A stretch of 64,000 nt of DNA from Candidatus Latescibacterota bacterium (lineage in GTDB: Bacteria; Latescibacterota; UBA2968), in NCBI GenBank assembly GCA_965208125.1, contig OZ242320.1, forward strand, positions 1,632,001 to 1,696,000. Direction: 5' to 3'. Below, piece after piece: positions 1 through 64,000 of the stretch. The position numbers were made by a program, and so were the translations under genes. The number at the start of each line of letters is the position of its first letter. Positions within the stretch are counted from its first letter, which is position 1. Under the pieces are notes generated by a model. That model worked only from the letters and a program-made list of their open reading frames with translations, had not been told where the DNA came from and made no database searches.

Positions 1-1
1 G

Positions 2-517
2 GTACAACAATACTCCGTCGAAGATGCGATCGTAGTCGGACGCGGACTCGAAGAACTGAATTATCTCTGGATCGAAGAACCCCTGCAGGAATTCGACATC
101 AACGGCCTGAAGCGACTCTCAGACGCAATCGACCTTCCAGTAATGGCATTGGAATCCATCCAGGGCAACCCCTATCTCGCCGCACCGTACCTTTCAATCG
201 GCGCCATAGACATCGTGCGTCAAACAGGACTGGGCATCACCGGACAGATGAAATTGGCCAACCTGGCAGAAATGTTTGGACTGAACTGCCACGGAGGAAA
301 TCCCCACGTCGTAGCCGCGGTCCGAAACGACGACTGGTGGGAAGTCTCGGCCTGGCCACCCACGGGCGCAGACAGATCCCTCGCGTCGGCCTTTGCCGGC
401 TTAATCGAAGAAACGACAGAAGTACGAGACGGCTACATGTACGTGCCACAAACGCCCGGACTCGGGCGAAAAATCGATTGGGACCGAATCAAGGCGCAGA
501 CTGTAATGGAGATTTGA
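2..517 (+). CDS. Mandelate racemase/muconate lactonizing enzyme family protein, C-terminal part (starts before window)
   Basis: Frame open from the window start; WIEEP metal-ligand motif and C-terminal VPQTPGLG. Confidence 0.85.
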   Translation, partial: VQQYSVEDAIVVGRGLEELNYLWIEEPLQEFDINGLKRLSDAIDLPVMALESIQGNPYLAAPYLSIGAIDIVRQTGLGITGQMKLANLAEMFGLNCHGGNPHVVAAVRNDDWWEVSAWPPTGADRSLASAFAGLIEETTEVRDGYMYVPQTPGLGRKIDWDRIKAQTVMEI

Positions 518-530
518 AAGGAGAAAGAAC

Positions 531-671
531 TTGAAAGGGTGGGACAACATCATCGGAAAACTGTGGATCGTGGCCCGCTTCGTATTAGAACTCGTCATCG
601 TCTTCGTGGGTGTCTATCTCGCCTTTTTATTGGCGGACTACCGGGACGAGCGAACAGAAGATCAGCTATAG
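531..671 (+). pseudogene. 46-codon single-TM ORF, probably a truncated gene (MKGWDNIIGKLWIVARFVLELVIVFVGVYLAFLLADYRDERTEDQL)
   Basis: AAGGAG RBS at 518-523, TTG start. The ELVIVFVGVYLAF helix resembles the N-terminal anchor of longer membrane-anchored proteins. Too short for the ORF track. Confidence 0.5.
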
Positions 672-684
672 GCTTTCCACTTCC

Positions 685-1803
685 TTATCCCAACCACCGC
701 TTCCGTGGAAACCGGGCATATACGTACTGACTGTCATACGTATTATCCTCCGCATAGGACGAACGCCCGCCCAGCAGATCGCACGCATATCTTTCGATCT
801 CTTCATCCACCAGATCAACACCCAGGCCCGGACCCTCGGGAATCGCGATATAACTATCGACCACCTCGGGTTGCGGTGCCATCACCTCATACCGCGCCTG
901 AACATCGCCCGTTCGGTGCTCCCAGATCAAAAAATTTGGCAGCGTCGCGCACAAATGGATAGACGCGATCTCCCCCACTGGACCCAGCGACCCATCGTGC
1001 GGCGCAAACTGGATATAGTGTGCCTCGGCCATACCCGCGAGCTTCTTCATCTGAGCCAGACCGCCGAACCGCCCGGCATCCGGCTGAATAACATCCACAA
1101 TCTCGCGCTCAATAAGCTCGCGAGCACCGAAGACATAGGCGACTCGTTCCCCGGCTGCAAGGGGGATATTAATCGCTTCGGACACGCGCGCAAGCGCCTC
1201 CACATTCTCGGGCGCGACCGGTTCCTCGTAAAAAAACACCCCGAACTCTTCAAGTCTCCGCCCCATAGAAATCGCATCGCGCGTCGTCATCCACGGCATA
1301 CCGTGCAAATCGACCATAATATCGATATCGTCCCCTACCTCATTGCGTATCGCCGTAATATCGCGGATACAGTGCTCAATTCCCCCCATCTTGAGACCCG
1401 TAAAGCCCTGATCCACGAGTTCCCGCGCGCTCTCAGCCGTATTCGCGTGCGTGTACACCCGCAAACGCTCGCGCATCCGACCGCCCAGCAATTGCCAGAC
1501 CGGCATATTAAACGCCTTCCCCTTAATATCCCACAGCGCCGTTTCAATAGCCGAAATCGCACCCGCGCCCACAATGCCCGACATCCCGTGGGTCTGCAAA
1601 AACATCTTGCTCCATAACCGCTCGATATTAAAGGGATCCTCACCGATAATCAAGCTCGCCTTGTGGTGAATCTCCGTCTGAATACTCGGCCATGCAGTCG
1701 CCTCTCCCACGCCATAGATCCCCTCATCCGTAAAAACCCTGCAAAACAAAAAATTTCTGCCATCCTGCCCAGCAGTATAGGTCTTAACATCCGTAATCTT
1801 CAT
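685..1803 (-). CDS. Mandelate racemase/galactonate dehydratase-like enolase superfamily protein
   Basis: MKITDVK start, SAIETALWDIKGK, VDLHG, YEEP, AGER, QPD, PEGPGLG motifs. Confidence 0.9.
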   Translation of the reverse strand: MKITDVKTYTAGQDGRNFLFCRVFTDEGIYGVGEATAWPSIQTEIHHKASLIIGEDPFNIERLWSKMFLQTHGMSGIVGAGAISAIETALWDIKGKAFNMPVWQLLGGRMRERLRVYTHANTAESARELVDQGFTGLKMGGIEHCIRDITAIRNEVGDDIDIMVDLHGMPWMTTRDAISMGRRLEEFGVFFYEEPVAPENVEALARVSEAINIPLAAGERVAYVFGARELIEREIVDVIQPDAGRFGGLAQMKKLAGMAEAHYIQFAPHDGSLGPVGEIASIHLCATLPNFLIWEHRTGDVQARYEVMAPQPEVVDSYIAIPEGPGLGVDLVDEEIERYACDLLGGRSSYAEDNTYDSQYVYARFPRKRWLG

Positions 1804-1818
1804 TCTCTCACCCCGCGA

Positions 1819-3825
1819 TCATGGATCGCAATGAATCTCGTGCCCATCTCCGGGAAACCAGAAAACATCGACAAAAACACCCAGAAAAACACCTGCGATA
1901 TAGCCCATAATCATACCCAGGAAAAAGGGTGCATAGCGCCGATAGCGCTCCAAACCACCCAACTTCATAATAATCGTCTTCACACCCCACATCAAAAAAA
2001 TACTAAAAGAATTATCCTGCATCTCTACCATGCCACAGATCGTAAAACCAATGGGATGGATCGGAAAGCCCGGGAAGCGATAACGCAGAAAATAGAGTGT
2101 ACCAGTAAAAATGCCGCCAATACCCATAAACAAAAAGCGATTCCAGTCCGTAAACAGCACATCGCCCTGAATTCGGGACACAGCCAGACGGCTAAAACCC
2201 GCCCCATTGAGCGTGCCAATACCCTTAAATGTCGTCCGCCCAAAATTGGCACTGCCAATACCGTAATACCCCTGGTATATGACGAATATGATAACCACCG
2301 CCGCACCGAGCAAACAACCGATGAGCACAGTCGGCGCCACGGCTTTGCGGCTGCGCTTTGCCATCGCCATACTCAACCGCGGAACATGCGCCATCTGCGT
2401 CGTCGCAAACGTCTTCCCATCCGCCACGAGACTCATCGTAAGCGTCAAAATAGAAGCGCCGGCAGGCCCCATATTCCCAACGCCGACGGCATGCCATGTA
2501 AACCCCGGCGCCGTGAGAGGCACCCGAAGATAGACCAGACCGCTCTCCACCACAATGCGCGACATCCCCACAAACAAAACGAGCATCGCAAATGACCATG
2601 CGAGAATCGTCTCCGGCCCCATACCCGCGCGCCAGAGCCAGAGAAACACAAAACCGCAACACGCCAGCAAAAGCCAGACAGCCGTGCGATAAGACATAAT
2701 CTCTTCGGAATCATCCACACTTTCATCGCGCAAAAACGCCTTGCGAAAAATATCTCGAAAATGAGACCGCGCAATCCAGAACCCCCAGCCGACAAAAACG
2801 GCCATCCCCCCAAATGTCATCCAGCCAATCGCCGGATGGCTCGAACTCCACGGATCATTCGGGCCCAAATCCAGGCCAAAACGATTGAACAGCCCCACCA
2901 CACAGATCTGAACCACATGGAAAAACCACAGGCTGAAAAGCACCTCCAGCTTGGTGAAATACCCCAGACAAAACGTGAGCAACACAAACGTAGTCACAAT
3001 ACTCGGAAAGCCCGGCGCTACCGAAATCACATTCCGCCCATATCGCCCCGCCAGAAATGGAAACATCGGTAAATTGACCGTGAACCACGTAAACACATTC
3101 CACGCAATAATCGCAAACGTAAGGCCAAATCCCCATTGAAACAGGCGATTGCGCACAAGCGTCCTCAGCGTACCCGTCGTACCCGAAACACCCGTGAGTT
3201 CCAGCAGCGCAGTGGCGACTGGAAAAGACAGCCGCTCGTATTCCATCCACTGTTTCCGCAACAAAACACTGAGACACAGGTGAATCGCCAAAATACTCGC
3301 AATCAGCGCACCCCACCAGAAAAGCACCGAAAACCACTCACCCCACGGAAACGCTGCACCGGGCACTTGCCCCTCGTAAAATCCGCGCACTGCATCGCGA
3401 TTGGTAATCGTCGTCCAGCTCGGCATGTACGGCAGGAGAAGCTCATCAAACCGATTCTCTGGCGACGCGTAATACGCCGGCATCGTCAGCATCTGCAAGA
3501 ACCACACCGTGAGCCACTCGCCCTGCATAGTAGATGCGACAAACCCGATACAGCAAACCGTAAGCAATTCCGTTGGAGAAAACCCGATACCGCGCCGCTC
3601 GAGAAAAGCGTTCAGAATCAGAAGCCCCACAAAAGGAATGAGCATCGCCATAGAAAGATGCGAATGATCAGCCCGCGTTGAATTCACCACAAAACTGGTA
3701 TAGGTCGGCCACAGGGGCATAAGCATGGCCATACCCAGCCCAATCAGGAGGGATCGTTTGGTAATAACGGAAGAGCCTTCAGCGGTTTCTGATTTGGGAA
3801 GGCGCGGTTGTGGAGATGCGGACAT
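1819..3825 (-). CDS. Polytopic membrane protein, DUF6785/DUF6784-type (putative transporter)
   Basis: 668 aa, many TM helices; RKQW..ERLSFP, FPIHPIG and FFLGMI.G motifs. Confidence 0.75.
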   Translation of the reverse strand: MSASPQPRLPKSETAEGSSVITKRSLLIGLGMAMLMPLWPTYTSFVVNSTRADHSHLSMAMLIPFVGLLILNAFLERRGIGFSPTELLTVCCIGFVASTMQGEWLTVWFLQMLTMPAYYASPENRFDELLLPYMPSWTTITNRDAVRGFYEGQVPGAAFPWGEWFSVLFWWGALIASILAIHLCLSVLLRKQWMEYERLSFPVATALLELTGVSGTTGTLRTLVRNRLFQWGFGLTFAIIAWNVFTWFTVNLPMFPFLAGRYGRNVISVAPGFPSIVTTFVLLTFCLGYFTKLEVLFSLWFFHVVQICVVGLFNRFGLDLGPNDPWSSSHPAIGWMTFGGMAVFVGWGFWIARSHFRDIFRKAFLRDESVDDSEEIMSYRTAVWLLLACCGFVFLWLWRAGMGPETILAWSFAMLVLFVGMSRIVVESGLVYLRVPLTAPGFTWHAVGVGNMGPAGASILTLTMSLVADGKTFATTQMAHVPRLSMAMAKRSRKAVAPTVLIGCLLGAAVVIIFVIYQGYYGIGSANFGRTTFKGIGTLNGAGFSRLAVSRIQGDVLFTDWNRFLFMGIGGIFTGTLYFLRYRFPGFPIHPIGFTICGMVEMQDNSFSIFLMWGVKTIIMKLGGLERYRRYAPFFLGMIMGYIAGVFLGVFVDVFWFPGDGHEIHCDP

Positions 3826-3870
3826 AGACTTTGGATTGGGATTGATGGTGGACTGGATAAGGGAATTGCT

Positions 3871-3931
3871 GGGGACGGCACAGGAGCCTGTCCCGTAGTG
3901 ACTCTATACGGGAACCGTCCCCTACGATGAT
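3871..3931. repeat. GTAG-type REP-like palindrome with an internal extra hairpin
   Basis: GGGACGGCACAGG...ACCGTCCCCTACGATGAT; a related copy lies at 23431-23463. Confidence 0.65.
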
Positions 3932-3963
3932 AGTGTTATCCGATTTGCTGTAGAGACAACCAA

Positions 3964-4947
3964 CTATTCTTCATTAACCGCTTGCATCAGCGCATGGATA
4001 TACCCGTACGTGTACGCAAAACCGACCTGCCTCGATTCGGGACCGGAAATACCCGGAACGTGATCGGGCATAATCATATATTCGTAGCCCACTTCTTTGA
4101 ACGTCCGCAAAGCCTTCAGCATATCCACATCGCCCTCATCGGGAAACACCTCGACAAAATTGCGAAGACCGCCCTTGATATTGCGGAAATGCACATTGAA
4201 AATCTTCTTGCGCTCTCCAAAATAACGGATCACATCATAGGCGTCCGCACTGGGATCCTCCAGACTCTCGGACATACAGCCCAGACAGAAATTCAATCCA
4301 TTGTACGGACTATCGTACAAATCGATAAACTTCTTAAAACCATCCACCATACCGAGCACACGCGCGACCCCTCGATACGTCGTCCCATATCCGATACCTG
4401 GATCCGAGGGATGGCACGCCATCTGGATCTTGTACTCCTCCGCCACAGGCATAATATTCTGCAACCAGTGATCGATGCGCGCCCACATCTCGTCTTCATC
4501 TGCAGCGCCGCCTTCAAACTCGCCCAAAGATTGATCCAATTTATCGTACTCAAACGACGACAGCCTAGCGCCCCCGCGTCCGTATCGCGGCTCTGTCCGC
4601 ATATGCCCCAAAATCGTGATATTGTAATTCAGCCCGCGCAACCCCGCTTCCGCCGCCATTCTGACCGTCTCGCACATGCGCTCAATAGCCCGGTCACGCT
4701 CGTCGCTGGGACCCAGGAAAATCGCACCAGCCTCGTTTTGGAAAGCACTGCTTGAACCCAACGGAATGTGAATCATCTCGAGATTAATGCCATATTTATC
4801 ATACCGATCGCGCATGGACTTAATCGCATCGGCACTCCACTCCGCCCAGGGTCCCTCCGGTGTTTGATCGACATTAAAAACCCCGAGTTGCGCGAGAATC
4901 TCGATATCCGTGTCGTTCCGACAAGCCACCTGCGTTCCGATATACAT
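3964..4947 (-). CDS. uxuA: Mannonate dehydratase (UxuA family)
   Basis: MACHPSDP, NGLNFCLGC, VHFRN, DEGDVDM, MPDHVP motifs; GGAGG RBS before ATG at 4947. Confidence 0.8.
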   Translation of the reverse strand: MYIGTQVACRNDTDIEILAQLGVFNVDQTPEGPWAEWSADAIKSMRDRYDKYGINLEMIHIPLGSSSAFQNEAGAIFLGPSDERDRAIERMCETVRMAAEAGLRGLNYNITILGHMRTEPRYGRGGARLSSFEYDKLDQSLGEFEGGAADEDEMWARIDHWLQNIMPVAEEYKIQMACHPSDPGIGYGTTYRGVARVLGMVDGFKKFIDLYDSPYNGLNFCLGCMSESLEDPSADAYDVIRYFGERKKIFNVHFRNIKGGLRNFVEVFPDEGDVDMLKALRTFKEVGYEYMIMPDHVPGISGPESRQVGFAYTYGYIHALMQAVNEE

Positions 4948-5068
4948 GGGAACCTCCAATTTGTGAAGTTAGAACTGCGATAATGCGTCAGATGCCAAAA
5001 TACGTTCCGATGCTCTCAATGTCAATGTGTATGATTCGGCTTTTTATTTAAAAAGCTCTGTGATAAAA

Positions 5069-5099
5069 AAAGCCCTCAAGCAATAAGCTATAGGGCTTT
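5069..5099 (-). terminator. Probable intrinsic terminator
   Basis: AAAGCCCT...AGGGCTTT stem with an A-run on the left, downstream of the Ldh_2 gene. Confidence 0.5.
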
Positions 5100-5119
5100 A
5101 GTTATTAGATCTTTTCCCA

Positions 5120-6121
5120 TCAATCCCAGGGAAGCGGCACCCTTAGGCGCGCGCTAACCTCGCGTGCATTTTCCTGCTCCATCTCGCCATAGCGAATACC
5201 CTCGGCGCGATGGAGCACCATGCGCTCTTCCTCAATCGCACCCGGCAACAACGCGCGGTCATGTCCCGGCATCGGCTCGTACGTCTCGCGCACCGTTCTC
5301 ACCATGTGATCTGACTCAGCCCGGAAAACCTCTTCGGAAACCGCCTGATCAACGCGGATCGCAAGAACACAACCACCCGCACCTGACGAGGACCATTTCT
5401 CCTTCATCTCGTGAGAAGACGGAAGACTGGCACCTGCCAATCCACCCCCCATAATCGAAGCCACCGCCGTGTACCCAATACTCTTAAAAAACGCCGCCGG
5501 AATCATCTCGAACAAAGCCTCAAACTCCGGACCCCGCTGGTAATCCGCCAAAATACAAGTCGCCGCATCGAGAACAATCGGAGGCTCATCCCCAGAGGGA
5601 ATCGCAAAACATATTGGAGGATTGCCAAAATAGCCGAGAAGCGGCCCCCTGCCATCCCTCTTTGCATTGCCCTGCTGCCTGCCCTGTACGCAAAAACCAA
5701 TACACCCCGCCTCGGAACACATCCGCGCATAATGACCCGCCGAACCAATATGCCCCACATGTCGCGCCAGCCCCATACCCATACCCAACTCTCTCGCTTT
5801 GCGAATCGCGTGGTCTGCCGCGCGCACCATCGGGAGATACCCCACCGTACCATCCCCATCAATAACAGCACACGTCGGCGTCTCACCGATCACCCGCACA
5901 TTGGGACGCGGATTGAGACTCCCATTTTCAAAACTCTTGCAATAGCCATTCACAGTCCGCGTACCGTGGCTGCGAACACCTCGCAGATCGCTATTGACCA
6001 GAAGGCGACTGATAACCCGCGCGTGATCGGTCTCAAGCCCCGCCTTTTCAAAACAAGCCGCGGCAAAATCCAGAAGGCGATCTTCAAAGACATGAACAAA
6101 TGATTCAGGAGGTTGATTCAT
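5120..6121 (-). CDS. Ldh_2 family (malate/L-lactate/ureidoglycolate-type) oxidoreductase
   Basis: DLRGVRSHG, GHIGSAGHY, GNPPICFAIP, LDAAT motifs. Confidence 0.85.
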   Translation of the reverse strand: MNQPPESFVHVFEDRLLDFAAACFEKAGLETDHARVISRLLVNSDLRGVRSHGTRTVNGYCKSFENGSLNPRPNVRVIGETPTCAVIDGDGTVGYLPMVRAADHAIRKARELGMGMGLARHVGHIGSAGHYARMCSEAGCIGFCVQGRQQGNAKRDGRGPLLGYFGNPPICFAIPSGDEPPIVLDAATCILADYQRGPEFEALFEMIPAAFFKSIGYTAVASIMGGGLAGASLPSSHEMKEKWSSSGAGGCVLAIRVDQAVSEEVFRAESDHMVRTVRETYEPMPGHDRALLPGAIEEERMVLHRAEGIRYGEMEQENAREVSARLRVPLPWD

Positions 6122-6179
6122 AGGAAAAATCCAAACGTAAAAGGTAAAAAATAAAGAATATTATCTCTCTTAGTAATAT

Positions 6180-6239
6180 CTATGTATTTAGCGTTGATAT
6201 ACGTCGCGCCGATGAACGCATGTGAACAGCGTAAGCCAT
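6180..6239 (-). pseudogene. Internally deleted RelE/ParE-like toxin remnant
   Basis: ATG 2 nt after the antitoxin stop encodes MAYAVHMRSSARR. An overlapping shifted frame encodes RDVYQR-stop, a typical RelE C-terminus. Confidence 0.55.
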
Positions 6240-6241
6240 TG

Positions 6242-6496
6242 CTATGGTACTTCTCCAGTCTCACGGAGCAAATCGCGCAAAGGCCGCGTTTCGCTATTCT
6301 CCTCATTCGCTTCATCCATTAACATGGCGTCAACAGCATCCTGTAGATGGGGAGGAAGCGTCTCCCAGTCTGTTTCCTGAGCGACCTTTTGAATTAAAGT
6401 CTTGAAATCGTCATATCCAAGTATCACCTCAATGACCTCGCCCGAGTCATCATATACCCATTTTGGAGAACGTGGTTTTTCGAGAATGCGTGTCAT
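6242..6496 (-). CDS. Small acidic protein, probable type II antitoxin (orphan)
   Basis: 84 aa, D..GE..EVIL.Y.DF motif, acidic tail, directly upstream of the toxin remnant. Confidence 0.55.
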   Translation of the reverse strand: MTRILEKPRSPKWVYDDSGEVIEVILGYDDFKTLIQKVAQETDWETLPPHLQDAVDAMLMDEANEENSETRPLRDLLRETGEVP

Positions 6497-6543
6497 ATTA
6501 TCCTCAATCTACTTTGTTATCATCTATTTTCCCGTCCCTCATC

Positions 6544-7377
6544 TCATGACCACAAATAAACCTCAGGGTCATCTTCAGACATACCGATAAACGATGCCAG
6601 CACAACGCGGGGTTGAGAGCCGACGACAAAAGGAACTTCGTGAATCGTCTCGGAATAAAAAAAGTAGAGATCTCCCGGTTCCAGATTGACCTGCACGCGC
6701 GCAATCCCCTCCTCCTCTGCGAATTCTCGAAACCGCCTCTCCTCGAGAGGGCGTTGAAACTCGGGCGACATAGGCGCCCTGTAAAGGATCCCTTCGCCGC
6801 TATCACCACGATCCTCGCTATTCTGAAAACACAGCACACCCGCAAACTGATGTCTGAACCGGGAAACCGTAAAATTGTAGCGCTTGGACCGCTTGGACAC
6901 GGAATCGTAATGCGGGTAATGCCCCACACCCTCGTGATAAGTTCTAAAAATAGAGGGACCGTAAAGACGACCGTCAACGCTCCGAGCCGTCATAACCCGC
7001 TTATCTGGAAGCATCCTGGCAAGCGCGTCATACAGCGTCTTCACGGGATCCTCATACCCATCAAACAAATACGAAAAAAGATCGTGCGTCTGACGAGAAT
7101 GTTCGTAAAAAGCATCTGGATCATTCCCGTGGTGACCCAGACTCGTACCGATATCGACCCGGCGGGGACTGCCATCACCCACCTTGTGCGGATCGTAGAG
7201 CAAACCGCGCTCGTAAAACCGCTCAATAAGAGCCGCACAGTGATCCGACGGAAACGCGCAACGCACGATAACAGCGGGAATCTCGCTCGCCATCATCGCA
7301 TCGAACGGCCGCGGAACCTGCGCGAGAATCTCATCAACCGTACCCTCAACAGGGGACCAGACCACTGTTTGAGACAT
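6544..7377 (-). CDS. 2OG-Fe(II) dioxygenase-fold protein
   Basis: HYD motif, PGDLYFF...IHEV and distal Arg. Confidence 0.7.
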   Translation of the reverse strand: MSQTVVWSPVEGTVDEILAQVPRPFDAMMASEIPAVIVRCAFPSDHCAALIERFYERGLLYDPHKVGDGSPRRVDIGTSLGHHGNDPDAFYEHSRQTHDLFSYLFDGYEDPVKTLYDALARMLPDKRVMTARSVDGRLYGPSIFRTYHEGVGHYPHYDSVSKRSKRYNFTVSRFRHQFAGVLCFQNSEDRGDSGEGILYRAPMSPEFQRPLEERRFREFAEEEGIARVQVNLEPGDLYFFYSETIHEVPFVVGSQPRVVLASFIGMSEDDPEVYLWS

Positions 7378-7388
7378 CGCAATCTCTC

Positions 7389-8168
7389 CTAATCTAAAAA
7401 CTCAAGCACTCTCATTCGGTCAATCCAGCGCTGGCGCCTCGGATTTCCGTGGACATTTGCCAGCCAGTGCGGCGGATGGATAGGCTCTGCAGGGCGATCA
7501 AATCTGACCGCAGTATCCGCATTCGACCTCCCCTGCTCCCGCGTCACACGCTCTTCCTCAGCAGTCTTGGGATTATTGTAATAGACAGCCGTACACATCC
7601 GGCGATCAACACCACCACCAAGACTCGCATGCCAGAGCCGCAGGTCAAAAGCCACCACATCTCCCGGCTCTGACGCACACACAAAAGCCGGCACCTCGTC
7701 GAGATCCAGGCGAGACGCTTCTCGCGCCTGTCGCAACTCATCGTGAAAAGGACATATATGTGAACCCGGTAACACGCGCAACGCGCCGCTTTGTGCATCT
7801 ACCGACTTGAGATAAAAAGCGAACTTAACGCCATACTGGTGGGGACTCCGCGTATCCGGATGCCACTGTGTATCGCCCACATAGCGATTGGCATCGCAAG
7901 CCACGCCAAACACATCCTCCCCGTAAAGTTGCTCTGCCACCCTGCAAAACCTGAGATCTTCCAGCAAACCCGCGAAAAAGGGCGTATCCGGTCCCAGCAT
8001 AGGCACCCAATGCCGACGCGTACCGTCAAAAGGCGCGTGTCGATACGCCGCTGTCAGAGCATGCTCGAACTCCTCGTTAATCGTCTTCAACTCGTCCCGA
8101 TCAAACACCTGCCGAAGAATCAGAAATCCGAACGTCTTAAAATAGTGGACCTCTTGCTCCGTCAGCAT
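7389..8168 (-). CDS. Phytanoyl-CoA dioxygenase (PhyH) family protein
   Basis: F..FGFL, WHPD, GALRVLPGSH, PGDVVAFD.RLWHA; GGAGG RBS before ATG at 8168. Confidence 0.9.
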   Translation of the reverse strand: MLTEQEVHYFKTFGFLILRQVFDRDELKTINEEFEHALTAAYRHAPFDGTRRHWVPMLGPDTPFFAGLLEDLRFCRVAEQLYGEDVFGVACDANRYVGDTQWHPDTRSPHQYGVKFAFYLKSVDAQSGALRVLPGSHICPFHDELRQAREASRLDLDEVPAFVCASEPGDVVAFDLRLWHASLGGGVDRRMCTAVYYNNPKTAEEERVTREQGRSNADTAVRFDRPAEPIHPPHWLANVHGNPRRQRWIDRMRVLEFLD

Positions 8169-8180
8169 AAGCCCTCCAGT

Positions 8181-8263
8181 AGCGATTAGCAATCAGCCAT
8201 CAGCTTTCAGCGACCAGCTAACCGCTTGTTCTGCTGACTACTGACCGCTGATTGCTGATTGCT
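8181..8263. repeat. Inverted arrays of heptamer repeats (TCAGCNN / NNGCTGA) forming a long hairpin
   Basis: AGCAATCAGCCATCAGCTTTCAGCGACCAGC facing GCTGACTACTGACCGCTGATTGCTGATTGCT. Confidence 0.7.
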
Positions 8264-8267
8264 TTTT

Positions 8268-9362
8268 TCAAGACACAGAACTCAAAGGCTCTGAAATTGC
8301 GGCGATCTTCTCCTCATCCAACTCCATCCCCAACCCCGGACCTTCTGGCAAAATCACATAACCCTTCTCGTATTGTATGCGCTCCTTAACCACATCGCTC
8401 TCGTACAGCAACCCACCTGTCGGATCGCCCGGATAATCGAGATTTTCCACCACAGAACCAAACGTCGCCTGAGCCGCCACGCCAATGGACAGCTCCTGCG
8501 TCGTACCCACCAGACACGACAGACCAGCCGCATCGGCCACCTGCGCGACATGCAGCGCATTTGTAAATCCCCCTGCACCCGACAAACTGATATTGAAAAT
8601 ATCGACATACCGGTGCCGGGCAAACTGATAGGCCTGATCCAGTGAACTGACGTGCTCGCTGATGGGCAGATCAATGCGCTTTCGCACCTCGTATTGACCC
8701 TCCAGATCTCTCCGGTCAGAGACTGATTCCAGATGAAAAGGCCTGTAGTACCTCAGCAAAACATCCAGCGCCTGCACAACCCGTTTCCACTTGTGCGCGC
8801 CGCTAAAATCGAGCGACTTCAACACAAACTGATCGCCCCAGGACGACTTCACCCCATCCAAAAAAATCTCATCCGCCTCCACATTGCCGCCGTGATACAA
8901 CCGAAACAGATCCTGACCCTCCTTCATCCGGCGATTGACCCGCGCGATATTCGCCTCGGCATCTTCCCTGGAATAATTCCTGAAAATCGGATAACACACG
9001 CGCCACTTATCCCTCAGCGCTCCGCCAAACACACCTGCAACCGACTGCCCCTGGATCTTGCCGACCAAATCGAAAAGACCGATCTCGAACCCCGCTCGAA
9101 TCGCCCCACCCATACGGAACCGGGACCTCGCTTCAATGGTAATCGTACGCCACGCCAGCGGATCCTTTCCCACGAGCAACGACTCGTAGGCTCCCTTGAC
9201 ATCATTGAGATCGTACATCACACCCCAGTCGTTCACATCGGACATCTCCCCCAAACCGATCAATCCCTCATCAGTGTGAATGCGAACAATAACGTGACGA
9301 GACAAATGTCCAGTCTCACGCCTCGATGCAACGGGGGTCAAATCAACACTCGTGATCTTCAT
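8268..9362 (-). CDS. Muconate-cycloisomerase-like enolase superfamily protein
   Basis: MKITSV start (ATG 9362, GGAG RBS), GLIGLGE, LFDLVGK, PEGPGLG. Confidence 0.85.
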   Translation of the reverse strand: MKITSVDLTPVASRRETGHLSRHVIVRIHTDEGLIGLGEMSDVNDWGVMYDLNDVKGAYESLLVGKDPLAWRTITIEARSRFRMGGAIRAGFEIGLFDLVGKIQGQSVAGVFGGALRDKWRVCYPIFRNYSREDAEANIARVNRRMKEGQDLFRLYHGGNVEADEIFLDGVKSSWGDQFVLKSLDFSGAHKWKRVVQALDVLLRYYRPFHLESVSDRRDLEGQYEVRKRIDLPISEHVSSLDQAYQFARHRYVDIFNISLSGAGGFTNALHVAQVADAAGLSCLVGTTQELSIGVAAQATFGSVVENLDYPGDPTGGLLYESDVVKERIQYEKGYVILPEGPGLGMELDEEKIAAISEPLSSVS

Positions 9363-9490
9363 AACCACACTCCTTTGCCAGAAAAACAAGACAAATGACG
9401 CATAAATATTTGGGCGTATTAATCTCAAACTAACGCATTTTTTTGGCAATATCAAGTATTACTCGGGACTGGGGACTGGATGACAGGCAA

Positions 9491-9530
9491 AACCTCTGGA
9501 TCGCGGCTCAAAATCACGCCGCGATGACAG
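9491..9530. repeat. Palindromic intergenic repeat (CTGGATCGCGGC...GCCGCGATGAC)
   Basis: Hairpin ATCGCGGC/GCCGCGAT; a near-identical copy lies at 26044-26085. Confidence 0.7.
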
Positions 9531-9557
9531 CGAATGGGGGTCTAACCGCCGACCGCT

Positions 9558-10391
9558 TCAATACTTTCGCGCCAGCGGATCTGCACCGAGAATATTGGGA
9601 TGGGCAATTGCACTGCGGAGGGCTGTATAGAGAGGATGGAGACACTCGACATTTTGCGCCAGAGAACGTATCACAAAAAGGTCGGGCCTGGGGGAAGCAA
9701 AGGAAAGCAAAAGAGAATCCTGCGAAGGTTTCAACAAAGGAGCGAGCGTTTGGGAAAGACTTTCAACCAGACAACTAAAACGTGTGGAATCACCCGCAAC
9801 AAAAATATTAAAAACAACAGTATAAGCCCCAAACGCACCCGTATGTATTGGCGATAACGTCCCCGGCTCGGAATAATAGCGCTCCACCAGAACCGGGCGT
9901 TCGACCGTATGCACTGTAATATCAGACCGGTAACTCGTGTACCCAAAACACTCCCCAAAAGCCATGCGTCCAGCCGTATGACCATCGGCGAGCACCAGAC
10001 ATGCGTCAGACCCCAGATGCCACGTCTGCGCCTGCTCAAAAACACTTCGCGAGTATGGAACAACGGGATCGGGCAAAACAACGGCAAGGCCCCCGGCTTC
10101 CACCTCACCGCCAATTATTTGCTTACACGGAATACCATTGGGACTCTTATAAACTTTGGTAAACGCCTGAGTACCCAGATAAAGAGATGCCCCTTCACCA
10201 CAGCGCACACACAGCGTCGTCGCATCCCCCTCCACCATACCGCCCCCATAACTGGAAAGCACAACAGCGCAATAATTGCCCTGTGCGGCGGGATTGAGCA
10301 ACTTCAAAGGCGCGACTGAGCGACAGGCAGAGAGGACAGAACGGGCACCATTGCGGATCACTTCAATTCGGGAAGGGAGAGAGGACATCAT
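9558..10391 (-). CDS. ureD: Urease accessory protein UreD/UreH
   Basis: [29 protein letters not shown] motifs; last gene of the urease operon. Confidence 0.9.
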
Positions 10392-11119
10392 CGTGTCTGA
10401 AGTGACAGAACAGACCTGCGTGCTCGAAGAACATGCTCAATAATCTCGTCAAGCCCAGACCCGTGTTTCAAACAGGCAAAAAGCGTGGGACCATCGCCGC
10501 GCATCTTCTTTGCGTCTCGCGCCATAACCCCCAGGTCCGCGCCAACGAGACCGGCCAAATCGGTCTTATTAATAACCAGCAAATCCGATTGCGTAATCCC
10601 CGGACCCCCTTTTCGGGGAATCTTGTCCCCAGCAGAGACATCAATCACATAAATCGCGTAATCGACAAGCTCCTTGCTAAAATGCGCCGCCAGATTATCG
10701 CCACCACTCTCCACAAAAAGCAAATCAATATCGCACTCAAAGCGAATCATCAAATCCTCGAGCGCATTCAAATTGAGCGAAATATCCTCGCGAATAGCTG
10801 CATGCGGGCATCCGCCCGTCTCAACGCCAATAATGCGATCGGCCTCAAGCGCCTCGTGACGCAAAAGAAACTCGGCATCCTCGCGCGTAAAAATATCATT
10901 CGTAACCACACCGAGACTAAAGCGATCGCGCAGGGCTTCGCACAACACCCGAACAAGCGCCGTCTTCCCCGTCCCCACCGGACCACCAACCCCCACGGTA
11001 AACGCCCGCTGAGAAAAATCGCGGTCGCAAAGAACCGACTCGCGCAAGGCAAAATCGCCGGGAGATTCAAAAGGCTCGTGAGAATGATCGTGGTCGTGAT
11101 GGTGATGATGATTGTGCAT
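10388..11119 (-). CDS. ureG: Urease accessory GTPase UreG with His-rich N-terminus
   Basis: [26 protein letters not shown]; starts [14 protein letters not shown] at ATG 11119. Confidence 0.97.
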
Positions 11120-11129
11120 AGCAAATCCT

Positions 11130-11804
11130 CTAACTCTGAAACAACCGAGAATACAGATACTCGTGCATACCCTGTGCAATATCCCATTGGGGCGCACAGC
11201 GCGTCGCACGCGTATAATCTGCCTGCGCGACAGAAATCATAGCATTAATCGCCGTCTTGTGATGGCGTTTTTGCAACCGCGCGGCTTCCAGAGGACCAAT
11301 CTGCCCCAGGCGCACAGCCGCACTGATTTGATCGCGCAAAAACTGATACATAAAAATCCGACACGTCTGCCCGCGTTTAAGACCCGCAATCCGAAATGTC
11401 ATACCAAAAACAATCGTATAATGAGCCGGCACAGGTTGCGAAAGTAAGATTTTGTGCAACCGCGCCATCGCATCGGAAAAATACAAATCGCGCATCAAAC
11501 GCAACAAATTGCGACCCTGCACCTCACTGCCGCGAACAATCGCCGGAGCCGTAAGCATCGCATCATAAGTGAGCAGTATATCCGTCAAATTAGCGGGAAT
11601 CAAATCACCCTTAAAACACGCATTGATAAACGGAATCTCACCATTTGCCGTCGCGTGAATCACCGTTTGAAGATACGCATCCAGATCATCGGAAGAACGC
11701 AACAACCCCATCTGTTTGGTGGCCTCCAGTCCATTGGAAAAAGCGTATCCACCCGTAGGAAAATTGCTATCGGCAAGAGTGAGAAGATCGAAGAGCATAA
11801 TCAA
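11130..11804 (-). CDS. ureF: Urease accessory protein UreF
   Basis: [25 protein letters not shown]-terminal RLFQS. Confidence 0.95.
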
Positions 11805-13504
11805 AACAAATTATAAAGCTGCGCCAGCGGCAGCTTCTCCGCCGCCTCACAGGTAAGCAACTCGCCATCAACCGTAACGCTATAAGTCTCCGGATCAATG
11901 TGAATATCGGGAATAAAATTATTGAGCTTCATATCCTTCTTCCCAATACCCCGACAATTGGACACAGCAACAACGCCTTTGGACAGATCATAAGACCCCA
12001 CCGTATCCAACGAAGCCCGGGAGACAAAAGCGAGAGACGTCGAACCCACGGCATTGCCATAAGCGCCGAACATAGGACGCGGATACACGGGTTGCGGCGT
12101 GGGAATCGAAGCATTAGGATCGCCCATCTGCGAATACGCAATCGCGCCTCCCTTAATCACCATCTCGGGTTTTGCTCCAAAAAATGCGGGCTTCCAGAGC
12201 ACGAGATCTGCGAGTTTATCCACCTCAACCGAACCGATATGATCGCTCAAACCATGAGCCACCGCAGGATTAATCGTATATTTGGCAATATACCGCTTCA
12301 CGCGCCCATTATCATTCCCCCGGTCGCCGTGCAGTGCACCCCGCTGCTCCCGCATCTTATGGGCGGTCTGCCATGTGCGACAAATAACCTCCCCCACGCG
12401 CCCCATCGCCTGACTATCCGATGCAATAATCGACAGCGCCCCCATATCGTGCAAAATATCTTCTGCCGCAATCGTCTCCTGCCGGATACGGCTCTCGGCA
12501 AAAGCCACATCCTCGGGTATATTTTTATCCAGATGATGACACACCATAAGCATATCGAGATGCTCGTCAATCGTATTCGCCGTAAAAGGCCGCGTGGGAT
12601 TGGTAGAAGAAGGCAAAACATTCGCCTCGCCGCAAAGACGCATAATATCCGGCGCGTGTCCCCCACCCGCGCCCTCGGTGTGATACGTGTGAATCGTGCG
12701 CCCCTTAAAAGCCGCACAACTCTGCTCCACAAAACCCGACTCATTGAGCGTATCCGTGTGAATCGCCACCTGAACATCGTATTCATCGGCAACCGAAAGA
12801 CAGGAATCAATAGCAGCAGGCGTCGTACCCCAGTCCTCGTGGAGCTTGAGACCACAAGCCCCACCCTCAATCTGCTCAATAAGCCCTTGCGGAAGCGAAG
12901 AATTGCCCTTGCCCAAAAATCCAAAATTGAGGGGAAAAGCATCACTCGACTCCAGCATCATCCGAATGTGGTGCGCCCCCGGTGTACACGTCGTAGCATT
13001 GGTCCCCGTCGCCGGACCCGTACCGCCACCCAGCATAGTCGTAATACCCGAAGCAATCGCCTCCTCAACTTGCTGAGGACAAATAAAATGGACATGCACA
13101 TCGAGCGCACCAGCCGTGAGCATATGACCTTCGCCCGCGATAACCTCGGTCGTAACCCCCACGATGAGATCGGGATCAACACCCGACATAATATCGGGAT
13201 TACCCGCTTTGCCAATACCGACGATACGCCCGTCTTTAATCCCAACATCCGCTTTGTATATCCCTGTATAATCAATGACAAGCGCATTGGTAATAACGAG
13301 ATCCAGCGCCCTATCCTGCGACACACCCGTAGCCTGACCCATGCCATCGCGCAGCACCTTACCCCCGCCAAACTTGCATTCATCACCGTAAATCGTATAA
13401 TCGTTCTCCACTTCAACGACAAGATGGGTATCGCCCAATTGAACGCGGTCTCTCGTAGTGGGACCGTACATACTGGCATAAGCGGTTCGATCAATCTGAG
13501 ACAT
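11801..13504 (-). CDS. ureC: Urease subunit alpha
   Basis: [43 protein letters not shown]; true start MSQID at 13504. Confidence 0.98.
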
Positions 13505-14255
13505 TTGGAATCCTCTTAAATCCACCATTCCCCGCCCTTTGCAAAGCCTCTGCCTTATTCTCATCGAGTTGCCCCGAAATAAGGCCATTCCCCCCATAGA
13601 CCGTGCGGTTGCCGGTAATAGCGACAAGATCAACCGTCCGACTCTCACCCGGTTCAAAACGCACGGCAGTACCAGATGGAATATCGAGACGAAAGCCATA
13701 GGCTTTTTCGCGATCAAACGAAAGCGCGGGATTAACTTCAAAAAATGTATAATGCGACCCCACCTGTATCGGACGGTCGCCGGTATTGGTCACAGAAAGA
13801 GAAATAGTCTCCCGATCCGCATTGAGCGCAATTGGCTCAACCGCCGTAGTCCCGGCACCCGGCATTTCCGAAACCGTATTATCCGGCGACCAGGGCGAGC
13901 GAACGCGCGCGAGCCCCGAACCGTACAACGCGAGATCAGAATCGCCTTCTACACGGCAAATAGGATGGTGAACCGTCACGAGCTTCGTCCCATCGGGAAA
14001 CGTACCCTCCACCTGCACCTCGTGAACCATATCTGGAACACCGGGCAAAACATCTTCCGTACCGAGCAACTGCTTGCCCTTGTCCATAAGCGCGGCAACG
14101 GACTCGCCATCGCGGATAAACTCGAGAAGCTGTGCCGCGATAAGCGACACGGCTTCCGGGTAATTGAGACGCAAGCCCCGGGCATACCGCTTCTGCGCGA
14201 GAAAACCCGCGTTGTGCAGCATCAACTTGTCAATTTCTTTAGGCGATAAATACAT
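13491..14255 (-). CDS. ureAB: Fused urease gamma/beta subunit
   Basis: Gamma motifs LNYPEA and [14 protein letters not shown], then beta motifs [13 protein letters not shown] and [15 protein letters not shown]; start MYLSP at 14255. Confidence 0.96.
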
Positions 14256-14268
14256 GGAAAATCCCTGC

Positions 14269-15000
14269 TCAAAACGTAAGATACTGCTTAATACTCTCAT
14301 CCGACAATTCATCCGCAGAACCGCACAACGCAACCGTTCCGCGATCCATCAAATAAAAATAATCGGCAATCTGTCGGGCAAAATCAAAGTACTGCTCCAC
14401 CAGAATAATAGTGAGATTCCCTTTGTCCTTCAGATGGATCAACACATTCTCTATATCGAGAATAATCGAAGGCTGAATACCTTCTGTAGGCTCGTCCAGA
14501 ATGAGAATATCTGGATCGCCAACAAGCGCACGGGCAATGGCGAGTTGCTGTTGCTGTCCGCCACTGAGATTACCACCCATACGATCTTGCATATCGGCCA
14601 ACACGGGAAAAAGATCGTAAATCAGATCCTCCGGCAGAGATGCAAGACCATCTGTGCGCGCCTCCAAACCAATCTGTAAATTCTCATTCACCGTGAGCCT
14701 GGGGAAAATCTCGCGCCCTTGCGGCACATAACTCAAACCCGCGCGCGCCCGCAAATCCGGAGCCTGCCCCGTTATATTCTCGCCATTCAACAGAATATTT
14801 CCTCGGCGAGGACGCAACAGACCCATGATCGTCTTAATAAGCGTCGTCTTCCCAACCCCATTGCGCCCCATAACCGCCACAATCGCCCCTCTGGGAATAT
14901 CCATATCAATATCGCGCAAGATCTGGCTCTCGCCGTAATAAACATCCAGACCTCGAACGGTAAGCGCGGTATCTGTGGTCGTCATTAAAAAACTATCCAT
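14269..15000 (-). CDS. urtE: Urea ABC transporter ATP-binding protein
   Basis: [35 protein letters not shown]. Confidence 0.95.
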
Positions 15001-15753
15001 TCAATGTTGCGCACTACCCAAATAACACTCAATAACCCGGGGATCATTTTGCACCTGATCCATCGGTCCTTCAACAAGCACCTTGCCCTCGTGGAGAACC
15101 GTAACAGTGCGGGCGATCTGTCTCACAAACTCCATATCGTGCTCAATAACAATAATCGCGTGATTCATCGTCAGACGTTCGAGAAGTTCTCCCGTCTTAA
15201 CCGTCTCTTCATCCGTCATACCAGCGGCGGGTTCATCAATTAAAAAAAGCTCAGGATCTTGCAAAATAACCATCGCAATCTCCAGCCACTGTTTTTGCCC
15301 GTGCGAAAGCGCATCGGCAACCGTATGCAGATGATCAGCCAAACCCGTCTGTTCTGCAACAGCCTGGATGCGATCGCGATTCTTATCCGACAGACGCGAA
15401 ACAAGCGAAAAGAGAACCGTGCGGTCAGTCTTGAGCGCCAGCATCAAATTCTCGTACACCGTAAGAGAAGTAAAAACAGACGGCGTTTGAAACTTCCGCC
15501 CAACACCCGCCTTGACAATCGCATCTTCGCTCATCTGGGTGAGATCGAACTTTTCAAAACGCGCACTGCCGCGATCGGGTTTGGTCTTGCCACATAAAAC
15601 ATCGAGAAAAGTCGTCTTACCCGCACCATTTGGACCAATAACAACGCGCAATTCGCGGTCGTGCAGGACAAACTCATCTATATCGAGCGCGACAAATCCA
15701 TCAAAGGACACACGCAAATTTTCAACAGTCAGCAGAACCGGATCAAAAATCAT
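15001..15753 (-). CDS. urtD: Urea ABC transporter ATP-binding protein
   Basis: GPNGAGKT, GRKFQTP, LSHGQKQWLEI. Confidence 0.95.
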   Translation of the reverse strand: MIFDPVLLTVENLRVSFDGFVALDIDEFVLHDRELRVVIGPNGAGKTTFLDVLCGKTKPDRGSARFEKFDLTQMSEDAIVKAGVGRKFQTPSVFTSLTVYENLMLALKTDRTVLFSLVSRLSDKNRDRIQAVAEQTGLADHLHTVADALSHGQKQWLEIAMVILQDPELFLIDEPAAGMTDEETVKTGELLERLTMNHAIIVIEHDMEFVRQIARTVTVLHEGKVLVEGPMDQVQNDPRVIECYLGSAQH

Positions 15754-15754
15754 A

Positions 15755-16849
15755 TCAATCCTGGCTTTCAGCAGGTACAGGTGCTGGGATGCGTGTGGGC
15801 AAGAATCGCTTCAAACTACTTATCTTTATCTTAGACCGCAGACCAATAAGACCATCGGGGAAAAAGAGCACAACACCGATAAAGAGAAAGCCCAAGAAAT
15901 AGAGCCATGTACCGGGGAACGCGCCCGTCAAAAAACTATAGAGAAGATTTACAAGAACCGCACCGATAATAGGACCGATCAGAGTCCCTCGCCCGCCAAC
16001 AGCAACCCATATCACCATCTCAATAGAAGCCTGCACATCCATCCGCCCCGGTGTAATAATTCCGGTCTGAGGCACATAGAGCAACCCGCCCAGAGCACCG
16101 AGCATACTGGCCATCACAAAAACAAATACCTTGTAGCTCATAACGCGATAGCCGATAAAACGCAGCCGATGTTCACTATCGCGAACCGCAATAAGCACGC
16201 GCCCAAGCTTGGATTTCACCACAAAACGGCACAAAAAATAGGAAACAAAAAGCGTGACAAAAGCAATAATATAAAGACCGCGTTTGCTCGCCGGATCGGC
16301 CAATTCAAAACCGAGCAACGTCTTAAAATCCGTCAGACCATTGGTACCGCCAAGCATGGTTTCATTTCGCAAAAAAATGAGCCAGACGCCCAGGGCAAGA
16401 GCCTGCGTAATAATGGCAAAATAAACCCCCTGGAGCCGGCTGCGAAAAGCCAGAAACCCAAAAATAAGCGCAATAACCGCCGGAATCATAAGCGATAGGA
16501 TAAACGCAAATGTAAAAGTGTGAAAAGGCTCCCAAAAAAGCGGCAATTGCTCCACGCGATTCCACACCATAAAATCCGGCAACGCACTCCCATAAACCCC
16601 TTGCGTCCCCGTCTTGAGCAGCATATGCATGCCAATCGCATACCCGCCCAGACAAAAAAAGAACGCCTGACACAGCGACAGAATACCCGTATATCCCCAG
16701 ATCAGATCAATCCCCAGTGCGGCAATCGCAAAACAAAAATAACGACCCCAGAGATTCAATGTCGTATCAGAAAGCAACCCCATATCATTGAGCACAGGCG
16801 CGGCAATGCCAAAGAGAAGGAATACGATAATGGGACGGTAATAAGTCAT
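15755..16849 (-). CDS. urtC: Urea ABC transporter permease
   Basis: WGYTGILSL, LPDFM.W, GVYFAIITQA, WVAVGGRGTL. Confidence 0.95.
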   Translation of the reverse strand: MTYYRPIIVFLLFGIAAPVLNDMGLLSDTTLNLWGRYFCFAIAALGIDLIWGYTGILSLCQAFFFCLGGYAIGMHMLLKTGTQGVYGSALPDFMVWNRVEQLPLFWEPFHTFTFAFILSLMIPAVIALIFGFLAFRSRLQGVYFAIITQALALGVWLIFLRNETMLGGTNGLTDFKTLLGFELADPASKRGLYIIAFVTLFVSYFLCRFVVKSKLGRVLIAVRDSEHRLRFIGYRVMSYKVFVFVMASMLGALGGLLYVPQTGIITPGRMDVQASIEMVIWVAVGGRGTLIGPIIGAVLVNLLYSFLTGAFPGTWLYFLGFLFIGVVLFFPDGLIGLRSKIKISSLKRFLPTRIPAPVPAESQD

Positions 16850-16861
16850 AAAATTGCTCGT

Positions 16862-18535
16862 CTATTCATCTCTCCCCCTCGCGGGAAAGATACCCGTGGG
16901 ACGCAATTGCAAAAAAAGAATAATAAGCCCCAAAATGAGAACCTTGGCATAAACGGCTTCGGCGAAGGGTTCGATAACCTTATTGGACATGCCAATGCCG
17001 AGACCCGCCACAATAGTCCCCAAAATTTTTCCAACACCGCCAACGACAACCACGAGAAAAGCATCGACAATATACGTCTGCCCCATATTCGGTACGACAT
17101 TGCCGATAAGCGTCATAGCCCACCCTGCGATACCCGCAATACCCGTACCGAGAAAAAACGCAATCGCATCAACGCGACGGGTGGGAATACCCATACAAGC
17201 ACTCATCTCGCGATTTTGTGTAACCGCGCGCAACCGGAGACCAAACCGGGTCTTAAAGAAAAACGCGACCAGACCAATCAGAATAACAGCCGTGAGACCA
17301 ATAATAAAAATCCGGTTATACGGCAACATAACCTGCGGTGCCAATTCAAAACCACCACTGAGAATCTGGGGCAGCTTGACAGCCGTGAGATCGCCAAAAA
17401 TCGTACGCGCCAGTTGCACCAGAATAAGACCAATCCCCCACGTAGCCAGCAAACTCTCGAGCGGACGATTGTAAAGACGGCGAATGACCAGAGACTCCAC
17501 CAGCAAACCCATACTGCCAGCCGCGAGAAATGCAACCGGCAAAGACAGCAGAAAAAACAGATCGATATAGGCAGAGGGCAGGACAATCATGCAAATATTC
17601 TGAACAATAAACGTAAAATAAGCCCCAACCATCATAAACTCGCCGTGCGCCATATTGATAATACCGATCTGCCCGTAAATAACCGCCAGACCAAGCGCAA
17701 TCAGAATGAGAATAGACCCCAGGCTGAGACCGACAAAAGCCGTCTGGATCACCATCATAATCTGGCTAAACGTTTCCAAACCCTGAATCGCATCGCGTAT
17801 CTCGTTCTGAACCGCGGGATCTGACTCCGCAATATTGCCACTGGCATCGGGTTCAACACGCGCGCGCAAAAAAGAAAGAACAAATGTATTGTTGAGTTCG
17901 CCCAGCGTTTTGGCCGCATTGAGACGAATCCCGGCGTCGGGATGTGTGAGTTCGAGTTTGCCCAGAGCAACGCGGATCAGACTTTGGATACTACTATCCG
18001 TTTCTTTCTCCAGAGCATCTCGCAACACGGGGATCGCGCCCAAATCGCCGCGATTGCCCAGCGTTTCTACAGCAACGCGGCGTTTGCTGGGATCCGGATG
18101 AAAAATCTCCATCTGCGTGAGATAGGGCTGAATAAACGCGCGGATGCGACGGTTGCTATCAATCTCTTCCAGATCGATCAGCGGCGCGATAAGGGGCTTG
18201 CCCTCATCGTTCAGAATGGGATGGCGTTTGGGATATGCGGTGTAGAGCGGAGCCAGAGTATCGCCATAATCGTCTTCTTGCATGTCGCCGATAATGACGA
18301 GCTCATCATTCCTCAGATAGAGTTCACCATTGAAAAGCGCAACCATCAGGGCGTAATAATTGACATCTTTTGCATCGGAAATAGCCCTGACCGCCGTTGT
18401 AATACTATCGCGGTTATTGCTAACAATGCGCCCGAGTTGCAACTGGTGATCCATCTGTGCATGGACGGAAGATGCGCCCAAAAGGAGAGCCAGCGCACAG
18501 ATAGAGCGCAAAAAATTGTGGCGTTTTATTTTCAT
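16862..18535 (-). CDS. urtB: Urea ABC transporter permease, long form with periplasmic HEAT-like N-terminal domain
   Basis: Signal peptide, helical repeats, INMAHGEF, RPLESLLATWG. Confidence 0.93.
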   Translation of the reverse strand: MKIKRHNFLRSICALALLLGASSVHAQMDHQLQLGRIVSNNRDSITTAVRAISDAKDVNYYALMVALFNGELYLRNDELVIIGDMQEDDYGDTLAPLYTAYPKRHPILNDEGKPLIAPLIDLEEIDSNRRIRAFIQPYLTQMEIFHPDPSKRRVAVETLGNRGDLGAIPVLRDALEKETDSSIQSLIRVALGKLELTHPDAGIRLNAAKTLGELNNTFVLSFLRARVEPDASGNIAESDPAVQNEIRDAIQGLETFSQIMMVIQTAFVGLSLGSILILIALGLAVIYGQIGIINMAHGEFMMVGAYFTFIVQNICMIVLPSAYIDLFFLLSLPVAFLAAGSMGLLVESLVIRRLYNRPLESLLATWGIGLILVQLARTIFGDLTAVKLPQILSGGFELAPQVMLPYNRIFIIGLTAVILIGLVAFFFKTRFGLRLRAVTQNREMSACMGIPTRRVDAIAFFLGTGIAGIAGWAMTLIGNVVPNMGQTYIVDAFLVVVVGGVGKILGTIVAGLGIGMSNKVIEPFAEAVYAKVLILGLIILFLQLRPTGIFPARGRDE

Positions 18536-18629
18536 GCGTTTAAGTCAACACCTCCACAGCGAGAGACACCGCTCGCCTGGGAGAGACCAGAGGAAGCGGC
18601 ATCCCTCTTTTGCGGGGGACTTTTTCAAG

Positions 18630-19529
18630 TTAAAACGTAAAAATAGATTCAAAAGCAAACAGGGTTACTTCCGAATCAATATCGCGGCGCAATTCGGCCA
18701 ACACACCCCAGTTATCTGTAATCGCGTAGCTGGGACTAAAAGTAATCTCCGTAAACTTTCCATCGGCATCTGTATCCAGACCGCTATAGCGCACCGTGGC
18801 ACCGACCTTGTCGGACAAAGCCATATTGCCCATTAAAATCCAGCCATAGCCACTATTGCCACTTTCCCCCCAGTTCGCCAGATAGTTGTATTCCGCAGCC
18901 AGTGTCACAGGACCCGTGGCATACATCCCCCAGGCATTGAGAAGCGACTGTTCAAAACCACCCATGTCTTCCCAGAGGTACGCGACCTTGGCCGTAAATG
19001 CTTCAGCAGGGGTAAAAGCAACCTGTGCTTCAAAACCCAGGTCGTCAAAACTGGTATCGGATCCATCCCACACGCTGGAGACAACAGAGCCAAAGAATCC
19101 AACTTTGCCATTGCCAAACCCCACAGCGGCACCGTTTTGATAACCACCATAAACAAGCGTGGCAGAATAAGAATATTGATACAAGCCCGTGGGTTCTGCG
19201 GTCTCCCAACCCGAACAACTCAAAAACTTACCCCCCGTAATACTAAATCCATTCGATGCTTTGTAAGTCACAAAAGCCTGTTCGAGATCTACAGAGCCAC
19301 CACTGAGACTATTGATATCGGCCTGGGCTGACAGCCCGTGGCCATAACTGTAGAGCAAATCAACTTCAAACTGATCAAAGGACAGATTATTGGATTTGGA
19401 TTCCGTGTCATACGTTGACGACATATCGAAAAATCCCGTGACCGTGAAATTATCTGTAATTTTGATCTGAGCAAACGACGAAGTGGCCGAAAAAACCACA
19501 AACGCGAGAAGCAGCAACAGTTTTTTCAT
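18630..19529 (-). CDS. Outer-membrane beta-barrel/porin
   Basis: Signal peptide, EQAFVTY..GKF motif, alternating beta-strand pattern, C-terminal Phe. Confidence 0.8.
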   Translation of the reverse strand: MKKLLLLLAFVVFSATSSFAQIKITDNFTVTGFFDMSSTYDTESKSNNLSFDQFEVDLLYSYGHGLSAQADINSLSGGSVDLEQAFVTYKASNGFSITGGKFLSCSGWETAEPTGLYQYSYSATLVYGGYQNGAAVGFGNGKVGFFGSVVSSVWDGSDTSFDDLGFEAQVAFTPAEAFTAKVAYLWEDMGGFEQSLLNAWGMYATGPVTLAAEYNYLANWGESGNSGYGWILMGNMALSDKVGATVRYSGLDTDADGKFTEITFSPSYAITDNWGVLAELRRDIDSEVTLFAFESIFTF

Positions 19530-19571
19530 TTTTTTCTCCTTTTATGGGCGGAACAATCGAATTGCTATTCA

Positions 19572-20837
19572 CTACTGTTTGAGAGTATAGGTTCCCATGT
19601 ACTTGACATGATCGCAATCTTTGTCCGCACTCGTGATATCGTCCCAGGGATCGGGAGCGACGAGGCCATCGGTCTCATATACAATTTTAAATTGACCGTT
19701 CTTGCGGATCTCGCCAATCAGCACGGGTTTGTGCAAATGGTGATTCACCGGATCCATCATCACCGTACCCCCCGGACCGTCAAATTTGAGACCGTAGAGC
19801 GCGGGACGCACGGCATCAACATCAAAAGAACCGGCTTTCTCCACTGCGGCCTTCCAGAGATAAACACCCACATAAGACCACACAATGGGATCATCGGTAA
19901 CCCGCTTCGCACCACCAGGCAACCCATTTGCCGCACAATAATCCTTAAACTTTTTCACAAACGCGCGATTTTCTGCAACGGGAATGGACTGGAAATAATT
20001 CCAGGCAGCCAGATGACCAACCAGAAACTCCGTATCCATCGAACGCAACTCATCTTCAGCAACAGAAAACGCCATAATCGGGCACATCGCCGATGTGAGA
20101 CCCTGATTGGCAAATTCCTTATAAAACGGAACATTGGAATCGCCATTAATAGTAGATAAAACAGCCGCATCGCCATTGGCGGCAAAGCGCTTGATCTTCT
20201 GAACTATGGTCTGATAGTCCTGGTGGTGAAAAGGCGTATATTCTTCAATAATATTTTCTTCAGGCACACCCTTGTGCAGCAAGAAAGCGCGAAGAATCTT
20301 ATTCGCGGTACGCGGGAAAACATAGTCCGTACCCAGCAGATAAAACTTCTTATAACTACCCCCTTCTTCACTCATCAGATATTCGGCAGCGGGAATCAAC
20401 TGCTGGTTGGGCGTAGCACCGGTATAAATAATATTCCGAGAACACTCCTCCCCTTCGTATTGAACCGGATAAAAGAGCAAACCATTACTCTCTTCAAAAA
20501 CCGGCAAAACAGACTTGCGCGAAACCGAAGTCCAGCAACCAAAAGTCACAGCTACCTTCTCTTCCCGAAGCAGCATTTTGGCTTTCTCGGCAAACAAATC
20601 CCAATCCGATGCCGGGTCAACAACCACGGGTTCAATCTTCTTTCCCAGCACACCGCCATTGGCATTGATCTCTCCAACAGCCATAAGCACGACATCGCGC
20701 AGTGAAACCTCAGAGATAGCCATGGTCCCGCTCAGAGAGTGCAACACGCCGAGCTTAACCTTCTCCTCTGCCTGAACAGAAAGACCTGTAGTGCATAACA
20801 GTGCAGCGGCAAACAAAATATTCAAAAACTTTTTCAT
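19572..20837 (-). CDS. urtA: Urea ABC transporter substrate-binding protein
   Basis: LHSLSGTMAISE, FGCWTSVSRK, YPVQYEGEE; start MKKFL at 20837 with GGAGG RBS. Confidence 0.97.
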   Translation of the reverse strand: MKKFLNILFAAALLCTTGLSVQAEEKVKLGVLHSLSGTMAISEVSLRDVVLMAVGEINANGGVLGKKIEPVVVDPASDWDLFAEKAKMLLREEKVAVTFGCWTSVSRKSVLPVFEESNGLLFYPVQYEGEECSRNIIYTGATPNQQLIPAAEYLMSEEGGSYKKFYLLGTDYVFPRTANKILRAFLLHKGVPEENIIEEYTPFHHQDYQTIVQKIKRFAANGDAAVLSTINGDSNVPFYKEFANQGLTSAMCPIMAFSVAEDELRSMDTEFLVGHLAAWNYFQSIPVAENRAFVKKFKDYCAANGLPGGAKRVTDDPIVWSYVGVYLWKAAVEKAGSFDVDAVRPALYGLKFDGPGGTVMMDPVNHHLHKPVLIGEIRKNGQFKIVYETDGLVAPDPWDDITSADKDCDHVKYMGTYTLKQ

Positions 20838-21162
20838 ACGTGTGATACCTCCATCCAATGTGGTTTGTGATACATCGAAAAAACAAAATCTTTTTAACAA
20901 ATGGGTTAGCCAGAGAAAAGCCTCCTTTCAACAAAGCGATACCCGATGTGGTCATTGTGACGGGCAAAAAATTACAGTCAGATTATTTCAGAAAGATTAA
21001 ACAGAGATAAACTCGATATTTCTTTATTTTTTTATTTGGAACTGAAATTTTAAGACAGCACCTTATTTTCAACGTGGATTTTCTGCTGTATTTCGAATAT
21101 CTTAAACATGGCCGTTGACAACCGCGCTTCTTTATCTATACCATTAAATCAATGAGGCTTGC

Positions 21163-21567
21163 ATGACAATCCCAGAACGAATTGATGAATTTCTCAAAGG
21201 AAAAGCATTCGGCGTTGTAGGCGCATCGCGAGACCGGACAAAATACGGCAACAAGATCTTGCGGTGCTATCTACAGAACGGATTGACCGCTTATCCCATC
21301 AATCCCAAAGAGACAGAAATTGAGGGACAACCCTGTTTTCCCGATATAGATTCACTCCCCGAACCCGTTCACGGCATCTCAATAATCACGCCGCCGCCCG
21401 TGACAGAAACCATAATCCCCCAAGCTCACGAAGCGGGCATTCAACACGTATGGATGCAACCCGGTGCTGAGAGCACAAACGCAATTTCAATGGGAGAAGA
21501 ATTGGGACTTTCGGTCATCGGCGACGGGTCGTGTCTGCTCGTCCTATTGGGCTATCGAGAAGAATAA
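21163..21567 (+). CDS. CoA-binding protein (YccU-like)
   Basis: VVGAS, YPINP, VWMQPGAE. Confidence 0.9.
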   Translation: MTIPERIDEFLKGKAFGVVGASRDRTKYGNKILRCYLQNGLTAYPINPKETEIEGQPCFPDIDSLPEPVHGISIITPPPVTETIIPQAHEAGIQHVWMQPGAESTNAISMGEELGLSVIGDGSCLLVLLGYREE

Positions 21568-21580
21568 ACAGGAGACAAAA

Positions 21581-22516
21581 ATGATCTATCGAACATTTGG
21601 CAAAACCGGATGGCGCGTTTCCGTCGTAGGACTGGGAACATGGAACCTGGGCAACCAGTGGGGCGAGTTGAGCGATCAGGAGGCAACCGATATTATATTA
21701 GCCGCGATTGACAATGGCATGAACCTGCTGGACGCCGCCGAATCCTATGGCATCCCCAACGGCATGAGCGAATTGCGCATCGGCAAAACCCTGACCCCAT
21801 CCATGCGCGACAAACTGATCATCGTGAGTAAAATCGGCAACTGGGGAAGTCGCACCGGAGCGCCTGTGCCAAAGACCGGCGTTGATGCCATTCGCCTGTG
21901 CGGACACGCCTGCCTGGGCCGCATGCAAACCGACCGGATCGACGTCATGTTATGCCATGAAGGTAGCATTGAAGACCCAACCGTGTACATCGAAGGATTT
22001 GATATCCTGTGCAAAGAGGGATTTGTTCGCGCCTATGGCATCTCGACAAATAGTCTGGATGTGCTGAAAAACTTCTACGAAATATCGAACGGCGTCTGCG
22101 CCGTAGTAGAAGTGGATTACTCCCTGATCAATCGCGAACCAGAAGCGGGATTTCTCGATTACTGCACAGAAAAAAATCTGGGCATCCTCGTGCGAGGTCC
22201 ATTGGCCAAAGGCGTCTTATCCGGCAAATACAACCGCGAAAGCGTATTTGGCGACACCGTGCGCGACGACTGGAACCCGGGACAATCCGATCGCGAAGAA
22301 TACGAAGACATGCTCGACAAGCTGGAAGCGATCAGAGAAGCCATTGGAGATGATTCAAAACTGGTAGAAACCGCTCTCCGGTATGTCATCTCGCACAAAT
22401 CCAATCCCGTCGTCATTCCCGGCGCGACAAAAGTCGAACAAGTAATAGACAATGCGCGGGCAGGTGCCGCCTTGCTGGAAGAGGACCTGTATCGAAACCT
22501 GTCAGCAAGCCATTGA
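21581..22516 (+). CDS. Aldo/keto reductase
   Basis: YRTFGKTG..VS..GLGTW, DAAE.YG, PLAKG.LSGKY, VIPGA; start at 21581 with GGAG RBS. Confidence 0.92.
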   Translation: MIYRTFGKTGWRVSVVGLGTWNLGNQWGELSDQEATDIILAAIDNGMNLLDAAESYGIPNGMSELRIGKTLTPSMRDKLIIVSKIGNWGSRTGAPVPKTGVDAIRLCGHACLGRMQTDRIDVMLCHEGSIEDPTVYIEGFDILCKEGFVRAYGISTNSLDVLKNFYEISNGVCAVVEVDYSLINREPEAGFLDYCTEKNLGILVRGPLAKGVLSGKYNRESVFGDTVRDDWNPGQSDREEYEDMLDKLEAIREAIGDDSKLVETALRYVISHKSNPVVIPGATKVEQVIDNARAGAALLEEDLYRNLSASH

Positions 22517-22584
22517 CTTTTTTTTAGAGCTTTTTAATTTTATTCTATGTTCAGTACTTGCAATGACAAAACAGGAGACGCGGC

Positions 22585-23013
22585 ATGCCACATTCGAAAA
22601 TTACCTCCAGCCACCGGATCACTATCCCCAAGCCGGTGTTTGAAAAACTCGGCCTCAAAGTGGGTGATATGATTGAGGTAATTGAAGAGAATGGAAAAGT
22701 CGTCCTCATACCGCAGCAGATGGTATATAGTCCCCCAAAGCTTTCAAAAAGAGAACAGGAGATTCTCGCACGGGCAAAAGACAAGATCAAGACCATCAAC
22801 GAGGATATGCTTAATTCCAAAGGATTAACCGAGGCAGAGGCCAACGTGGCTGTGAAAACAGGTCTAATCGATCCGGAGCAGAAGTACTGGTGGCTGGAGT
22901 CATGGCAGAGAGGCGAGCGGGAAGCTGAGCGAGACGAGCGGGAGGGTCGATCTTCCAGTACATTTGAAACAGCAGAGGGTCTCCTTACCCACCTTCATAA
23001 ACAGCGTGCATGA
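22585..23013 (+). CDS. AbrB/MazE-family antitoxin
   Basis: RITIPK...LGLKVGD AbrB domain; C-terminal EQ.YWW..WQ.GEREA motif; ATGA overlap with the toxin. Confidence 0.85.
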   Translation: MPHSKITSSHRITIPKPVFEKLGLKVGDMIEVIEENGKVVLIPQQMVYSPPKLSKREQEILARAKDKIKTINEDMLNSKGLTEAEANVAVKTGLIDPEQKYWWLESWQRGEREAERDEREGRSSSTFETAEGLLTHLHKQRA

Positions 23014-23267
23014 AAATCGTCACCGAGAAATCATTTGACCGTGACTATGCGCGGCTGCCACGGAATATCCAGGAGCGCGTTGACAAACAGCTCTCTCTTC
23101 TCTTTGCCAATCCACATCACGGTTCTCTCCAGACCCAGAAGATGCGAGGTCAAGCCGATATCTGGGAAGCCCGCGTCACCGGAAGTTACAGATTCACATT
23201 CAAGATCGTGGGCGATACGTACCGTCTGCGCCGAGTTGGGACTCATGAGATTTATAGAAAGCCGTAA
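23010..23267 (+). CDS. RelE/ParE-superfamily toxin
   Basis: 85 aa; NP.H.SL, WEARV..YR.TF, RRVGTHEIY. Confidence 0.85.
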   Translation: MKIVTEKSFDRDYARLPRNIQERVDKQLSLLFANPHHGSLQTQKMRGQADIWEARVTGSYRFTFKIVGDTYRLRRVGTHEIYRKP

Positions 23268-23314
23268 GAAATGCCTACAGGCCCGCTATTTGGCAATTTT
23301 TTTCACCCACTCAT

Positions 23315-23346
23315 ACACGAGTGGGTTTTTTATTTTACAACATCAC
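23315..23346 (+). terminator. Intrinsic terminator
   Basis: ACCCACTC-loop-GAGTGGGT followed by a T-run. Confidence 0.75.
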
Positions 23347-23379
23347 TCCGCGAGAGGTGAAAAGACAGATTCGGTCTTG

Positions 23380-23408
23380 TTGCATTCTGCTCCCTGACCT
23401 GCTATAAT
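23380..23408 (+). promoter_or_regulatory. Sigma70-type promoter
   Basis: TTGCAT-17 nt-TATAAT, with TG of an extended -10. Confidence 0.65.
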
Positions 23409-23430
23409 AGACATTACGTAAGATGACACA

Positions 23431-23463
23431 CGGGACGGCACAGGGACCGTCCCCTACGATGAT
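23431..23463. repeat. GTAG-type REP-like palindrome
   Basis: Minus strand reads GTAG-GGGACGG-TCCCTGTG-CCGTCCC. Confidence 0.7.
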
Positions 23464-23488
23464 TCATGTTTAAATAAGGAAAAATCAG

Positions 23489-24478
23489 ATGCAAACAAGG
23501 GTTCCTTTTGAAGCATTAAAAGAAGCATTTGTCGCGGCACTCCTGAAAGCGGGATTGTCGAAGGACCGCGCGGAATTATGCGGGCGATTATTCGCAGAAA
23601 ATCAGCGCGACGGCGTCTATTCCCATGGCCTGAACCGATTTCCCGGACTACTGGCAAAACTGAGTGAAGGGCGATTAGACGGCACAGCCGAACCCGAATG
23701 CGTAAAAGCGTTCGGCGTCTTAGAACAATGGGATGGCAAAATGGGAATAGGGCTGGTCAATGCACATCTCGCAATGGGACGCGCAATAGAACTCGCAAAA
23801 GCAAACGGCATGGGATGCATAGGCTTGCGCAACACCAATCACTGGATGCGCGCAGGCGCTTATGGCCTGCAAGCTGCCGACGCGGGATGCATCGGCATGT
23901 GCTGGACCAACACAACCCCGCTCATGCCACCCTGGGGCGCAACTGAAAAACGCATTGGAAATAACCCAATGACAATGGCCATCCCGAGAAAAGAGGGACA
24001 TATCCTCCTGGACATGGCGATGAGCCAGTATTCCAATGGCAAATTAGAAGTCTTGCAAGCGCGAGGAGAAACCCTGCCCATCGCCGGCGGATTTGACACA
24101 GAGGGCAATTTGACATGCGACCCCGGCGCCATACTCGATTCAAAACGCGCCCTTCCAATAGGCTACTGGAAAGGATCGGCACTCGCGATCGTACTCGACA
24201 CCCTCGCCGCGCTATTATCAGCCGGTCAAACAACGCACGACATAGGCGCGCAGGGCGATGAACACGCCGTATCCCAAACCTACATTGCAATTGACGTCAC
24301 CTCACTAAACGGACGTGAACTGTGTGAACGCATTGTAAACGGCATCATTGACGACCTGCATGAAGTTCACGAATCCGCGCGCTATCCCGGCGAAGGCATG
24401 TTGCGGATACGGCGCGAGAGTCTAAAAAAAGGGGTGGTGGTAGAGGAGGATCAGTGGGAGGAATTGTTAAGGATATAA
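23489..24478 (+). CDS. yiaK: 3-dehydro-L-gulonate 2-dehydrogenase / 2,3-diketo-L-gulonate reductase (Ldh_2 family)
   Basis: DGVYSHGLNRFP, NTNHWMR, CWTNT...MPPWG, LPIGYWKGS. Confidence 0.88.
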   Translation: MQTRVPFEALKEAFVAALLKAGLSKDRAELCGRLFAENQRDGVYSHGLNRFPGLLAKLSEGRLDGTAEPECVKAFGVLEQWDGKMGIGLVNAHLAMGRAIELAKANGMGCIGLRNTNHWMRAGAYGLQAADAGCIGMCWTNTTPLMPPWGATEKRIGNNPMTMAIPRKEGHILLDMAMSQYSNGKLEVLQARGETLPIAGGFDTEGNLTCDPGAILDSKRALPIGYWKGSALAIVLDTLAALLSAGQTTHDIGAQGDEHAVSQTYIAIDVTSLNGRELCERIVNGIIDDLHEVHESARYPGEGMLRIRRESLKKGVVVEEDQWEELLRI

Positions 24479-24516
24479 CCATTTTTCAAAGCCGAACTTT
24501 TCTCAGGAGTGTTTTT

Positions 24517-25368
24517 ATGTCCAACCCATTATTACCCACGACCAATGCCGACGGCTTGTCCGTCGTACCCATGAGTGAAGAGCAGAAATACATCTTTGAC
24601 CTGAAGGGATGGATCTGTTTGCCCGGCTTGCTAAGTGAAGAAGAACTCATCCCCATACGCGAACACCAGATGAAATTCCTGTACGAACGCGACTCATTGC
24701 CCCCTGATGAACGCGACAATCACGGCGGCGCATCGCAAATCCTACTCGACCACCCGGCTGTGGTCGGTGTATTAAACGAAATCATCTCACATCAGAGACT
24801 GGCAACCGAAGATTGCTACGGATTTCGGTTCGACCATACGTACACCAGCCATCGACGAGCCGGTCACGACAACTTCCGCCCTCATGGCGGAGGTGGATAC
24901 TTCAACTTCTGCGGCAACTCGCACATCTATCAGATGCAACCGGGAAAAATTCACGCGGGATTGATCCGCGTCGTCTGGGAATTGAACGAAGTGCGAAAAG
25001 GCGACGGCACCATGTTCTTATCGGGCAGTCACAAAGCCGCATTCCCGCGCCCCGAAACCCTGAGCGGACGCGAAAGCGACCTGTGGGACACGTATTCCTG
25101 CGCCGCGGGATCCGCACTGATCTTCACCGAAGCCCTGTGTCATACCGGCACAAAATGGGGCAACGAAGAATGGGACCGGTTGAGCCTATTCACCTGTTAC
25201 AACACCGTAAATGCAAAATGGGGCAAAGGATGCCCGCCGCCTGAAGTCATTGCCGCGATGCCCCCAAAGCGACAAACCCTGTTCCGCGGCGTCTGGCACG
25301 GCATGCGCGAAATACCAAATGTGAATAAATACTACGACGAAGCAAATATCGGACGGTACGCAGGATAA
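24517..25368 (+). CDS. PhyH-family dioxygenase-like protein
   Basis: QKY.FDLKG, VVWEL, GSHKA, IFTEALCH; start at 24517. Confidence 0.8.
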   Translation: MSNPLLPTTNADGLSVVPMSEEQKYIFDLKGWICLPGLLSEEELIPIREHQMKFLYERDSLPPDERDNHGGASQILLDHPAVVGVLNEIISHQRLATEDCYGFRFDHTYTSHRRAGHDNFRPHGGGGYFNFCGNSHIYQMQPGKIHAGLIRVVWELNEVRKGDGTMFLSGSHKAAFPRPETLSGRESDLWDTYSCAAGSALIFTEALCHTGTKWGNEEWDRLSLFTCYNTVNAKWGKGCPPPEVIAAMPPKRQTLFRGVWHGMREIPNVNKYYDEANIGRYAG

Positions 25369-25384
25369 AAAACAGGAGCAAATC

Positions 25385-26029
25385 ATGAACGTATTGATCA
25401 CTTCGGGCAAAACAGCACTATCCCGGGCACTGTCAGCGGATTTATCGAAAGAGCACGAAGTCGTATTGACAGATCTCGTAGATGTAAAGACAGATTTCGT
25501 TTTTGTTAAATGCGAACTCGGGCACGAAGGAGAAACAGAAACCCTCGTACAGGGAATGGACGCCATAGTGCATCTCGCGGAACTGCCCGAAGAACTAAAA
25601 AATGACGAACGGGAAATAGACTTCCAAACCCGATGTACTTATAACATCATGCACGCAGCACGGGAGAAAAACGTACCCCACGTCATCTATATCAGTTCCC
25701 TCAGCCTATTCGCGTCCTGCGACCCCAACTGGAACGTCACAGAAGTCTGGGCACCGAGACCCACAACAGAATCGGCACCCATGGCGCGCTACCTGGGTGA
25801 ATTTACCTGCCGGGAATTTGCGCGAGAGCACTCCGTTCGCGTAACCTGCTTGCGATTTGGAGATATAGACAGCGAAAGCGACACGGCATTGACAACAGAA
25901 GACGCAGTAAAAGCCATCGGAAAAGCACTCGTAACAAACGGACCTATGTGGCAGGTATTGCACGTACAATCAGACGTTGAAAATGCCCGGTTCCCCACAA
26001 ACCAGGCAAAGCAGACATTGGGCCTTTAG
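25385..26029 (+). CDS. NAD-dependent epimerase/dehydratase-like protein (degenerate motifs)
   Basis: MNVLIT, DAIVHLA, YISS, CLRFG; the Gly-rich loop and YxxxK are not canonical. Confidence 0.7.
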   Translation: MNVLITSGKTALSRALSADLSKEHEVVLTDLVDVKTDFVFVKCELGHEGETETLVQGMDAIVHLAELPEELKNDEREIDFQTRCTYNIMHAAREKNVPHVIYISSLSLFASCDPNWNVTEVWAPRPTTESAPMARYLGEFTCREFAREHSVRVTCLRFGDIDSESDTALTTEDAVKAIGKALVTNGPMWQVLHVQSDVENARFPTNQAKQTLGL

Positions 26030-26043
26030 ACAATAATGACAAA

Positions 26044-26127
26044 AACCTTCTGGATCGCGGCTCAAAACCATGCCGCGATGACACCGGCCTATCGTCACGC
26101 CTGCATGCCTTAAGCAGGCGTCCAGGG
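26044..26127. repeat. Palindromic repeat doublet
   Basis: Copy of the 9491 hairpin followed by a second hairpin ACGCCTGC...GCAGGCGT. Confidence 0.65.
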
Positions 26128-26177
26128 TCTTGGGTTGCTTTTAACGCTTAATTTGCATGAACAACAATGAGGTAAAC

Positions 26178-26909
26178 ATGAAAGTCGTAATCTACGGAAG
26201 CAACGGCCAGTTGGGACCGCACGTAGTCAAAGCACTGGAAGGACATGTAGATCTGCGCTTAACCGACCTGGAGCCATTTGACACCCCGCACGAAATGATG
26301 ATCGTAGATGTATCAGACCCCGATGCGGTCGCGCGCGCGGCAGAGGGCATGGACGCAATCATCAACCTATCGGTCTTGCGCCCCCACCGCCAGATCGCCT
26401 TTGATGTCAACACCCTGGGATGCTACAACATCATGCGCGCAGCGGTCGCACACGGGATCCCGCGGGTCATCAACACAGGACCGCACTTCACCGTACAGGG
26501 CGCACCCTACGAGGCACTGGATTACAACCTCGGTCCCGATGTCCCCCCCAAACCCAGCACAAATCTGTACGCCCTATCCAAGGGCCTGGGACAAGAAATC
26601 TGCCGAATCTTTGCCGAGCAGAGCGACGTCTATGTATTGTGCTACTTATTCTACATCTTCTGCTATCACGACGACCTGTCGAGACCCGGACTGAACCGCC
26701 CGTTCCTCGTAACCTGGCGAGATGCGTCAGCCGCGTTCTTACCGGGCCTGACCATCGACCTCAAAACCCTGCCCTCGCAATGCGAAGTCTTCAACATCTT
26801 TGCAAACCGACCACACCAGAAATTCTCAAACGAAAAAGCAAAGCACATTCTGGGATGGCAGCCGAAGGATGATCTGACGCATACCTATACAAAGGAAAAC
26901 AGAACATGA
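26178..26909 (+). CDS. NAD-dependent epimerase/dehydratase (uronate dehydrogenase-like)
   Basis: GSNGQLG Rossmann loop, YALSK catalytic motif. Confidence 0.8.
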   Translation: MKVVIYGSNGQLGPHVVKALEGHVDLRLTDLEPFDTPHEMMIVDVSDPDAVARAAEGMDAIINLSVLRPHRQIAFDVNTLGCYNIMRAAVAHGIPRVINTGPHFTVQGAPYEALDYNLGPDVPPKPSTNLYALSKGLGQEICRIFAEQSDVYVLCYLFYIFCYHDDLSRPGLNRPFLVTWRDASAAFLPGLTIDLKTLPSQCEVFNIFANRPHQKFSNEKAKHILGWQPKDDLTHTYTKENRT

Positions 26910-28135
26910 AAATCCGACCCGACCTCGTCCCGGAGACCGAGCGGAACAACCTCGAAGTCATCCAGCTCACGGATGAAACGGTCCCCTCATCACACATCTA
27001 CATGGAAGCGCAGATCTTCACGCCCGACTCCCAGCGGCTAATCATTCACCGATCTGCACATCCCCACGGCTCTGACCCAAAAGACCCGGAGCACCAATTC
27101 CTCATCTGCGACCTCGAAGACCATTGCAGCTTAACGCCCATCACCACCGAACTTGGAGCCACGGGACCATCCATCTCGCCCGATGGCGAATGGCTCTACT
27201 ACTTCGTCAACGAAACAGAGTCTGGAGGCGGACGCCTGACACTCAAGCGCGTCAAAATGGACGGAACAGAACGCGACATCATCTATGTCCTGGACCACCC
27301 CATACCCGATACCGACTTCAGATTGAGCCGACCGTATCCGCTCTCGACAATCTCATCCGATGGCAAGCGCATCGCAATCTCGGGATTCCTCGGCGACGGC
27401 AAAACCGCAGGCGCGCCCTGGGGCCTCCTCGTCTTTGACATTGAAAAACCATCCGTACGCCTGATCTTTCACGGACCCTCCTGGTGCAACATCCACCCAC
27501 AATACACGCGCCAGATGGACCCTATCGCCTCCCACGACATCATGATCCAGGAAAACCACGGCAACACGGCAACACCCGACGGCAGCGTAGAAACGCTCGT
27601 CAGTGGGCAGGGCGCAGACATCCACCTGATCCGTGACGACGGCACCGCACTGCGCGACTTTCCCTGGGGACGGGACGGAAACGAATTCTGCCAGGGGCAT
27701 CAATGCTGGCAGGGACAAAGCGACATCGCCATCACCAGCACCAGCACACGCGAACCCGCCGAAAGACAACTCATCTCCGGACGCGCTGCGCCTCACGTCG
27801 GCGACGAAGGCATCAACACCCCGGGTGGCTGGCGAAACGACCTGTCCCGATCCTTCGACGCGCCCGACTTCTGCCACTTCGCAACAGACATCGACGGAAA
27901 GCGGTTAATCACAGACGCAGGTCCAATAGATGCGGGCGGAGCCGTCTGGCTATTCGACCTCCCCGAAGAAAAGGAAGGCGCGCTCGCAAACGCGCGGAAA
28001 GTCGCAGACCCCGGATCGTCCTGGCAAAAGCACACACACATCCATCCCTTTCTCTCTCCGGATGGACAGTCGGGCTTCTTCAACTCCGATGAAAGCGGAA
28101 CATTACAGGCGTATATGGTGCGCGGTTGGTCTTAA
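26906..28135 (+). CDS. Oligogalacturonate lyase-like beta-propeller protein (gene A below)
   Basis: HIY....FTPD N-terminal motif, SPDG repeats, C-terminal HIHPFLSPDG...FNSD. Confidence 0.7.
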   Translation: MKIRPDLVPETERNNLEVIQLTDETVPSSHIYMEAQIFTPDSQRLIIHRSAHPHGSDPKDPEHQFLICDLEDHCSLTPITTELGATGPSISPDGEWLYYFVNETESGGGRLTLKRVKMDGTERDIIYVLDHPIPDTDFRLSRPYPLSTISSDGKRIAISGFLGDGKTAGAPWGLLVFDIEKPSVRLIFHGPSWCNIHPQYTRQMDPIASHDIMIQENHGNTATPDGSVETLVSGQGADIHLIRDDGTALRDFPWGRDGNEFCQGHQCWQGQSDIAITSTSTREPAERQLISGRAAPHVGDEGINTPGGWRNDLSRSFDAPDFCHFATDIDGKRLITDAGPIDAGGAVWLFDLPEEKEGALANARKVADPGSSWQKHTHIHPFLSPDGQSGFFNSDESGTLQAYMVRGWS

Positions 28136-28141
28136 ACAAAA

Positions 28142-30088
28142 TTGAAAGGAGATACCAAATTGATTCCCCGACAAGTGCTATTCGGCAACCCGGAAAAATC
28201 CATGGCTCGGATCAGTCCCGACGGCGAGTATCTGAGCTACCTCGCGCCAGTGGATGGCGTCTTGAACGTCTGGATCGCCACAGTAGAAGATCCTGACTCA
28301 GCCAGACCGATCACCAAAGACGCGGAACGCGGCATCCGCTACTACGACTGGACCTATGATGGCCAGCACATCCTGTACTACCAGGATGCAAAGGGCGATG
28401 AAGACTGGCATGTGTACGCCACCAATATCGCCACAGGCGAGACCCGAGACCTGACGCCCTTTGAAAAAGTCAACGCGCAGATTCTCTCGGTCAATGAAAA
28501 GACGCCCAACGAAATCCTGGTCGGCATCAACAACCGCAATCCGCAGCTACACGACGTCTATCGAATCGAGCTTTCCACTGGCGAGCGGACCCTCGTCGAA
28601 GAGAATCCGGGCTTTGTCTCTTACCTGTTCGACAACGACGACCGCACGCGTTTTGCCATGACATTTTCGCCGACCGGGGGACAGGAGATCCTCCGACGGG
28701 ACGAGAACAACCAGTGGCAACCCTTCATAGAGGTCCCCAACACCGACGCCCTGACGACCTATCTGACCGGCTTCGACAAATCAAACCAGATCCTCTATAT
28801 GATCGACAGCCGCAAGCGAAACACAGCCGCCTTGTTCACCCTCGATCTGGAATCTGGCAAACAAGAACTGGTGGCCGAGGACGACCGCGCGGATGTGGGC
28901 GGGATATTGGTTCATCCGACAGAGAAACATGTGCAAGCCGTGTCGTTCATTTACGACCGCAACCGCTGGCACGTGCTGGACCCGGCGATACAAGAGGACC
29001 TGGATTACTTGCACGCGGTGGAAGACGGCGAATTGTCCATCACCAGCCGCACGCTCGACGACCGCTTGTGGACAGTGGCCTACGTCCTGGACAACGGGCC
29101 GGTCAAATACTACCTGTACGACCGCACCAGAAAGCAGGCGAATTACCTGTTCAGCAACCGCACGGACCTGGACGAATACCAACTGGCCAGGATGCATTCG
29201 CTGAACATCAAATCCCGCGACGGATGGAATCTGGTCAGCTATCTGACGCTCCCCCCCGACAGCGCCCCCGACGGCGACGCTCGGCCGAGCAATCCGGTAC
29301 CGCTGGTTTTACTGGTTCACGGGGGTCCCTGGGGACGCGACATCTGGGGCTACGATCCGCAGCATCAATGGCTGTCAAACCGCGGTTACGCCGTGCTGAG
29401 CGTCAACTTCCGCGGCTCGACCGGCTTCGGCAAGGAATTCACCAACGCCGGCAATGGCGAGTGGGCCGGCAAAATGCACGACGACCTGATTGACGCTGTC
29501 AACTGGGCGATCCGCGAAAAGATCACGCAGCGCGACCAGGTGGCGATAATGGGCGGCAGCTACGGCGGATACGCGACCCTGGTCGGATTGACCTTCACCC
29601 CCGAGACATTCGTCTGCGGCGTCGATATTGTCGGCCCGAGCAACCTCGTCACGCTACTACAAAACGTGCCGCCTTATTGGGTTCCGATCCTGCCGATGAT
29701 GAAAGACCGCGTAGGTGACTGGACCACAGAGGAGGGCCAGCAATCCTTGCTGGACAAATCACCGCTCGCGCGCGTAGATCAGATCCAGCGGCCGCTGCTG
29801 ATCGGCCAGGGAGCCAACGACCCGCGCGTCAAGCAAGTCGAATCCGATCAAATCGTCGAGGCGATGAAACAAAAAAACATCCCCGTGACCTACGTGCTTT
29901 ATCCGGACGAAGGGCACGGATTCGCACGACCGGAAAACCGATTGTCGTTTTACGCCGTCGCTGAGGCGTTCTTATCTGAGCACCTGAGCGGACGGTTTGA
30001 ACCGGTCGGAGAGGACTTTCAAGGATCGAAAATTCAGGTACCAGAAGGCGCGGACCAGGTCCCCGGACTTCAGACGGCCCTGACGTAA
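28142..30088 (+). CDS. S9 family peptidase (acylaminoacyl/dipeptidyl peptidase)
   Basis: VHGGPW, GGSYGG nucleophile, NDPRV, DEGHGF; start may be the TTG at 28160. Confidence 0.95.
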   Translation: MKGDTKLIPRQVLFGNPEKSMARISPDGEYLSYLAPVDGVLNVWIATVEDPDSARPITKDAERGIRYYDWTYDGQHILYYQDAKGDEDWHVYATNIATGETRDLTPFEKVNAQILSVNEKTPNEILVGINNRNPQLHDVYRIELSTGERTLVEENPGFVSYLFDNDDRTRFAMTFSPTGGQEILRRDENNQWQPFIEVPNTDALTTYLTGFDKSNQILYMIDSRKRNTAALFTLDLESGKQELVAEDDRADVGGILVHPTEKHVQAVSFIYDRNRWHVLDPAIQEDLDYLHAVEDGELSITSRTLDDRLWTVAYVLDNGPVKYYLYDRTRKQANYLFSNRTDLDEYQLARMHSLNIKSRDGWNLVSYLTLPPDSAPDGDARPSNPVPLVLLVHGGPWGRDIWGYDPQHQWLSNRGYAVLSVNFRGSTGFGKEFTNAGNGEWAGKMHDDLIDAVNWAIREKITQRDQVAIMGGSYGGYATLVGLTFTPETFVCGVDIVGPSNLVTLLQNVPPYWVPILPMMKDRVGDWTTEEGQQSLLDKSPLARVDQIQRPLLIGQGANDPRVKQVESDQIVEAMKQKNIPVTYVLYPDEGHGFARPENRLSFYAVAEAFLSEHLSGRFEPVGEDFQGSKIQVPEGADQVPGLQTALT

Positions 30089-30099
30089 ATGAGAACCAC

Positions 30100-31065
30100 A
30101 TGCCAATCTCCCTCAACCCCATCCGCGACGACCTGATCACCTGGGCGGAATCCCTCCATCTCCCGGACACCGGAGCCTTCCGCAATGGCGACGCACCTGT
30201 GCCCAGCCTTCCCAGCACCCTCTTCATCACCTATATTTTATACAGCATAAACGCGCTCGACGCAGTCGTGCTTAACCGCACAAAATGGATCGCCTGGATC
30301 CTGTCACAACAAAGCGAACAAGACGGATCCTTTGCCTTCCCACCCTCAGACAGGCGAGGGATCGCCCTCTGGAACGCAGTTCGCGCACTCAACATACTGG
30401 GCGCCCAGATCCTCCGATTCCCCGACGACCAGCGCAACGCAACAACCGTCACCGGACTCCACCAGTGGTTCAAAACGTGGAAAGCATCTGGCGACACCCA
30501 TCACGAGGTCCTCGCGCGCGTACCCATGCTCGTCAGCCATCCAGACCCCGCGTGGGCCAACGCTTTCTTCGACGAACTCGCCGCACAACAGCACCCCGCG
30601 CTCGGAACATGGCCCGCTGAAGGACCCACCAACATCAGCCGCACATTTGCCTACAGCCTGATCTACACAGGAATGGACAAACTCCCGCCACAACCTGAGA
30701 AAATTATAGATGCCATGCTAACTCTCCAGGAGAAAAACGGCTTCTGGCACGGACGTCCCAACTTTTCAACCATGGACGCGGTCTATCTCCTATCCCGACT
30801 GCCAAAAGCCACCGGGTGGCGCGAGACAGAAGCAAACGCCGCGCTACACCGCACAGCAGATGCACTCATCCCCTATTACAAAGCGCACGCAGAACGCGAC
30901 AAGCAGGACACCCATCAATTCGCGGCCACCGTACAAACACTCGCCCTGCTATACGAAGCATTGCCCCGGCGATTTACAACATCGCACCCGTGGCGATTCG
31001 GATGGAGCAACAAAGCGTTCTGGCAATGCCGCGTAATCAAAGAGAAACTAACCGTCCATTATTAA
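30100..31065 (+). CDS. Hypothetical protein with prenyltransferase/QW-like alpha-toroid repeats (gene B below)
   Basis: Repeated Q...G.F/W motifs (SQQSEQDGSF, QQHPALGTW, LQEKNGFW). Confidence 0.6.
   Translation: MPISLNPIRDDLITWAESLHLPDTGAFRNGDAPVPSLPSTLFITYILYSINALDAVVLNRTKWIAWILSQQSEQDGSFAFPPSDRRGIALWNAVRALNILGAQILRFPDDQRNATTVTGLHQWFKTWKASGDTHHEVLARVPMLVSHPDPAWANAFFDELAAQQHPALGTWPAEGPTNISRTFAYSLIYTGMDKLPPQPEKIIDAMLTLQEKNGFWHGRPNFSTMDAVYLLSRLPKATGWRETEANAALHRTADALIPYYKAHAERDKQDTHQFAATVQTLALLYEALPRRFTTSHPWRFGWSNKAFWQCRVIKEKLTVHY
30922..31041 (+). repeat. Direct repeat copy 1 (3' end of gene B)
   Basis: 116/120 nt identical to 33417-33536. Confidence 0.95.
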
Positions 31066-31069
31066 CACA

Positions 31070-31261
31070 CGAAAACGGGTCAAGTCCAAGATACGAACAC
31101 TGGATGAGGCCCAGTTCCCAACGGCATTCGGCTTGGCGATGGAAGCAGAGGAATACACACAGGTAAGGGAGAAGCAGGTCAAAGAGGCACTATCGGACAT
31201 GGAGCATCTGGGGCTGGACGATCTACTGATGAACCTGATGACCTCAGCATGGACATTATAG
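31070..31261 (+). pseudogene. Start-less gene fragment (RKRVKSKIRTLDEAQF...SAWTL)
   Basis: About 63 open codons with protein-like composition and no RBS or start; identity unknown. Confidence 0.35.
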
Positions 31262-31281
31262 ATCAAGAACAGAACGCAGAC

Positions 31282-31336
31282 AGGACCTGGTCTGGGGATC
31301 GAACTCGACGAAAGCGGTCGTCAATAAACATCGTGC
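31282..31336 (+). repeat. Degenerate copy of the 3' end of gene C (34651-34720), continuing at 32619-32634 after the IS
   Basis: 30/31 nt identity at the start; TAAGGTTGCGTAAAA resumes after the IS. Confidence 0.9.
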
Positions 31337-32618
31337 GTGACTACTCCCAACGGTAGAGCAGTTGGGCTTCTTGGCGGTCAATCCGCCTGACGTTGTAGCC
31401 CCAACGTCAATATGTTTATCGCAGCATTGTGGTCTCTGTCCGTCTTATAGCCACACGCCTTGCAATGATGCACACGCTCAGAAAGTGCTTTCTTCTCTCT
31501 ATGTCCGCATGCAGAGCAATCTTGTGACGTATATTCAGGATCAACGGCCTTGAATCCAATACCAGCCTCTTCCGCTTTGTATTTGAGACAGTGCCGAAAC
31601 AGGGACCATGCTACGTCTGCTATTGATTTAGCCAATCGCTTGTTCTTTTGCATCTCTTTAACGTCCAATTTCTCTACGGCTATGAATCCGTGACGATTGA
31701 CCATTTTTCTTGATTCTTGATGAGCAAAGTTATGTCGTTTATTACGGATACGCTCATGCACTCTACCAATGACTTTACGACGCTTTTCTCTTACGGCGTC
31801 CGTCTTAGGTCTTTTTTTTACCGCGTCCCATTTGCGCTGTGCTCTCTTCAGAGACTTTTCCTCTTTGCGAAAGAATCGCTGATTCTCTATTTTCTGTCCG
31901 TCACTGGTCACAGCAAAGGAATTGAGACCCACATCAATGCCAACAGCAGAGTTAGTGTTTGGTTTCTTATCTTTTTCGCCAATATCGCAAGAGATAGATA
32001 CAAACCATTTGCCTGTTGCTGTGCGTGTGATTGTGCAAGACTTAGGGATACCTAAGAGTGACCTGTGCTGGACAATGCGAATGCAACCAATACTGCTCAA
32101 TCGCAAGCCCTTGTCGTCCAATCGGCATCCATTGGCAAACTGAGGATAGGTGATAGAATCATAGCGATTCTCATTCTTGTATCTGGGAAAGCCAGCTTTC
32201 TCGCCTGTCTCTGACTTCTCTTTGAGACGCCGAAAGAATCCTTTGAATGCCAAATCTACTCTTGCTGACACTTGTTGCAACACTTGACTATATACTTGCT
32301 TGAAAGCGGCGTGTTGTTGTTTTAACAATGGTATTGTTTTGGTCTGGTCATATTGCGAGAGAGACTTATTCTCATTTTTCCATGCTTGTATTCTGGCACA
32401 GAGTAGTTGATTATAGAGAATACGACATTCGTCAATATGCGCCAGCAAGATTTGTTCTTGCTTTTTGGTCGGACGCAATCTGTATTTTAATGACTTAACC
32501 ATAATAAAAATATATACTTATATGCATTTTTTGTCAAGATTTTTATCGCTAAAGCAATACCAAAATCACAAGCCCTCATATCCCAACGCTAAAGCTGTTG
32601 GGTTTTACGGGCTGTTTG
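31337..32618 (-). mobile_element. IS200/IS605-family element, TnpB-only (IS1341-type), 1282 bp
   Basis: Related subterminal hairpins CCCAAC...GTTGGG at both ends. Minus-strand left flank is TTAT and the right end is TCAC. No target duplication; removing the element restores the gene C copy. Confidence 0.9.
31378..32502 (-). CDS. tnpB: RNA-guided endonuclease TnpB
   Basis: KYRLRP HTH, GFPRYK, RuvC D (GIDVG), E (VEKL), D (DRDHNAA), CxxC..CxxC zinc ribbon. Confidence 0.97.
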   Translation of the reverse strand: MVKSLKYRLRPTKKQEQILLAHIDECRILYNQLLCARIQAWKNENKSLSQYDQTKTIPLLKQQHAAFKQVYSQVLQQVSARVDLAFKGFFRRLKEKSETGEKAGFPRYKNENRYDSITYPQFANGCRLDDKGLRLSSIGCIRIVQHRSLLGIPKSCTITRTATGKWFVSISCDIGEKDKKPNTNSAVGIDVGLNSFAVTSDGQKIENQRFFRKEEKSLKRAQRKWDAVKKRPKTDAVREKRRKVIGRVHERIRNKRHNFAHQESRKMVNRHGFIAVEKLDVKEMQKNKRLAKSIADVAWSLFRHCLKYKAEEAGIGFKAVDPEYTSQDCSACGHREKKALSERVHHCKACGYKTDRDHNAAINILTLGLQRQAD

Positions 32619-32624
32619 ATAAGG

Positions 32625-32653
32625 TTGCGTAAAATTGCAACATTTGCTATAAT
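32625..32653 (+). promoter_or_regulatory. Sigma70-type promoter of the VapBC pair
   Basis: TTGCGT-17 nt-TATAAT with TG extension. Confidence 0.6.
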
Positions 32654-32689
32654 TTATTGCTTCCATGACATCATTAAAGGATTTTAGCC

Positions 32690-32944
32690 ATGAATAAAAT
32701 GATAAAAACAAAAGTAACAGCGCAAGGCGTTTTGATCCCTCGGCAGTTGTTAGAAGGAATTGAGGAAGTTGAAATAAAAAAAGAAAATGATGTGATTACA
32801 ATTATGCCGACGGGACAGATGAACGCCTGCGGTAGTAGTACACAGCTTGATCCCATTTGGAATCTGGGTGAAAATCCAGTCGAATGTGGTATTTCAGATG
32901 CTTCCGAACAGCATGACAAATATTTGTATGACACATCTTCATGA
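32690..32944 (+). CDS. AbrB-like (VapB) antitoxin
   Basis: QGVLIP AbrB-type strand; DASEQHDKYLY tail typical of VapB; ATGA overlap. Confidence 0.8.
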   Translation: MNKMIKTKVTAQGVLIPRQLLEGIEEVEIKKENDVITIMPTGQMNACGSSTQLDPIWNLGENPVECGISDASEQHDKYLYDTSS

Positions 32945-33354
32945 ACACAAATATATTCTTTCTTGATACAGGTTATCTCATTGCCCTTGAAGCTTCTAAC
33001 GACAAAAATCATACACGCGCAAAAAATCATTGGCGAACTTTTATTCGCACACGCCCGTCTTTAGTGACCACCTCCTTTGTTTTCGATGAGGTGGTCACTT
33101 TTTTTAATAGTCGAAATCGACACGAAAAGGCCGTTGAAGTTGGCTCGCACCTCTTGAATAGTCCTTCTGTTCAGCTAATCCAGGTGGATGACGCCCTTTT
33201 TCGCAAAGGTTGGGAATATTTCGAGCAACATTCAGATAAGCTCTACTCTTTGACAGATTGCATTTCATTTGTTGTTATGCAGCAACGGAAAATTCAGACT
33301 GCCCTAACTTTTGATAGGCATTTTACGCAAGCCAATTTTTTGACCATTCCCTAA
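32941..33354 (+). CDS. vapC: PIN-domain VapC toxin
   Basis: FLDT, DE, SLTDCISF, TFDRHF. Confidence 0.92.
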   Translation: MNTNIFFLDTGYLIALEASNDKNHTRAKNHWRTFIRTRPSLVTTSFVFDEVVTFFNSRNRHEKAVEVGSHLLNSPSVQLIQVDDALFRKGWEYFEQHSDKLYSLTDCISFVVMQQRKIQTALTFDRHFTQANFLTIP

Positions 33355-33356
33355 AT

Positions 33357-33406
33357 CTCCTGAAAGTGGCATACTACAGGCGTATATGGTGCGCGGTTGG
33401 CTTTGA
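33357..33406 (+). repeat. Copy of the 3' end of gene A (28084-28135) including a stop codon
   Basis: 26-nt identical core TACAGGCGTATATGGTGCGCGGTTGG. Confidence 0.9.
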
Positions 33407-33416
33407 GTAGGACTAA

Positions 33417-33587
33417 GCGGCCACCGTACAAACACTCGCCCTGCTATACGAAGCATTGCCCCGGCGATTCACAACATCGCACCCGTGGCGATTCGGATGG
33501 AGCAACAGGGCGTTCTGGCAATGCCGCGTGATCAAAAAAGCATTGACCGCATTGCCACACACCAGCACAGGAGCACATCAACCATGA
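33417..33587 (+). repeat. Direct repeat copy 2, probable original 3' end of gene B
   Basis: 116/120 nt identity to 30922-31041; its frame ends in TGA overlapping the ATG of gene C. Confidence 0.9.
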
Positions 33588-34708
33588 AAATCACCGATGT
33601 AGAAACCATCGTAATCAAAAACATCCAGCCCTATCGCGGGGGGCGATACTGGCTCTTTGTCCAGCTCATCACAGACGAAGGCATCGTGGGATTAGGCGAG
33701 CGCCCCTCGGGAAATGCCACCAATCTGGACGCCCAAATCAGCCTCATCAAAAACCTGTGTCAGCAATTCGCCATTGGCACAAGCCCCTTTGACATCGAAA
33801 GCCTGTGGCAGCGCATCTTTGCGTCCCGGCACGACTACCGACACCCCGGCCTCGACGCAACACCCGCCTTGAGCGCCATTGAAATGGCGTGTTGGGACAT
33901 CGTCGGCAGAGCACTGAACCAGCCCATCTACAACCTGCTCGGCGGCAGGGTCCACGACAAACTCAGGGCTTATGCCTATATGCCGACCGACGGCATCTGG
34001 GAAAATCCAGAACGCGCTGGCGAAATCGCAACCCGTCTGGTCGCGAATGGAAACACCGCCTGCAAATTCGACCCCTTCCACCCCATCTTTCCCCACCCGC
34101 GCGACTTCCCACTCAAAACCATCCGCCACGTCGCCAAAATATTCAAAAGCATCCGGGACGCAGTCGGCGACGAATTGGAAATCGGCATCGGCACCCACGG
34201 ACAATTCAGCACATCTGGCGCAATCCGCGTGGCAAAAGAACTGGAAGAATTCAGCCCCTTCTGGTTCGAAGAACCCGTCCCCCCGGAAAACATCGACGAA
34301 ATGGCCCGCGTCGCCGCTCATACCAGCATCCCAATAGCCACGGGCGAACGACTCGTCACCAAATACGAATTTGCCGAACTCCTGAAAAAACAGGCCGCGC
34401 AAATCCTCCAATTAGACGTGGGACAATGTGGCGGAATATTGGAATCTAAAAAAATCGCCAGCATGGCCGAAGCCCACTACGCCCTCATCGCGCCCCACAT
34501 GTATTGCGGTCCCGTCGCCGCAGCAGCCGCAGTGCAACTCGACACCTGCTCGCCGAACTTTCTGATCCAGGAATTCAACGCCAACGACCTCCACAGCGAA
34601 ATATTCGTAGAACCAATCCAATTTGAAAGCGGCTATATCACCCCACCGATAGGACCTGGTCTGGGGATTGAACTCGACGAATCAGTCGTCGCCAAACACC
34701 GTGTGTAA
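33584..34708 (+). CDS. Mandelate racemase/muconate lactonizing enzyme family protein (gene C below)
   Basis: MKITDVE, SAIEMACWD, KFDP, GTHGQ, FEEP, TGER, GPGLG; GGAG RBS. Confidence 0.92.
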   Translation: MKITDVETIVIKNIQPYRGGRYWLFVQLITDEGIVGLGERPSGNATNLDAQISLIKNLCQQFAIGTSPFDIESLWQRIFASRHDYRHPGLDATPALSAIEMACWDIVGRALNQPIYNLLGGRVHDKLRAYAYMPTDGIWENPERAGEIATRLVANGNTACKFDPFHPIFPHPRDFPLKTIRHVAKIFKSIRDAVGDELEIGIGTHGQFSTSGAIRVAKELEEFSPFWFEEPVPPENIDEMARVAAHTSIPIATGERLVTKYEFAELLKKQAAQILQLDVGQCGGILESKKIASMAEAHYALIAPHMYCGPVAAAAAVQLDTCSPNFLIQEFNANDLHSEIFVEPIQFESGYITPPIGPGLGIELDESVVAKHRV

Positions 34709-34722
34709 GGTTGCGTAAAAGC

Positions 34723-34756
34723 AAACGCCCCAGCATAGTTTTGCCGGGGCGTTTTT
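34723..34756 (+). terminator. Intrinsic terminator
   Basis: AAACGCCCC...GGGGCGTTTTT. Confidence 0.7.
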
Positions 34757-34787
34757 GTGTGCCAGGTAAACCAATTCTCAAACCCGT

Positions 34788-36584
34788 TCACCGAAACGCG
34801 ATGCGATAAGTCAACGTATTTTCAGCATCAATGCGAGCCATCACAACCTGGCGGTTGCCGGACTTGAAACCGGTATCGGATAAAGTGAGCGCGTTTTCGG
34901 TCTCAATACAGAGAGAAACATCACCACGCGGGAGAACCGCCCCGTTCTCTATTCTGTCCATATCCCCTTTCAGAAGCGGGAGAACCTCAGTAAATGCGCC
35001 GGGGTAGTGGACAGAAACAGTAATCGCATCGCTGGCAAAAAGAACCGTCTTGCTGCCGGTTTCGCCGAGGGAATAGGTGATCTCGAGATCGCCACTGGGC
35101 AGACCGCGGATACCGGGTCGCGGTATGACCGGAACCCCATCAATCCGAAAAGCAGCAGCAATATCGGCCTTTTCGCAGAGAGTATGATTGACAACCGTCC
35201 CCCAGGCTGCATGATCTGTATCCGTTTGAGACTGCAGAACAGCACCAGCGCGAGGATGCCAGAGCAACCCCAGCCCATACCGCTGTTGAGCACTCAGCAC
35301 AGGCCCCGTATTAAAAGCTGCGTAATAAGTTGGACGACGGACAAACGTAAAAACCACCGGGTGGCGGCTATCAACCCGCTGGTGTGTAAAGTGGTCTCGT
35401 GCGATATAGGGCAACATCGCAGTGGCCGCTTTTTTTTGATCCAGCGAGGGATACCATGTAATGTGATCCCGATGCAAAAACGCATAAGGCGTAAAAGCCC
35501 AAAATTCACCGACCTGGAGCGGCGCAACAGTCGGCCAATTGGCTTCAAGACGAGCGCGCGCATCTGCAATATCCCGTGCATGTGCTTCAGCCGTGCGCCC
35601 ATAAGCGCGGGGCAACTCGAGTACTTCACCGAGCGCAGTCGTGTCAATATCCCCAGAATTAGACCTCTCGGCACCGCCGAGATTGGCGCGATACTCAGTG
35701 AGAAAAGCTCTCTGCTGGCGGGTTTCAATACCGCGGTTGAGTGCGTAACCCGTGCCATCGGGTTCGCGCACCGCATTGTAGGAAAACCAATCGTACCAGC
35801 GCCGTTCTTTTTCCAGAAAAATGGACGCCCGATCCGTGCCGCGAGCATAGTGATACGCAACGTGGATATCGCTGTGGTGAGTCCCCAGAAAATAGCCCCA
35901 ATCGGGCCCGCTGCGCTCGTAAAAATAACCCGCTGGACTCTGAAATTCCGTCAAACTCTCTTCGAGACGCTGGTCGAGCAAATGCTCGAGTTCTGCATCG
36001 GGAAAGAGATCCAGATACGCCAGCGCACCACCCCAGGCATTGGCGTACTGATTGGTAAAGTTGCGACCGTGGGTTTGCAATTCGTCCAGAGTAAAAGTGG
36101 CATAGAGCGCTTTGCGGTCAGCAGCGATAACGCGCGCGTGCAGAGCTGAATCAATGGCCGGACCGCTGTCGAGTAAATGGAGGGTTTGCCCCATAAATTT
36201 TGTGGCAAAAGCAGTGGCGGCGAGATTCCAATTGCCGGGACCGTACTCGCTAAAACGCCCATCCCCATTTTGAATGCCACACCAGAAATCAAGAGCAGCC
36301 TCAAGACGCTGGCGCAGGTCGGGTTGTGCGTAAAACACATTCCACGGGCGGTCAGTGCAAAAAAAGAAAGCCAGCGAGAGAATATTTTCCATAATACGCG
36401 CATTGTGCGGTTTGTTGTCCTTCGGATTTCGCCAGACCGAAATATTGATAAAGCCGCGATCGGGGCCGTCCATTTCAACCGCATTGACAACGCGGTGAAA
36501 ATGCGACAAATAATAAGGCAAATCGAGTTCGCTATCGGCAAAGTCAGTTGGTGAAAAATCAGCAATCGGCGCGGGATTAAGCAT
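34788..36584 (-). CDS. Hypothetical protein (helical N-terminal, beta-rich C-terminal)
   Basis: 598-aa ORF with AAGGAG RBS; no family recognised. Confidence 0.7.
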   Translation of the reverse strand: MLNPAPIADFSPTDFADSELDLPYYLSHFHRVVNAVEMDGPDRGFINISVWRNPKDNKPHNARIMENILSLAFFFCTDRPWNVFYAQPDLRQRLEAALDFWCGIQNGDGRFSEYGPGNWNLAATAFATKFMGQTLHLLDSGPAIDSALHARVIAADRKALYATFTLDELQTHGRNFTNQYANAWGGALAYLDLFPDAELEHLLDQRLEESLTEFQSPAGYFYERSGPDWGYFLGTHHSDIHVAYHYARGTDRASIFLEKERRWYDWFSYNAVREPDGTGYALNRGIETRQQRAFLTEYRANLGGAERSNSGDIDTTALGEVLELPRAYGRTAEAHARDIADARARLEANWPTVAPLQVGEFWAFTPYAFLHRDHITWYPSLDQKKAATAMLPYIARDHFTHQRVDSRHPVVFTFVRRPTYYAAFNTGPVLSAQQRYGLGLLWHPRAGAVLQSQTDTDHAAWGTVVNHTLCEKADIAAAFRIDGVPVIPRPGIRGLPSGDLEITYSLGETGSKTVLFASDAITVSVHYPGAFTEVLPLLKGDMDRIENGAVLPRGDVSLCIETENALTLSDTGFKSGNRQVVMARIDAENTLTYRIAFR

Positions 36585-36637
36585 GAATCAACTCCTTTGG
36601 GCAATGATTCGTCGAAGAGAGGAAACCATTAAAAAAT

Positions 36638-36671
36638 AAAAAAGCGGTGATCCGAAGACCACCGCTTTTTT
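36638..36671. terminator. Bidirectional intrinsic terminator
   Basis: AAAAAAGCGGTG...CACCGCTTTTTT. Confidence 0.8.
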
Positions 36672-36687
36672 GCGTTTAGATGAACAC

Positions 36688-37806
36688 TTACTTATTGCGA
36701 TGTAAAATCTGCCACAAACGCCCGAATTCGCGTTGCAAATAACTCATGTGTTGATAAACCGCTGCATCTTCTGGCTCTATCAGAGGTGCTGGACGCAAAG
36801 CGACCAGAGCAGCGCTATCCATCTGATCCAGCTCGACCTGTATCGCCACCACCTGTCCCTCGCGTCGAATACCTATCGTTGCGGTCTCGCCCGGTGTACT
36901 TTCCAGCACCATCCGCTTCAAATGCACCGGACCAGCAATGGCACGTCCGCGATATGAAAGCACCACATCGCCCGGCCGAATCCCGCCCTCAGTTGCGGGA
37001 CTATTGGCCTGCACATTGACCACCACCACCTCGTTGTCCCGTGGTGCAACCTCCACACCCAATTTGCCATACGCCACCTGCCCATGTGCGACCAATGCAC
37101 GCGCCACCCGCATCGCGCGATTGATCGGAATGACAAAAACTGACGACGGCATGGAACCCCAGCCAAATAGCGGGCTATTGTCTTGTGCAACGGCGCGAAC
37201 CGGGTCTTCATAGCGCCACACCATACCCCCAACCCGTCCATTGCTGCAAAACACAGGTGCCCCGCCATAACTGCTCTGCACGCGGGCCGACACCTGAAAC
37301 AAATCCGTATCCCGGTAAATTTCATGCACCATCCCAACAGAAGGCACCAGATTGCCAAAGTCATTCCCCAACAAAAGGGCGTAATGCCCAATTTTAATAT
37401 GCTGTGAATCTCCCACCACAACCGTGGGCAAATTTTCTGCCTCAACGCGAATAACAGCAATCCCCGAAATCGGATCTACCCCTACAAGCGCAGCTCGCAC
37501 CTGCACGCCAGAAGCGAGCGTCACCCGAATCTCATCGGCATCTGCAATAGCGGCTTCAATCGTTAAAATATAACCCTGGGGATCAAAAATAAACCCCGTA
37601 CCGTGGGTAAACACCGAACCAAACGGCCCGCTATCTGCCCGCGCACGGGGGGGATACAGCGTGTGAATCCGCACCACACTCTGCCGATTATCTTCCAAAA
37701 TTGCCGCAATTTCCTCTTCAAGCGCGCACAATAGGCTGCGTTCTTCCGTCCATCCCTTGCCCCCAACAAGCAGGCAAAACACCATTGCGCAACACAAAGA
37801 TCTCAT
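36688..37806 (-). CDS. HtrA/DegP-like trypsin plus PDZ protein, probably catalytically inactive
   Basis: Signal peptide, GTGFIFD..GYILT, FVIPIN, SPA..GG..GDV PDZ motif; triad motifs substituted. Confidence 0.8.
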   Translation of the reverse strand: MRSLCCAMVFCLLVGGKGWTEERSLLCALEEEIAAILEDNRQSVVRIHTLYPPRARADSGPFGSVFTHGTGFIFDPQGYILTIEAAIADADEIRVTLASGVQVRAALVGVDPISGIAVIRVEAENLPTVVVGDSQHIKIGHYALLLGNDFGNLVPSVGMVHEIYRDTDLFQVSARVQSSYGGAPVFCSNGRVGGMVWRYEDPVRAVAQDNSPLFGWGSMPSSVFVIPINRAMRVARALVAHGQVAYGKLGVEVAPRDNEVVVVNVQANSPATEGGIRPGDVVLSYRGRAIAGPVHLKRMVLESTPGETATIGIRREGQVVAIQVELDQMDSAALVALRPAPLIEPEDAAVYQHMSYLQREFGRLWQILHRNK

Positions 37807-37838
37807 GATCCCGCCTCTCTCCACTTGTCGAGTCAACG

Positions 37839-38432
37839 TCAAAATGAATACGAAACGGGAACCTGTTTCACGCGGCGCAGATCGCGCATATCCGATGGCC
37901 GCTGCTTCAACTGCAATGCGGAATCCACACGCGCCGAGTCCCGATAATGACGAGAATCCAGACTATAAGACTCCTTGGACAAACGCTCCAATTCCAGAGC
38001 ACCTACATCAACATTTGGCAATCTCTCGCCTGGCATCAGTGGAATTTCCCGCTCCACTGCCACTTGCGGGATAGGTGTTGTATCGCTATAGAAAACCATC
38101 TGGGTCAACCCCAGACCGATCACCACAGCCGCAGCCAGCGTTGTAATAGTCCGCGAGATAGAAGAGAACATTGTGCGCCGCGCTTTGTGTAAAAGCTGTT
38201 TTTCTTTTGCCATAGCCATAGCCAAATGGCTACGCAGGGTAAAATCAAACTCAGCCGATGGTCGAACCCGTGGCAATTGCGCCATACGCTCTTTCAAGGC
38301 TTGCACATCGGCTAACAAAACGCGACAATGCTCGCACTCGGCAGCTTTGCGCTCCATTTCTGCCATTTCAACCGGACTCATTTCACCATCTACATAAGCC
38401 GAAACTCGCGCTTCAAAATCAGTAACGGTCAT
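37839..38432 (-). CDS. Anti-sigma factor (zf-HC2-like, single TM)
   Basis: SAYVDGEM...ECEHC, TM helix, directly downstream of the ECF sigma. Confidence 0.85.
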   Translation of the reverse strand: MTVTDFEARVSAYVDGEMSPVEMAEMERKAAECEHCRVLLADVQALKERMAQLPRVRPSAEFDFTLRSHLAMAMAKEKQLLHKARRTMFSSISRTITTLAAAVVIGLGLTQMVFYSDTTPIPQVAVEREIPLMPGERLPNVDVGALELERLSKESYSLDSRHYRDSARVDSALQLKQRPSDMRDLRRVKQVPVSYSF

Positions 38433-38470
38433 GTCTATATTTAACCTCCGAGCAGGGTTTCCACGATATC

Positions 38471-39082
38471 TTAGACATTCAGGCCCACATCCCGACCTTC
38501 ATTTTTCAATTTTTGTTGTAATTTTAAGCGCCCGCGATTGACGCGCGATTTCACCGTCCCAACCGGACACTTCACAATTTCAGAAATTTCATAATACGAC
38601 ATACCTTCCACATCGCGCAACAAAATCACCTGACGGTAATTATCGGGCAGGGAAGCAATAGCACTCTGAATCTCCACATCGGCCAGAGAAGATTCCGCCA
38701 TGCGATCGGGACGCATAGATTCATCGGGCAAATCCATGCCCGTATCTGACTCCTCATCTCGATCCAGTGAAAACAACCGCCATCGCTTGCGCCTTCTCAG
38801 TTCACTTTTAGCCAAATTTCCGGCAATCGTAAACAGCCATGTAGAAAAATTGGCAATTGCACGATATTCCTCGCGCTTTCCAAACGCACGCAAAAACGCC
38901 TCTTGTACGATATCTTCTGCTGTTTCCCGATCGCCCACAAAGCGAAAAACAAAATTGTACAACCGCCCTTGATAGCGCCGCACAATTTTTCCATAAGCAT
39001 CAATATCTCCAGCGGATACCTCAGCTAAAATATCTATATCTGATTGTTCGCTCAGTCCATATCTCGAATTTGCCATAAGCAT
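38471..39082 (-). CDS. ECF RNA polymerase sigma factor (RpoE/SigW-like)
   Basis: [29 protein letters not shown]. Confidence 0.95.
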
Positions 39083-39288
39083 GGAATCCCTCCCCTTCGG
39101 GCATGTATTCCCCTCCCTTCCCAAAGCTTTACATCCTCAATCCTACTATTAAACCCTTCACACGCCCTCAGGGTTCCCAAAAATACGCGCCGCCTGTTTT
39201 TCCGCATTGCGCCTTCATCAATCCCGTCTTATATTCAACATCCCCAAATCCTAAAATGACGACATTCATAAGAAAGCGAGGAACCCCG

Positions 39289-41283
39289 ATGGCAGCAAAT
39301 CAGGTGGTCGAACAAAACGGACAATACATCCCACCGGAAAATCTCAGCACCAATGCACATGTCCCCAGCATAGATGCCTATGGGAAACAATACGAAAAAT
39401 CGATTGCCGATCCCGAAGCATTCTGGGCAGAAATCGCCAATACATTTCACTGGTACAAAAAATGGGACACCGTGCGGTCCTACAACTACAATATAGATAA
39501 CGGACCAATCTCTATCAAGTGGTTTGAAGGAGCCAAAACCAACATCACGCACAACTGCATCGACCGTCACCTCGCGTCTCGAGGAGATCAAATCGCCATC
39601 TTATGGGAAGGCAATGAGCCGGGTGAAGACGCCAAACTCACCTATAGTGAACTGCACGAACAAGTCTGCAAATTTGCCAATGTACTCAAATCCCGAGGCG
39701 TAAAAAAAGGCGACTGCGTCTCCATCTACATGCCCATGATTCCCGAACTCGCCATTGCCATGCTGGCCTGCGCACGCATCGGCGCCGTCCACTCCATCGT
39801 CTTTGGCGGCTTCTCCGCCGAAGCACTGGCAGACCGCATCGTCGATTCCGCCTGTCAGATCGTACTCACCACAGATGGCATGTTCCGCGGCGACCGCCCC
39901 ATGGAACGCAAGCAACCCGCCGACGAAGCCATTGCACTGGCCAACTCGCGCATGGGGAACACCAGCGTTCACACCTGCATCGTCGTCCAGCGCGTGGGCG
40001 AAGACAGTGGCATCGCATGCCCCATGCGTGAAGGACGCGACTTATGGTGGCACGAAGCCATGTCAGAAGCGGATGCCGACTGTCCATGCGAAGAAATGGA
40101 CGCCGAAGACCCCCTCTTCATCCTCTACACATCTGGCTCCACGGGCAAACCCAAAGGCGTGCAGCACAACGTGGGTGGCTACATGGTGTACACGGGTTAC
40201 ACGCACAAAAACGTCTTTGACTATCAAGAAGGCGACATTTACTTTTGCGCCGCTGACATAGGCTGGGTCACAGGCCACTCCTACATCATCTACGGCCCCC
40301 TATCAAATGCCGCCACCACCATTATGTTTGAAAGCACACCTGTATATCCCGATCCAGGCCGATATTGGCAGGTCATCGACAAATACAAAGTCAACCAATT
40401 CTACACCGCGCCCACAGCCATACGCGCCCTCACCCGAGAAGGCGACGAATGGCCCGCCAAATACGACCTGTCATCCCTCAAAATACTCGGCACCGTAGGC
40501 GAACCCATCAATCCCGAAGCCTGGCAATGGTATCACCGCAATGTCGGGCGCGAGCGGTGTCCCATCGTAGATACCTGGTGGCAAACCGAAACCGGGGGCA
40601 TCCTTATCAGCCCCCTGCCCGGCGCAACCCCCACCAAACCCGGATCGGCGACCTTTCCCCTCTACGGCATCAAACCCGTCGTCCTCGAACCCGAATCGGG
40701 CAAAATCGTCGAAGGCAATGGCGTCGATGGCGTACTCGCCATCGCAGAACCCTGGCCGGGACAAATGCGCACCGTCTATGGCGATCACAAACGCTTTGAA
40801 GAAACCTACTTTCAGCAATACAAAGGCTTCTACTTCACCGGTGACGGCTGCCGCCGCGACGAAGACGGCTACTATTGGATCACCGGCCGCGTAGATGACG
40901 TCATCAACATCTCGGGCCACCGCATGGGCACCGCCGAAGTCGAAAGCGCCCTGGTCTCACACGGAAAAGTGGCCGAAGCCGCCGTGGTCGGTTTCCCGCA
41001 CGAAATCAAAGGACAGGGCATCTATGCCTACGTCACCCTCAATGTGGGCGAAGCCTATACCGACGACCTCAAAGCCGAACTCGTCCAACAAGTCCGCACC
41101 GAAATCGGCCCCATCGCCACCCCAGACGTAATCCACTGGGCACCGGGCTTGCCCAAAACGCGATCGGGCAAAATCATGCGCCGCATCCTGCGCAAAATCG
41201 CCGAAGACGACACCTCGGACCTCGGCGACACCTCCACCCTCGCCGACCCAACCGTCGTTGACGACCTCCTCGCCAACCGGTAG
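39289..41283 (+). CDS. acs: Acetyl-CoA synthetase
   Basis: [32 protein letters not shown]; start MAANQ at 39289. Confidence 0.97.
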
Positions 41284-41304
41284 GAACAAAAAAGGCGGTG
41301 TGAG

Positions 41305-42567
41305 ATGTTTCTCAAATCAATCAAGTTAGAGAACTTTCGATGCTTTTCGAACCATGAATTGTCGTTTGTGGACGATGATTTGGGTAACAGCATTCGCAAG
41401 ACGACAATCCTGCTTGGCGACAATGGCACCGGCAAGAGCAACCTCCTGAAGGCAATTGGCTTGGTGACTGCGGGGCGAGATGCGCTTGCCGAACTATTGG
41501 ATGAACCCGAGAGTTGGATTCAGGTAGGCAAAGAGTTCTGTCAAATAGATGCTGTTTTAAGGACAGCAGAAGGCAAAGAACAGCATGTATTTCTTCGGAT
41601 AGAAAAAAAAGATACCGTCACAAAAGTGTTAGATCGCTCCAGAGAATCGCTGGCAAAACTGGACGACGTACTGGAGCACGGGAACAATTATTTCGTGTTG
41701 GCGTATGGCGCATCTCGGCGATTGAATGTCTATAGAGGACGCCGTACCCAACTTTCTTACTACCGCCATGCACGTGCCCGTAATGTATCCACACTGTTCA
41801 ATCCCGATGAGGTGCTGATCCCCATTGAGTTATGGGCGATGGACCTGGACTATATAGAAGACCGAGGTGCGATGGATGTCATCAGTAACGTGATGTCCGA
41901 TTTTCTAAGGGATGTGAAATTCTCAAGAATCAACAAAAGAGAGGGACAACTGATTTTCGAAACGCCGCTTGGTACGGTCCCAATGAGTCAACTGAGCGAC
42001 GGTTTTCAGAACGTGGCTGCTTGGGCAGGGGATCTATTGTACCAAATTACCGAAGTCTTTAACGACTATAAAACGCCACTAAAGACACCAGGTTTGTTGC
42101 TAATTGATGAAGTGGACCTGCACCTACATCCGCGTTGGCAACGGGAGATGCTGACATTTTTGCGTCGAAAACTACCCAATTTCCAGGTCGTAGCAACAAC
42201 CCATTCACCCATTACAGCCCAGCAGGCTAACGAAAACGAACTTCACTATATCGAGAGACATGGCAGGTCACTCAAACTGCACCAGTTTACGGGTGTGCCA
42301 ATGGCGATGCTGCTGCATCAACTGGTAATGTCTGACATATTTGGTCTGGCATCGGATGAATCCGTCGTACTGGAAAAGAAAAAGGATCGCTACAAAAAAC
42401 TGTGCAAGGCCAAGCAACTCACGGATACCGAAAAGAAGGAAATGGAAAAGCTCGAAAAAGAGTTGCGCGATATGCCTGTATTGCAACGCGGAAATCTAAC
42501 CTTACAAGAGGAGCACTTGAAATTGCTGGATCAGATTCAAAAAGATTTATCGGAGCATCGTGAATGA
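41305..42567 (+). CDS. ABC/AAA ATPase, Septu PtuA-like
   Basis: GDNGTGKS, LSDG, IDEVDLHLHPRWQ, TTHSP. Confidence 0.85.
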   Translation: MFLKSIKLENFRCFSNHELSFVDDDLGNSIRKTTILLGDNGTGKSNLLKAIGLVTAGRDALAELLDEPESWIQVGKEFCQIDAVLRTAEGKEQHVFLRIEKKDTVTKVLDRSRESLAKLDDVLEHGNNYFVLAYGASRRLNVYRGRRTQLSYYRHARARNVSTLFNPDEVLIPIELWAMDLDYIEDRGAMDVISNVMSDFLRDVKFSRINKREGQLIFETPLGTVPMSQLSDGFQNVAAWAGDLLYQITEVFNDYKTPLKTPGLLLIDEVDLHLHPRWQREMLTFLRRKLPNFQVVATTHSPITAQQANENELHYIERHGRSLKLHQFTGVPMAMLLHQLVMSDIFGLASDESVVLEKKKDRYKKLCKAKQLTDTEKKEMEKLEKELRDMPVLQRGNLTLQEEHLKLLDQIQKDLSEHRE

Positions 42568-43394
42568 TACGACTGGCCAGAGAGCGCAGTGCGAATGTGG
42601 TGCATAATAATTTTACAGGAAATAAAAAAAGGGCTTTCGAGCGGGAATTACTGTACCATCAGCGAGAAATTCGGCGAAGAGACAGGAAGAAGCACGAATT
42701 TAAATCATATGTATGGAAAGCAGCCAAAGATCAGCTAAAAACAGAAACTGGGGGTAAGTGTGCGTATTGTGAAGCACCCGCTACATTGGTGGCTTATGGA
42801 GATGTAGAACATTATCGGCCCAAGAGTGTGTACTGGTGGCTGGCCTATTCATACGAAAATTATCTGATGTCCTGCACATTGTGTAATCAGAAATACAAAA
42901 AAACAGAATTTCCCACGATGAATCGTAAAATGCGTGCCCCCCTTATACGCCGTAATACGACTGATGCGTTCATCGCTCAAAAGGCTGGAACAATTGCACC
43001 AGACCCGCTTGATGACGACGCAGTTCAGGCATTTATTCAACAGCACCAGCAAGAGCGTCCTCTTTTGCTCAATCCTTATTTTGACGATCCCGCTAATTTT
43101 TATGCTTGGGAAGCAAACGATGTTCTGCGCGAAGTCGAACTCATCCCTTTGCCGACAAATTCAGAAGCTCACAAATTTGTCAATGCTGCAGATAATCATT
43201 TCGGTTTGAATCGTCAGGAACTCAAAAATGCCCGTTATTTTGAGTACGCAAGGTTCAAACTCTTTAAAAAATTGTTGAATAATACCCGCCTCCGTGCAAC
43301 GACACGGGAAGATGTAGCACAACAGATTGAGGAAATGAAATCAGATAGAGCATCTTTTGCAGGAATGATTCGTTATTTTGATACCATCTTGTAA
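42564..43394 (+). CDS. HNH endonuclease, Septu PtuB-like
   Basis: KCAYCE, VEHYRPK, SCTLCNQ, LLNPY.DDP; ATGA overlap with the ATPase. Confidence 0.85.
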   Translation: MIRLARERSANVVHNNFTGNKKRAFERELLYHQREIRRRDRKKHEFKSYVWKAAKDQLKTETGGKCAYCEAPATLVAYGDVEHYRPKSVYWWLAYSYENYLMSCTLCNQKYKKTEFPTMNRKMRAPLIRRNTTDAFIAQKAGTIAPDPLDDDAVQAFIQQHQQERPLLLNPYFDDPANFYAWEANDVLREVELIPLPTNSEAHKFVNAADNHFGLNRQELKNARYFEYARFKLFKKLLNNTRLRATTREDVAQQIEEMKSDRASFAGMIRYFDTIL

Positions 43395-43535
43395 TTTGGG
43401 CTGCTCTAAAGTGTATAGATTTAATGTGCCCGCCATAGAAAGAAGTAGGATCCAAGAAATCCGCTATCTGTTGCTTAACATATAAATCTCCCTAAGGGTA
43501 AGCCGAGTTAGGCTGCGAACATTCAATAACCGTTA

Positions 43536-46500
43536 TTATGCTTTGGTTCGCAGAGATTTAATCCACTTGTCAATGGAAATTCCGTTCTCCCATAATTCCT
43601 TAGAAACACCATAGCGAAGCTGTTGCTCATTGTGCAATCGCACGGGGTTACTTACGCTGGTAAGTTTGTCCACCTCCTCATACACCTTAAAAATATCATT
43701 GCCTATGTCAGTAACAATTTTTGCGGACTGTTTGACTTTAGCTAAATCCCATGATTCTGGTATCTCTTGTCCTCGCAGGTCAATAACGCATAGGACGAAA
43801 CGGTCTGAATCATCCGAGGCAGTTTGAGCTTGAAGCGGAGTAAGTCGAACATCGCCGGTTGTAGTAGTCTTTACTTCCAGAAAATAGCTCCCAACCTCAA
43901 AACTAAATAAAGCATCATCCAAACTGCTATCCGCCTGGCTTGGTAATACTTCGTAGTCATAACCTCTATCTACAAGTTGGAGATCAAGACCGTGTAATTG
44001 GATAACTTCGGCCAACATTTCTTGCACAGCATGGCCAAAACTTCGATTATATTCGCGTATTTCTGCTTGGCGATTTCGTTTTTTAAGTTCCTCTCTAATT
44101 TCCTGAATCTCTTCGGGGTCTGCTTCCGAAATAAGTCTTACTGCTTCCGGGTTTTCGGCCATTACCTGTACCACATCCAAGTTTGCAACTGCAGACTTCA
44201 TCAAAGTCGGATTTTGCATTAATTCTTTTAAATTGCTCTTAACCTTAGGCTCCAAATTTTCGATCATGAGAGTGAGTTGCTCGAACCCAAAAACATGATG
44301 TAGCAGGTCTATAGCTTGAAGATTATTCTGTAACCAAGATGGATCGTATAGATTTCGCAAATTAGCTTCATTAGCCGGTAGTGCCAAAGTTTTTTCATCT
44401 TCAGTTGTAACAGGTACCCAAGGCCGCACTTTAAGCTCGAACGGCCACGTTGACCCATAAAGACACATTTGCACAGGCTTTCCTGAGCGATTGCCATTAA
44501 CTACATGTGACTCTCTCCAACCTTGATCTTCCTTTGCTGCTATATTGAGCACAAAATCGAGGAGGCGTGTTGCAAGATTTTTATTATTCCCGCAACGATT
44601 CAATAGCTCAGTTGCAAGAAATGCAATCTGTCCAAAGGACTGGTTCCTGACCGTTACATTCTCAATTTCTATGCTATCTGAGGCCATTGCCTTCAACAAA
44701 TTCACATCATCAATCAACGGTCTGGGAGCTTTATACAGGGGGGCCGGTATTACAAGAGATGTTTCAATAAGTGGCTGAAGTAACGCAATAAGTTCGCTGT
44801 CCTCAACGTAGCGACTCGATAGAAAGCGTTCTTCTACATAGAGGTCAGCATAGGGACGAGCTGATGAAGGCCAGTGGAGGACGGGAGCGAGAATCTGAAG
44901 ATTGTTCACAAGATGTACCATCGTATCATCTGCAGTCAGCAAAGGACATTTCCGAAGGCGTTGGACATTATCATCCTTTCCGACCAAATATATTGCCAGA
45001 CGCGCAGATGCACGTAGAGCAGGCAAATCGGTTTCCTTGTCAAACTCGCTGCGATTCGGCAAGCACTCATCTAATTCGTCAAGTATATTATTTACCGCTT
45101 CTGTTTCGGTATAAGGCTCGCTAAGTTGTTTATATATAAAAGCTTTTGCAAGCTCGTAACCAGGTTGGTTTAAAGCTTCAACAATGTCTTGATGCAAAAG
45201 TTTTGAACGGAGGTCTATGCTTATAGCAGCGGCAATAACCTTAATCTCCTCCGGAATATCTTCATCAATTCTGAGATCACGCAGACTGCGCAATTGGGAA
45301 TGCTGGTTGGGCACAAGGCTTGCAATCAAGGGCCTTTCATTAACACTTTCCGGAAGATCAGCAACCAAAAGGAACAAATCGGCAAGCCACTTGAAAGGGT
45401 CTCCGCTAATGGGCAGGTCTGTAATATCCTGATCCTTTTCCTTGACCCAGTCTGTCAACTCTGTGAGACCCAGCCGTGCGACTGGCAAACCTATCTCGTC
45501 CCATTGACAGGCTATCTGTCCCCAATCTCGAGCGAACGCCTTGTCAGGGAAATAAAGGTTTGTGACTCGAGAGGCAAGCTGATGGATGGCATCGTAATCA
45601 ACCGGATTTTGCCCTTCCGAGTCTGTTGCCGGAACTAAAAATGTGATATTTTTACCATCGTCTTGTAGGGCTGGTAATAAACCTCCTTTAGTATCTATAA
45701 TTGGTTTGGCAGCAGTTGCTTTCCCAATTTCCAAAAGAACTTTCTTCCACCATTTCAGTTCTTCGCTTTCTCCGCTTAACGCTCGCTTAGGAATGGCAAG
45801 GTGAGCAAGTTTATGGGCATCGTGCCACTGTGATTTCACAGCGTACTGTATAAGTGTAGGAAACGCCTCCATTGCGGTAGAGATCAAGTCACGGTCATTC
45901 GGAGTCATCGCAATAACGTCGCGCTCCTGTTTTGGATCAAAACTGCCATCCAGTACAACGTTGAAAGGCAAAAAGTTAGTTTCAACAATGGGAAACTTAA
46001 CAAAAATTCTTGGAAAGTCATCCGCGGGCAATACCACCCTATACCGATTGCTATCACAATTCTCCAAGACAACGAGCAAAGCTGACTGGGCATTCTGGCT
46101 GCCTATGCGGAGTGCCGTAAGTTGTCGAGTAGTTTCATCTTGAGAAATCGTAACCTCAGTTAGTTTGAGTACAAAGCCATCTATCATTTTCTCATTCGTA
46201 ATCGCTGGCTTAAAAAGTGTAGTCTTATTCGGACGCTCAATGCGAACTTGGCCAAGTTTTTCACAGGTTACATAGAGATATGGAAGCACCTCTTCCAAAC
46301 GGTCCAGTCCCCGTTTTGCAACTTCACAATCAGCATCATAATAGATAAATGACGCTGTAGGGTTTTTAGCTATACAGGACTCTGGCAAAGGCAGTGCCTT
46401 ACCAATTGCCTCATCAGCCTGTTCTATGTTTTTCGCAATTGCATCTTCGTCTCCATCGCGGTCAAGTTCTATATGGAACTTTTCGTAGCTTTTCTCTATC

Positions 46501-46889
46501 TCGATTACTCCATGCACATCGACATGCGTTGATAGCGCATGTGTTACTAGAAACCCCGTGCCGAAGCGTCCCGTTGTCTTCTCATCGTCAAAATCTTTAC
46601 TGGAACCTCCGGACAACAGCGCAGCCAGATCTTCGGTTGTAAAGGGCTTTCCCGTATGGGAAACGAGGAAATTATTGTCTTTGAAGGTAAAACTAATTTT
46701 TATGCGTTTGTCACCGTCACGCGGCCCGGCGTCGTGGGCATTTTGCATAAGCTCAAACGGCCACCTTACACCTGCGCGGAATAGATTCCGCTTTGCATCC
46801 TCTACTTTGGTTCGGATAGTGCGTGCATCATTTCGAGTTTGTTGACGTTTAGTTGCCTTCCCGTATTCTTTAAGAGCTTCTCTGCTCAT
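43536..46889 (-). CDS. Sacsin-like GHKL ATPase with C-terminal DUF3883-type PD-(D/E)xK nuclease
   Basis: ELMQNAHDA, HTGKPF, GRFGTGF; C-terminal GYD...LEVKTT...LT..Q. Confidence 0.8.
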   Translation of the reverse strand: MSREALKEYGKATKRQQTRNDARTIRTKVEDAKRNLFRAGVRWPFELMQNAHDAGPRDGDKRIKISFTFKDNNFLVSHTGKPFTTEDLAALLSGGSSKDFDDEKTTGRFGTGFLVTHALSTHVDVHGVIEIEKSYEKFHIELDRDGDEDAIAKNIEQADEAIGKALPLPESCIAKNPTASFIYYDADCEVAKRGLDRLEEVLPYLYVTCEKLGQVRIERPNKTTLFKPAITNEKMIDGFVLKLTEVTISQDETTRQLTALRIGSQNAQSALLVVLENCDSNRYRVVLPADDFPRIFVKFPIVETNFLPFNVVLDGSFDPKQERDVIAMTPNDRDLISTAMEAFPTLIQYAVKSQWHDAHKLAHLAIPKRALSGESEELKWWKKVLLEIGKATAAKPIIDTKGGLLPALQDDGKNITFLVPATDSEGQNPVDYDAIHQLASRVTNLYFPDKAFARDWGQIACQWDEIGLPVARLGLTELTDWVKEKDQDITDLPISGDPFKWLADLFLLVADLPESVNERPLIASLVPNQHSQLRSLRDLRIDEDIPEEIKVIAAAISIDLRSKLLHQDIVEALNQPGYELAKAFIYKQLSEPYTETEAVNNILDELDECLPNRSEFDKETDLPALRASARLAIYLVGKDDNVQRLRKCPLLTADDTMVHLVNNLQILAPVLHWPSSARPYADLYVEERFLSSRYVEDSELIALLQPLIETSLVIPAPLYKAPRPLIDDVNLLKAMASDSIEIENVTVRNQSFGQIAFLATELLNRCGNNKNLATRLLDFVLNIAAKEDQGWRESHVVNGNRSGKPVQMCLYGSTWPFELKVRPWVPVTTEDEKTLALPANEANLRNLYDPSWLQNNLQAIDLLHHVFGFEQLTLMIENLEPKVKSNLKELMQNPTLMKSAVANLDVVQVMAENPEAVRLISEADPEEIQEIREELKKRNRQAEIREYNRSFGHAVQEMLAEVIQLHGLDLQLVDRGYDYEVLPSQADSSLDDALFSFEVGSYFLEVKTTTTGDVRLTPLQAQTASDDSDRFVLCVIDLRGQEIPESWDLAKVKQSAKIVTDIGNDIFKVYEEVDKLTSVSNPVRLHNEQQLRYGVSKELWENGISIDKWIKSLRTKA

Positions 46890-46959
46890 TATAGTCTCCT
46901 AACAATGGCGTGAAATTTTAGATGTGTCTAATCAATCAAATTTCTGCGAGATTCCACTG

Positions 46960-47262
46960 TCATTTCACCAATCCCTTTTGCCGGCCGCGACGTAGTGTGC
47001 GTTTTTGATCTGCAGGGTCTGAGGGATAGGCGGTAATGACGCGCCCGTCGCGTATCACGACCTTGCGATTCACAAGCCGGCTCAGTGCTTGTATCTCTCG
47101 CTTGCGGGTCTCGATCTCGCGGGCGGCATCCCGGTTACGCATAAAATAGGTCTCGTCGTCAATCTGCGTTCCACACGCGAGAATGATCGGTATATCCGCT
47201 TTGCGAATACCCCGTTGCTGCATGCGCGTTCTGGCGTGCTGGCTATAAGTGATGTTGGTCAT
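46960..47262 (-). CDS. DUF4258-like small basic protein (putative RNase toxin)
   Basis: YSQHARTRMQQRGI...VITAY. Confidence 0.8.
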   Translation of the reverse strand: MTNITYSQHARTRMQQRGIRKADIPIILACGTQIDDETYFMRNRDAAREIETRKREIQALSRLVNRKVVIRDGRVITAYPSDPADQKRTLRRGRQKGLVK

Positions 47263-48278
47263 TCGTCGTCTCCTTCCTTTTCAGTTTCGGAATTGGTCTT
47301 TTGAGAATTCGCCTTAACTAAAATATCCCTTATCTTATCGCCTTGCGGCGACGTGGCTATAAACTTTGCCACTACATTCTCTTTCTCCGGAATTTCCTTG
47401 AAGATTTCCGGTAGCCTTTCTTCAAGCCACTTCGTACGCTCCTCTTGAGCGTCTTCCGCCATCAGTTTCTCGGGAATTTCGGATATTCGCGCACAGCCCG
47501 TTTCAAGAGTCCTTCTGGCTTTGGAAGAACCATTGGAAATATAGTCTAGTTCTTTGCGGCCGACCTCGTAATCGGGAAACTTGTACTGCGATCTGAAATT
47601 GAGATATTCGTCCACATCTACGACTTCGGGGATGGCGAGTTTATCTGCCAACTTTCGCAAATATTGGGCAAATGGGTTATCTGCGGAGGGATCAAAGAAA
47701 CTATCTATCAAACTGGGGGTATTGAACTGGTCGCCGAACAGATCGTCTTCATCGATAGAATCTTCTGCTATCCCAATCTCCTCATCCATGTATGACTGAA
47801 CACCACTTAAGCCTCCACCCCAGAACCCGTCAATCTCCAGCAAATGCTGGTATGCTTCCTTCGCCTCTTCCAATTTCTCGCGTCGCCAAGCGAGACTGCC
47901 CTCGGCCAGAAGCGTGAAGAAGAGCGGTGCCATGTTAATGATCTCGGTGGCATTGACACCATATCGGCGTTTGATGAGGTCGTATGCGAGTCGGGTCTTT
48001 GGTGCGACCTGCGCACCCATCTGGACGCGATCAAGATTGTCGATGAGCGTATCATCGGACTCGGGAAGTGGCAAATCGCCAGTGAGTACACCAGGTTCGA
48101 CATTGAGTGCCTTAGATAAGCCGTTCAGTGTGTGTTCCTGGGATTTTTGAGTTCGCTGTGGTTCATTTTCTAAACGTTGGATGGTGCGTGCGGTGATTTT
48201 AGCCCGTTCAGCAAGTTGCGGCCGTGACAGTCCTTTCTGCTGGCGTAGTTTGCGAAGGCAATCGGGATCGATTTTCAT
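47259..48278 (-). CDS. XRE-family HTH protein with large acidic C-terminal region
   Basis: LRKLRQQKGLS..QLA.......TIQRLE; ATGA overlap with the DUF4258 gene. Confidence 0.8.
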   Translation of the reverse strand: MKIDPDCLRKLRQQKGLSRPQLAERAKITARTIQRLENEPQRTQKSQEHTLNGLSKALNVEPGVLTGDLPLPESDDTLIDNLDRVQMGAQVAPKTRLAYDLIKRRYGVNATEIINMAPLFFTLLAEGSLAWRREKLEEAKEAYQHLLEIDGFWGGGLSGVQSYMDEEIGIAEDSIDEDDLFGDQFNTPSLIDSFFDPSADNPFAQYLRKLADKLAIPEVVDVDEYLNFRSQYKFPDYEVGRKELDYISNGSSKARRTLETGCARISEIPEKLMAEDAQEERTKWLEERLPEIFKEIPEKENVVAKFIATSPQGDKIRDILVKANSQKTNSETEKEGDDE

Positions 48279-48568
48279 GTTGAAGCTCCTTGAAGAAATT
48301 TTTACGGCGAGACTGCTTAAATGCGATTCGTCAAAAATATATTTCTTTTTTAAAAAATTTACAACAGGATATTATGAGAAAAATTCTGTAAAAAATATTT
48401 ATATTAGCGACATAAAGAACAAAAATATCCTTTTCTTGTCTCCTGGAATAGGTTTAACGTCTCATCAGAACGTACCCAGGAAGACAAACGCGGACATTTT
48501 GATGTTTTGCATCCCTCGGCCCGTTCCCCGCGGATGTGGCGTGGGTTTGACCAGCGTCGTCAGCAATA

Positions 48569-48604
48569 AAAAAATACCGCGCTCCCAATATTGGGAGCGC
48601 GGCA
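48569..48604 (-). terminator. Perfect palindrome / intrinsic terminator
   Basis: CCGCGCTCCCAATATTGGGAGCGCGG with an adjacent A-run (T-run on the minus strand). Confidence 0.7.
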
Positions 48605-48699
48605 TAGAATGAATTGGTGCGATGGACCAACGCCTGTATTCTTCACATTTCAAAACATCTCTCTTTATTTTTTCTCATACGCATCGTGTTGTCTTGGGA

Positions 48700-48870
48700 T
48701 CATTCGCCGTCATAATGCAATTTCTTTTTTAATTCGTTACGCAATGCATGAGACTTGCTTTGGTAGAATGCCAATTGCTCTTTTACCGTTCTATCCTTGA
48801 GTTGCTCATAGTGCGCGTCTCGAATCCGGCGCACAATTTTAACCGCATCAAACGTCTTTTTCGTATCCAT
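48700..48870 (-). CDS. 56-aa probable antitoxin (MDTKKTFDAVKIVRRIRD...), orphan
   Basis: GAGG RBS; FDAV...R.IRD motif seen in small partners of PIN toxins; below the ORF-track cutoff. Confidence 0.55.
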   Translation of the reverse strand: MDTKKTFDAVKIVRRIRDAHYEQLKDRTVKEQLAFYQSKSHALRNELKKKLHYDGE

Positions 48871-48951
48871 AATTGGTCACCTCACGCGGAGTTGTCCAGG
48901 CATTCAACTAATGGTTACAAATTTTCTGACTTTCTCCTATACTTGGGAATC

Positions 48952-49350
48952 TCACCAAATGGTTTCAACGTCTGATTGCTGGATTCGATAATCGGTCGTG
49001 ACAAGTGGTAAGCAGAGGTGCTGTGCTGTTGCCGCAATCATACGATCTGGCATATCGGGTATTTGATCACGTGGGATATTTTCCAACTGTTCTGCAATCG
49101 CAAGATCAAAAGGGGCAACTTTGAATCCCGAATCGGATCGGTGCAATGTAGCTTTCAAATCAATCAAATTCTGTCGAGGCAATCGATTTTTCTCAGTCAA
49201 GTATATAACCTCGACAATTGTTACTGATGACACATAGACTGGATGCCCCGATTTAATAGCCTCTCGAATAGCCTGACGCGCAACAGATGAGAGGTCTGAC
49301 GATCGTGCTAAGAACCAGATGAATGAATGCGTATCTACAACCAGAGACAT
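48952..49350 (-). CDS. vapC: PIN-domain VapC toxin
   Basis: VVDTH, SSVTIVE, DMPDRMIAATA, LVTTD. Confidence 0.9.
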   Translation of the reverse strand: MSLVVDTHSFIWFLARSSDLSSVARQAIREAIKSGHPVYVSSVTIVEVIYLTEKNRLPRQNLIDLKATLHRSDSGFKVAPFDLAIAEQLENIPRDQIPDMPDRMIAATAQHLCLPLVTTDYRIQQSDVETIW

Positions 49351-49355
49351 TATGC

Positions 49356-49622
49356 CTAATCCTTTTGATCAAACTTATGCCACATTTCTTTTCGGGCTTC
49401 GGCTATGTCTCGAGCGGTTATTGGATCCATCTGATCCCACAAGCCTTCGGGATTAAAGAGCTTACCTTGATCAAATTCTGACGAATCCGATGCGTTTTCC
49501 ATAGGAACGAGTTGAAAGGCCGAACCATCTTCTTGCGTAATAACCACTTTCTCTCCATTGGCCGCTTCTTTGACCAATGCTGCAAGACAGTTTTCCGCCT
49601 CTGTAAGATCAATTTTGTGCAT
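49356..49622 (-). CDS. Phd/YefM-family antitoxin
   Basis: L.EA...L..LV.EA.NGE.VVIT; upstream of vapC. Confidence 0.8.
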   Translation of the reverse strand: MHKIDLTEAENCLAALVKEAANGEKVVITQEDGSAFQLVPMENASDSSEFDQGKLFNPEGLWDQMDPITARDIAEARKEMWHKFDQKD

Positions 49623-49869
49623 GTTTTTCGCCCCTTTGGTATTCATTATTGCTTCTAACGACTGAATGCAAATCCCATATAATTTTAATTATACCCAAAA
49701 ACAAAAAGTGTCGCAACGAGGCGATATTGTCAACCGCATTTCAAAATATCTCGCGGCAAGTTGGACTTGCTGCATACGTCATTGGGTGCAGCTTGCCTTA
49801 CAGGACATGCTTCGAAAAGAAAACTTGACCCTGGTTGTCTCCATCAATTGAAATCGGCCCACCTGACCC

Positions 49870-50172
49870 CTATCCCTTCAACTCAACAATAATATTCCGC
49901 CAGGGACCATCCCCCACATTGATGGCCTCGTGAACATCTTCGCCATCGACATCTCGCCATTGCACCTGCCCATCCGCCATATCGCGGGCTTCGCGTTTAA
50001 CGCCATCTGATGAGACACCCTGGAGTTTCCCCCCGCCGATAACCACGTACAAATAGTCATTCTCGTGCCGATGCATACCCGTACTCTCGCCCGGGGCAAG
50101 CGCGAGATCCCAAACGCGCACGCGATCATTTTCAAAAAGCAATCTGGTCCCAATATCTTCAGATATATTCAT
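49870..50172 (-). CDS. Cupin domain protein
   Basis: LFENDRVRVW, L.PGE...HRH, HEA.N.G. Confidence 0.85.
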   Translation of the reverse strand: MNISEDIGTRLLFENDRVRVWDLALAPGESTGMHRHENDYLYVVIGGGKLQGVSSDGVKREARDMADGQVQWRDVDGEDVHEAINVGDGPWRNIIVELKG

Positions 50173-50198
50173 GACTTTGACCTCCTGTAGGTAAAATG

Positions 50199-53322
<3,124 letters not shown>

Positions 53323-53325
53323 CGC

Positions 53326-54312
53326 TCATCGTCCATCGCTCATCGCCGCGCCAACTTCCCGCGCAACGCGGGGACGACGCAACTTCCAGATCATGCCATC
53401 GTAGATAAAGTGCATAAACGACGTGCCATACGTAAAAACGAGAAAAAACGGAAGAGAAAGAAACTTGAGACCGTATAACAAGCCGCTGACCACAACAATA
53501 AAACCCGCAGTATAGGGAACAATACGCTTTCCCGCTCGCGTCAGCACAGGCGACGCAAACGCATCGAGTTTTGCCTTATTGTGAACCGTAAGCGCAACAA
53601 GGGCGATATATTCCGCCGCATGGCTAAAGCTGGTCGCAATAAAAAGCGCTTCTGACGACAAAATGGGCACAACGCCATACATGAACGCGACCGAAACAAA
53701 AAAAAGCAATTTCGGCCAGTTGATCTGCGCGCCCCGAAACTCGTAAATAAGCCACGCAATAGTAACAGCGATAGCCGCGACATATATCCCCTGCGCCCCC
53801 ACAGAGGGAAGCGGCGTGCCGATGAGCGTATGCAAATAATGCATAACGCGGCCTTCAACATCGGCCTGAAAAGCAAACAGATACCCAAACCCCGCAATGC
53901 CCCAGAGGTACGAAGTCCAGGCATCGAGTTGTTTGTGCCCCCATTGTCCCTTCCCGGAATAAATCCGCAAAATGCCGTACTTTTGGCGGACAAAATGGAA
54001 ATAATTAAAAAGATACCAGAACGCGAACATCTCGGGCTCTTCAACCCGAAAATAATAACACAGAGCGACGAACCCCAGACACAGCACCGGGGTAATGAGA
54101 TAAATCAACCGCCGACGTTCAAATTCAATGCGATCGAGATAAACGAGGGGAAAAGTGAAATACCGGTGGGCTACAAATGACGTGACCGCAATGAGGCGGA
54201 AGGTCTCACTGTAGTCAGAGAGCAGATAAGGAGCGGCAAAAAAGACCAGCCATCCGAGCGAAATACAGCACAAATCGACAGACGGGGAAATAATCCAGTG
54301 AGATTTGTTCAT
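53326..54312 (-). CDS. Polytopic membrane protein with conserved-looking His motifs
   Basis: About 8-9 TM helices; HRYFT, HFVRQKYG, SHAAEY, HFIYDG.IW. Confidence 0.7.
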   Translation of the reverse strand: MNKSHWIISPSVDLCCISLGWLVFFAAPYLLSDYSETFRLIAVTSFVAHRYFTFPLVYLDRIEFERRRLIYLITPVLCLGFVALCYYFRVEEPEMFAFWYLFNYFHFVRQKYGILRIYSGKGQWGHKQLDAWTSYLWGIAGFGYLFAFQADVEGRVMHYLHTLIGTPLPSVGAQGIYVAAIAVTIAWLIYEFRGAQINWPKLLFFVSVAFMYGVVPILSSEALFIATSFSHAAEYIALVALTVHNKAKLDAFASPVLTRAGKRIVPYTAGFIVVVSGLLYGLKFLSLPFFLVFTYGTSFMHFIYDGMIWKLRRPRVAREVGAAMSDGR

Positions 54313-54455
54313 GGCACATTTATTATAGGAGCGCAGAAGAAATTTTTTTGGATAACAGAGTGTGTCAAAAGCAAGTATAGATTGCCTATACTTGTTGTTT
54401 TGGTGGGTACCTTATCAGCATGTAATCCCGTGTGAAATTTATAAATAAAAGAAAC

Positions 54456-54484
54456 TTGCATGCGTCAGTAGGTATCTCTATATT
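54456..54484 (+). promoter_or_regulatory. Putative sigma70 promoter of the adhesin gene
   Basis: TTGCAT-17 nt-TATATT. Confidence 0.45.
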
Positions 54485-54656
54485 CCTTTACAGACACTCA
54501 AGCAGTAAAAACCGATCCTACACGGGTGTTTCGATACCCGTTTATCAGCATGGTTCCCAGACGCAGCGGTATGGAAATGGTCGCCCTGCTCAATGTGGTA
54601 TTATACCACTTTCGGGATCTATTTGGAAGTCAATAATTTTGACTGTTCTGTGTCCA

Positions 54657-57600
54657 ATGAAAATTACTTTAAATAAGCCTATTAAAAACAAATGTTTACC
54701 CCCCCCCCCCATAATCCGCTCGAACTGGGAAAAACACCGCCCACCCAAACCGGATAAGCAGACGTGCTTTGCTCAGGGTGAATGCCCAAAGAGCGTCGTT
54801 GGCACGACCCGAACAGCTTCACGAGAAGCCAACGGGTGCAAAATTATCCTTTCTTTTTTCGTATTTCTGATTTTCATAGCCTTCGGCTCAATACCCGCAA
54901 AAGCGCAATCCTTCTCTATCGCAGATGTAAATGTCGCCGAAGGCAGTGTAGCCACATTCACCGTAACACGAAGTGGTGCAACAGGCACGACGGTCTCTGT
55001 CAAATGGAACACAGCCAATGATGCAGACGGTGATGATCCAGCAGAAGCCAATGACTATACGGCACAAACAACGAAGCAGACGTTGAACTTTGCGATAGGC
55101 GATGCCAGTAAGACCTTCACGGTTGCCACGACTGATGATGCTGTGGATGAGGATGATGAGACGTTCCTTGTGCAACTGAGTGAGGCCACTGGTGCGACCA
55201 TCACCACAGCGACAGCGACTGGCACCATTACGGATAATGACACAAAAGGCGTGACAGTAGAGCCGACAAGTGTGACCGTGACGGAGGCAGCAGGCAGCAC
55301 ACGCACAGCGACTTATACGGTGGTGCTGACTTCGCAGCCTACTGGCAATGTAACAGTAGAAGTCGCCAGCGATGACACAGACGCAGCGACAGTGGATAAG
55401 TCCCGTTTGACCTTTTCGACAAGCACCTGGAGCACGGCGCAGACGGTTACAGTGACGGGAGTGGATAATCAGCTTGATGATGGCACAAGTCGTAGTGCAA
55501 CGGTTGAACACACGGTCAGTGGTGCAGATTATGCAGGTGAAGATGCTTCAGATGTAGATGTGACTGTAACCGATGATGATGCAGCACCTACCTTCTCTAT
55601 CGCAGATGTAAATGTCGCCGAAGGCAGTGTAGCCACATTCACCGTAACCCGCAATGGTGCAACAGGCACGACGGTCTCTGTCAAATGGAACACCGCCAAT
55701 GATGCCAGTGGCACAGACCCAGCAGAGGCCAATGACTACACAGCACAAACAACGAAGCAGACGTTGAACTTTGCGATAGGCGATGCCAGTAAGACCTTCA
55801 CGGTTGCCACGACTGATGATGCTGTGGATGAGAATAATGAAACCTTCCTTGTGCAACTGAGTGAGGCCAGCGGTGCGACCATCTCCGATGCAGAGGCAGT
55901 AGGCACCATTACCGATGACGATCATGCCGGTATGATGGTGAATGACTCCGCTACCTTTGTCGGTGAGAGCCTCTCCCGCCCTCATACAGTGTGGCTAACG
56001 TCCGAGCCGACCGACGATGTCACCGTTACCGTGACGGTGGACGACGAGAATTTTCTCACCGCGTCTCCGGAGATGCTCACCTTCACGACGCAAAACTGGA
56101 ATACAGCCCAGACGGTCACCATTACGCCCGTAGACGACGACGTTTTCCGTGGCTTTCCGTGGAAAAGTTTTACGTACACGGCGGCGGGCGGCGGATACGA
56201 CGACTTCACACATACAGTTAGAGTGCAAATTTGGGATAACGACCTATGGGAGTGGAGAACCTATCCCGAAGCTTCCATACAAAATGAAAGCTTCCGTCTG
56301 GGCCCGGCTAGTTTTGAGACCTCATTAATTTACACCCTGGAATCCCGCAATGAGAACTTGGCAACGGTCTCACCGTCATCATTCACCGTCACTCATAATG
56401 AAAATCCCCCACCCGATTTTTCTGGAGACTACCCCCAAGAATTCACGGTGACCATACTCGACAATGACCTCGTGGGAGACCAGACCGTAGAGCTCTTGGG
56501 AACGTTTATCCGCCCCTCCCCAACCCACCCCCCAAACTACAGGGTCTTTCCCCCGCTTTTAATAACAATCACGGACAATGACCGTGGGGTTAGCCTTTCC
56601 GCCAATCCGAACCCGGTTCCCGAAGGGTCGAGCGTCACGGTGACGGCGACACTCACCAGGGCCCTGGCAGATACGGTGGGGACGATCCCGGTGACGATCC
56701 CGGTGACGCTCACGGCGGGCACGGCGGAGTCTGGCGATTTCGGTTCGCTCGCTAATATTAATATTACGATTGCGCGCGCACAGGCATCGGGCACCGGAAC
56801 CATCTCCATTACTAATGATGCTATAGATGAAATCAATGAGACGTTCTCGGTGGGACTGGGGACACTTCCATCGCAGTTTCAGCCGGGAAGCCCCAACTCG
56901 GTTGAAGTGACCATTACGGATGACGATACGAAAGGCGTGACAGTAGCGCCTACAAGTCTGACCGTGACGGAAGCGGCAGGCACCACACACACGGCAACTT
57001 ATACAGTGGTGCTGACTTCACAGCCTACTGGCAATGTAACAGTAGAAGTAGAAAGTGATGACACAGACGCAGCGACGGTGGATGAATCAACATTGACCTT
57101 TTCGACCAGTGATTGGAGCACGGCGCAGACAGTGACCGTGACGGGAGTGGATAATAATGTAGATGACGGCACAAGCCGCAGTGCAACGGTTGAACACACC
57201 GTCAGTGGAGCGGACTATGCAGGTGAAGATGCTTCAGATGTAGATGTGACTGTAACCGATGATGATGCGGCACCTTCCTTCTCTATCGCAGATGTAAGTG
57301 TCACCGAAGGCAGTGCAGCCACGTTCACCGTGACCCGTTCAGGTGCGACAGGCACGACGGTCTCTGTCAAATGGAACACCGCCAATGATGCAGACGGTGA
57401 TGATCCGGCAGAAGCCAATGACTATACGGCAGTCTCTACGAAACAGACACTGAGCTTTGGTGTGGGTGTAACGAGTCTGACGTTTAATGTTCAGACAACA
57501 AATGATTCTGTAGATGAAGGTGATGAGACCTTCCTTGTCCAACTGAGTGAGGCCAGCGCAGGCACATCAATCACCGACGATGAGGCCGTAGGGACAATCA

Positions 57601-60600
57601 CGGATAATGATACGAAAGGTGTGACGGTAGATCCTACAAGTCTGACCGTGACGGAAGCGGCAGGCAGCACACGCACAGCAACCTATACGGTGGTGCTAAC
57701 TTCACAACCTACGGGCAACGTAACAGTAGAAGTAGCAAGTGATGACACAGACGCAGCGACAGTGGATAAGTCCCGTTTGACCTTCTCGACAAGCACCTGG
57801 AGCACAGCGCAGACGGTTACAGTGACAGGAGTAGATAATAATGTAGATGATGGAGCCAGTCGTAGTGCAACGGTTGAACACGCGGTCAGTGGAGCGGACT
57901 ATGCAGGTGAAGATGCTTCAGATGTGGATGTGACTGTGACTGATGACGATGCAGCACCTACCTTCTCTATTGCAGATGTGAGTGTTACCGAAGGCAGTGC
58001 AGCCACATTCACCGTAACACGAAGTGGTGCGACAGGTACGACGGTCTCTGTGAAGTGGAACACCGCCAATGATGCAAGTGGCACAGACCCGGCAGAAGCC
58101 AATGACTATACGGCGGTCTCTACGAAACAGACACTGAACTTTGCGATAGGCGATGCCAGTAAGACGTTTAATGTTCAGACAACGAATGATTCTGTGGACG
58201 AGGATGATGAGACGTTCCTTGTCCAACTAAGTGAGGCCACTGGTGCGACCATCTCCACAGCGACAGCGACTGGCACTATCACGGATAATGACACAAAAGG
58301 TGTGACAGTAGCTCCGACGAGTCTGACCGTGACAGAAGCGGCAGGCAGTACACGCACGGCGACTTATACGGTGGTGCTGACTTCACAGCCTACTGGCAAT
58401 GTAACAGTAGAAGTAGAAAGTGATGACACAGACGCAGCGACGGTGGATGAATCAACATTGACCTTTTCGACCAGTGATTGGAGCACGGCGCAGACAGTGA
58501 CCGTGACGGGAGTGGATAATAATGTAGATGACGGCACAAGCCGCAGTGCAACGGTTGAACACACGGTCAGTGGAGCGGACTATGCAGGTGAAGATGCTCC
58601 AGATGTAGATGTGACTGTAACCGATGATGATGCGGCACCTTCCTTCTCTATCGCAGATGTAAGTGTCACCGAAGGCAGTACAGCCACGTTCACCGTGATA
58701 CGAAGTGGTGCGACAGGCACGACGGTCTCTGTCAAATGGAACACCGCCAATGATGCAACCGGTGATGATCCAGCAGAGGCCAATGACTACACAGCACAAA
58801 CAACGAAACAGACACTGAGCTTTGGTGTGGGTATAACGAGTCTAACGTTTAGTGTTCAGACAACGAATGATTCTGTGGATGAGGATGATGAGACCTTCCT
58901 TGTCCAACTGAGTGAGGCCAGCGCAGGCACATCAATCACCGACGATGAGGCCGTAGGGACAATCACGGATAATGACACAAAAGGCGTGACGGTAGCTCCG
59001 ACGAGTCTGACCGTGACGGAAGCGGCAGGCACCACACGCACGGCGACCTATACGGTGGTGCTAACTTCACAACCTACGGGCAACGTAACAGTAGAAGTCG
59101 CCAGCGATGACACAGACGCAGCGACAGTGGATAAGTCCCGTTTGACCTTTTCGACAAGCACCTGGAGCACAGCACAGACGGTTACAGTGACAGGTGTGGA
59201 TAATCAGCTTGATGATGGCACAAGTCGTAGTGCAACGGTTGAACACACCGTCAGTGGTGCGGACTATGCAGGTGAAGATGCTTCAGATGTGGATGTGACT
59301 GTGACTGATGACGATGCAGCACCTACCTTCTCTATTGCAGATGTAAGTGTCACCGAAGGCAGTGTAGCCACGTTCACCGTGACACGAAGTGGTGCGACAG
59401 GCACGACGGTCTCTGTCAAATGGAACACCGCCAATGATGCAGACGGTGATGATCCAGCAGAATCGAATGACTACACAGCACAAACAACGAAACAGACACT
59501 GAGCTTTGGTGTGGGTATAACGAGTCTAACGTTTAGTGTTCAGACAACGAATGATTCTGTGGATGAGGATGATGAGACCTTCCTTGTCCAACTGAGTGAG
59601 GCCAGCGCAGGCACATCAATCACCGACGATGAGGCCGTAGGGACAATCACGGATAATGACACAAAAGGTGTGACAGTAGCTCCGACGAGTCTGACCGTGA
59701 CGGAAGCGGCAGGCAGTACACGCACGGCAACTTATACGGTGGTGCTGACTTCGCAACCTACGGGCAATGTAACAGTAGAAGTCGCCAGTGACGATACAGA
59801 CGCAGCGACGGTGGATAAGTCCCGTTTGACTTTTTCGACAAGCACCTGGAGCACAGCGCAAACAGTGACCGTGACAGGAGTAGATAATAATGTAGATGAT
59901 GGAGCCAGTCGCAGTGCGACGATTGAAAATGAGGTCAGTGGTGCAGATTATGCATCTGTGGAGGCTTCAGATGTAGATGTCACCGTAACTGATGATGATG
60001 CAGCACCTTCCTTCTCTATTGCAGATGTAAGTGTCACCGAAGGTAGTGCAGCCACATTCACCGTAACACGAAGTGGTGCGACAGGTACGACGGTCTCTGT
60101 GAAGTGGAACACCGCCAATGATGCCAGTGGCACAGACCCGGCAGAAGCCAATGACTATACAGCACAGACAACGAAGCAGACGTTGAACTTTGCGATAGGT
60201 GATGCCAGTAAGACCTTCACGGTTGCCACGACGAATGATGCTGTAGATGAAGGTGATGAGACCTTCCTTGTGCAACTGAGTGAGGCCACTGGTGCGACCA
60301 TCACCGATGCAGAGGCAGTAGGGACAATCACGGATAATGACACAAAAGGCGTGACAGTAGATCCGACAAGTGTGACCGTGACGGAAGCGGCAGGCAGTAC
60401 ACGCACGGCGACCTACACAGTGGTGCTGACCTCACAGCCTACTGGCAATGTAACAGTAGAAGTAGCAAGTGATGACACAGACGCAGCAACGGTGGATGAA
60501 TCCCGTTTGACTTTTTCGACAAGCACCTGGAGCACAGCACAAACAGTGACCGTGACAGGTGTGGATAATCAGCTTGATGATGGAACCAGCCGCAGTGCAA

Positions 60601-63600
60601 CGGTTGAACACACCGTCAGTGGTGCGGACTATGCAGGTGTAGATGCTTCAGATGTAGATGTGACTGTGACTGATGACGATGCAGCACCTACCTTCTCTAT
60701 CGCAGATGTAAGTGTCACCGAAGGCAGTGCAGCCACATTCACCGTGACACGAAGTGGTGCAACAGGCACGACGGTCTCTGTCAAATGGAACACTGCCAAT
60801 GATGCAACCGGTGATGATCCAGCAGAGGCCAATGACTACACAGCACAAACAACGAAACAGACACTGAGCTTTGGTGTGGGTATAACGAGTCTAACGTTTA
60901 GTGTTCAGACAACGAATGATTCTGTGGATGAGGATGATGAGACCTTCCTTGTCCAACTGAGTGAGGCGAGCACAGGCACATCAATCACCGACGATGAGGC
61001 CGTAGGGACAATCACGGATAATGACACAAAAGGTGTGACAGTAGCTCCGACGAGTCTGACCGTGACGGAAGCGGCAGGCACCACACGCACGGCGACCTAC
61101 ACAGTGGTGCTGACCTCACAGCCTACTGGCAATGTAACAGTAGAAGTCGCCAGCGATGATACAGACGCAGCAACGGTGGATAAGTCCCGTTTGACTTTTT
61201 CGACAAGCACCTGGAGCACAGCACAGACGGTTACAGTCACGGGAGTGGATAATAATGTAGATGATGGAGCCAGTCGCAGTGCAACGGTTGAACACACGGT
61301 CAGTGGTGCGGACTATGCAGGTGTAGATGCTTCAGATGTAGATGTGACTGTGACTGATGACGATGCAGAACCTACCTTCTCTATCGCAGATGTGAGTGTT
61401 ACCGAAGGCAGTGCAGCCACGTTCACCGTGATACGAAGTGGTGCGACAGGCACGACGGTCTCTGTCAAGTGGAACACTGCCAATGATGGTGATGGGGATG
61501 ATCCGGCAGAAGCCAATGACTATACGGCGGTCTCTACGAAACAGACACTGAGCTTTGGTGTGGGTGTAACGAGTCAGACGTTTAATGTCCAGACGACGAA
61601 TGATGCTGTAGATGAAGATGATGAGACGTTCCTTGTGCAACTAAGTGAGGCCACTGGTGCGACCATCTCCACAGCGACAGCGACTGGCACTATCACGGAT
61701 AATGATACGAAAGGTGTGACGGTAGATCCTACAAGTGTGACCGTGACGGAAGCGGCAGGCAGCACACGCACAGCAACCTACACAGTGGTGCTGACCTCAC
61801 AGCCTACTGGCAATGTAACAGTAGAAGTAGCAAGTGATGACACAGACGCAGCAACGGTGGATGAATCCCGTTTGACTTTTTCGACAAGCACCTGGAGCAC
61901 AGCACAAACAGTGACCGTGACAGGTGTGGATAATCAGCTTGATGATGGAACCAGCCGCAGTGCAACGGTTGAACACACCGTCAGTGGTGCGGACTATGCA
62001 GGTGTAGATGCTTCAGATGTAGATGTGACTGTGACTGATGACGATGCAGCACCTACCTTCTCTATCGCAGATGTGAGTGTCACCGAAGGCAGTGCAGCCA
62101 CGTTCACAGTGATACGAAGTGGTGCAACAGGCACGGCGGTCTCTGTCAAGTGGAACACTGCCGATGATGCAAGTGGCACAGACCCAGCAGAAGCCAATGA
62201 CTATACGGCGGTCTCTACGAAACAGACACTGAACTTTGCGATAGGCGATGCCAGTAAGACGTTTAATGTTCAGACAACGAATGATTCTGTGGACGAGGAT
62301 GATGAGACGTTCCTTGTGGAACTGAGTGAGGCCACTGGTGCGACCATCTCCACAGCGACAGCGACTGGCACTATCACGGATAATGATACGAAAGGTGTGA
62401 CGGTAGATCCTACAAGTCTGACCGTGACGGAAGCGGCAGGCAGCACACGCACAGCAACCTATACGGTGGTGCTAACTTCACAACCTACGGGCAACGTAAC
62501 AGTAGAAGTAGCAAGTGATGACACAGACGCAGCGACAGTGGATAAGTCCCGTTTGACCTTCTCGACAAGCACCTGGAGCACAGCGCAGACGGTTACAGTG
62601 ACGGGAGTAGATAATCAGCTTGATGATGGCACGAGCCGCAGTGCGACGATTGAAAATGAGGTCAGTGGTGCAGATTATGCATCTGTGGAGGCTTCAGATG
62701 TAGATGTCACCGTAACTGATGATGATGCAGCACCTACCTTCTCTATTGCAGATGTAAGTGTCACCGAAGGTAGTGCAGCCACATTCACCGTAACACGAAG
62801 TGGTGCGACAGGTACGACGGTCTCTGTGAAGTGGAACACCGCCAATGATGCCAGTGGCACAGACCCGGCAGAAGCCAATGACTATACAGCACAGACAACG
62901 AAGCAGACGTTGAACTTTGCGATAGGTGATGCCAGTAAGACCTTCACGGTTGCCACGACGAATGATGCTGTAGATGAAGGTGATGAGACCTTCCTTGTGC
63001 AACTGAGTGAGGCCACTGGTGCGACCATCACCGATGCAGAGGCAGTAGGGACAATCACGGATAATGACACAAAAGGCGTGACAGTAGATCCGACAAGTGT
63101 GACCGTGACGGAAGCGGCAGGCAGTACACGCACGGCGACCTACACAGTGGTGCTGACCTCACAGCCTACTGGCAACGTAACAGTAGAAGTAGCAAGTGAT
63201 GACACAGACGCAGCGACAGTGGATAAGTCCCGTTTGACCTTCTCGACAAGCACCTGGAGCACGGCGCAGACGGTTACAGTGACAGGTGTGGATAATCAGC
63301 TTGATGATGGCACAAGTCGTAGTGCAACGGTTGAACACACCGTCAGTGGTGCAGATTATGCAGGTGAAGATGCTTCAGATGTGGATGTGACTGTGACAGA
63401 TGACGATGCAGCACCTACCTTCTCTATCGCAGATGTGAGTGTCACCGAAGGCAGTGCAGCCACATTCACCGTAACCCGCAGTGGTGCAACAGGCACGGCG
63501 GTCTCTGTCAAGTGGAACACTGCCGATGATGCAAGTGGCACAGACCCAGCAGAATCGAATGACTATACAGCACAGACGAGCAAGCAGACGTTGAATTTTG

Positions 63601-64000
63601 CGATAGGTGATGCCAGTAAGACCTTCACGGTTGCCACGACGAATGATGCTGTGGATGAAGGTGATGAGACGTTCCTTGTCCAACTGAGTGAGGCTACTGG
63701 TGCGACCATCTCCGATGCAGAGGCCGTAGGAACCATTACGGATAATGATACGAAAGGAGTGACGGTAGCTCCGACAAGTCTGACCGTGACGGAAGCGGCA
63801 GGCAGTACACGCACAGCAACCTATACGGTGGTGCTGACTTCACAGCCTACTGGCAATGTAACAGTAGAAGTAGAAAGTGACGATACAGATATAGCGACGG
63901 TGGATGAATCAACATTGACCTTTTCGACAAGCACCTGGAGCACAGCGCAGACGGTTACAGTGACGGGAGTGGATAATAATGTAGATGATGGCACAAGTCG
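54657..64000 (+). CDS. Giant repetitive surface adhesin with Calx-beta and Ig-like repeats (runs off the window end)
   Basis: I read the leader (ATG 54657) and the unique 55920-56930 block codon by codon without a stop. All repeat starts are in the same frame. Hydrophobic signal segment ending AKA-Q; FSIADV.V.EG, DE.DETF.V.LS and GTITDND Calx-beta motifs. Absent from the ORF track, presumably because there is no stop in the window. Confidence 0.9.
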   Translation, partial: MKITLNKPIKNKCLPPPPIIRSNWEKHRPPKPDKQTCFAQGECPKSVVGTTRTASREANGCKIILSFFVFLIFIAFGSIPAKAQSFSIADVNVAEGSVATFTVTRSGATGTTVSVKWNTANDADGDDPAEANDYTAQTTKQTLNFAIGDASKTFTVATTDDAVDEDDETFLVQLSEATGATITTATATGTITDNDTKGVTVEPTSVTVTEAAGSTRTATYTVVLTSQPTGNVTVEVASDDTDAATVDKSRLTFSTSTWSTAQTVTVTGVDNQLDDGTSRSATVEHTVSGADYAGEDASDVDVTVTDDDAAPTFSIADVNVAEGSVATFTVTRNGATGTTVSVKWNTANDASGTDPAEANDYTAQTTKQTLNFAIGDASKTFTVATTDDAVDENNETFLVQLSEASGATISDAEAVGTITDDDHAGMMVNDSATFVGESLSRPHTVWLTSEPTDDVTVTVTVDDENFLTASPEMLTFTTQNWNTAQTVTITPVDDDVFRGFPWKSFTYTAAGGGYDDFTHTVRVQIWDNDLWEWRTYPEASIQNESFRLGPASFETSLIYTLESRNENLATVSPSSFTVTHNENPPPDFSGDYPQEFTVTILDNDLVGDQTVELLGTFIRPSPTHPPNYRVFPPLLITITDNDRGVSLSANPNPVPEGSSVTVTATLTRALADTVGTIPVTIPVTLTAGTAESGDFGSLANINITIARAQASGTGTISITNDAIDEINETFSVGLGTLPSQFQPGSPNSVEVTITDDDTKGVTVAPTSLTVTEAAGTTHTATYTVVLTSQPTGNVTVEVESDDTDAATVDESTLTFSTSDWSTAQTVTVTGVDNNVDDGTSRSATVEHTVSGADYAGEDASDVDVTVTDDDAAPSFSIADVSVTEGSAATFTVTRSGATGTTVSVKWNTANDADGDDPAEANDYTAVSTKQTLSFGVGVTSLTFNVQTTNDSVDEGDETFLVQLSEASAGTSITDDEAVGTITDNDTKGVTVDPTSLTVTEAAGSTRTATYTVVLTSQPTGNVTVEVASDDTDAATVDKSRLTFSTSTWSTAQTVTVTGVDNNVDDGASRSATVEHAVSGADYAGEDASDVDVTVTDDDAAPTFSIADVSVTEGSAATFTVTRSGATGTTVSVKWNTANDASGTDPAEANDYTAVSTKQTLNFAIGDASKTFNVQTTNDSVDEDDETFLVQLSEATGATISTATATGTITDNDTKGVTVAPTSLTVTEAAGSTRTATYTVVLTSQPTGNVTVEVESDDTDAATVDESTLTFSTSDWSTAQTVTVTGVDNNVDDGTSRSATVEHTVSGADYAGEDAPDVDVTVTDDDAAPSFSIADVSVTEGSTATFTVIRSGATGTTVSVKWNTANDATGDDPAEANDYTAQTTKQTLSFGVGITSLTFSVQTTNDSVDEDDETFLVQLSEASAGTSITDDEAVGTITDNDTKGVTVAPTSLTVTEAAGTTRTATYTVVLTSQPTGNVTVEVASDDTDAATVDKSRLTFSTSTWSTAQTVTVTGVDNQLDDGTSRSATVEHTVSGADYAGEDASDVDVTVTDDDAAPTFSIADVSVTEGSVATFTVTRSGATGTTVSVKWNTANDADGDDPAESNDYTAQTTKQTLSFGVGITSLTFSVQTTNDSVDEDDETFLVQLSEASAGTSITDDEAVGTITDNDTKGVTVAPTSLTVTEAAGSTRTATYTVVLTSQPTGNVTVEVASDDTDAATVDKSRLTFSTSTWSTAQTVTVTGVDNNVDDGASRSATIENEVSGADYASVEASDVDVTVTDDDAAPSFSIADVSVTEGSAATFTVTRSGATGTTVSVKWNTANDASGTDPAEANDYTAQTTKQTLNFAIGDASKTFTVATTNDAVDEGDETFLVQLSEATGATITDAEAVGTITDNDTKGVTVDPTSVTVTEAAGSTRTATYTVVLTSQPTGNVTVEVASDDTDAATVDESRLTFSTSTWSTAQTVTVTGVDNQLDDGTSRSATVEHTVSGADYAGVDASDVDVTVTDDDAAPTFSIADVSVTEGSAATFTVTRSGATGTTVSVKWNTANDATGDDPAEANDYTAQTTKQTLSFGVGITSLTFSVQTTNDSVDEDDETFLVQLSEASTGTSITDDEAVGTITDNDTKGVTVAPTSLTVTEAAGTTRTATYTVVLTSQPTGNVTVEVASDDTDAATVDKSRLTFSTSTWSTAQTVTVTGVDNNVDDGASRSATVEHTVSGADYAGVDASDVDVTVTDDDAEPTFSIADVSVTEGSAATFTVIRSGATGTTVSVKWNTANDGDGDDPAEANDYTAVSTKQTLSFGVGVTSQTFNVQTTNDAVDEDDETFLVQLSEATGATISTATATGTITDNDTKGVTVDPTSVTVTEAAGSTRTATYTVVLTSQPTGNVTVEVASDDTDAATVDESRLTFSTSTWSTAQTVTVTGVDNQLDDGTSRSATVEHTVSGADYAGVDASDVDVTVTDDDAAPTFSIADVSVTEGSAATFTVIRSGATGTAVSVKWNTADDASGTDPAEANDYTAVSTKQTLNFAIGDASKTFNVQTTNDSVDEDDETFLVELSEATGATISTATATGTITDNDTKGVTVDPTSLTVTEAAGSTRTATYTVVLTSQPTGNVTVEVASDDTDAATVDKSRLTFSTSTWSTAQTVTVTGVDNQLDDGTSRSATIENEVSGADYASVEASDVDVTVTDDDAAPTFSIADVSVTEGSAATFTVTRSGATGTTVSVKWNTANDASGTDPAEANDYTAQTTKQTLNFAIGDASKTFTVATTNDAVDEGDETFLVQLSEATGATITDAEAVGTITDNDTKGVTVDPTSVTVTEAAGSTRTATYTVVLTSQPTGNVTVEVASDDTDAATVDKSRLTFSTSTWSTAQTVTVTGVDNQLDDGTSRSATVEHTVSGADYAGEDASDVDVTVTDDDAAPTFSIADVSVTEGSAATFTVTRSGATGTAVSVKWNTADDASGTDPAESNDYTAQTSKQTLNFAIGDASKTFTVATTNDAVDEGDETFLVQLSEATGATISDAEAVGTITDNDTKGVTVAPTSLTVTEAAGSTRTATYTVVLTSQPTGNVTVEVESDDTDIATVDESTLTFSTSTWSTAQTVTVTGVDNNVDDGTS
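54699..54710 (+). repeat. C12 homopolymer in the 5' coding region of the adhesin
   Basis: 12 consecutive C, read as PPPP in frame. Confidence 0.9.
54912..64000 (+). repeat. Tandem 681/684-bp coding repeats, 12 unit starts
   Basis: TTCTCTAT(C/T)GCAGATGT at 54912, 55593, 57279, 57963, 58644, 59328, 60012, 60693, 61377, 62058, 62739, 63420. Confidence 0.95.

Follow-up and report, generated by a model that had tools for sequence, protein, structure and literature searches.

How a short segment with a VapBC pair and copies of the 3' ends of three operon genes came to stand between genes B and C of a Latescibacterota genome is the question that this locus raises. The segment differs in GC content from its surroundings (34-46% vs 53-63% in the flanks). 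A sequence-only reading of the window (the whole 64-kb stretch analysed here) had offered two answers: a toxin-antitoxin (TA) cassette that integrates serially at gene 3' ends, or a divergent duplication eroded by deletions. Our preferred reading, with a probability of about 0.6, is that recombination at a defence/TA hotspot, homologous at an anchored end and illegitimate at the other, produced a long target duplication that was then eroded. The insert looks like an ordinary recombination product at a swap-prone site rather than a new type of mobile element. The features of the locus are collected in the table.

Features of the locus, in window coordinates
Feature	Position	Strand	Remarks
Gene A	26906..28135	+	409 aa, PD40 beta-propeller repeat protein; Pfam PD40 1.7e-12
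S9 prolyl-oligopeptidase-family gene	28142..30088	+	Pfam Peptidase_S9 5.9e-42
Gene B, present form	30100..31065	+	321 aa, C-terminus ...KEKLTVHY (stop)
Left copy of B 3' end (long target duplication)	30922..31070	+	short L011-type tail and stop
Solo IS3-family terminal inverted repeat	31065..31088	-	outer end 31088; body deleted
Remnant of small gene U	31089..31261	+	ATG 31104 and 2 codons, internal frameshifting deletion, last ~46 codons and stop
C', first part (copy of C 3' end)	31279..31337	+	1-nt insertion, premature TAA
IS200/IS605-family TnpB-only insertion sequence, nested in C'	31338..32619	-	tnpB 31378-32502; boundaries +/-1 nt
C' continuation (stop region 32620-32634), then shared leader	32620..32689	+	putative extended -10 TGCTATAAT 32645-32653; AAGGA ribosome-binding site; vapB ATG
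Putative antitoxin gene vapB	32690..32944	+	84 aa; stop overlaps vapC start (ATGA)
PIN-domain toxin gene vapC	32941..33354	+	137 aa; Pfam PIN 2.4e-14
A' (copy of last ~15 codons of gene A and stop, plus ~12 nt of spacer 3' of A)	33357..33416	+	
Downstream copy of B 3' end (displaced original end)	33417..33587	+	frame open to TGA overlapping C ATG
Gene C	33584..34708	+	374 aa, enolase-superfamily sugar-acid dehydratase-like; Pfam MR_MLE_C 5.2e-62

Self-BLAST of the 64-kb window confirms that the three gene-end duplications are present, beyond chance matching. The B-end repeat (30922-31041 vs 33417-33536) is identical at 116 of 120 positions (E 1.7e-51), as claimed before. Its length, however, had been put at 120 bp: the full extent is ~149 nt (30922-31070 vs 33417-33562), and the insert is therefore 31071-33416 (2.3 kb). 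The last ~30 nt of the upstream repeat are a different natural allele of the B tail, which agrees at 29/32 positions with L011, a locus that has no insert, and the present B end is thus an allele from an insert-free relative instead of the de novo replacement proposed earlier. At all four positions where the repeat cores differ, both states occur among 12 relatives (standing polymorphisms); together with the L011-type tail, this shows that the two B copies come from different lineages. The reading frame of the downstream copy stays open as far as the TGA at 33585-33587, which overlaps the start codon of C (ATG, 33584-33586); this bears out the copy's earlier description as the old, translationally coupled end.

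The copies of the C end (31279-31335 vs 34648-34703, 84% identical, E 1.4e-7; up to 87% to L005) and of the A end (28090-28133 vs 33361-33403, 89%, E 5e-7), reported before as bracketing VapBC, are likewise recovered, with genes C and A as their respective origins. A' agrees with L009 and L010 at 54/62 positions and with the resident A end at 48/62. In each of the four remnants (A', B', C', and U) it is the stop-codon end of the gene that is retained. If a giant tandem-repeat gene is set aside, self-BLAST finds just one further short repeat in the window, a 42-nt palindromic element, and a repeat search agrees. The three parent genes had been called neighbours; their ends are all present, but A and B are non-adjacent, being separated by the S9 peptidase gene. 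Gene A orthologues (11 loci) are 91-95% identical at the nucleotide level. Gene B matches Pfam Prenyltrans weakly (23.5 bits, below the 26.5 cut-off), and gene C scores 271 bits against NCBIfam galactonate dehydratase (below the 311 cut-off).

Besides VapBC and the scars, the insert holds three pieces missed by the earlier description: an intact insertion sequence of the TnpB type, the solo end of an IS3-family element, and the remnant of a fourth gene, U. The solo IS3 repeat is 22/24 identical to that of a complete IS3 element (L006:14588-15845), and a similar IS3-type repeat follows gene B in L009. Homologues of U (P0001-P0003; E 2e-24 to 7e-12; 88, 88, and 63% identity) are longer, ~60 residues being gone from the window's U, and the gene has no family in Pfam, NCBIfam, or PADLOC.

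The TnpB protein has the Pfam domains OrfB_IS605, Cas12f1-like TNB, and HTH_OrfB, reaches 318 bits against NCBIfam guided_TnpB (cut-off 100), and matches ISDra2 TnpB over its full length (E 9e-51) with the aligned D/E/D residues retained. With TnpB-only (IS1341-like) members of IS200/IS605 the element shares this intact TnpB with its RuvC residues, sub-terminal hairpins at both ends (CCCAAC-N9-GTTGGG), insertion without target duplication beside a short 5' motif (TTAT), and several copies with identical right ends, those in L006 and L002 ending at the same base. It differs in being a passenger inside the insert that does not bracket vapBC. There is no TnpA in the window, so the element cannot move alone; the scan of 51 window ORFs also gives no integrase, recombinase, or other transposase, in line with the earlier remark on integrases. 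Since the C-end copy resumes at 32620-32640 exactly where it breaks off at 31338, its split reflects an ordinary IS200/IS605 insertion and not, as had been suggested, serial integration.

With this insertion sequence excised in silico, C' is continuous with a leader of ~70 nt, which probably acts as a promoter. In L005, L010, and L008 the stretch immediately 3' of the genuine gene C matches C' plus leader at 82-86% identity over 63-82 nt, and the cargo that comes next (HigBA-like, DUF6932, Asp-protease) is unrelated. The leader motif is confined to these three post-C sites and the three insert copies. Because C' is contiguous with a leader native to the post-C site, it represents the sequence that natively borders a cargo slot on its upstream side and no integration arm, contrary to the first interpretation. 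As for the cargo itself, VapC matches VapC20 in the PDB (E 9e-16) and has >1000 homologues, the closest at 89%. VapB has no family or structure match in Pfam, NCBIfam, or the PDB, and the predicted VapB-VapC complex is weakly supported; its putative antitoxin role follows from position and overlap. As an addiction module, VapBC may aid persistence of the unit.

The 12 Latescibacterota loci orthologous to gene B include the empty alleles that the sequence-only reading had called for, B lying directly before C in five of them (L005, L008, L010, L011, and L012). Filled alleles carry the VapBC insert (L004 and L001), an AAA ATPase (L006), Zorya II ZorA/B/E (L009), or an HmaA-helicase (Hma-like) island (L001, L002, L003, and L007). 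In L001 only 24 nt are left of the downstream B copy, and an ACA(A/T)ACA microhomology marks its fusion with the Hma island. Remnants of S9 and D among the relatives keep both ends, the 3' end only, the 5' end only, or nothing; L006 retains the two ends of S9 alone and L007 has no S9. One relative has a complete second copy of A-S9-B-insert (6,564 nt, 97.1% identity) on OZ242311.1, ~140 kb apart.

Between the window and L004 the flanks differ by 528 substitutions in 8150 nt (6.5%), vs 11 in 1503 (0.73%; 99.3% identical) for the insert and repeats without the insertion sequence (Fisher p 1.5e-26). The non-functional scars, leader, and downstream repeat have two substitutions in 566 nt, with 36.7 expected. 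The downstream B copy is 166/167 identical to that of L004, whereas the adjoining gene C reaches only 94.8%. Core genes of the window are about equally far (88-95%) from all 12 relatives, and the insert is near-identical in three A-S9-B backgrounds whose flanking genes are 3-8% diverged. Such near-identity within diverged flanks, together with two copies in one genome, indicates recent spread, and the earlier view of a foreign segment that recently moved between genomes holds. The near-identical tract begins after the last difference at 31014 (vs L004) or 31026 (vs L001) and ends before the first difference at 33598, 11 nt beyond the downstream repeat.

According to the preferred reading, the B-C junction and the site just 3' of C would serve as a pair of slots for cargo in a sugar-acid operon that is conserved in these Latescibacterota, both loaded and emptied with DNA of related genomes by the cell's own recombination. 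The insert would be a patchwork from another haplotype of this operon, in the order B' tail, IS3 end, gene U, C' end, slot-2 leader with vapBC, and A' end. Incoming DNA may have paired homologously with gene B, while its other end was joined illegitimately ~149 nt upstream of the B stop; the incoming B end would then complete gene B, and the resident end be displaced downstream, still coupled to C. A' and C' are best taken as flanks that were acquired in previous chromosomal surroundings or came with a second, duplicated copy of the operon, non-functional as arms. Deletions would subsequently have stripped redundant or broken genes; erosion is directly visible in the loss of ~60 internal codons from U, the reduction of IS3 to 24 nt, the trimmed B copy of L001, and the S9 and D remnants of the relatives. 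The deletions presumably halted before the vapBC promoter and the C ribosome-binding region, so that 3' ends survived; selection on these end points is a plausible reason. The TnpB element probably entered C' later, and the finished unit would have reached at least three backgrounds via homologous recombination. Several points count against this reading. That every remnant keeps its stop-codon end calls for the added assumption of selection on deletion end points, and the insert copies compared number only three, from two assemblies, in which a MAG consensus may blend strains. The upstream B repeat is a mosaic rather than a clean single crossover, and no donor haplotype with vapBC in the post-C slot occurs among the 12 loci. 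Exchange via long flanking homology would more often import longer flanks, so the tight borders are unfavourable as well; they favour a donor molecule with little beyond the B end. Nor does this reading account for the origin of the junction between vapC and A'.

Those borders, which lie in or at the repeats on both sides, would suit a self-propagating integrase-less addiction cassette, the first of the two options offered. Here recombination between the B repeats frees a ~2.5-kb circle (insert plus one repeat), for which one homologous crossover is enough to join any genome with a B 3' end, while A' and C' are retained from earlier targets and enable re-targeting. Such a cassette would also explain the near-identity of the unit across three different, diverged A-S9-B backgrounds and the repeat cores of L004 (119/120 identical, as expected of repeat-repeat exchange), and its addiction-type cargo matches the "virus-like life cycle" that a passage of PMC2853133 proposes for restriction-modification (RM) genes with long direct repeats. 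We nevertheless consider it unlikely. C' is shared with unrelated cargo and is no arm of the cassette's own, and the arms are short and diverged from the resident genes (A' 48/62, C' 84%). A single crossover left of 33522 predicts that the right-hand portion of the downstream repeat derives from the host, whereas window and L004 agree at every position of 33522-33597 (P ~0.004 given the flank rate). The VapBC unit, which the sequence-only reading had proposed to look for after A or C in relatives, stands at neither end in the 12 loci, and none of three other TA-like modules in the window is flanked by such gene-end duplications. Given this last result, the internal deletion in U, and the second A-S9-B-insert copy, the eroded duplication is the better fitting of the two options first offered.

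A relic of a site-specific island, integrated by a tyrosine or serine recombinase at the B 3' end (the repeats being attL/attR) and later deleted except for vapBC, is quite improbable. Direct repeats of a 3' end that keep the gene whole are common to the window and integrase-borne islands, for which the relevant section of PMC2853133 calls them typical, and large defence islands occupy the B-C junction in L001, L002, L003, L007, and L009. The window, however, has no integrase or recombinase in its 64 kb, and, IS3 and TnpB aside, none is present in the insert parts covered for L006 and L009, nor does one occur within ~8-10 kb of the start of the Hma islands. Its repeats are long and allelic, with different tails and no single crossover core, and the breakpoints disagree: left junctions fall after GCATTG(R) in L002, L003, L006, L007, and L009, vs after TAACACAC in the window.

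Less probable again, and already disfavoured, is a purely internal event, i.e. tandem duplication of the operon segment in one lineage and decay of redundant genes with no horizontal transfer. The order B, C', vapBC, A', B', C is indeed collinear with a repeated operon, and deletions are common at the locus. The copies, however, are different alleles, and the scars resemble other species more than the resident genes (A' is closer to L009 than to the resident A). Behind the real C the site is cleanly empty, and neither the GC contrast nor the near-identical insert in diverged backgrounds is expected. An assembly chimera, with repeat and scars created where a metagenome assembly joined strain variants wrongly, is scarcely credible: the relatives are MAGs, but the structure is base-for-base equal at three loci in two assemblies (one labelled complete chromosome), with all junctions in common.

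Among known systems, insertion with long target duplication of RM genes was reportedly described by Nobusato and colleagues in 2000. In the parts of Furuta et al. 2010 (PMC2853133) relevant here, RM inserts are flanked by direct repeats of 46-423 bp, both aligning to one copy in the insert-free genome, and the repeat overlaps a gene 3' end in two Haemophilus cases; its Discussion gives the release and re-infection steps as then without experimental evidence. These inserts share with the window a short low-GC foreign insert, an addiction-type module, the lack of an integrase, and direct repeats. They carry R and M genes where the window has a VapBC pair. In the window, moreover, the two repeats are different alleles, remnants of neighbouring genes, an IS3 end, and a TnpB element nested in one of the remnants add to the insert, and there is comparative evidence of a finished unit reaching other backgrounds.

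Minimal mobile elements, integrase-less hotspots that are exchanged via conserved flanking genes and are defined in PMC3787668 with reference to Saunders & Snyder 2002 and Snyder et al. 2007, likewise have varied content between conserved flanking genes in close relatives and the same content in distant backgrounds, with no need for a dedicated mobility gene. In contrast to the window, the classical ones are simple replacements without target duplication; moreover, the window's exchanged tract stops at short repeats and stays out of the flanking genes.

A further parallel comes from the account, in sections of PMC5361080, of 3'-end displacement by homology-facilitated illegitimate recombination (HFIR) in Rhs, CDI, and T6SS effector-immunity arrays. 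Incoming DNA is anchored there in a conserved upstream portion of the gene and supplies both a 3' end of its own and cargo, the resident 3' end is displaced downstream as an orphan, and repetition yields strings of orphan ends. With this and long target duplication published, the mobility route can no longer be called undescribed, as it was at first. The window's displaced ends differ in coming from housekeeping operon genes, with no polymorphic toxin and no immunity gene logic, and only one displacement, that of B, is clearly of the HFIR type.

According to a self-comparison of the 64-kb window, the three gene-end duplications described from sequence alone are real: a direct repeat of the end of gene B (116/120 identical, E 1.7e-51), a copy of the end of gene C (C', 84%, E 1.4e-7), and a copy of the end of gene A (A', 89%, E 5e-7). 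Leaving aside a giant tandem-repeat gene at the window's right end, the sole further short repeat in the 64 kb is a 42-nt palindromic element. The B-end repeats measure 120-149 nt and enclose an insert of 2,346 bp, with a GC content of 34-46% vs 53-63% in the surroundings. In the downstream B copy the frame stays open up to a TGA (33585-33587) that overlaps the start codon (ATG) of C, just as the sequence-only reading had it. Its description of the segment as integrase-less also stands, as there is no integrase or recombinase among the 51 window ORFs scanned. An S9 peptidase gene between A and B was absent from that reading, which recognized the VapBC pair and the gene ends within the insert correctly and overlooked a TnpB gene, an IS3 end, and the remnant of a small gene (U).

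Features of the window discussed in the text
Feature	Position	Strand	Remark
Gene A	26906-28135	+	PD40 beta-propeller protein
S9 peptidase gene	28142-30088	+	
Gene B	30100-31065	+	Weak prenyltransferase-like toroid match
B-end repeat, upstream	30922-31041		
Solo IS3-family terminal repeat	31065-31088		Agrees at 22/24 positions with the terminal repeat of the complete element L006:14588-15845
Insert	31071-33416		
Gene U remnant	31089-31261		Three longer homologues, P0001-P0003 (E 2e-24 to 7e-12)
C'	31279-31335		Copy of 34648-34703
TnpB insertion sequence	about 31338-32619		1-nt boundary ambiguity; nested in C'
tnpB	31378-32502	-	374-aa ORF; Pfam OrfB_IS605, Cas12f1-like TNB, HTH_OrfB
A'	33361-33403		Copy of 28090-28133
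B-end repeat, downstream	33417-33536		
Gene C	33584-34708	+	Enolase-superfamily dehydratase
42-nt intergenic repeat	9489-9529; 26042-26083		
Urease gene set	9561-20900	-	
TA-like module	22585-23394		MazE-like ORF and 120-aa ORF
ATPase gene and neighbor	41305-43391	+	
TA-like module	46963-48278		DUF4258 and HTH protein
TA-like module	48955-49646		Second PIN protein and 96-aa ORF
Tandem-repeat gene	54432-64000	+	

As for the cargo, the insert carries VapB and VapC, and no methyltransferase or restriction enzyme is found in it. VapC is a PIN protein (Pfam PIN, 54 bits with a cut-off of 23.6) related to VapC20 in the PDB (E 9e-16), and its homologues number more than 1000. The putative vapB is an 84-aa upstream ORF that overlaps vapC by 4 nt and has no match in Pfam, NCBIfam, PADLOC, or PDB. 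The predicted complex of the 2 proteins reaches a score of 0.54 (0.11 for the best of 3 controls), which lends the pair weak support. Of the benchmark pairs, 51 of the 78 solved complexes and 2 of the 108 mismatched ones come up to the mark applied, and scores of 0.60 or under belong to 5 of the 78 solved complexes and to all 4 mismatches that passed (of 180). The prediction runs agree in at least 92% of contacts, with a partner pLDDT of at least 66. VapBC complexes being already solved, the pass may reflect likeness.

A further gene of the insert, tnpB, obtains 318 bits with NCBIfam guided_TnpB (cut-off 100), and its product matches ISDra2 TnpB structures over the full length (E 9e-51). At ISDra2 chain positions 191, 278, and 361, which we take to be the catalytic RuvC residues, it has D, E, and D (GIDVG from 188, AVEKL from 275, DRDHN from 355). 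The same CCCAAC-N9-GTTGGG hairpin stands at both ends of the element (folding z −3.0 and −2.2), TTAT precedes its left end both in the window and in a related locus (L006), and its end base, ...GTAGTCAC, is shared by the copies in L006 and L002. Excising 31338-32619 joins 31337 to 32620 and restores one continuous C end and leader without a target duplication. The split of the C-end copy, which had been described as 2 pieces (31282-31336 and 32619-32634), is therefore an ordinary IS200/IS605-type insertion. Since no TnpA (Y1 HUH) transposase is present in the element or among the window ORFs, the element is non-autonomous. In elements of this family an omega RNA would overlap the 3' end of tnpB and draw its guide from the flank; an Rfam scan of 30000-35000 reports no family at E up to 1.

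The TnpB element does not qualify as the carrier of vapBC, because its left-end hairpin lies at ~32580-32600, 70 nt before vapB, no second left end follows vapC, and the L006 copy has no vapBC. A TnpB guide against the real C end is rejected as well: the flank 20-mer has no other window match at up to 3 mismatches and differs from that end at 5 of 20 positions by eye. The TnpB element and the solo IS3 end both lie inside the insert, and neither brackets it. In L006 a complete IS3-family element (14588-15845) is itself found within L006:14528-17155, where it separates the left-end hairpin of another TnpB-element copy from the tnpB promoter of that copy. As for 31089-31278, neither blastn nor tblastx gives a match in the window and the loci, and gene U was identified by protein search. 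In comparison with P0001-P0003, U has lost ~60 residues between its second codon and its last ~46 codons, and the 2 parts are now in different frames.

One scan with protein B yields 12 related loci (L001-L012) from Latescibacterota MAGs and one spurious hit. The empty alleles that the sequence-only reading had proposed to look for do exist, with B directly before C in 5 of the 12 loci (L005, L008, L010, L011, and L012), and both B-end repeats of the window align to the single B end of these loci. L004 has the window's insert followed by C, while L001, from the same genome, has the window's insert followed by an island beginning with an HmaA-type SNF2 helicase. L002, L003, and L007 carry that island immediately downstream of B. 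The place between B and C is taken by an AAA ATPase gene in L006 and by a complete Zorya type II set in L009 (L009:11525-14433; ZorA2, ZorB2, and ZorE2 with E-values of 4e-107, 4e-99, and 3e-83, respectively). An IS3-type terminal repeat precedes the Zorya set. With at least 4 different fillings and 5 empty alleles among 12 loci, the B-C junction is a hotspot for defence and addiction cargo. The slot after C is a second one, in which L005, L008, and L010 hold HigBA-like, Asp-protease-pair, and DUF6932 cargo.

The pieces of the window locus can be assigned to alleles found in these relatives. The present end of B, ending in KEKLTVHY, had been taken for a replacement. It proves to be a natural allele, found in the insert-free locus L011 (29/32 in the tail, 93.7% over 271 nt). 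A long tail overlapping C, as in the downstream copy, is seen in 4 of the 5 empty loci, and the B tail differs in every filled locus, which implies that B tolerates variation in its last ~15 residues. At each of the 4 positions that differ between the repeat cores, both states are represented in the 12 relatives. The 2 copies thus stem from different lineages and not from an on-the-spot duplication that later diverged.

C' runs into a leader of ~70 nt that contains TGCTATAAT and a ribosome-binding site and leads to the ATG of vapB. In L005, L010, and L008 the real C is followed by a sequence with 82-86% identity to this leader, so C' is the flank that natively precedes the slot after C. The motif TGCTATAAT occurs nowhere else in the window or the loci, and the slot after C of L005, L008, L010, L006, and L009 shows no trace of vapBC past the leader and ~8-12 nt at the start of vapB. 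A' comprises the last ~15 codons of A, the stop codon, and ~12 nt of the following spacer, and it matches L009 and L010 better (54/62) than the window's own A (48/62). An origin from an S9-less haplotype such as L007, suggested by a shared GGCTTT, is rejected, since the full 62 nt fit L009 and L010 (54/62) better than L007 (52/62) and the match includes the spacer preceding S9. Starting at A' and going round, one meets the A' end, the B' end, (IS3, U), the C' end, the leader, and vapBC, an arrangement collinear with the operon and its 2 slots.

Partial genes are also left behind at the related loci, where erosion is common. S9 retains both its ends in L006 and has nothing left in L007. Of gene D, which neighbors the slot after C, the last 79 nt are left in L005 (L005:12726-12869, beside the cargo after C), the rest having been deleted, and the first 14 nt in L010; a copy of the terminator and end of the neighboring gene E lies inside the cargo after C in L008 (L008:12891-12964). 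Of the downstream B copy in L001, 24 nt remain, and a short microhomology marks their junction with the Hma island. The relatives have remnants other than 3' ends; all four remnants of the window insert keep the stop-codon end.

In a comparison of the window with L004, the flanking genes differ by 528 substitutions in 8150 nt (6.5%), whereas 30813-31337 plus 32620-33597 differ by only 11 in 1503 (0.73%, Fisher p 1.5e-26). The non-functional scars, leader, and downstream repeat have 2 substitutions in 566 nt vs 36.7 expected. In the core genes, all relatives stand at much the same distance from the window (88-95%), and L004 is not its closest kin. Contig OZ242311.1, which contains both L001 and L004, has a 6,564-nt direct repeat (L001:6794-13350 and L004:6794-13351, 97.1% identical) with copies ~140 kb apart. 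It reaches from A into the beginning of the downstream B copy, with 95-97% identity in the A-S9-B part and ~100% in the insert save for a diverged vapC patch. With a near-identical insert amid diverged flanks and 2 copies in OZ242311.1, the unit (the insert plus a B-end repeat) sits in 3 backgrounds. Judged from these alignments, its spread is recent. The last differences to the left of the shared tract are at 31014 (L004) and 31026 (L001), and the first one to the right is at 33598. In the window, the upstream repeat has a mosaic composition. Divergence is higher in the TnpB element than elsewhere in the unit (45/1282, 3.5% vs 0.7%, p 2e-7), which suggests exchange with other IS copies; the tnpB differences from L001 and L004 cluster at 31801-32356. 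In L001, the equivalent of 33060-33195 is a 136-nt vapC patch with 20 substitutions vs both the window and L004, the rest of the gene being near-identical, and it looks like a conversion from another vapC allele. The ~140 kb between the 2 repeats have an HmaA-type helicase at the start and a type II methyltransferase with a GHKL ATPase at the end. This stretch may represent a large element, carrying a captured copy of the operon, whose entry took place by homologous recombination.

In our main reading, the structure would have been produced by recombination that the cell itself carries out. DNA arriving from another haplotype would have paired with B, its far end being joined illegitimately upstream of the B stop, a step that we infer together with the order of events; the anatomy, the alleles, the deletions, and the spread are seen in the sequences themselves. 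The incoming tail would now end gene B, with the resident end persisting downstream, still coupled to C. A' and C' would be flanks that were carried along, either out of earlier settings or out of a duplicated copy of the operon. Deletions would then have removed the redundant bodies, stopping before the predicted vapBC promoter and the ribosome-binding region of C, and the finished unit would later have spread by homologous recombination. Among the relatives there is no donor with vapBC after C.

Each part of this reading has a counterpart among known systems. As in the displacement of 3' ends by homology-facilitated illegitimate recombination in Rhs/CDI arrays (PMC5361080), a new 3' end (the L011 allele) stands upstream and an orphan long-tail end lies downstream over the ATG of C. 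As in the "minimal mobile element", described in PMC3787668 as integrase-less exchange between conserved flanking genes, the content varies between conserved flanking genes and is near-identical in divergent backgrounds. Insertions with long target duplication are defined, in PMC2853133, by direct repeats >30 bp aligning to a single copy in an insert-free genome, an insert <20 kb, no other mobile element, and R and M genes. The window insert agrees with this definition in the length and single-copy alignment of its repeats and in its size; instead of R and M genes, however, it carries VapB and VapC. The restriction-modification cases covered there have 46-423-bp repeats, no other mobile element, and low-GC inserts, and come mostly from competent species. 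Under the main reading, this is a long-target-duplication insert with toxin-antitoxin cargo at a recombination-exchanged hotspot, of a kind already in print. A literature search combining toxin-antitoxin, direct repeats, and intergenic insertion returned no title describing such an arrangement.

The sequence-only reading had offered either a cassette serially integrated at gene 3' ends or an eroded divergent duplication; its observation is confirmed, and its interpretation is supported in part. The rival closest to the first option, which we consider improbable, is that the 2.5-kb unit (insert plus one B-end repeat) propagates itself as an addiction cassette without a recombinase of its own. 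Host recombination between the 149-bp repeats would free a circle, and once it had passed to another cell, a single homologous crossover would insert it at the B 3' end and leave the gene restored; A' and C' would be arms from former targets, able to redirect it, and VapBC would punish its loss. The tight borders of the shared tract suit such a donor molecule, having little beyond the B end. A single crossover left of 33522, however, predicts differences in 33522-33597, and none are seen (P about 0.004). Moreover, C' is a native flank shared with other loci rather than a former target's arm, no copy stands at the end of A or C in the 12 loci, and such duplications adjoin none of the 3 other TA-like modules of the window. 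If true, this alternative would be natural evidence for the release and reinfection steps of the insertion-amplification-release life cycle proposed in PMC2853133, for which, according to its authors, evidence was lacking.

A relic of an integrase island, the repeats being left by its insertion, is unlikely, as the ORF scan gives no integrase and the other islands at the junction use another breakpoint. A DGR origin of the 120-nt repeat is rejected: the window has no reverse transcriptase, and the 4 repeat differences are ordinary transitions at sites polymorphic among relatives and not adenine-specific. An integron is rejected too, there being no IntI in the window and no attC-like pairs by eye.

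If recombination by the host does account for the locus, it provides a worked example of TA or anti-phage cargo shuffled between diverged genomes without a mobility gene, in an uncultured and poorly studied phylum, and "insertion with long target duplication" would extend from restriction-modification genes to a toxin-antitoxin module. In such traffic, gene ends would be left behind in duplicate and could pass for a novel type of element. The comparative evidence adds that the finished unit, dead scars included, has moved into at least 3 backgrounds with exchange borders at the repeats, which bears on how long-target-duplication insertions arise and spread.

Several further features of the window were recorded. 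The ATPase gene at 41305-43391 encodes an AAA_21/AAA_15 protein (420 aa) and is followed by a 276-aa ORF without a family; the two may be a defence pair. The urease alpha subunit and accessory UreD, UreF, and UreG-type genes adjoin a branched-chain-type ABC transporter with a periplasmic binding protein, a set probably serving urea uptake and use. The copies of the 42-nt repeat are 93% identical, with an internal palindrome ATCGCGGC...GCCGCGAT, and resemble a REP-type element or terminator. The tandem-repeat gene is an ORF of more than 3189 aa that runs off the window, with Calx-beta domains and repeats of ~683 nt that are 84-92% identical to each other.
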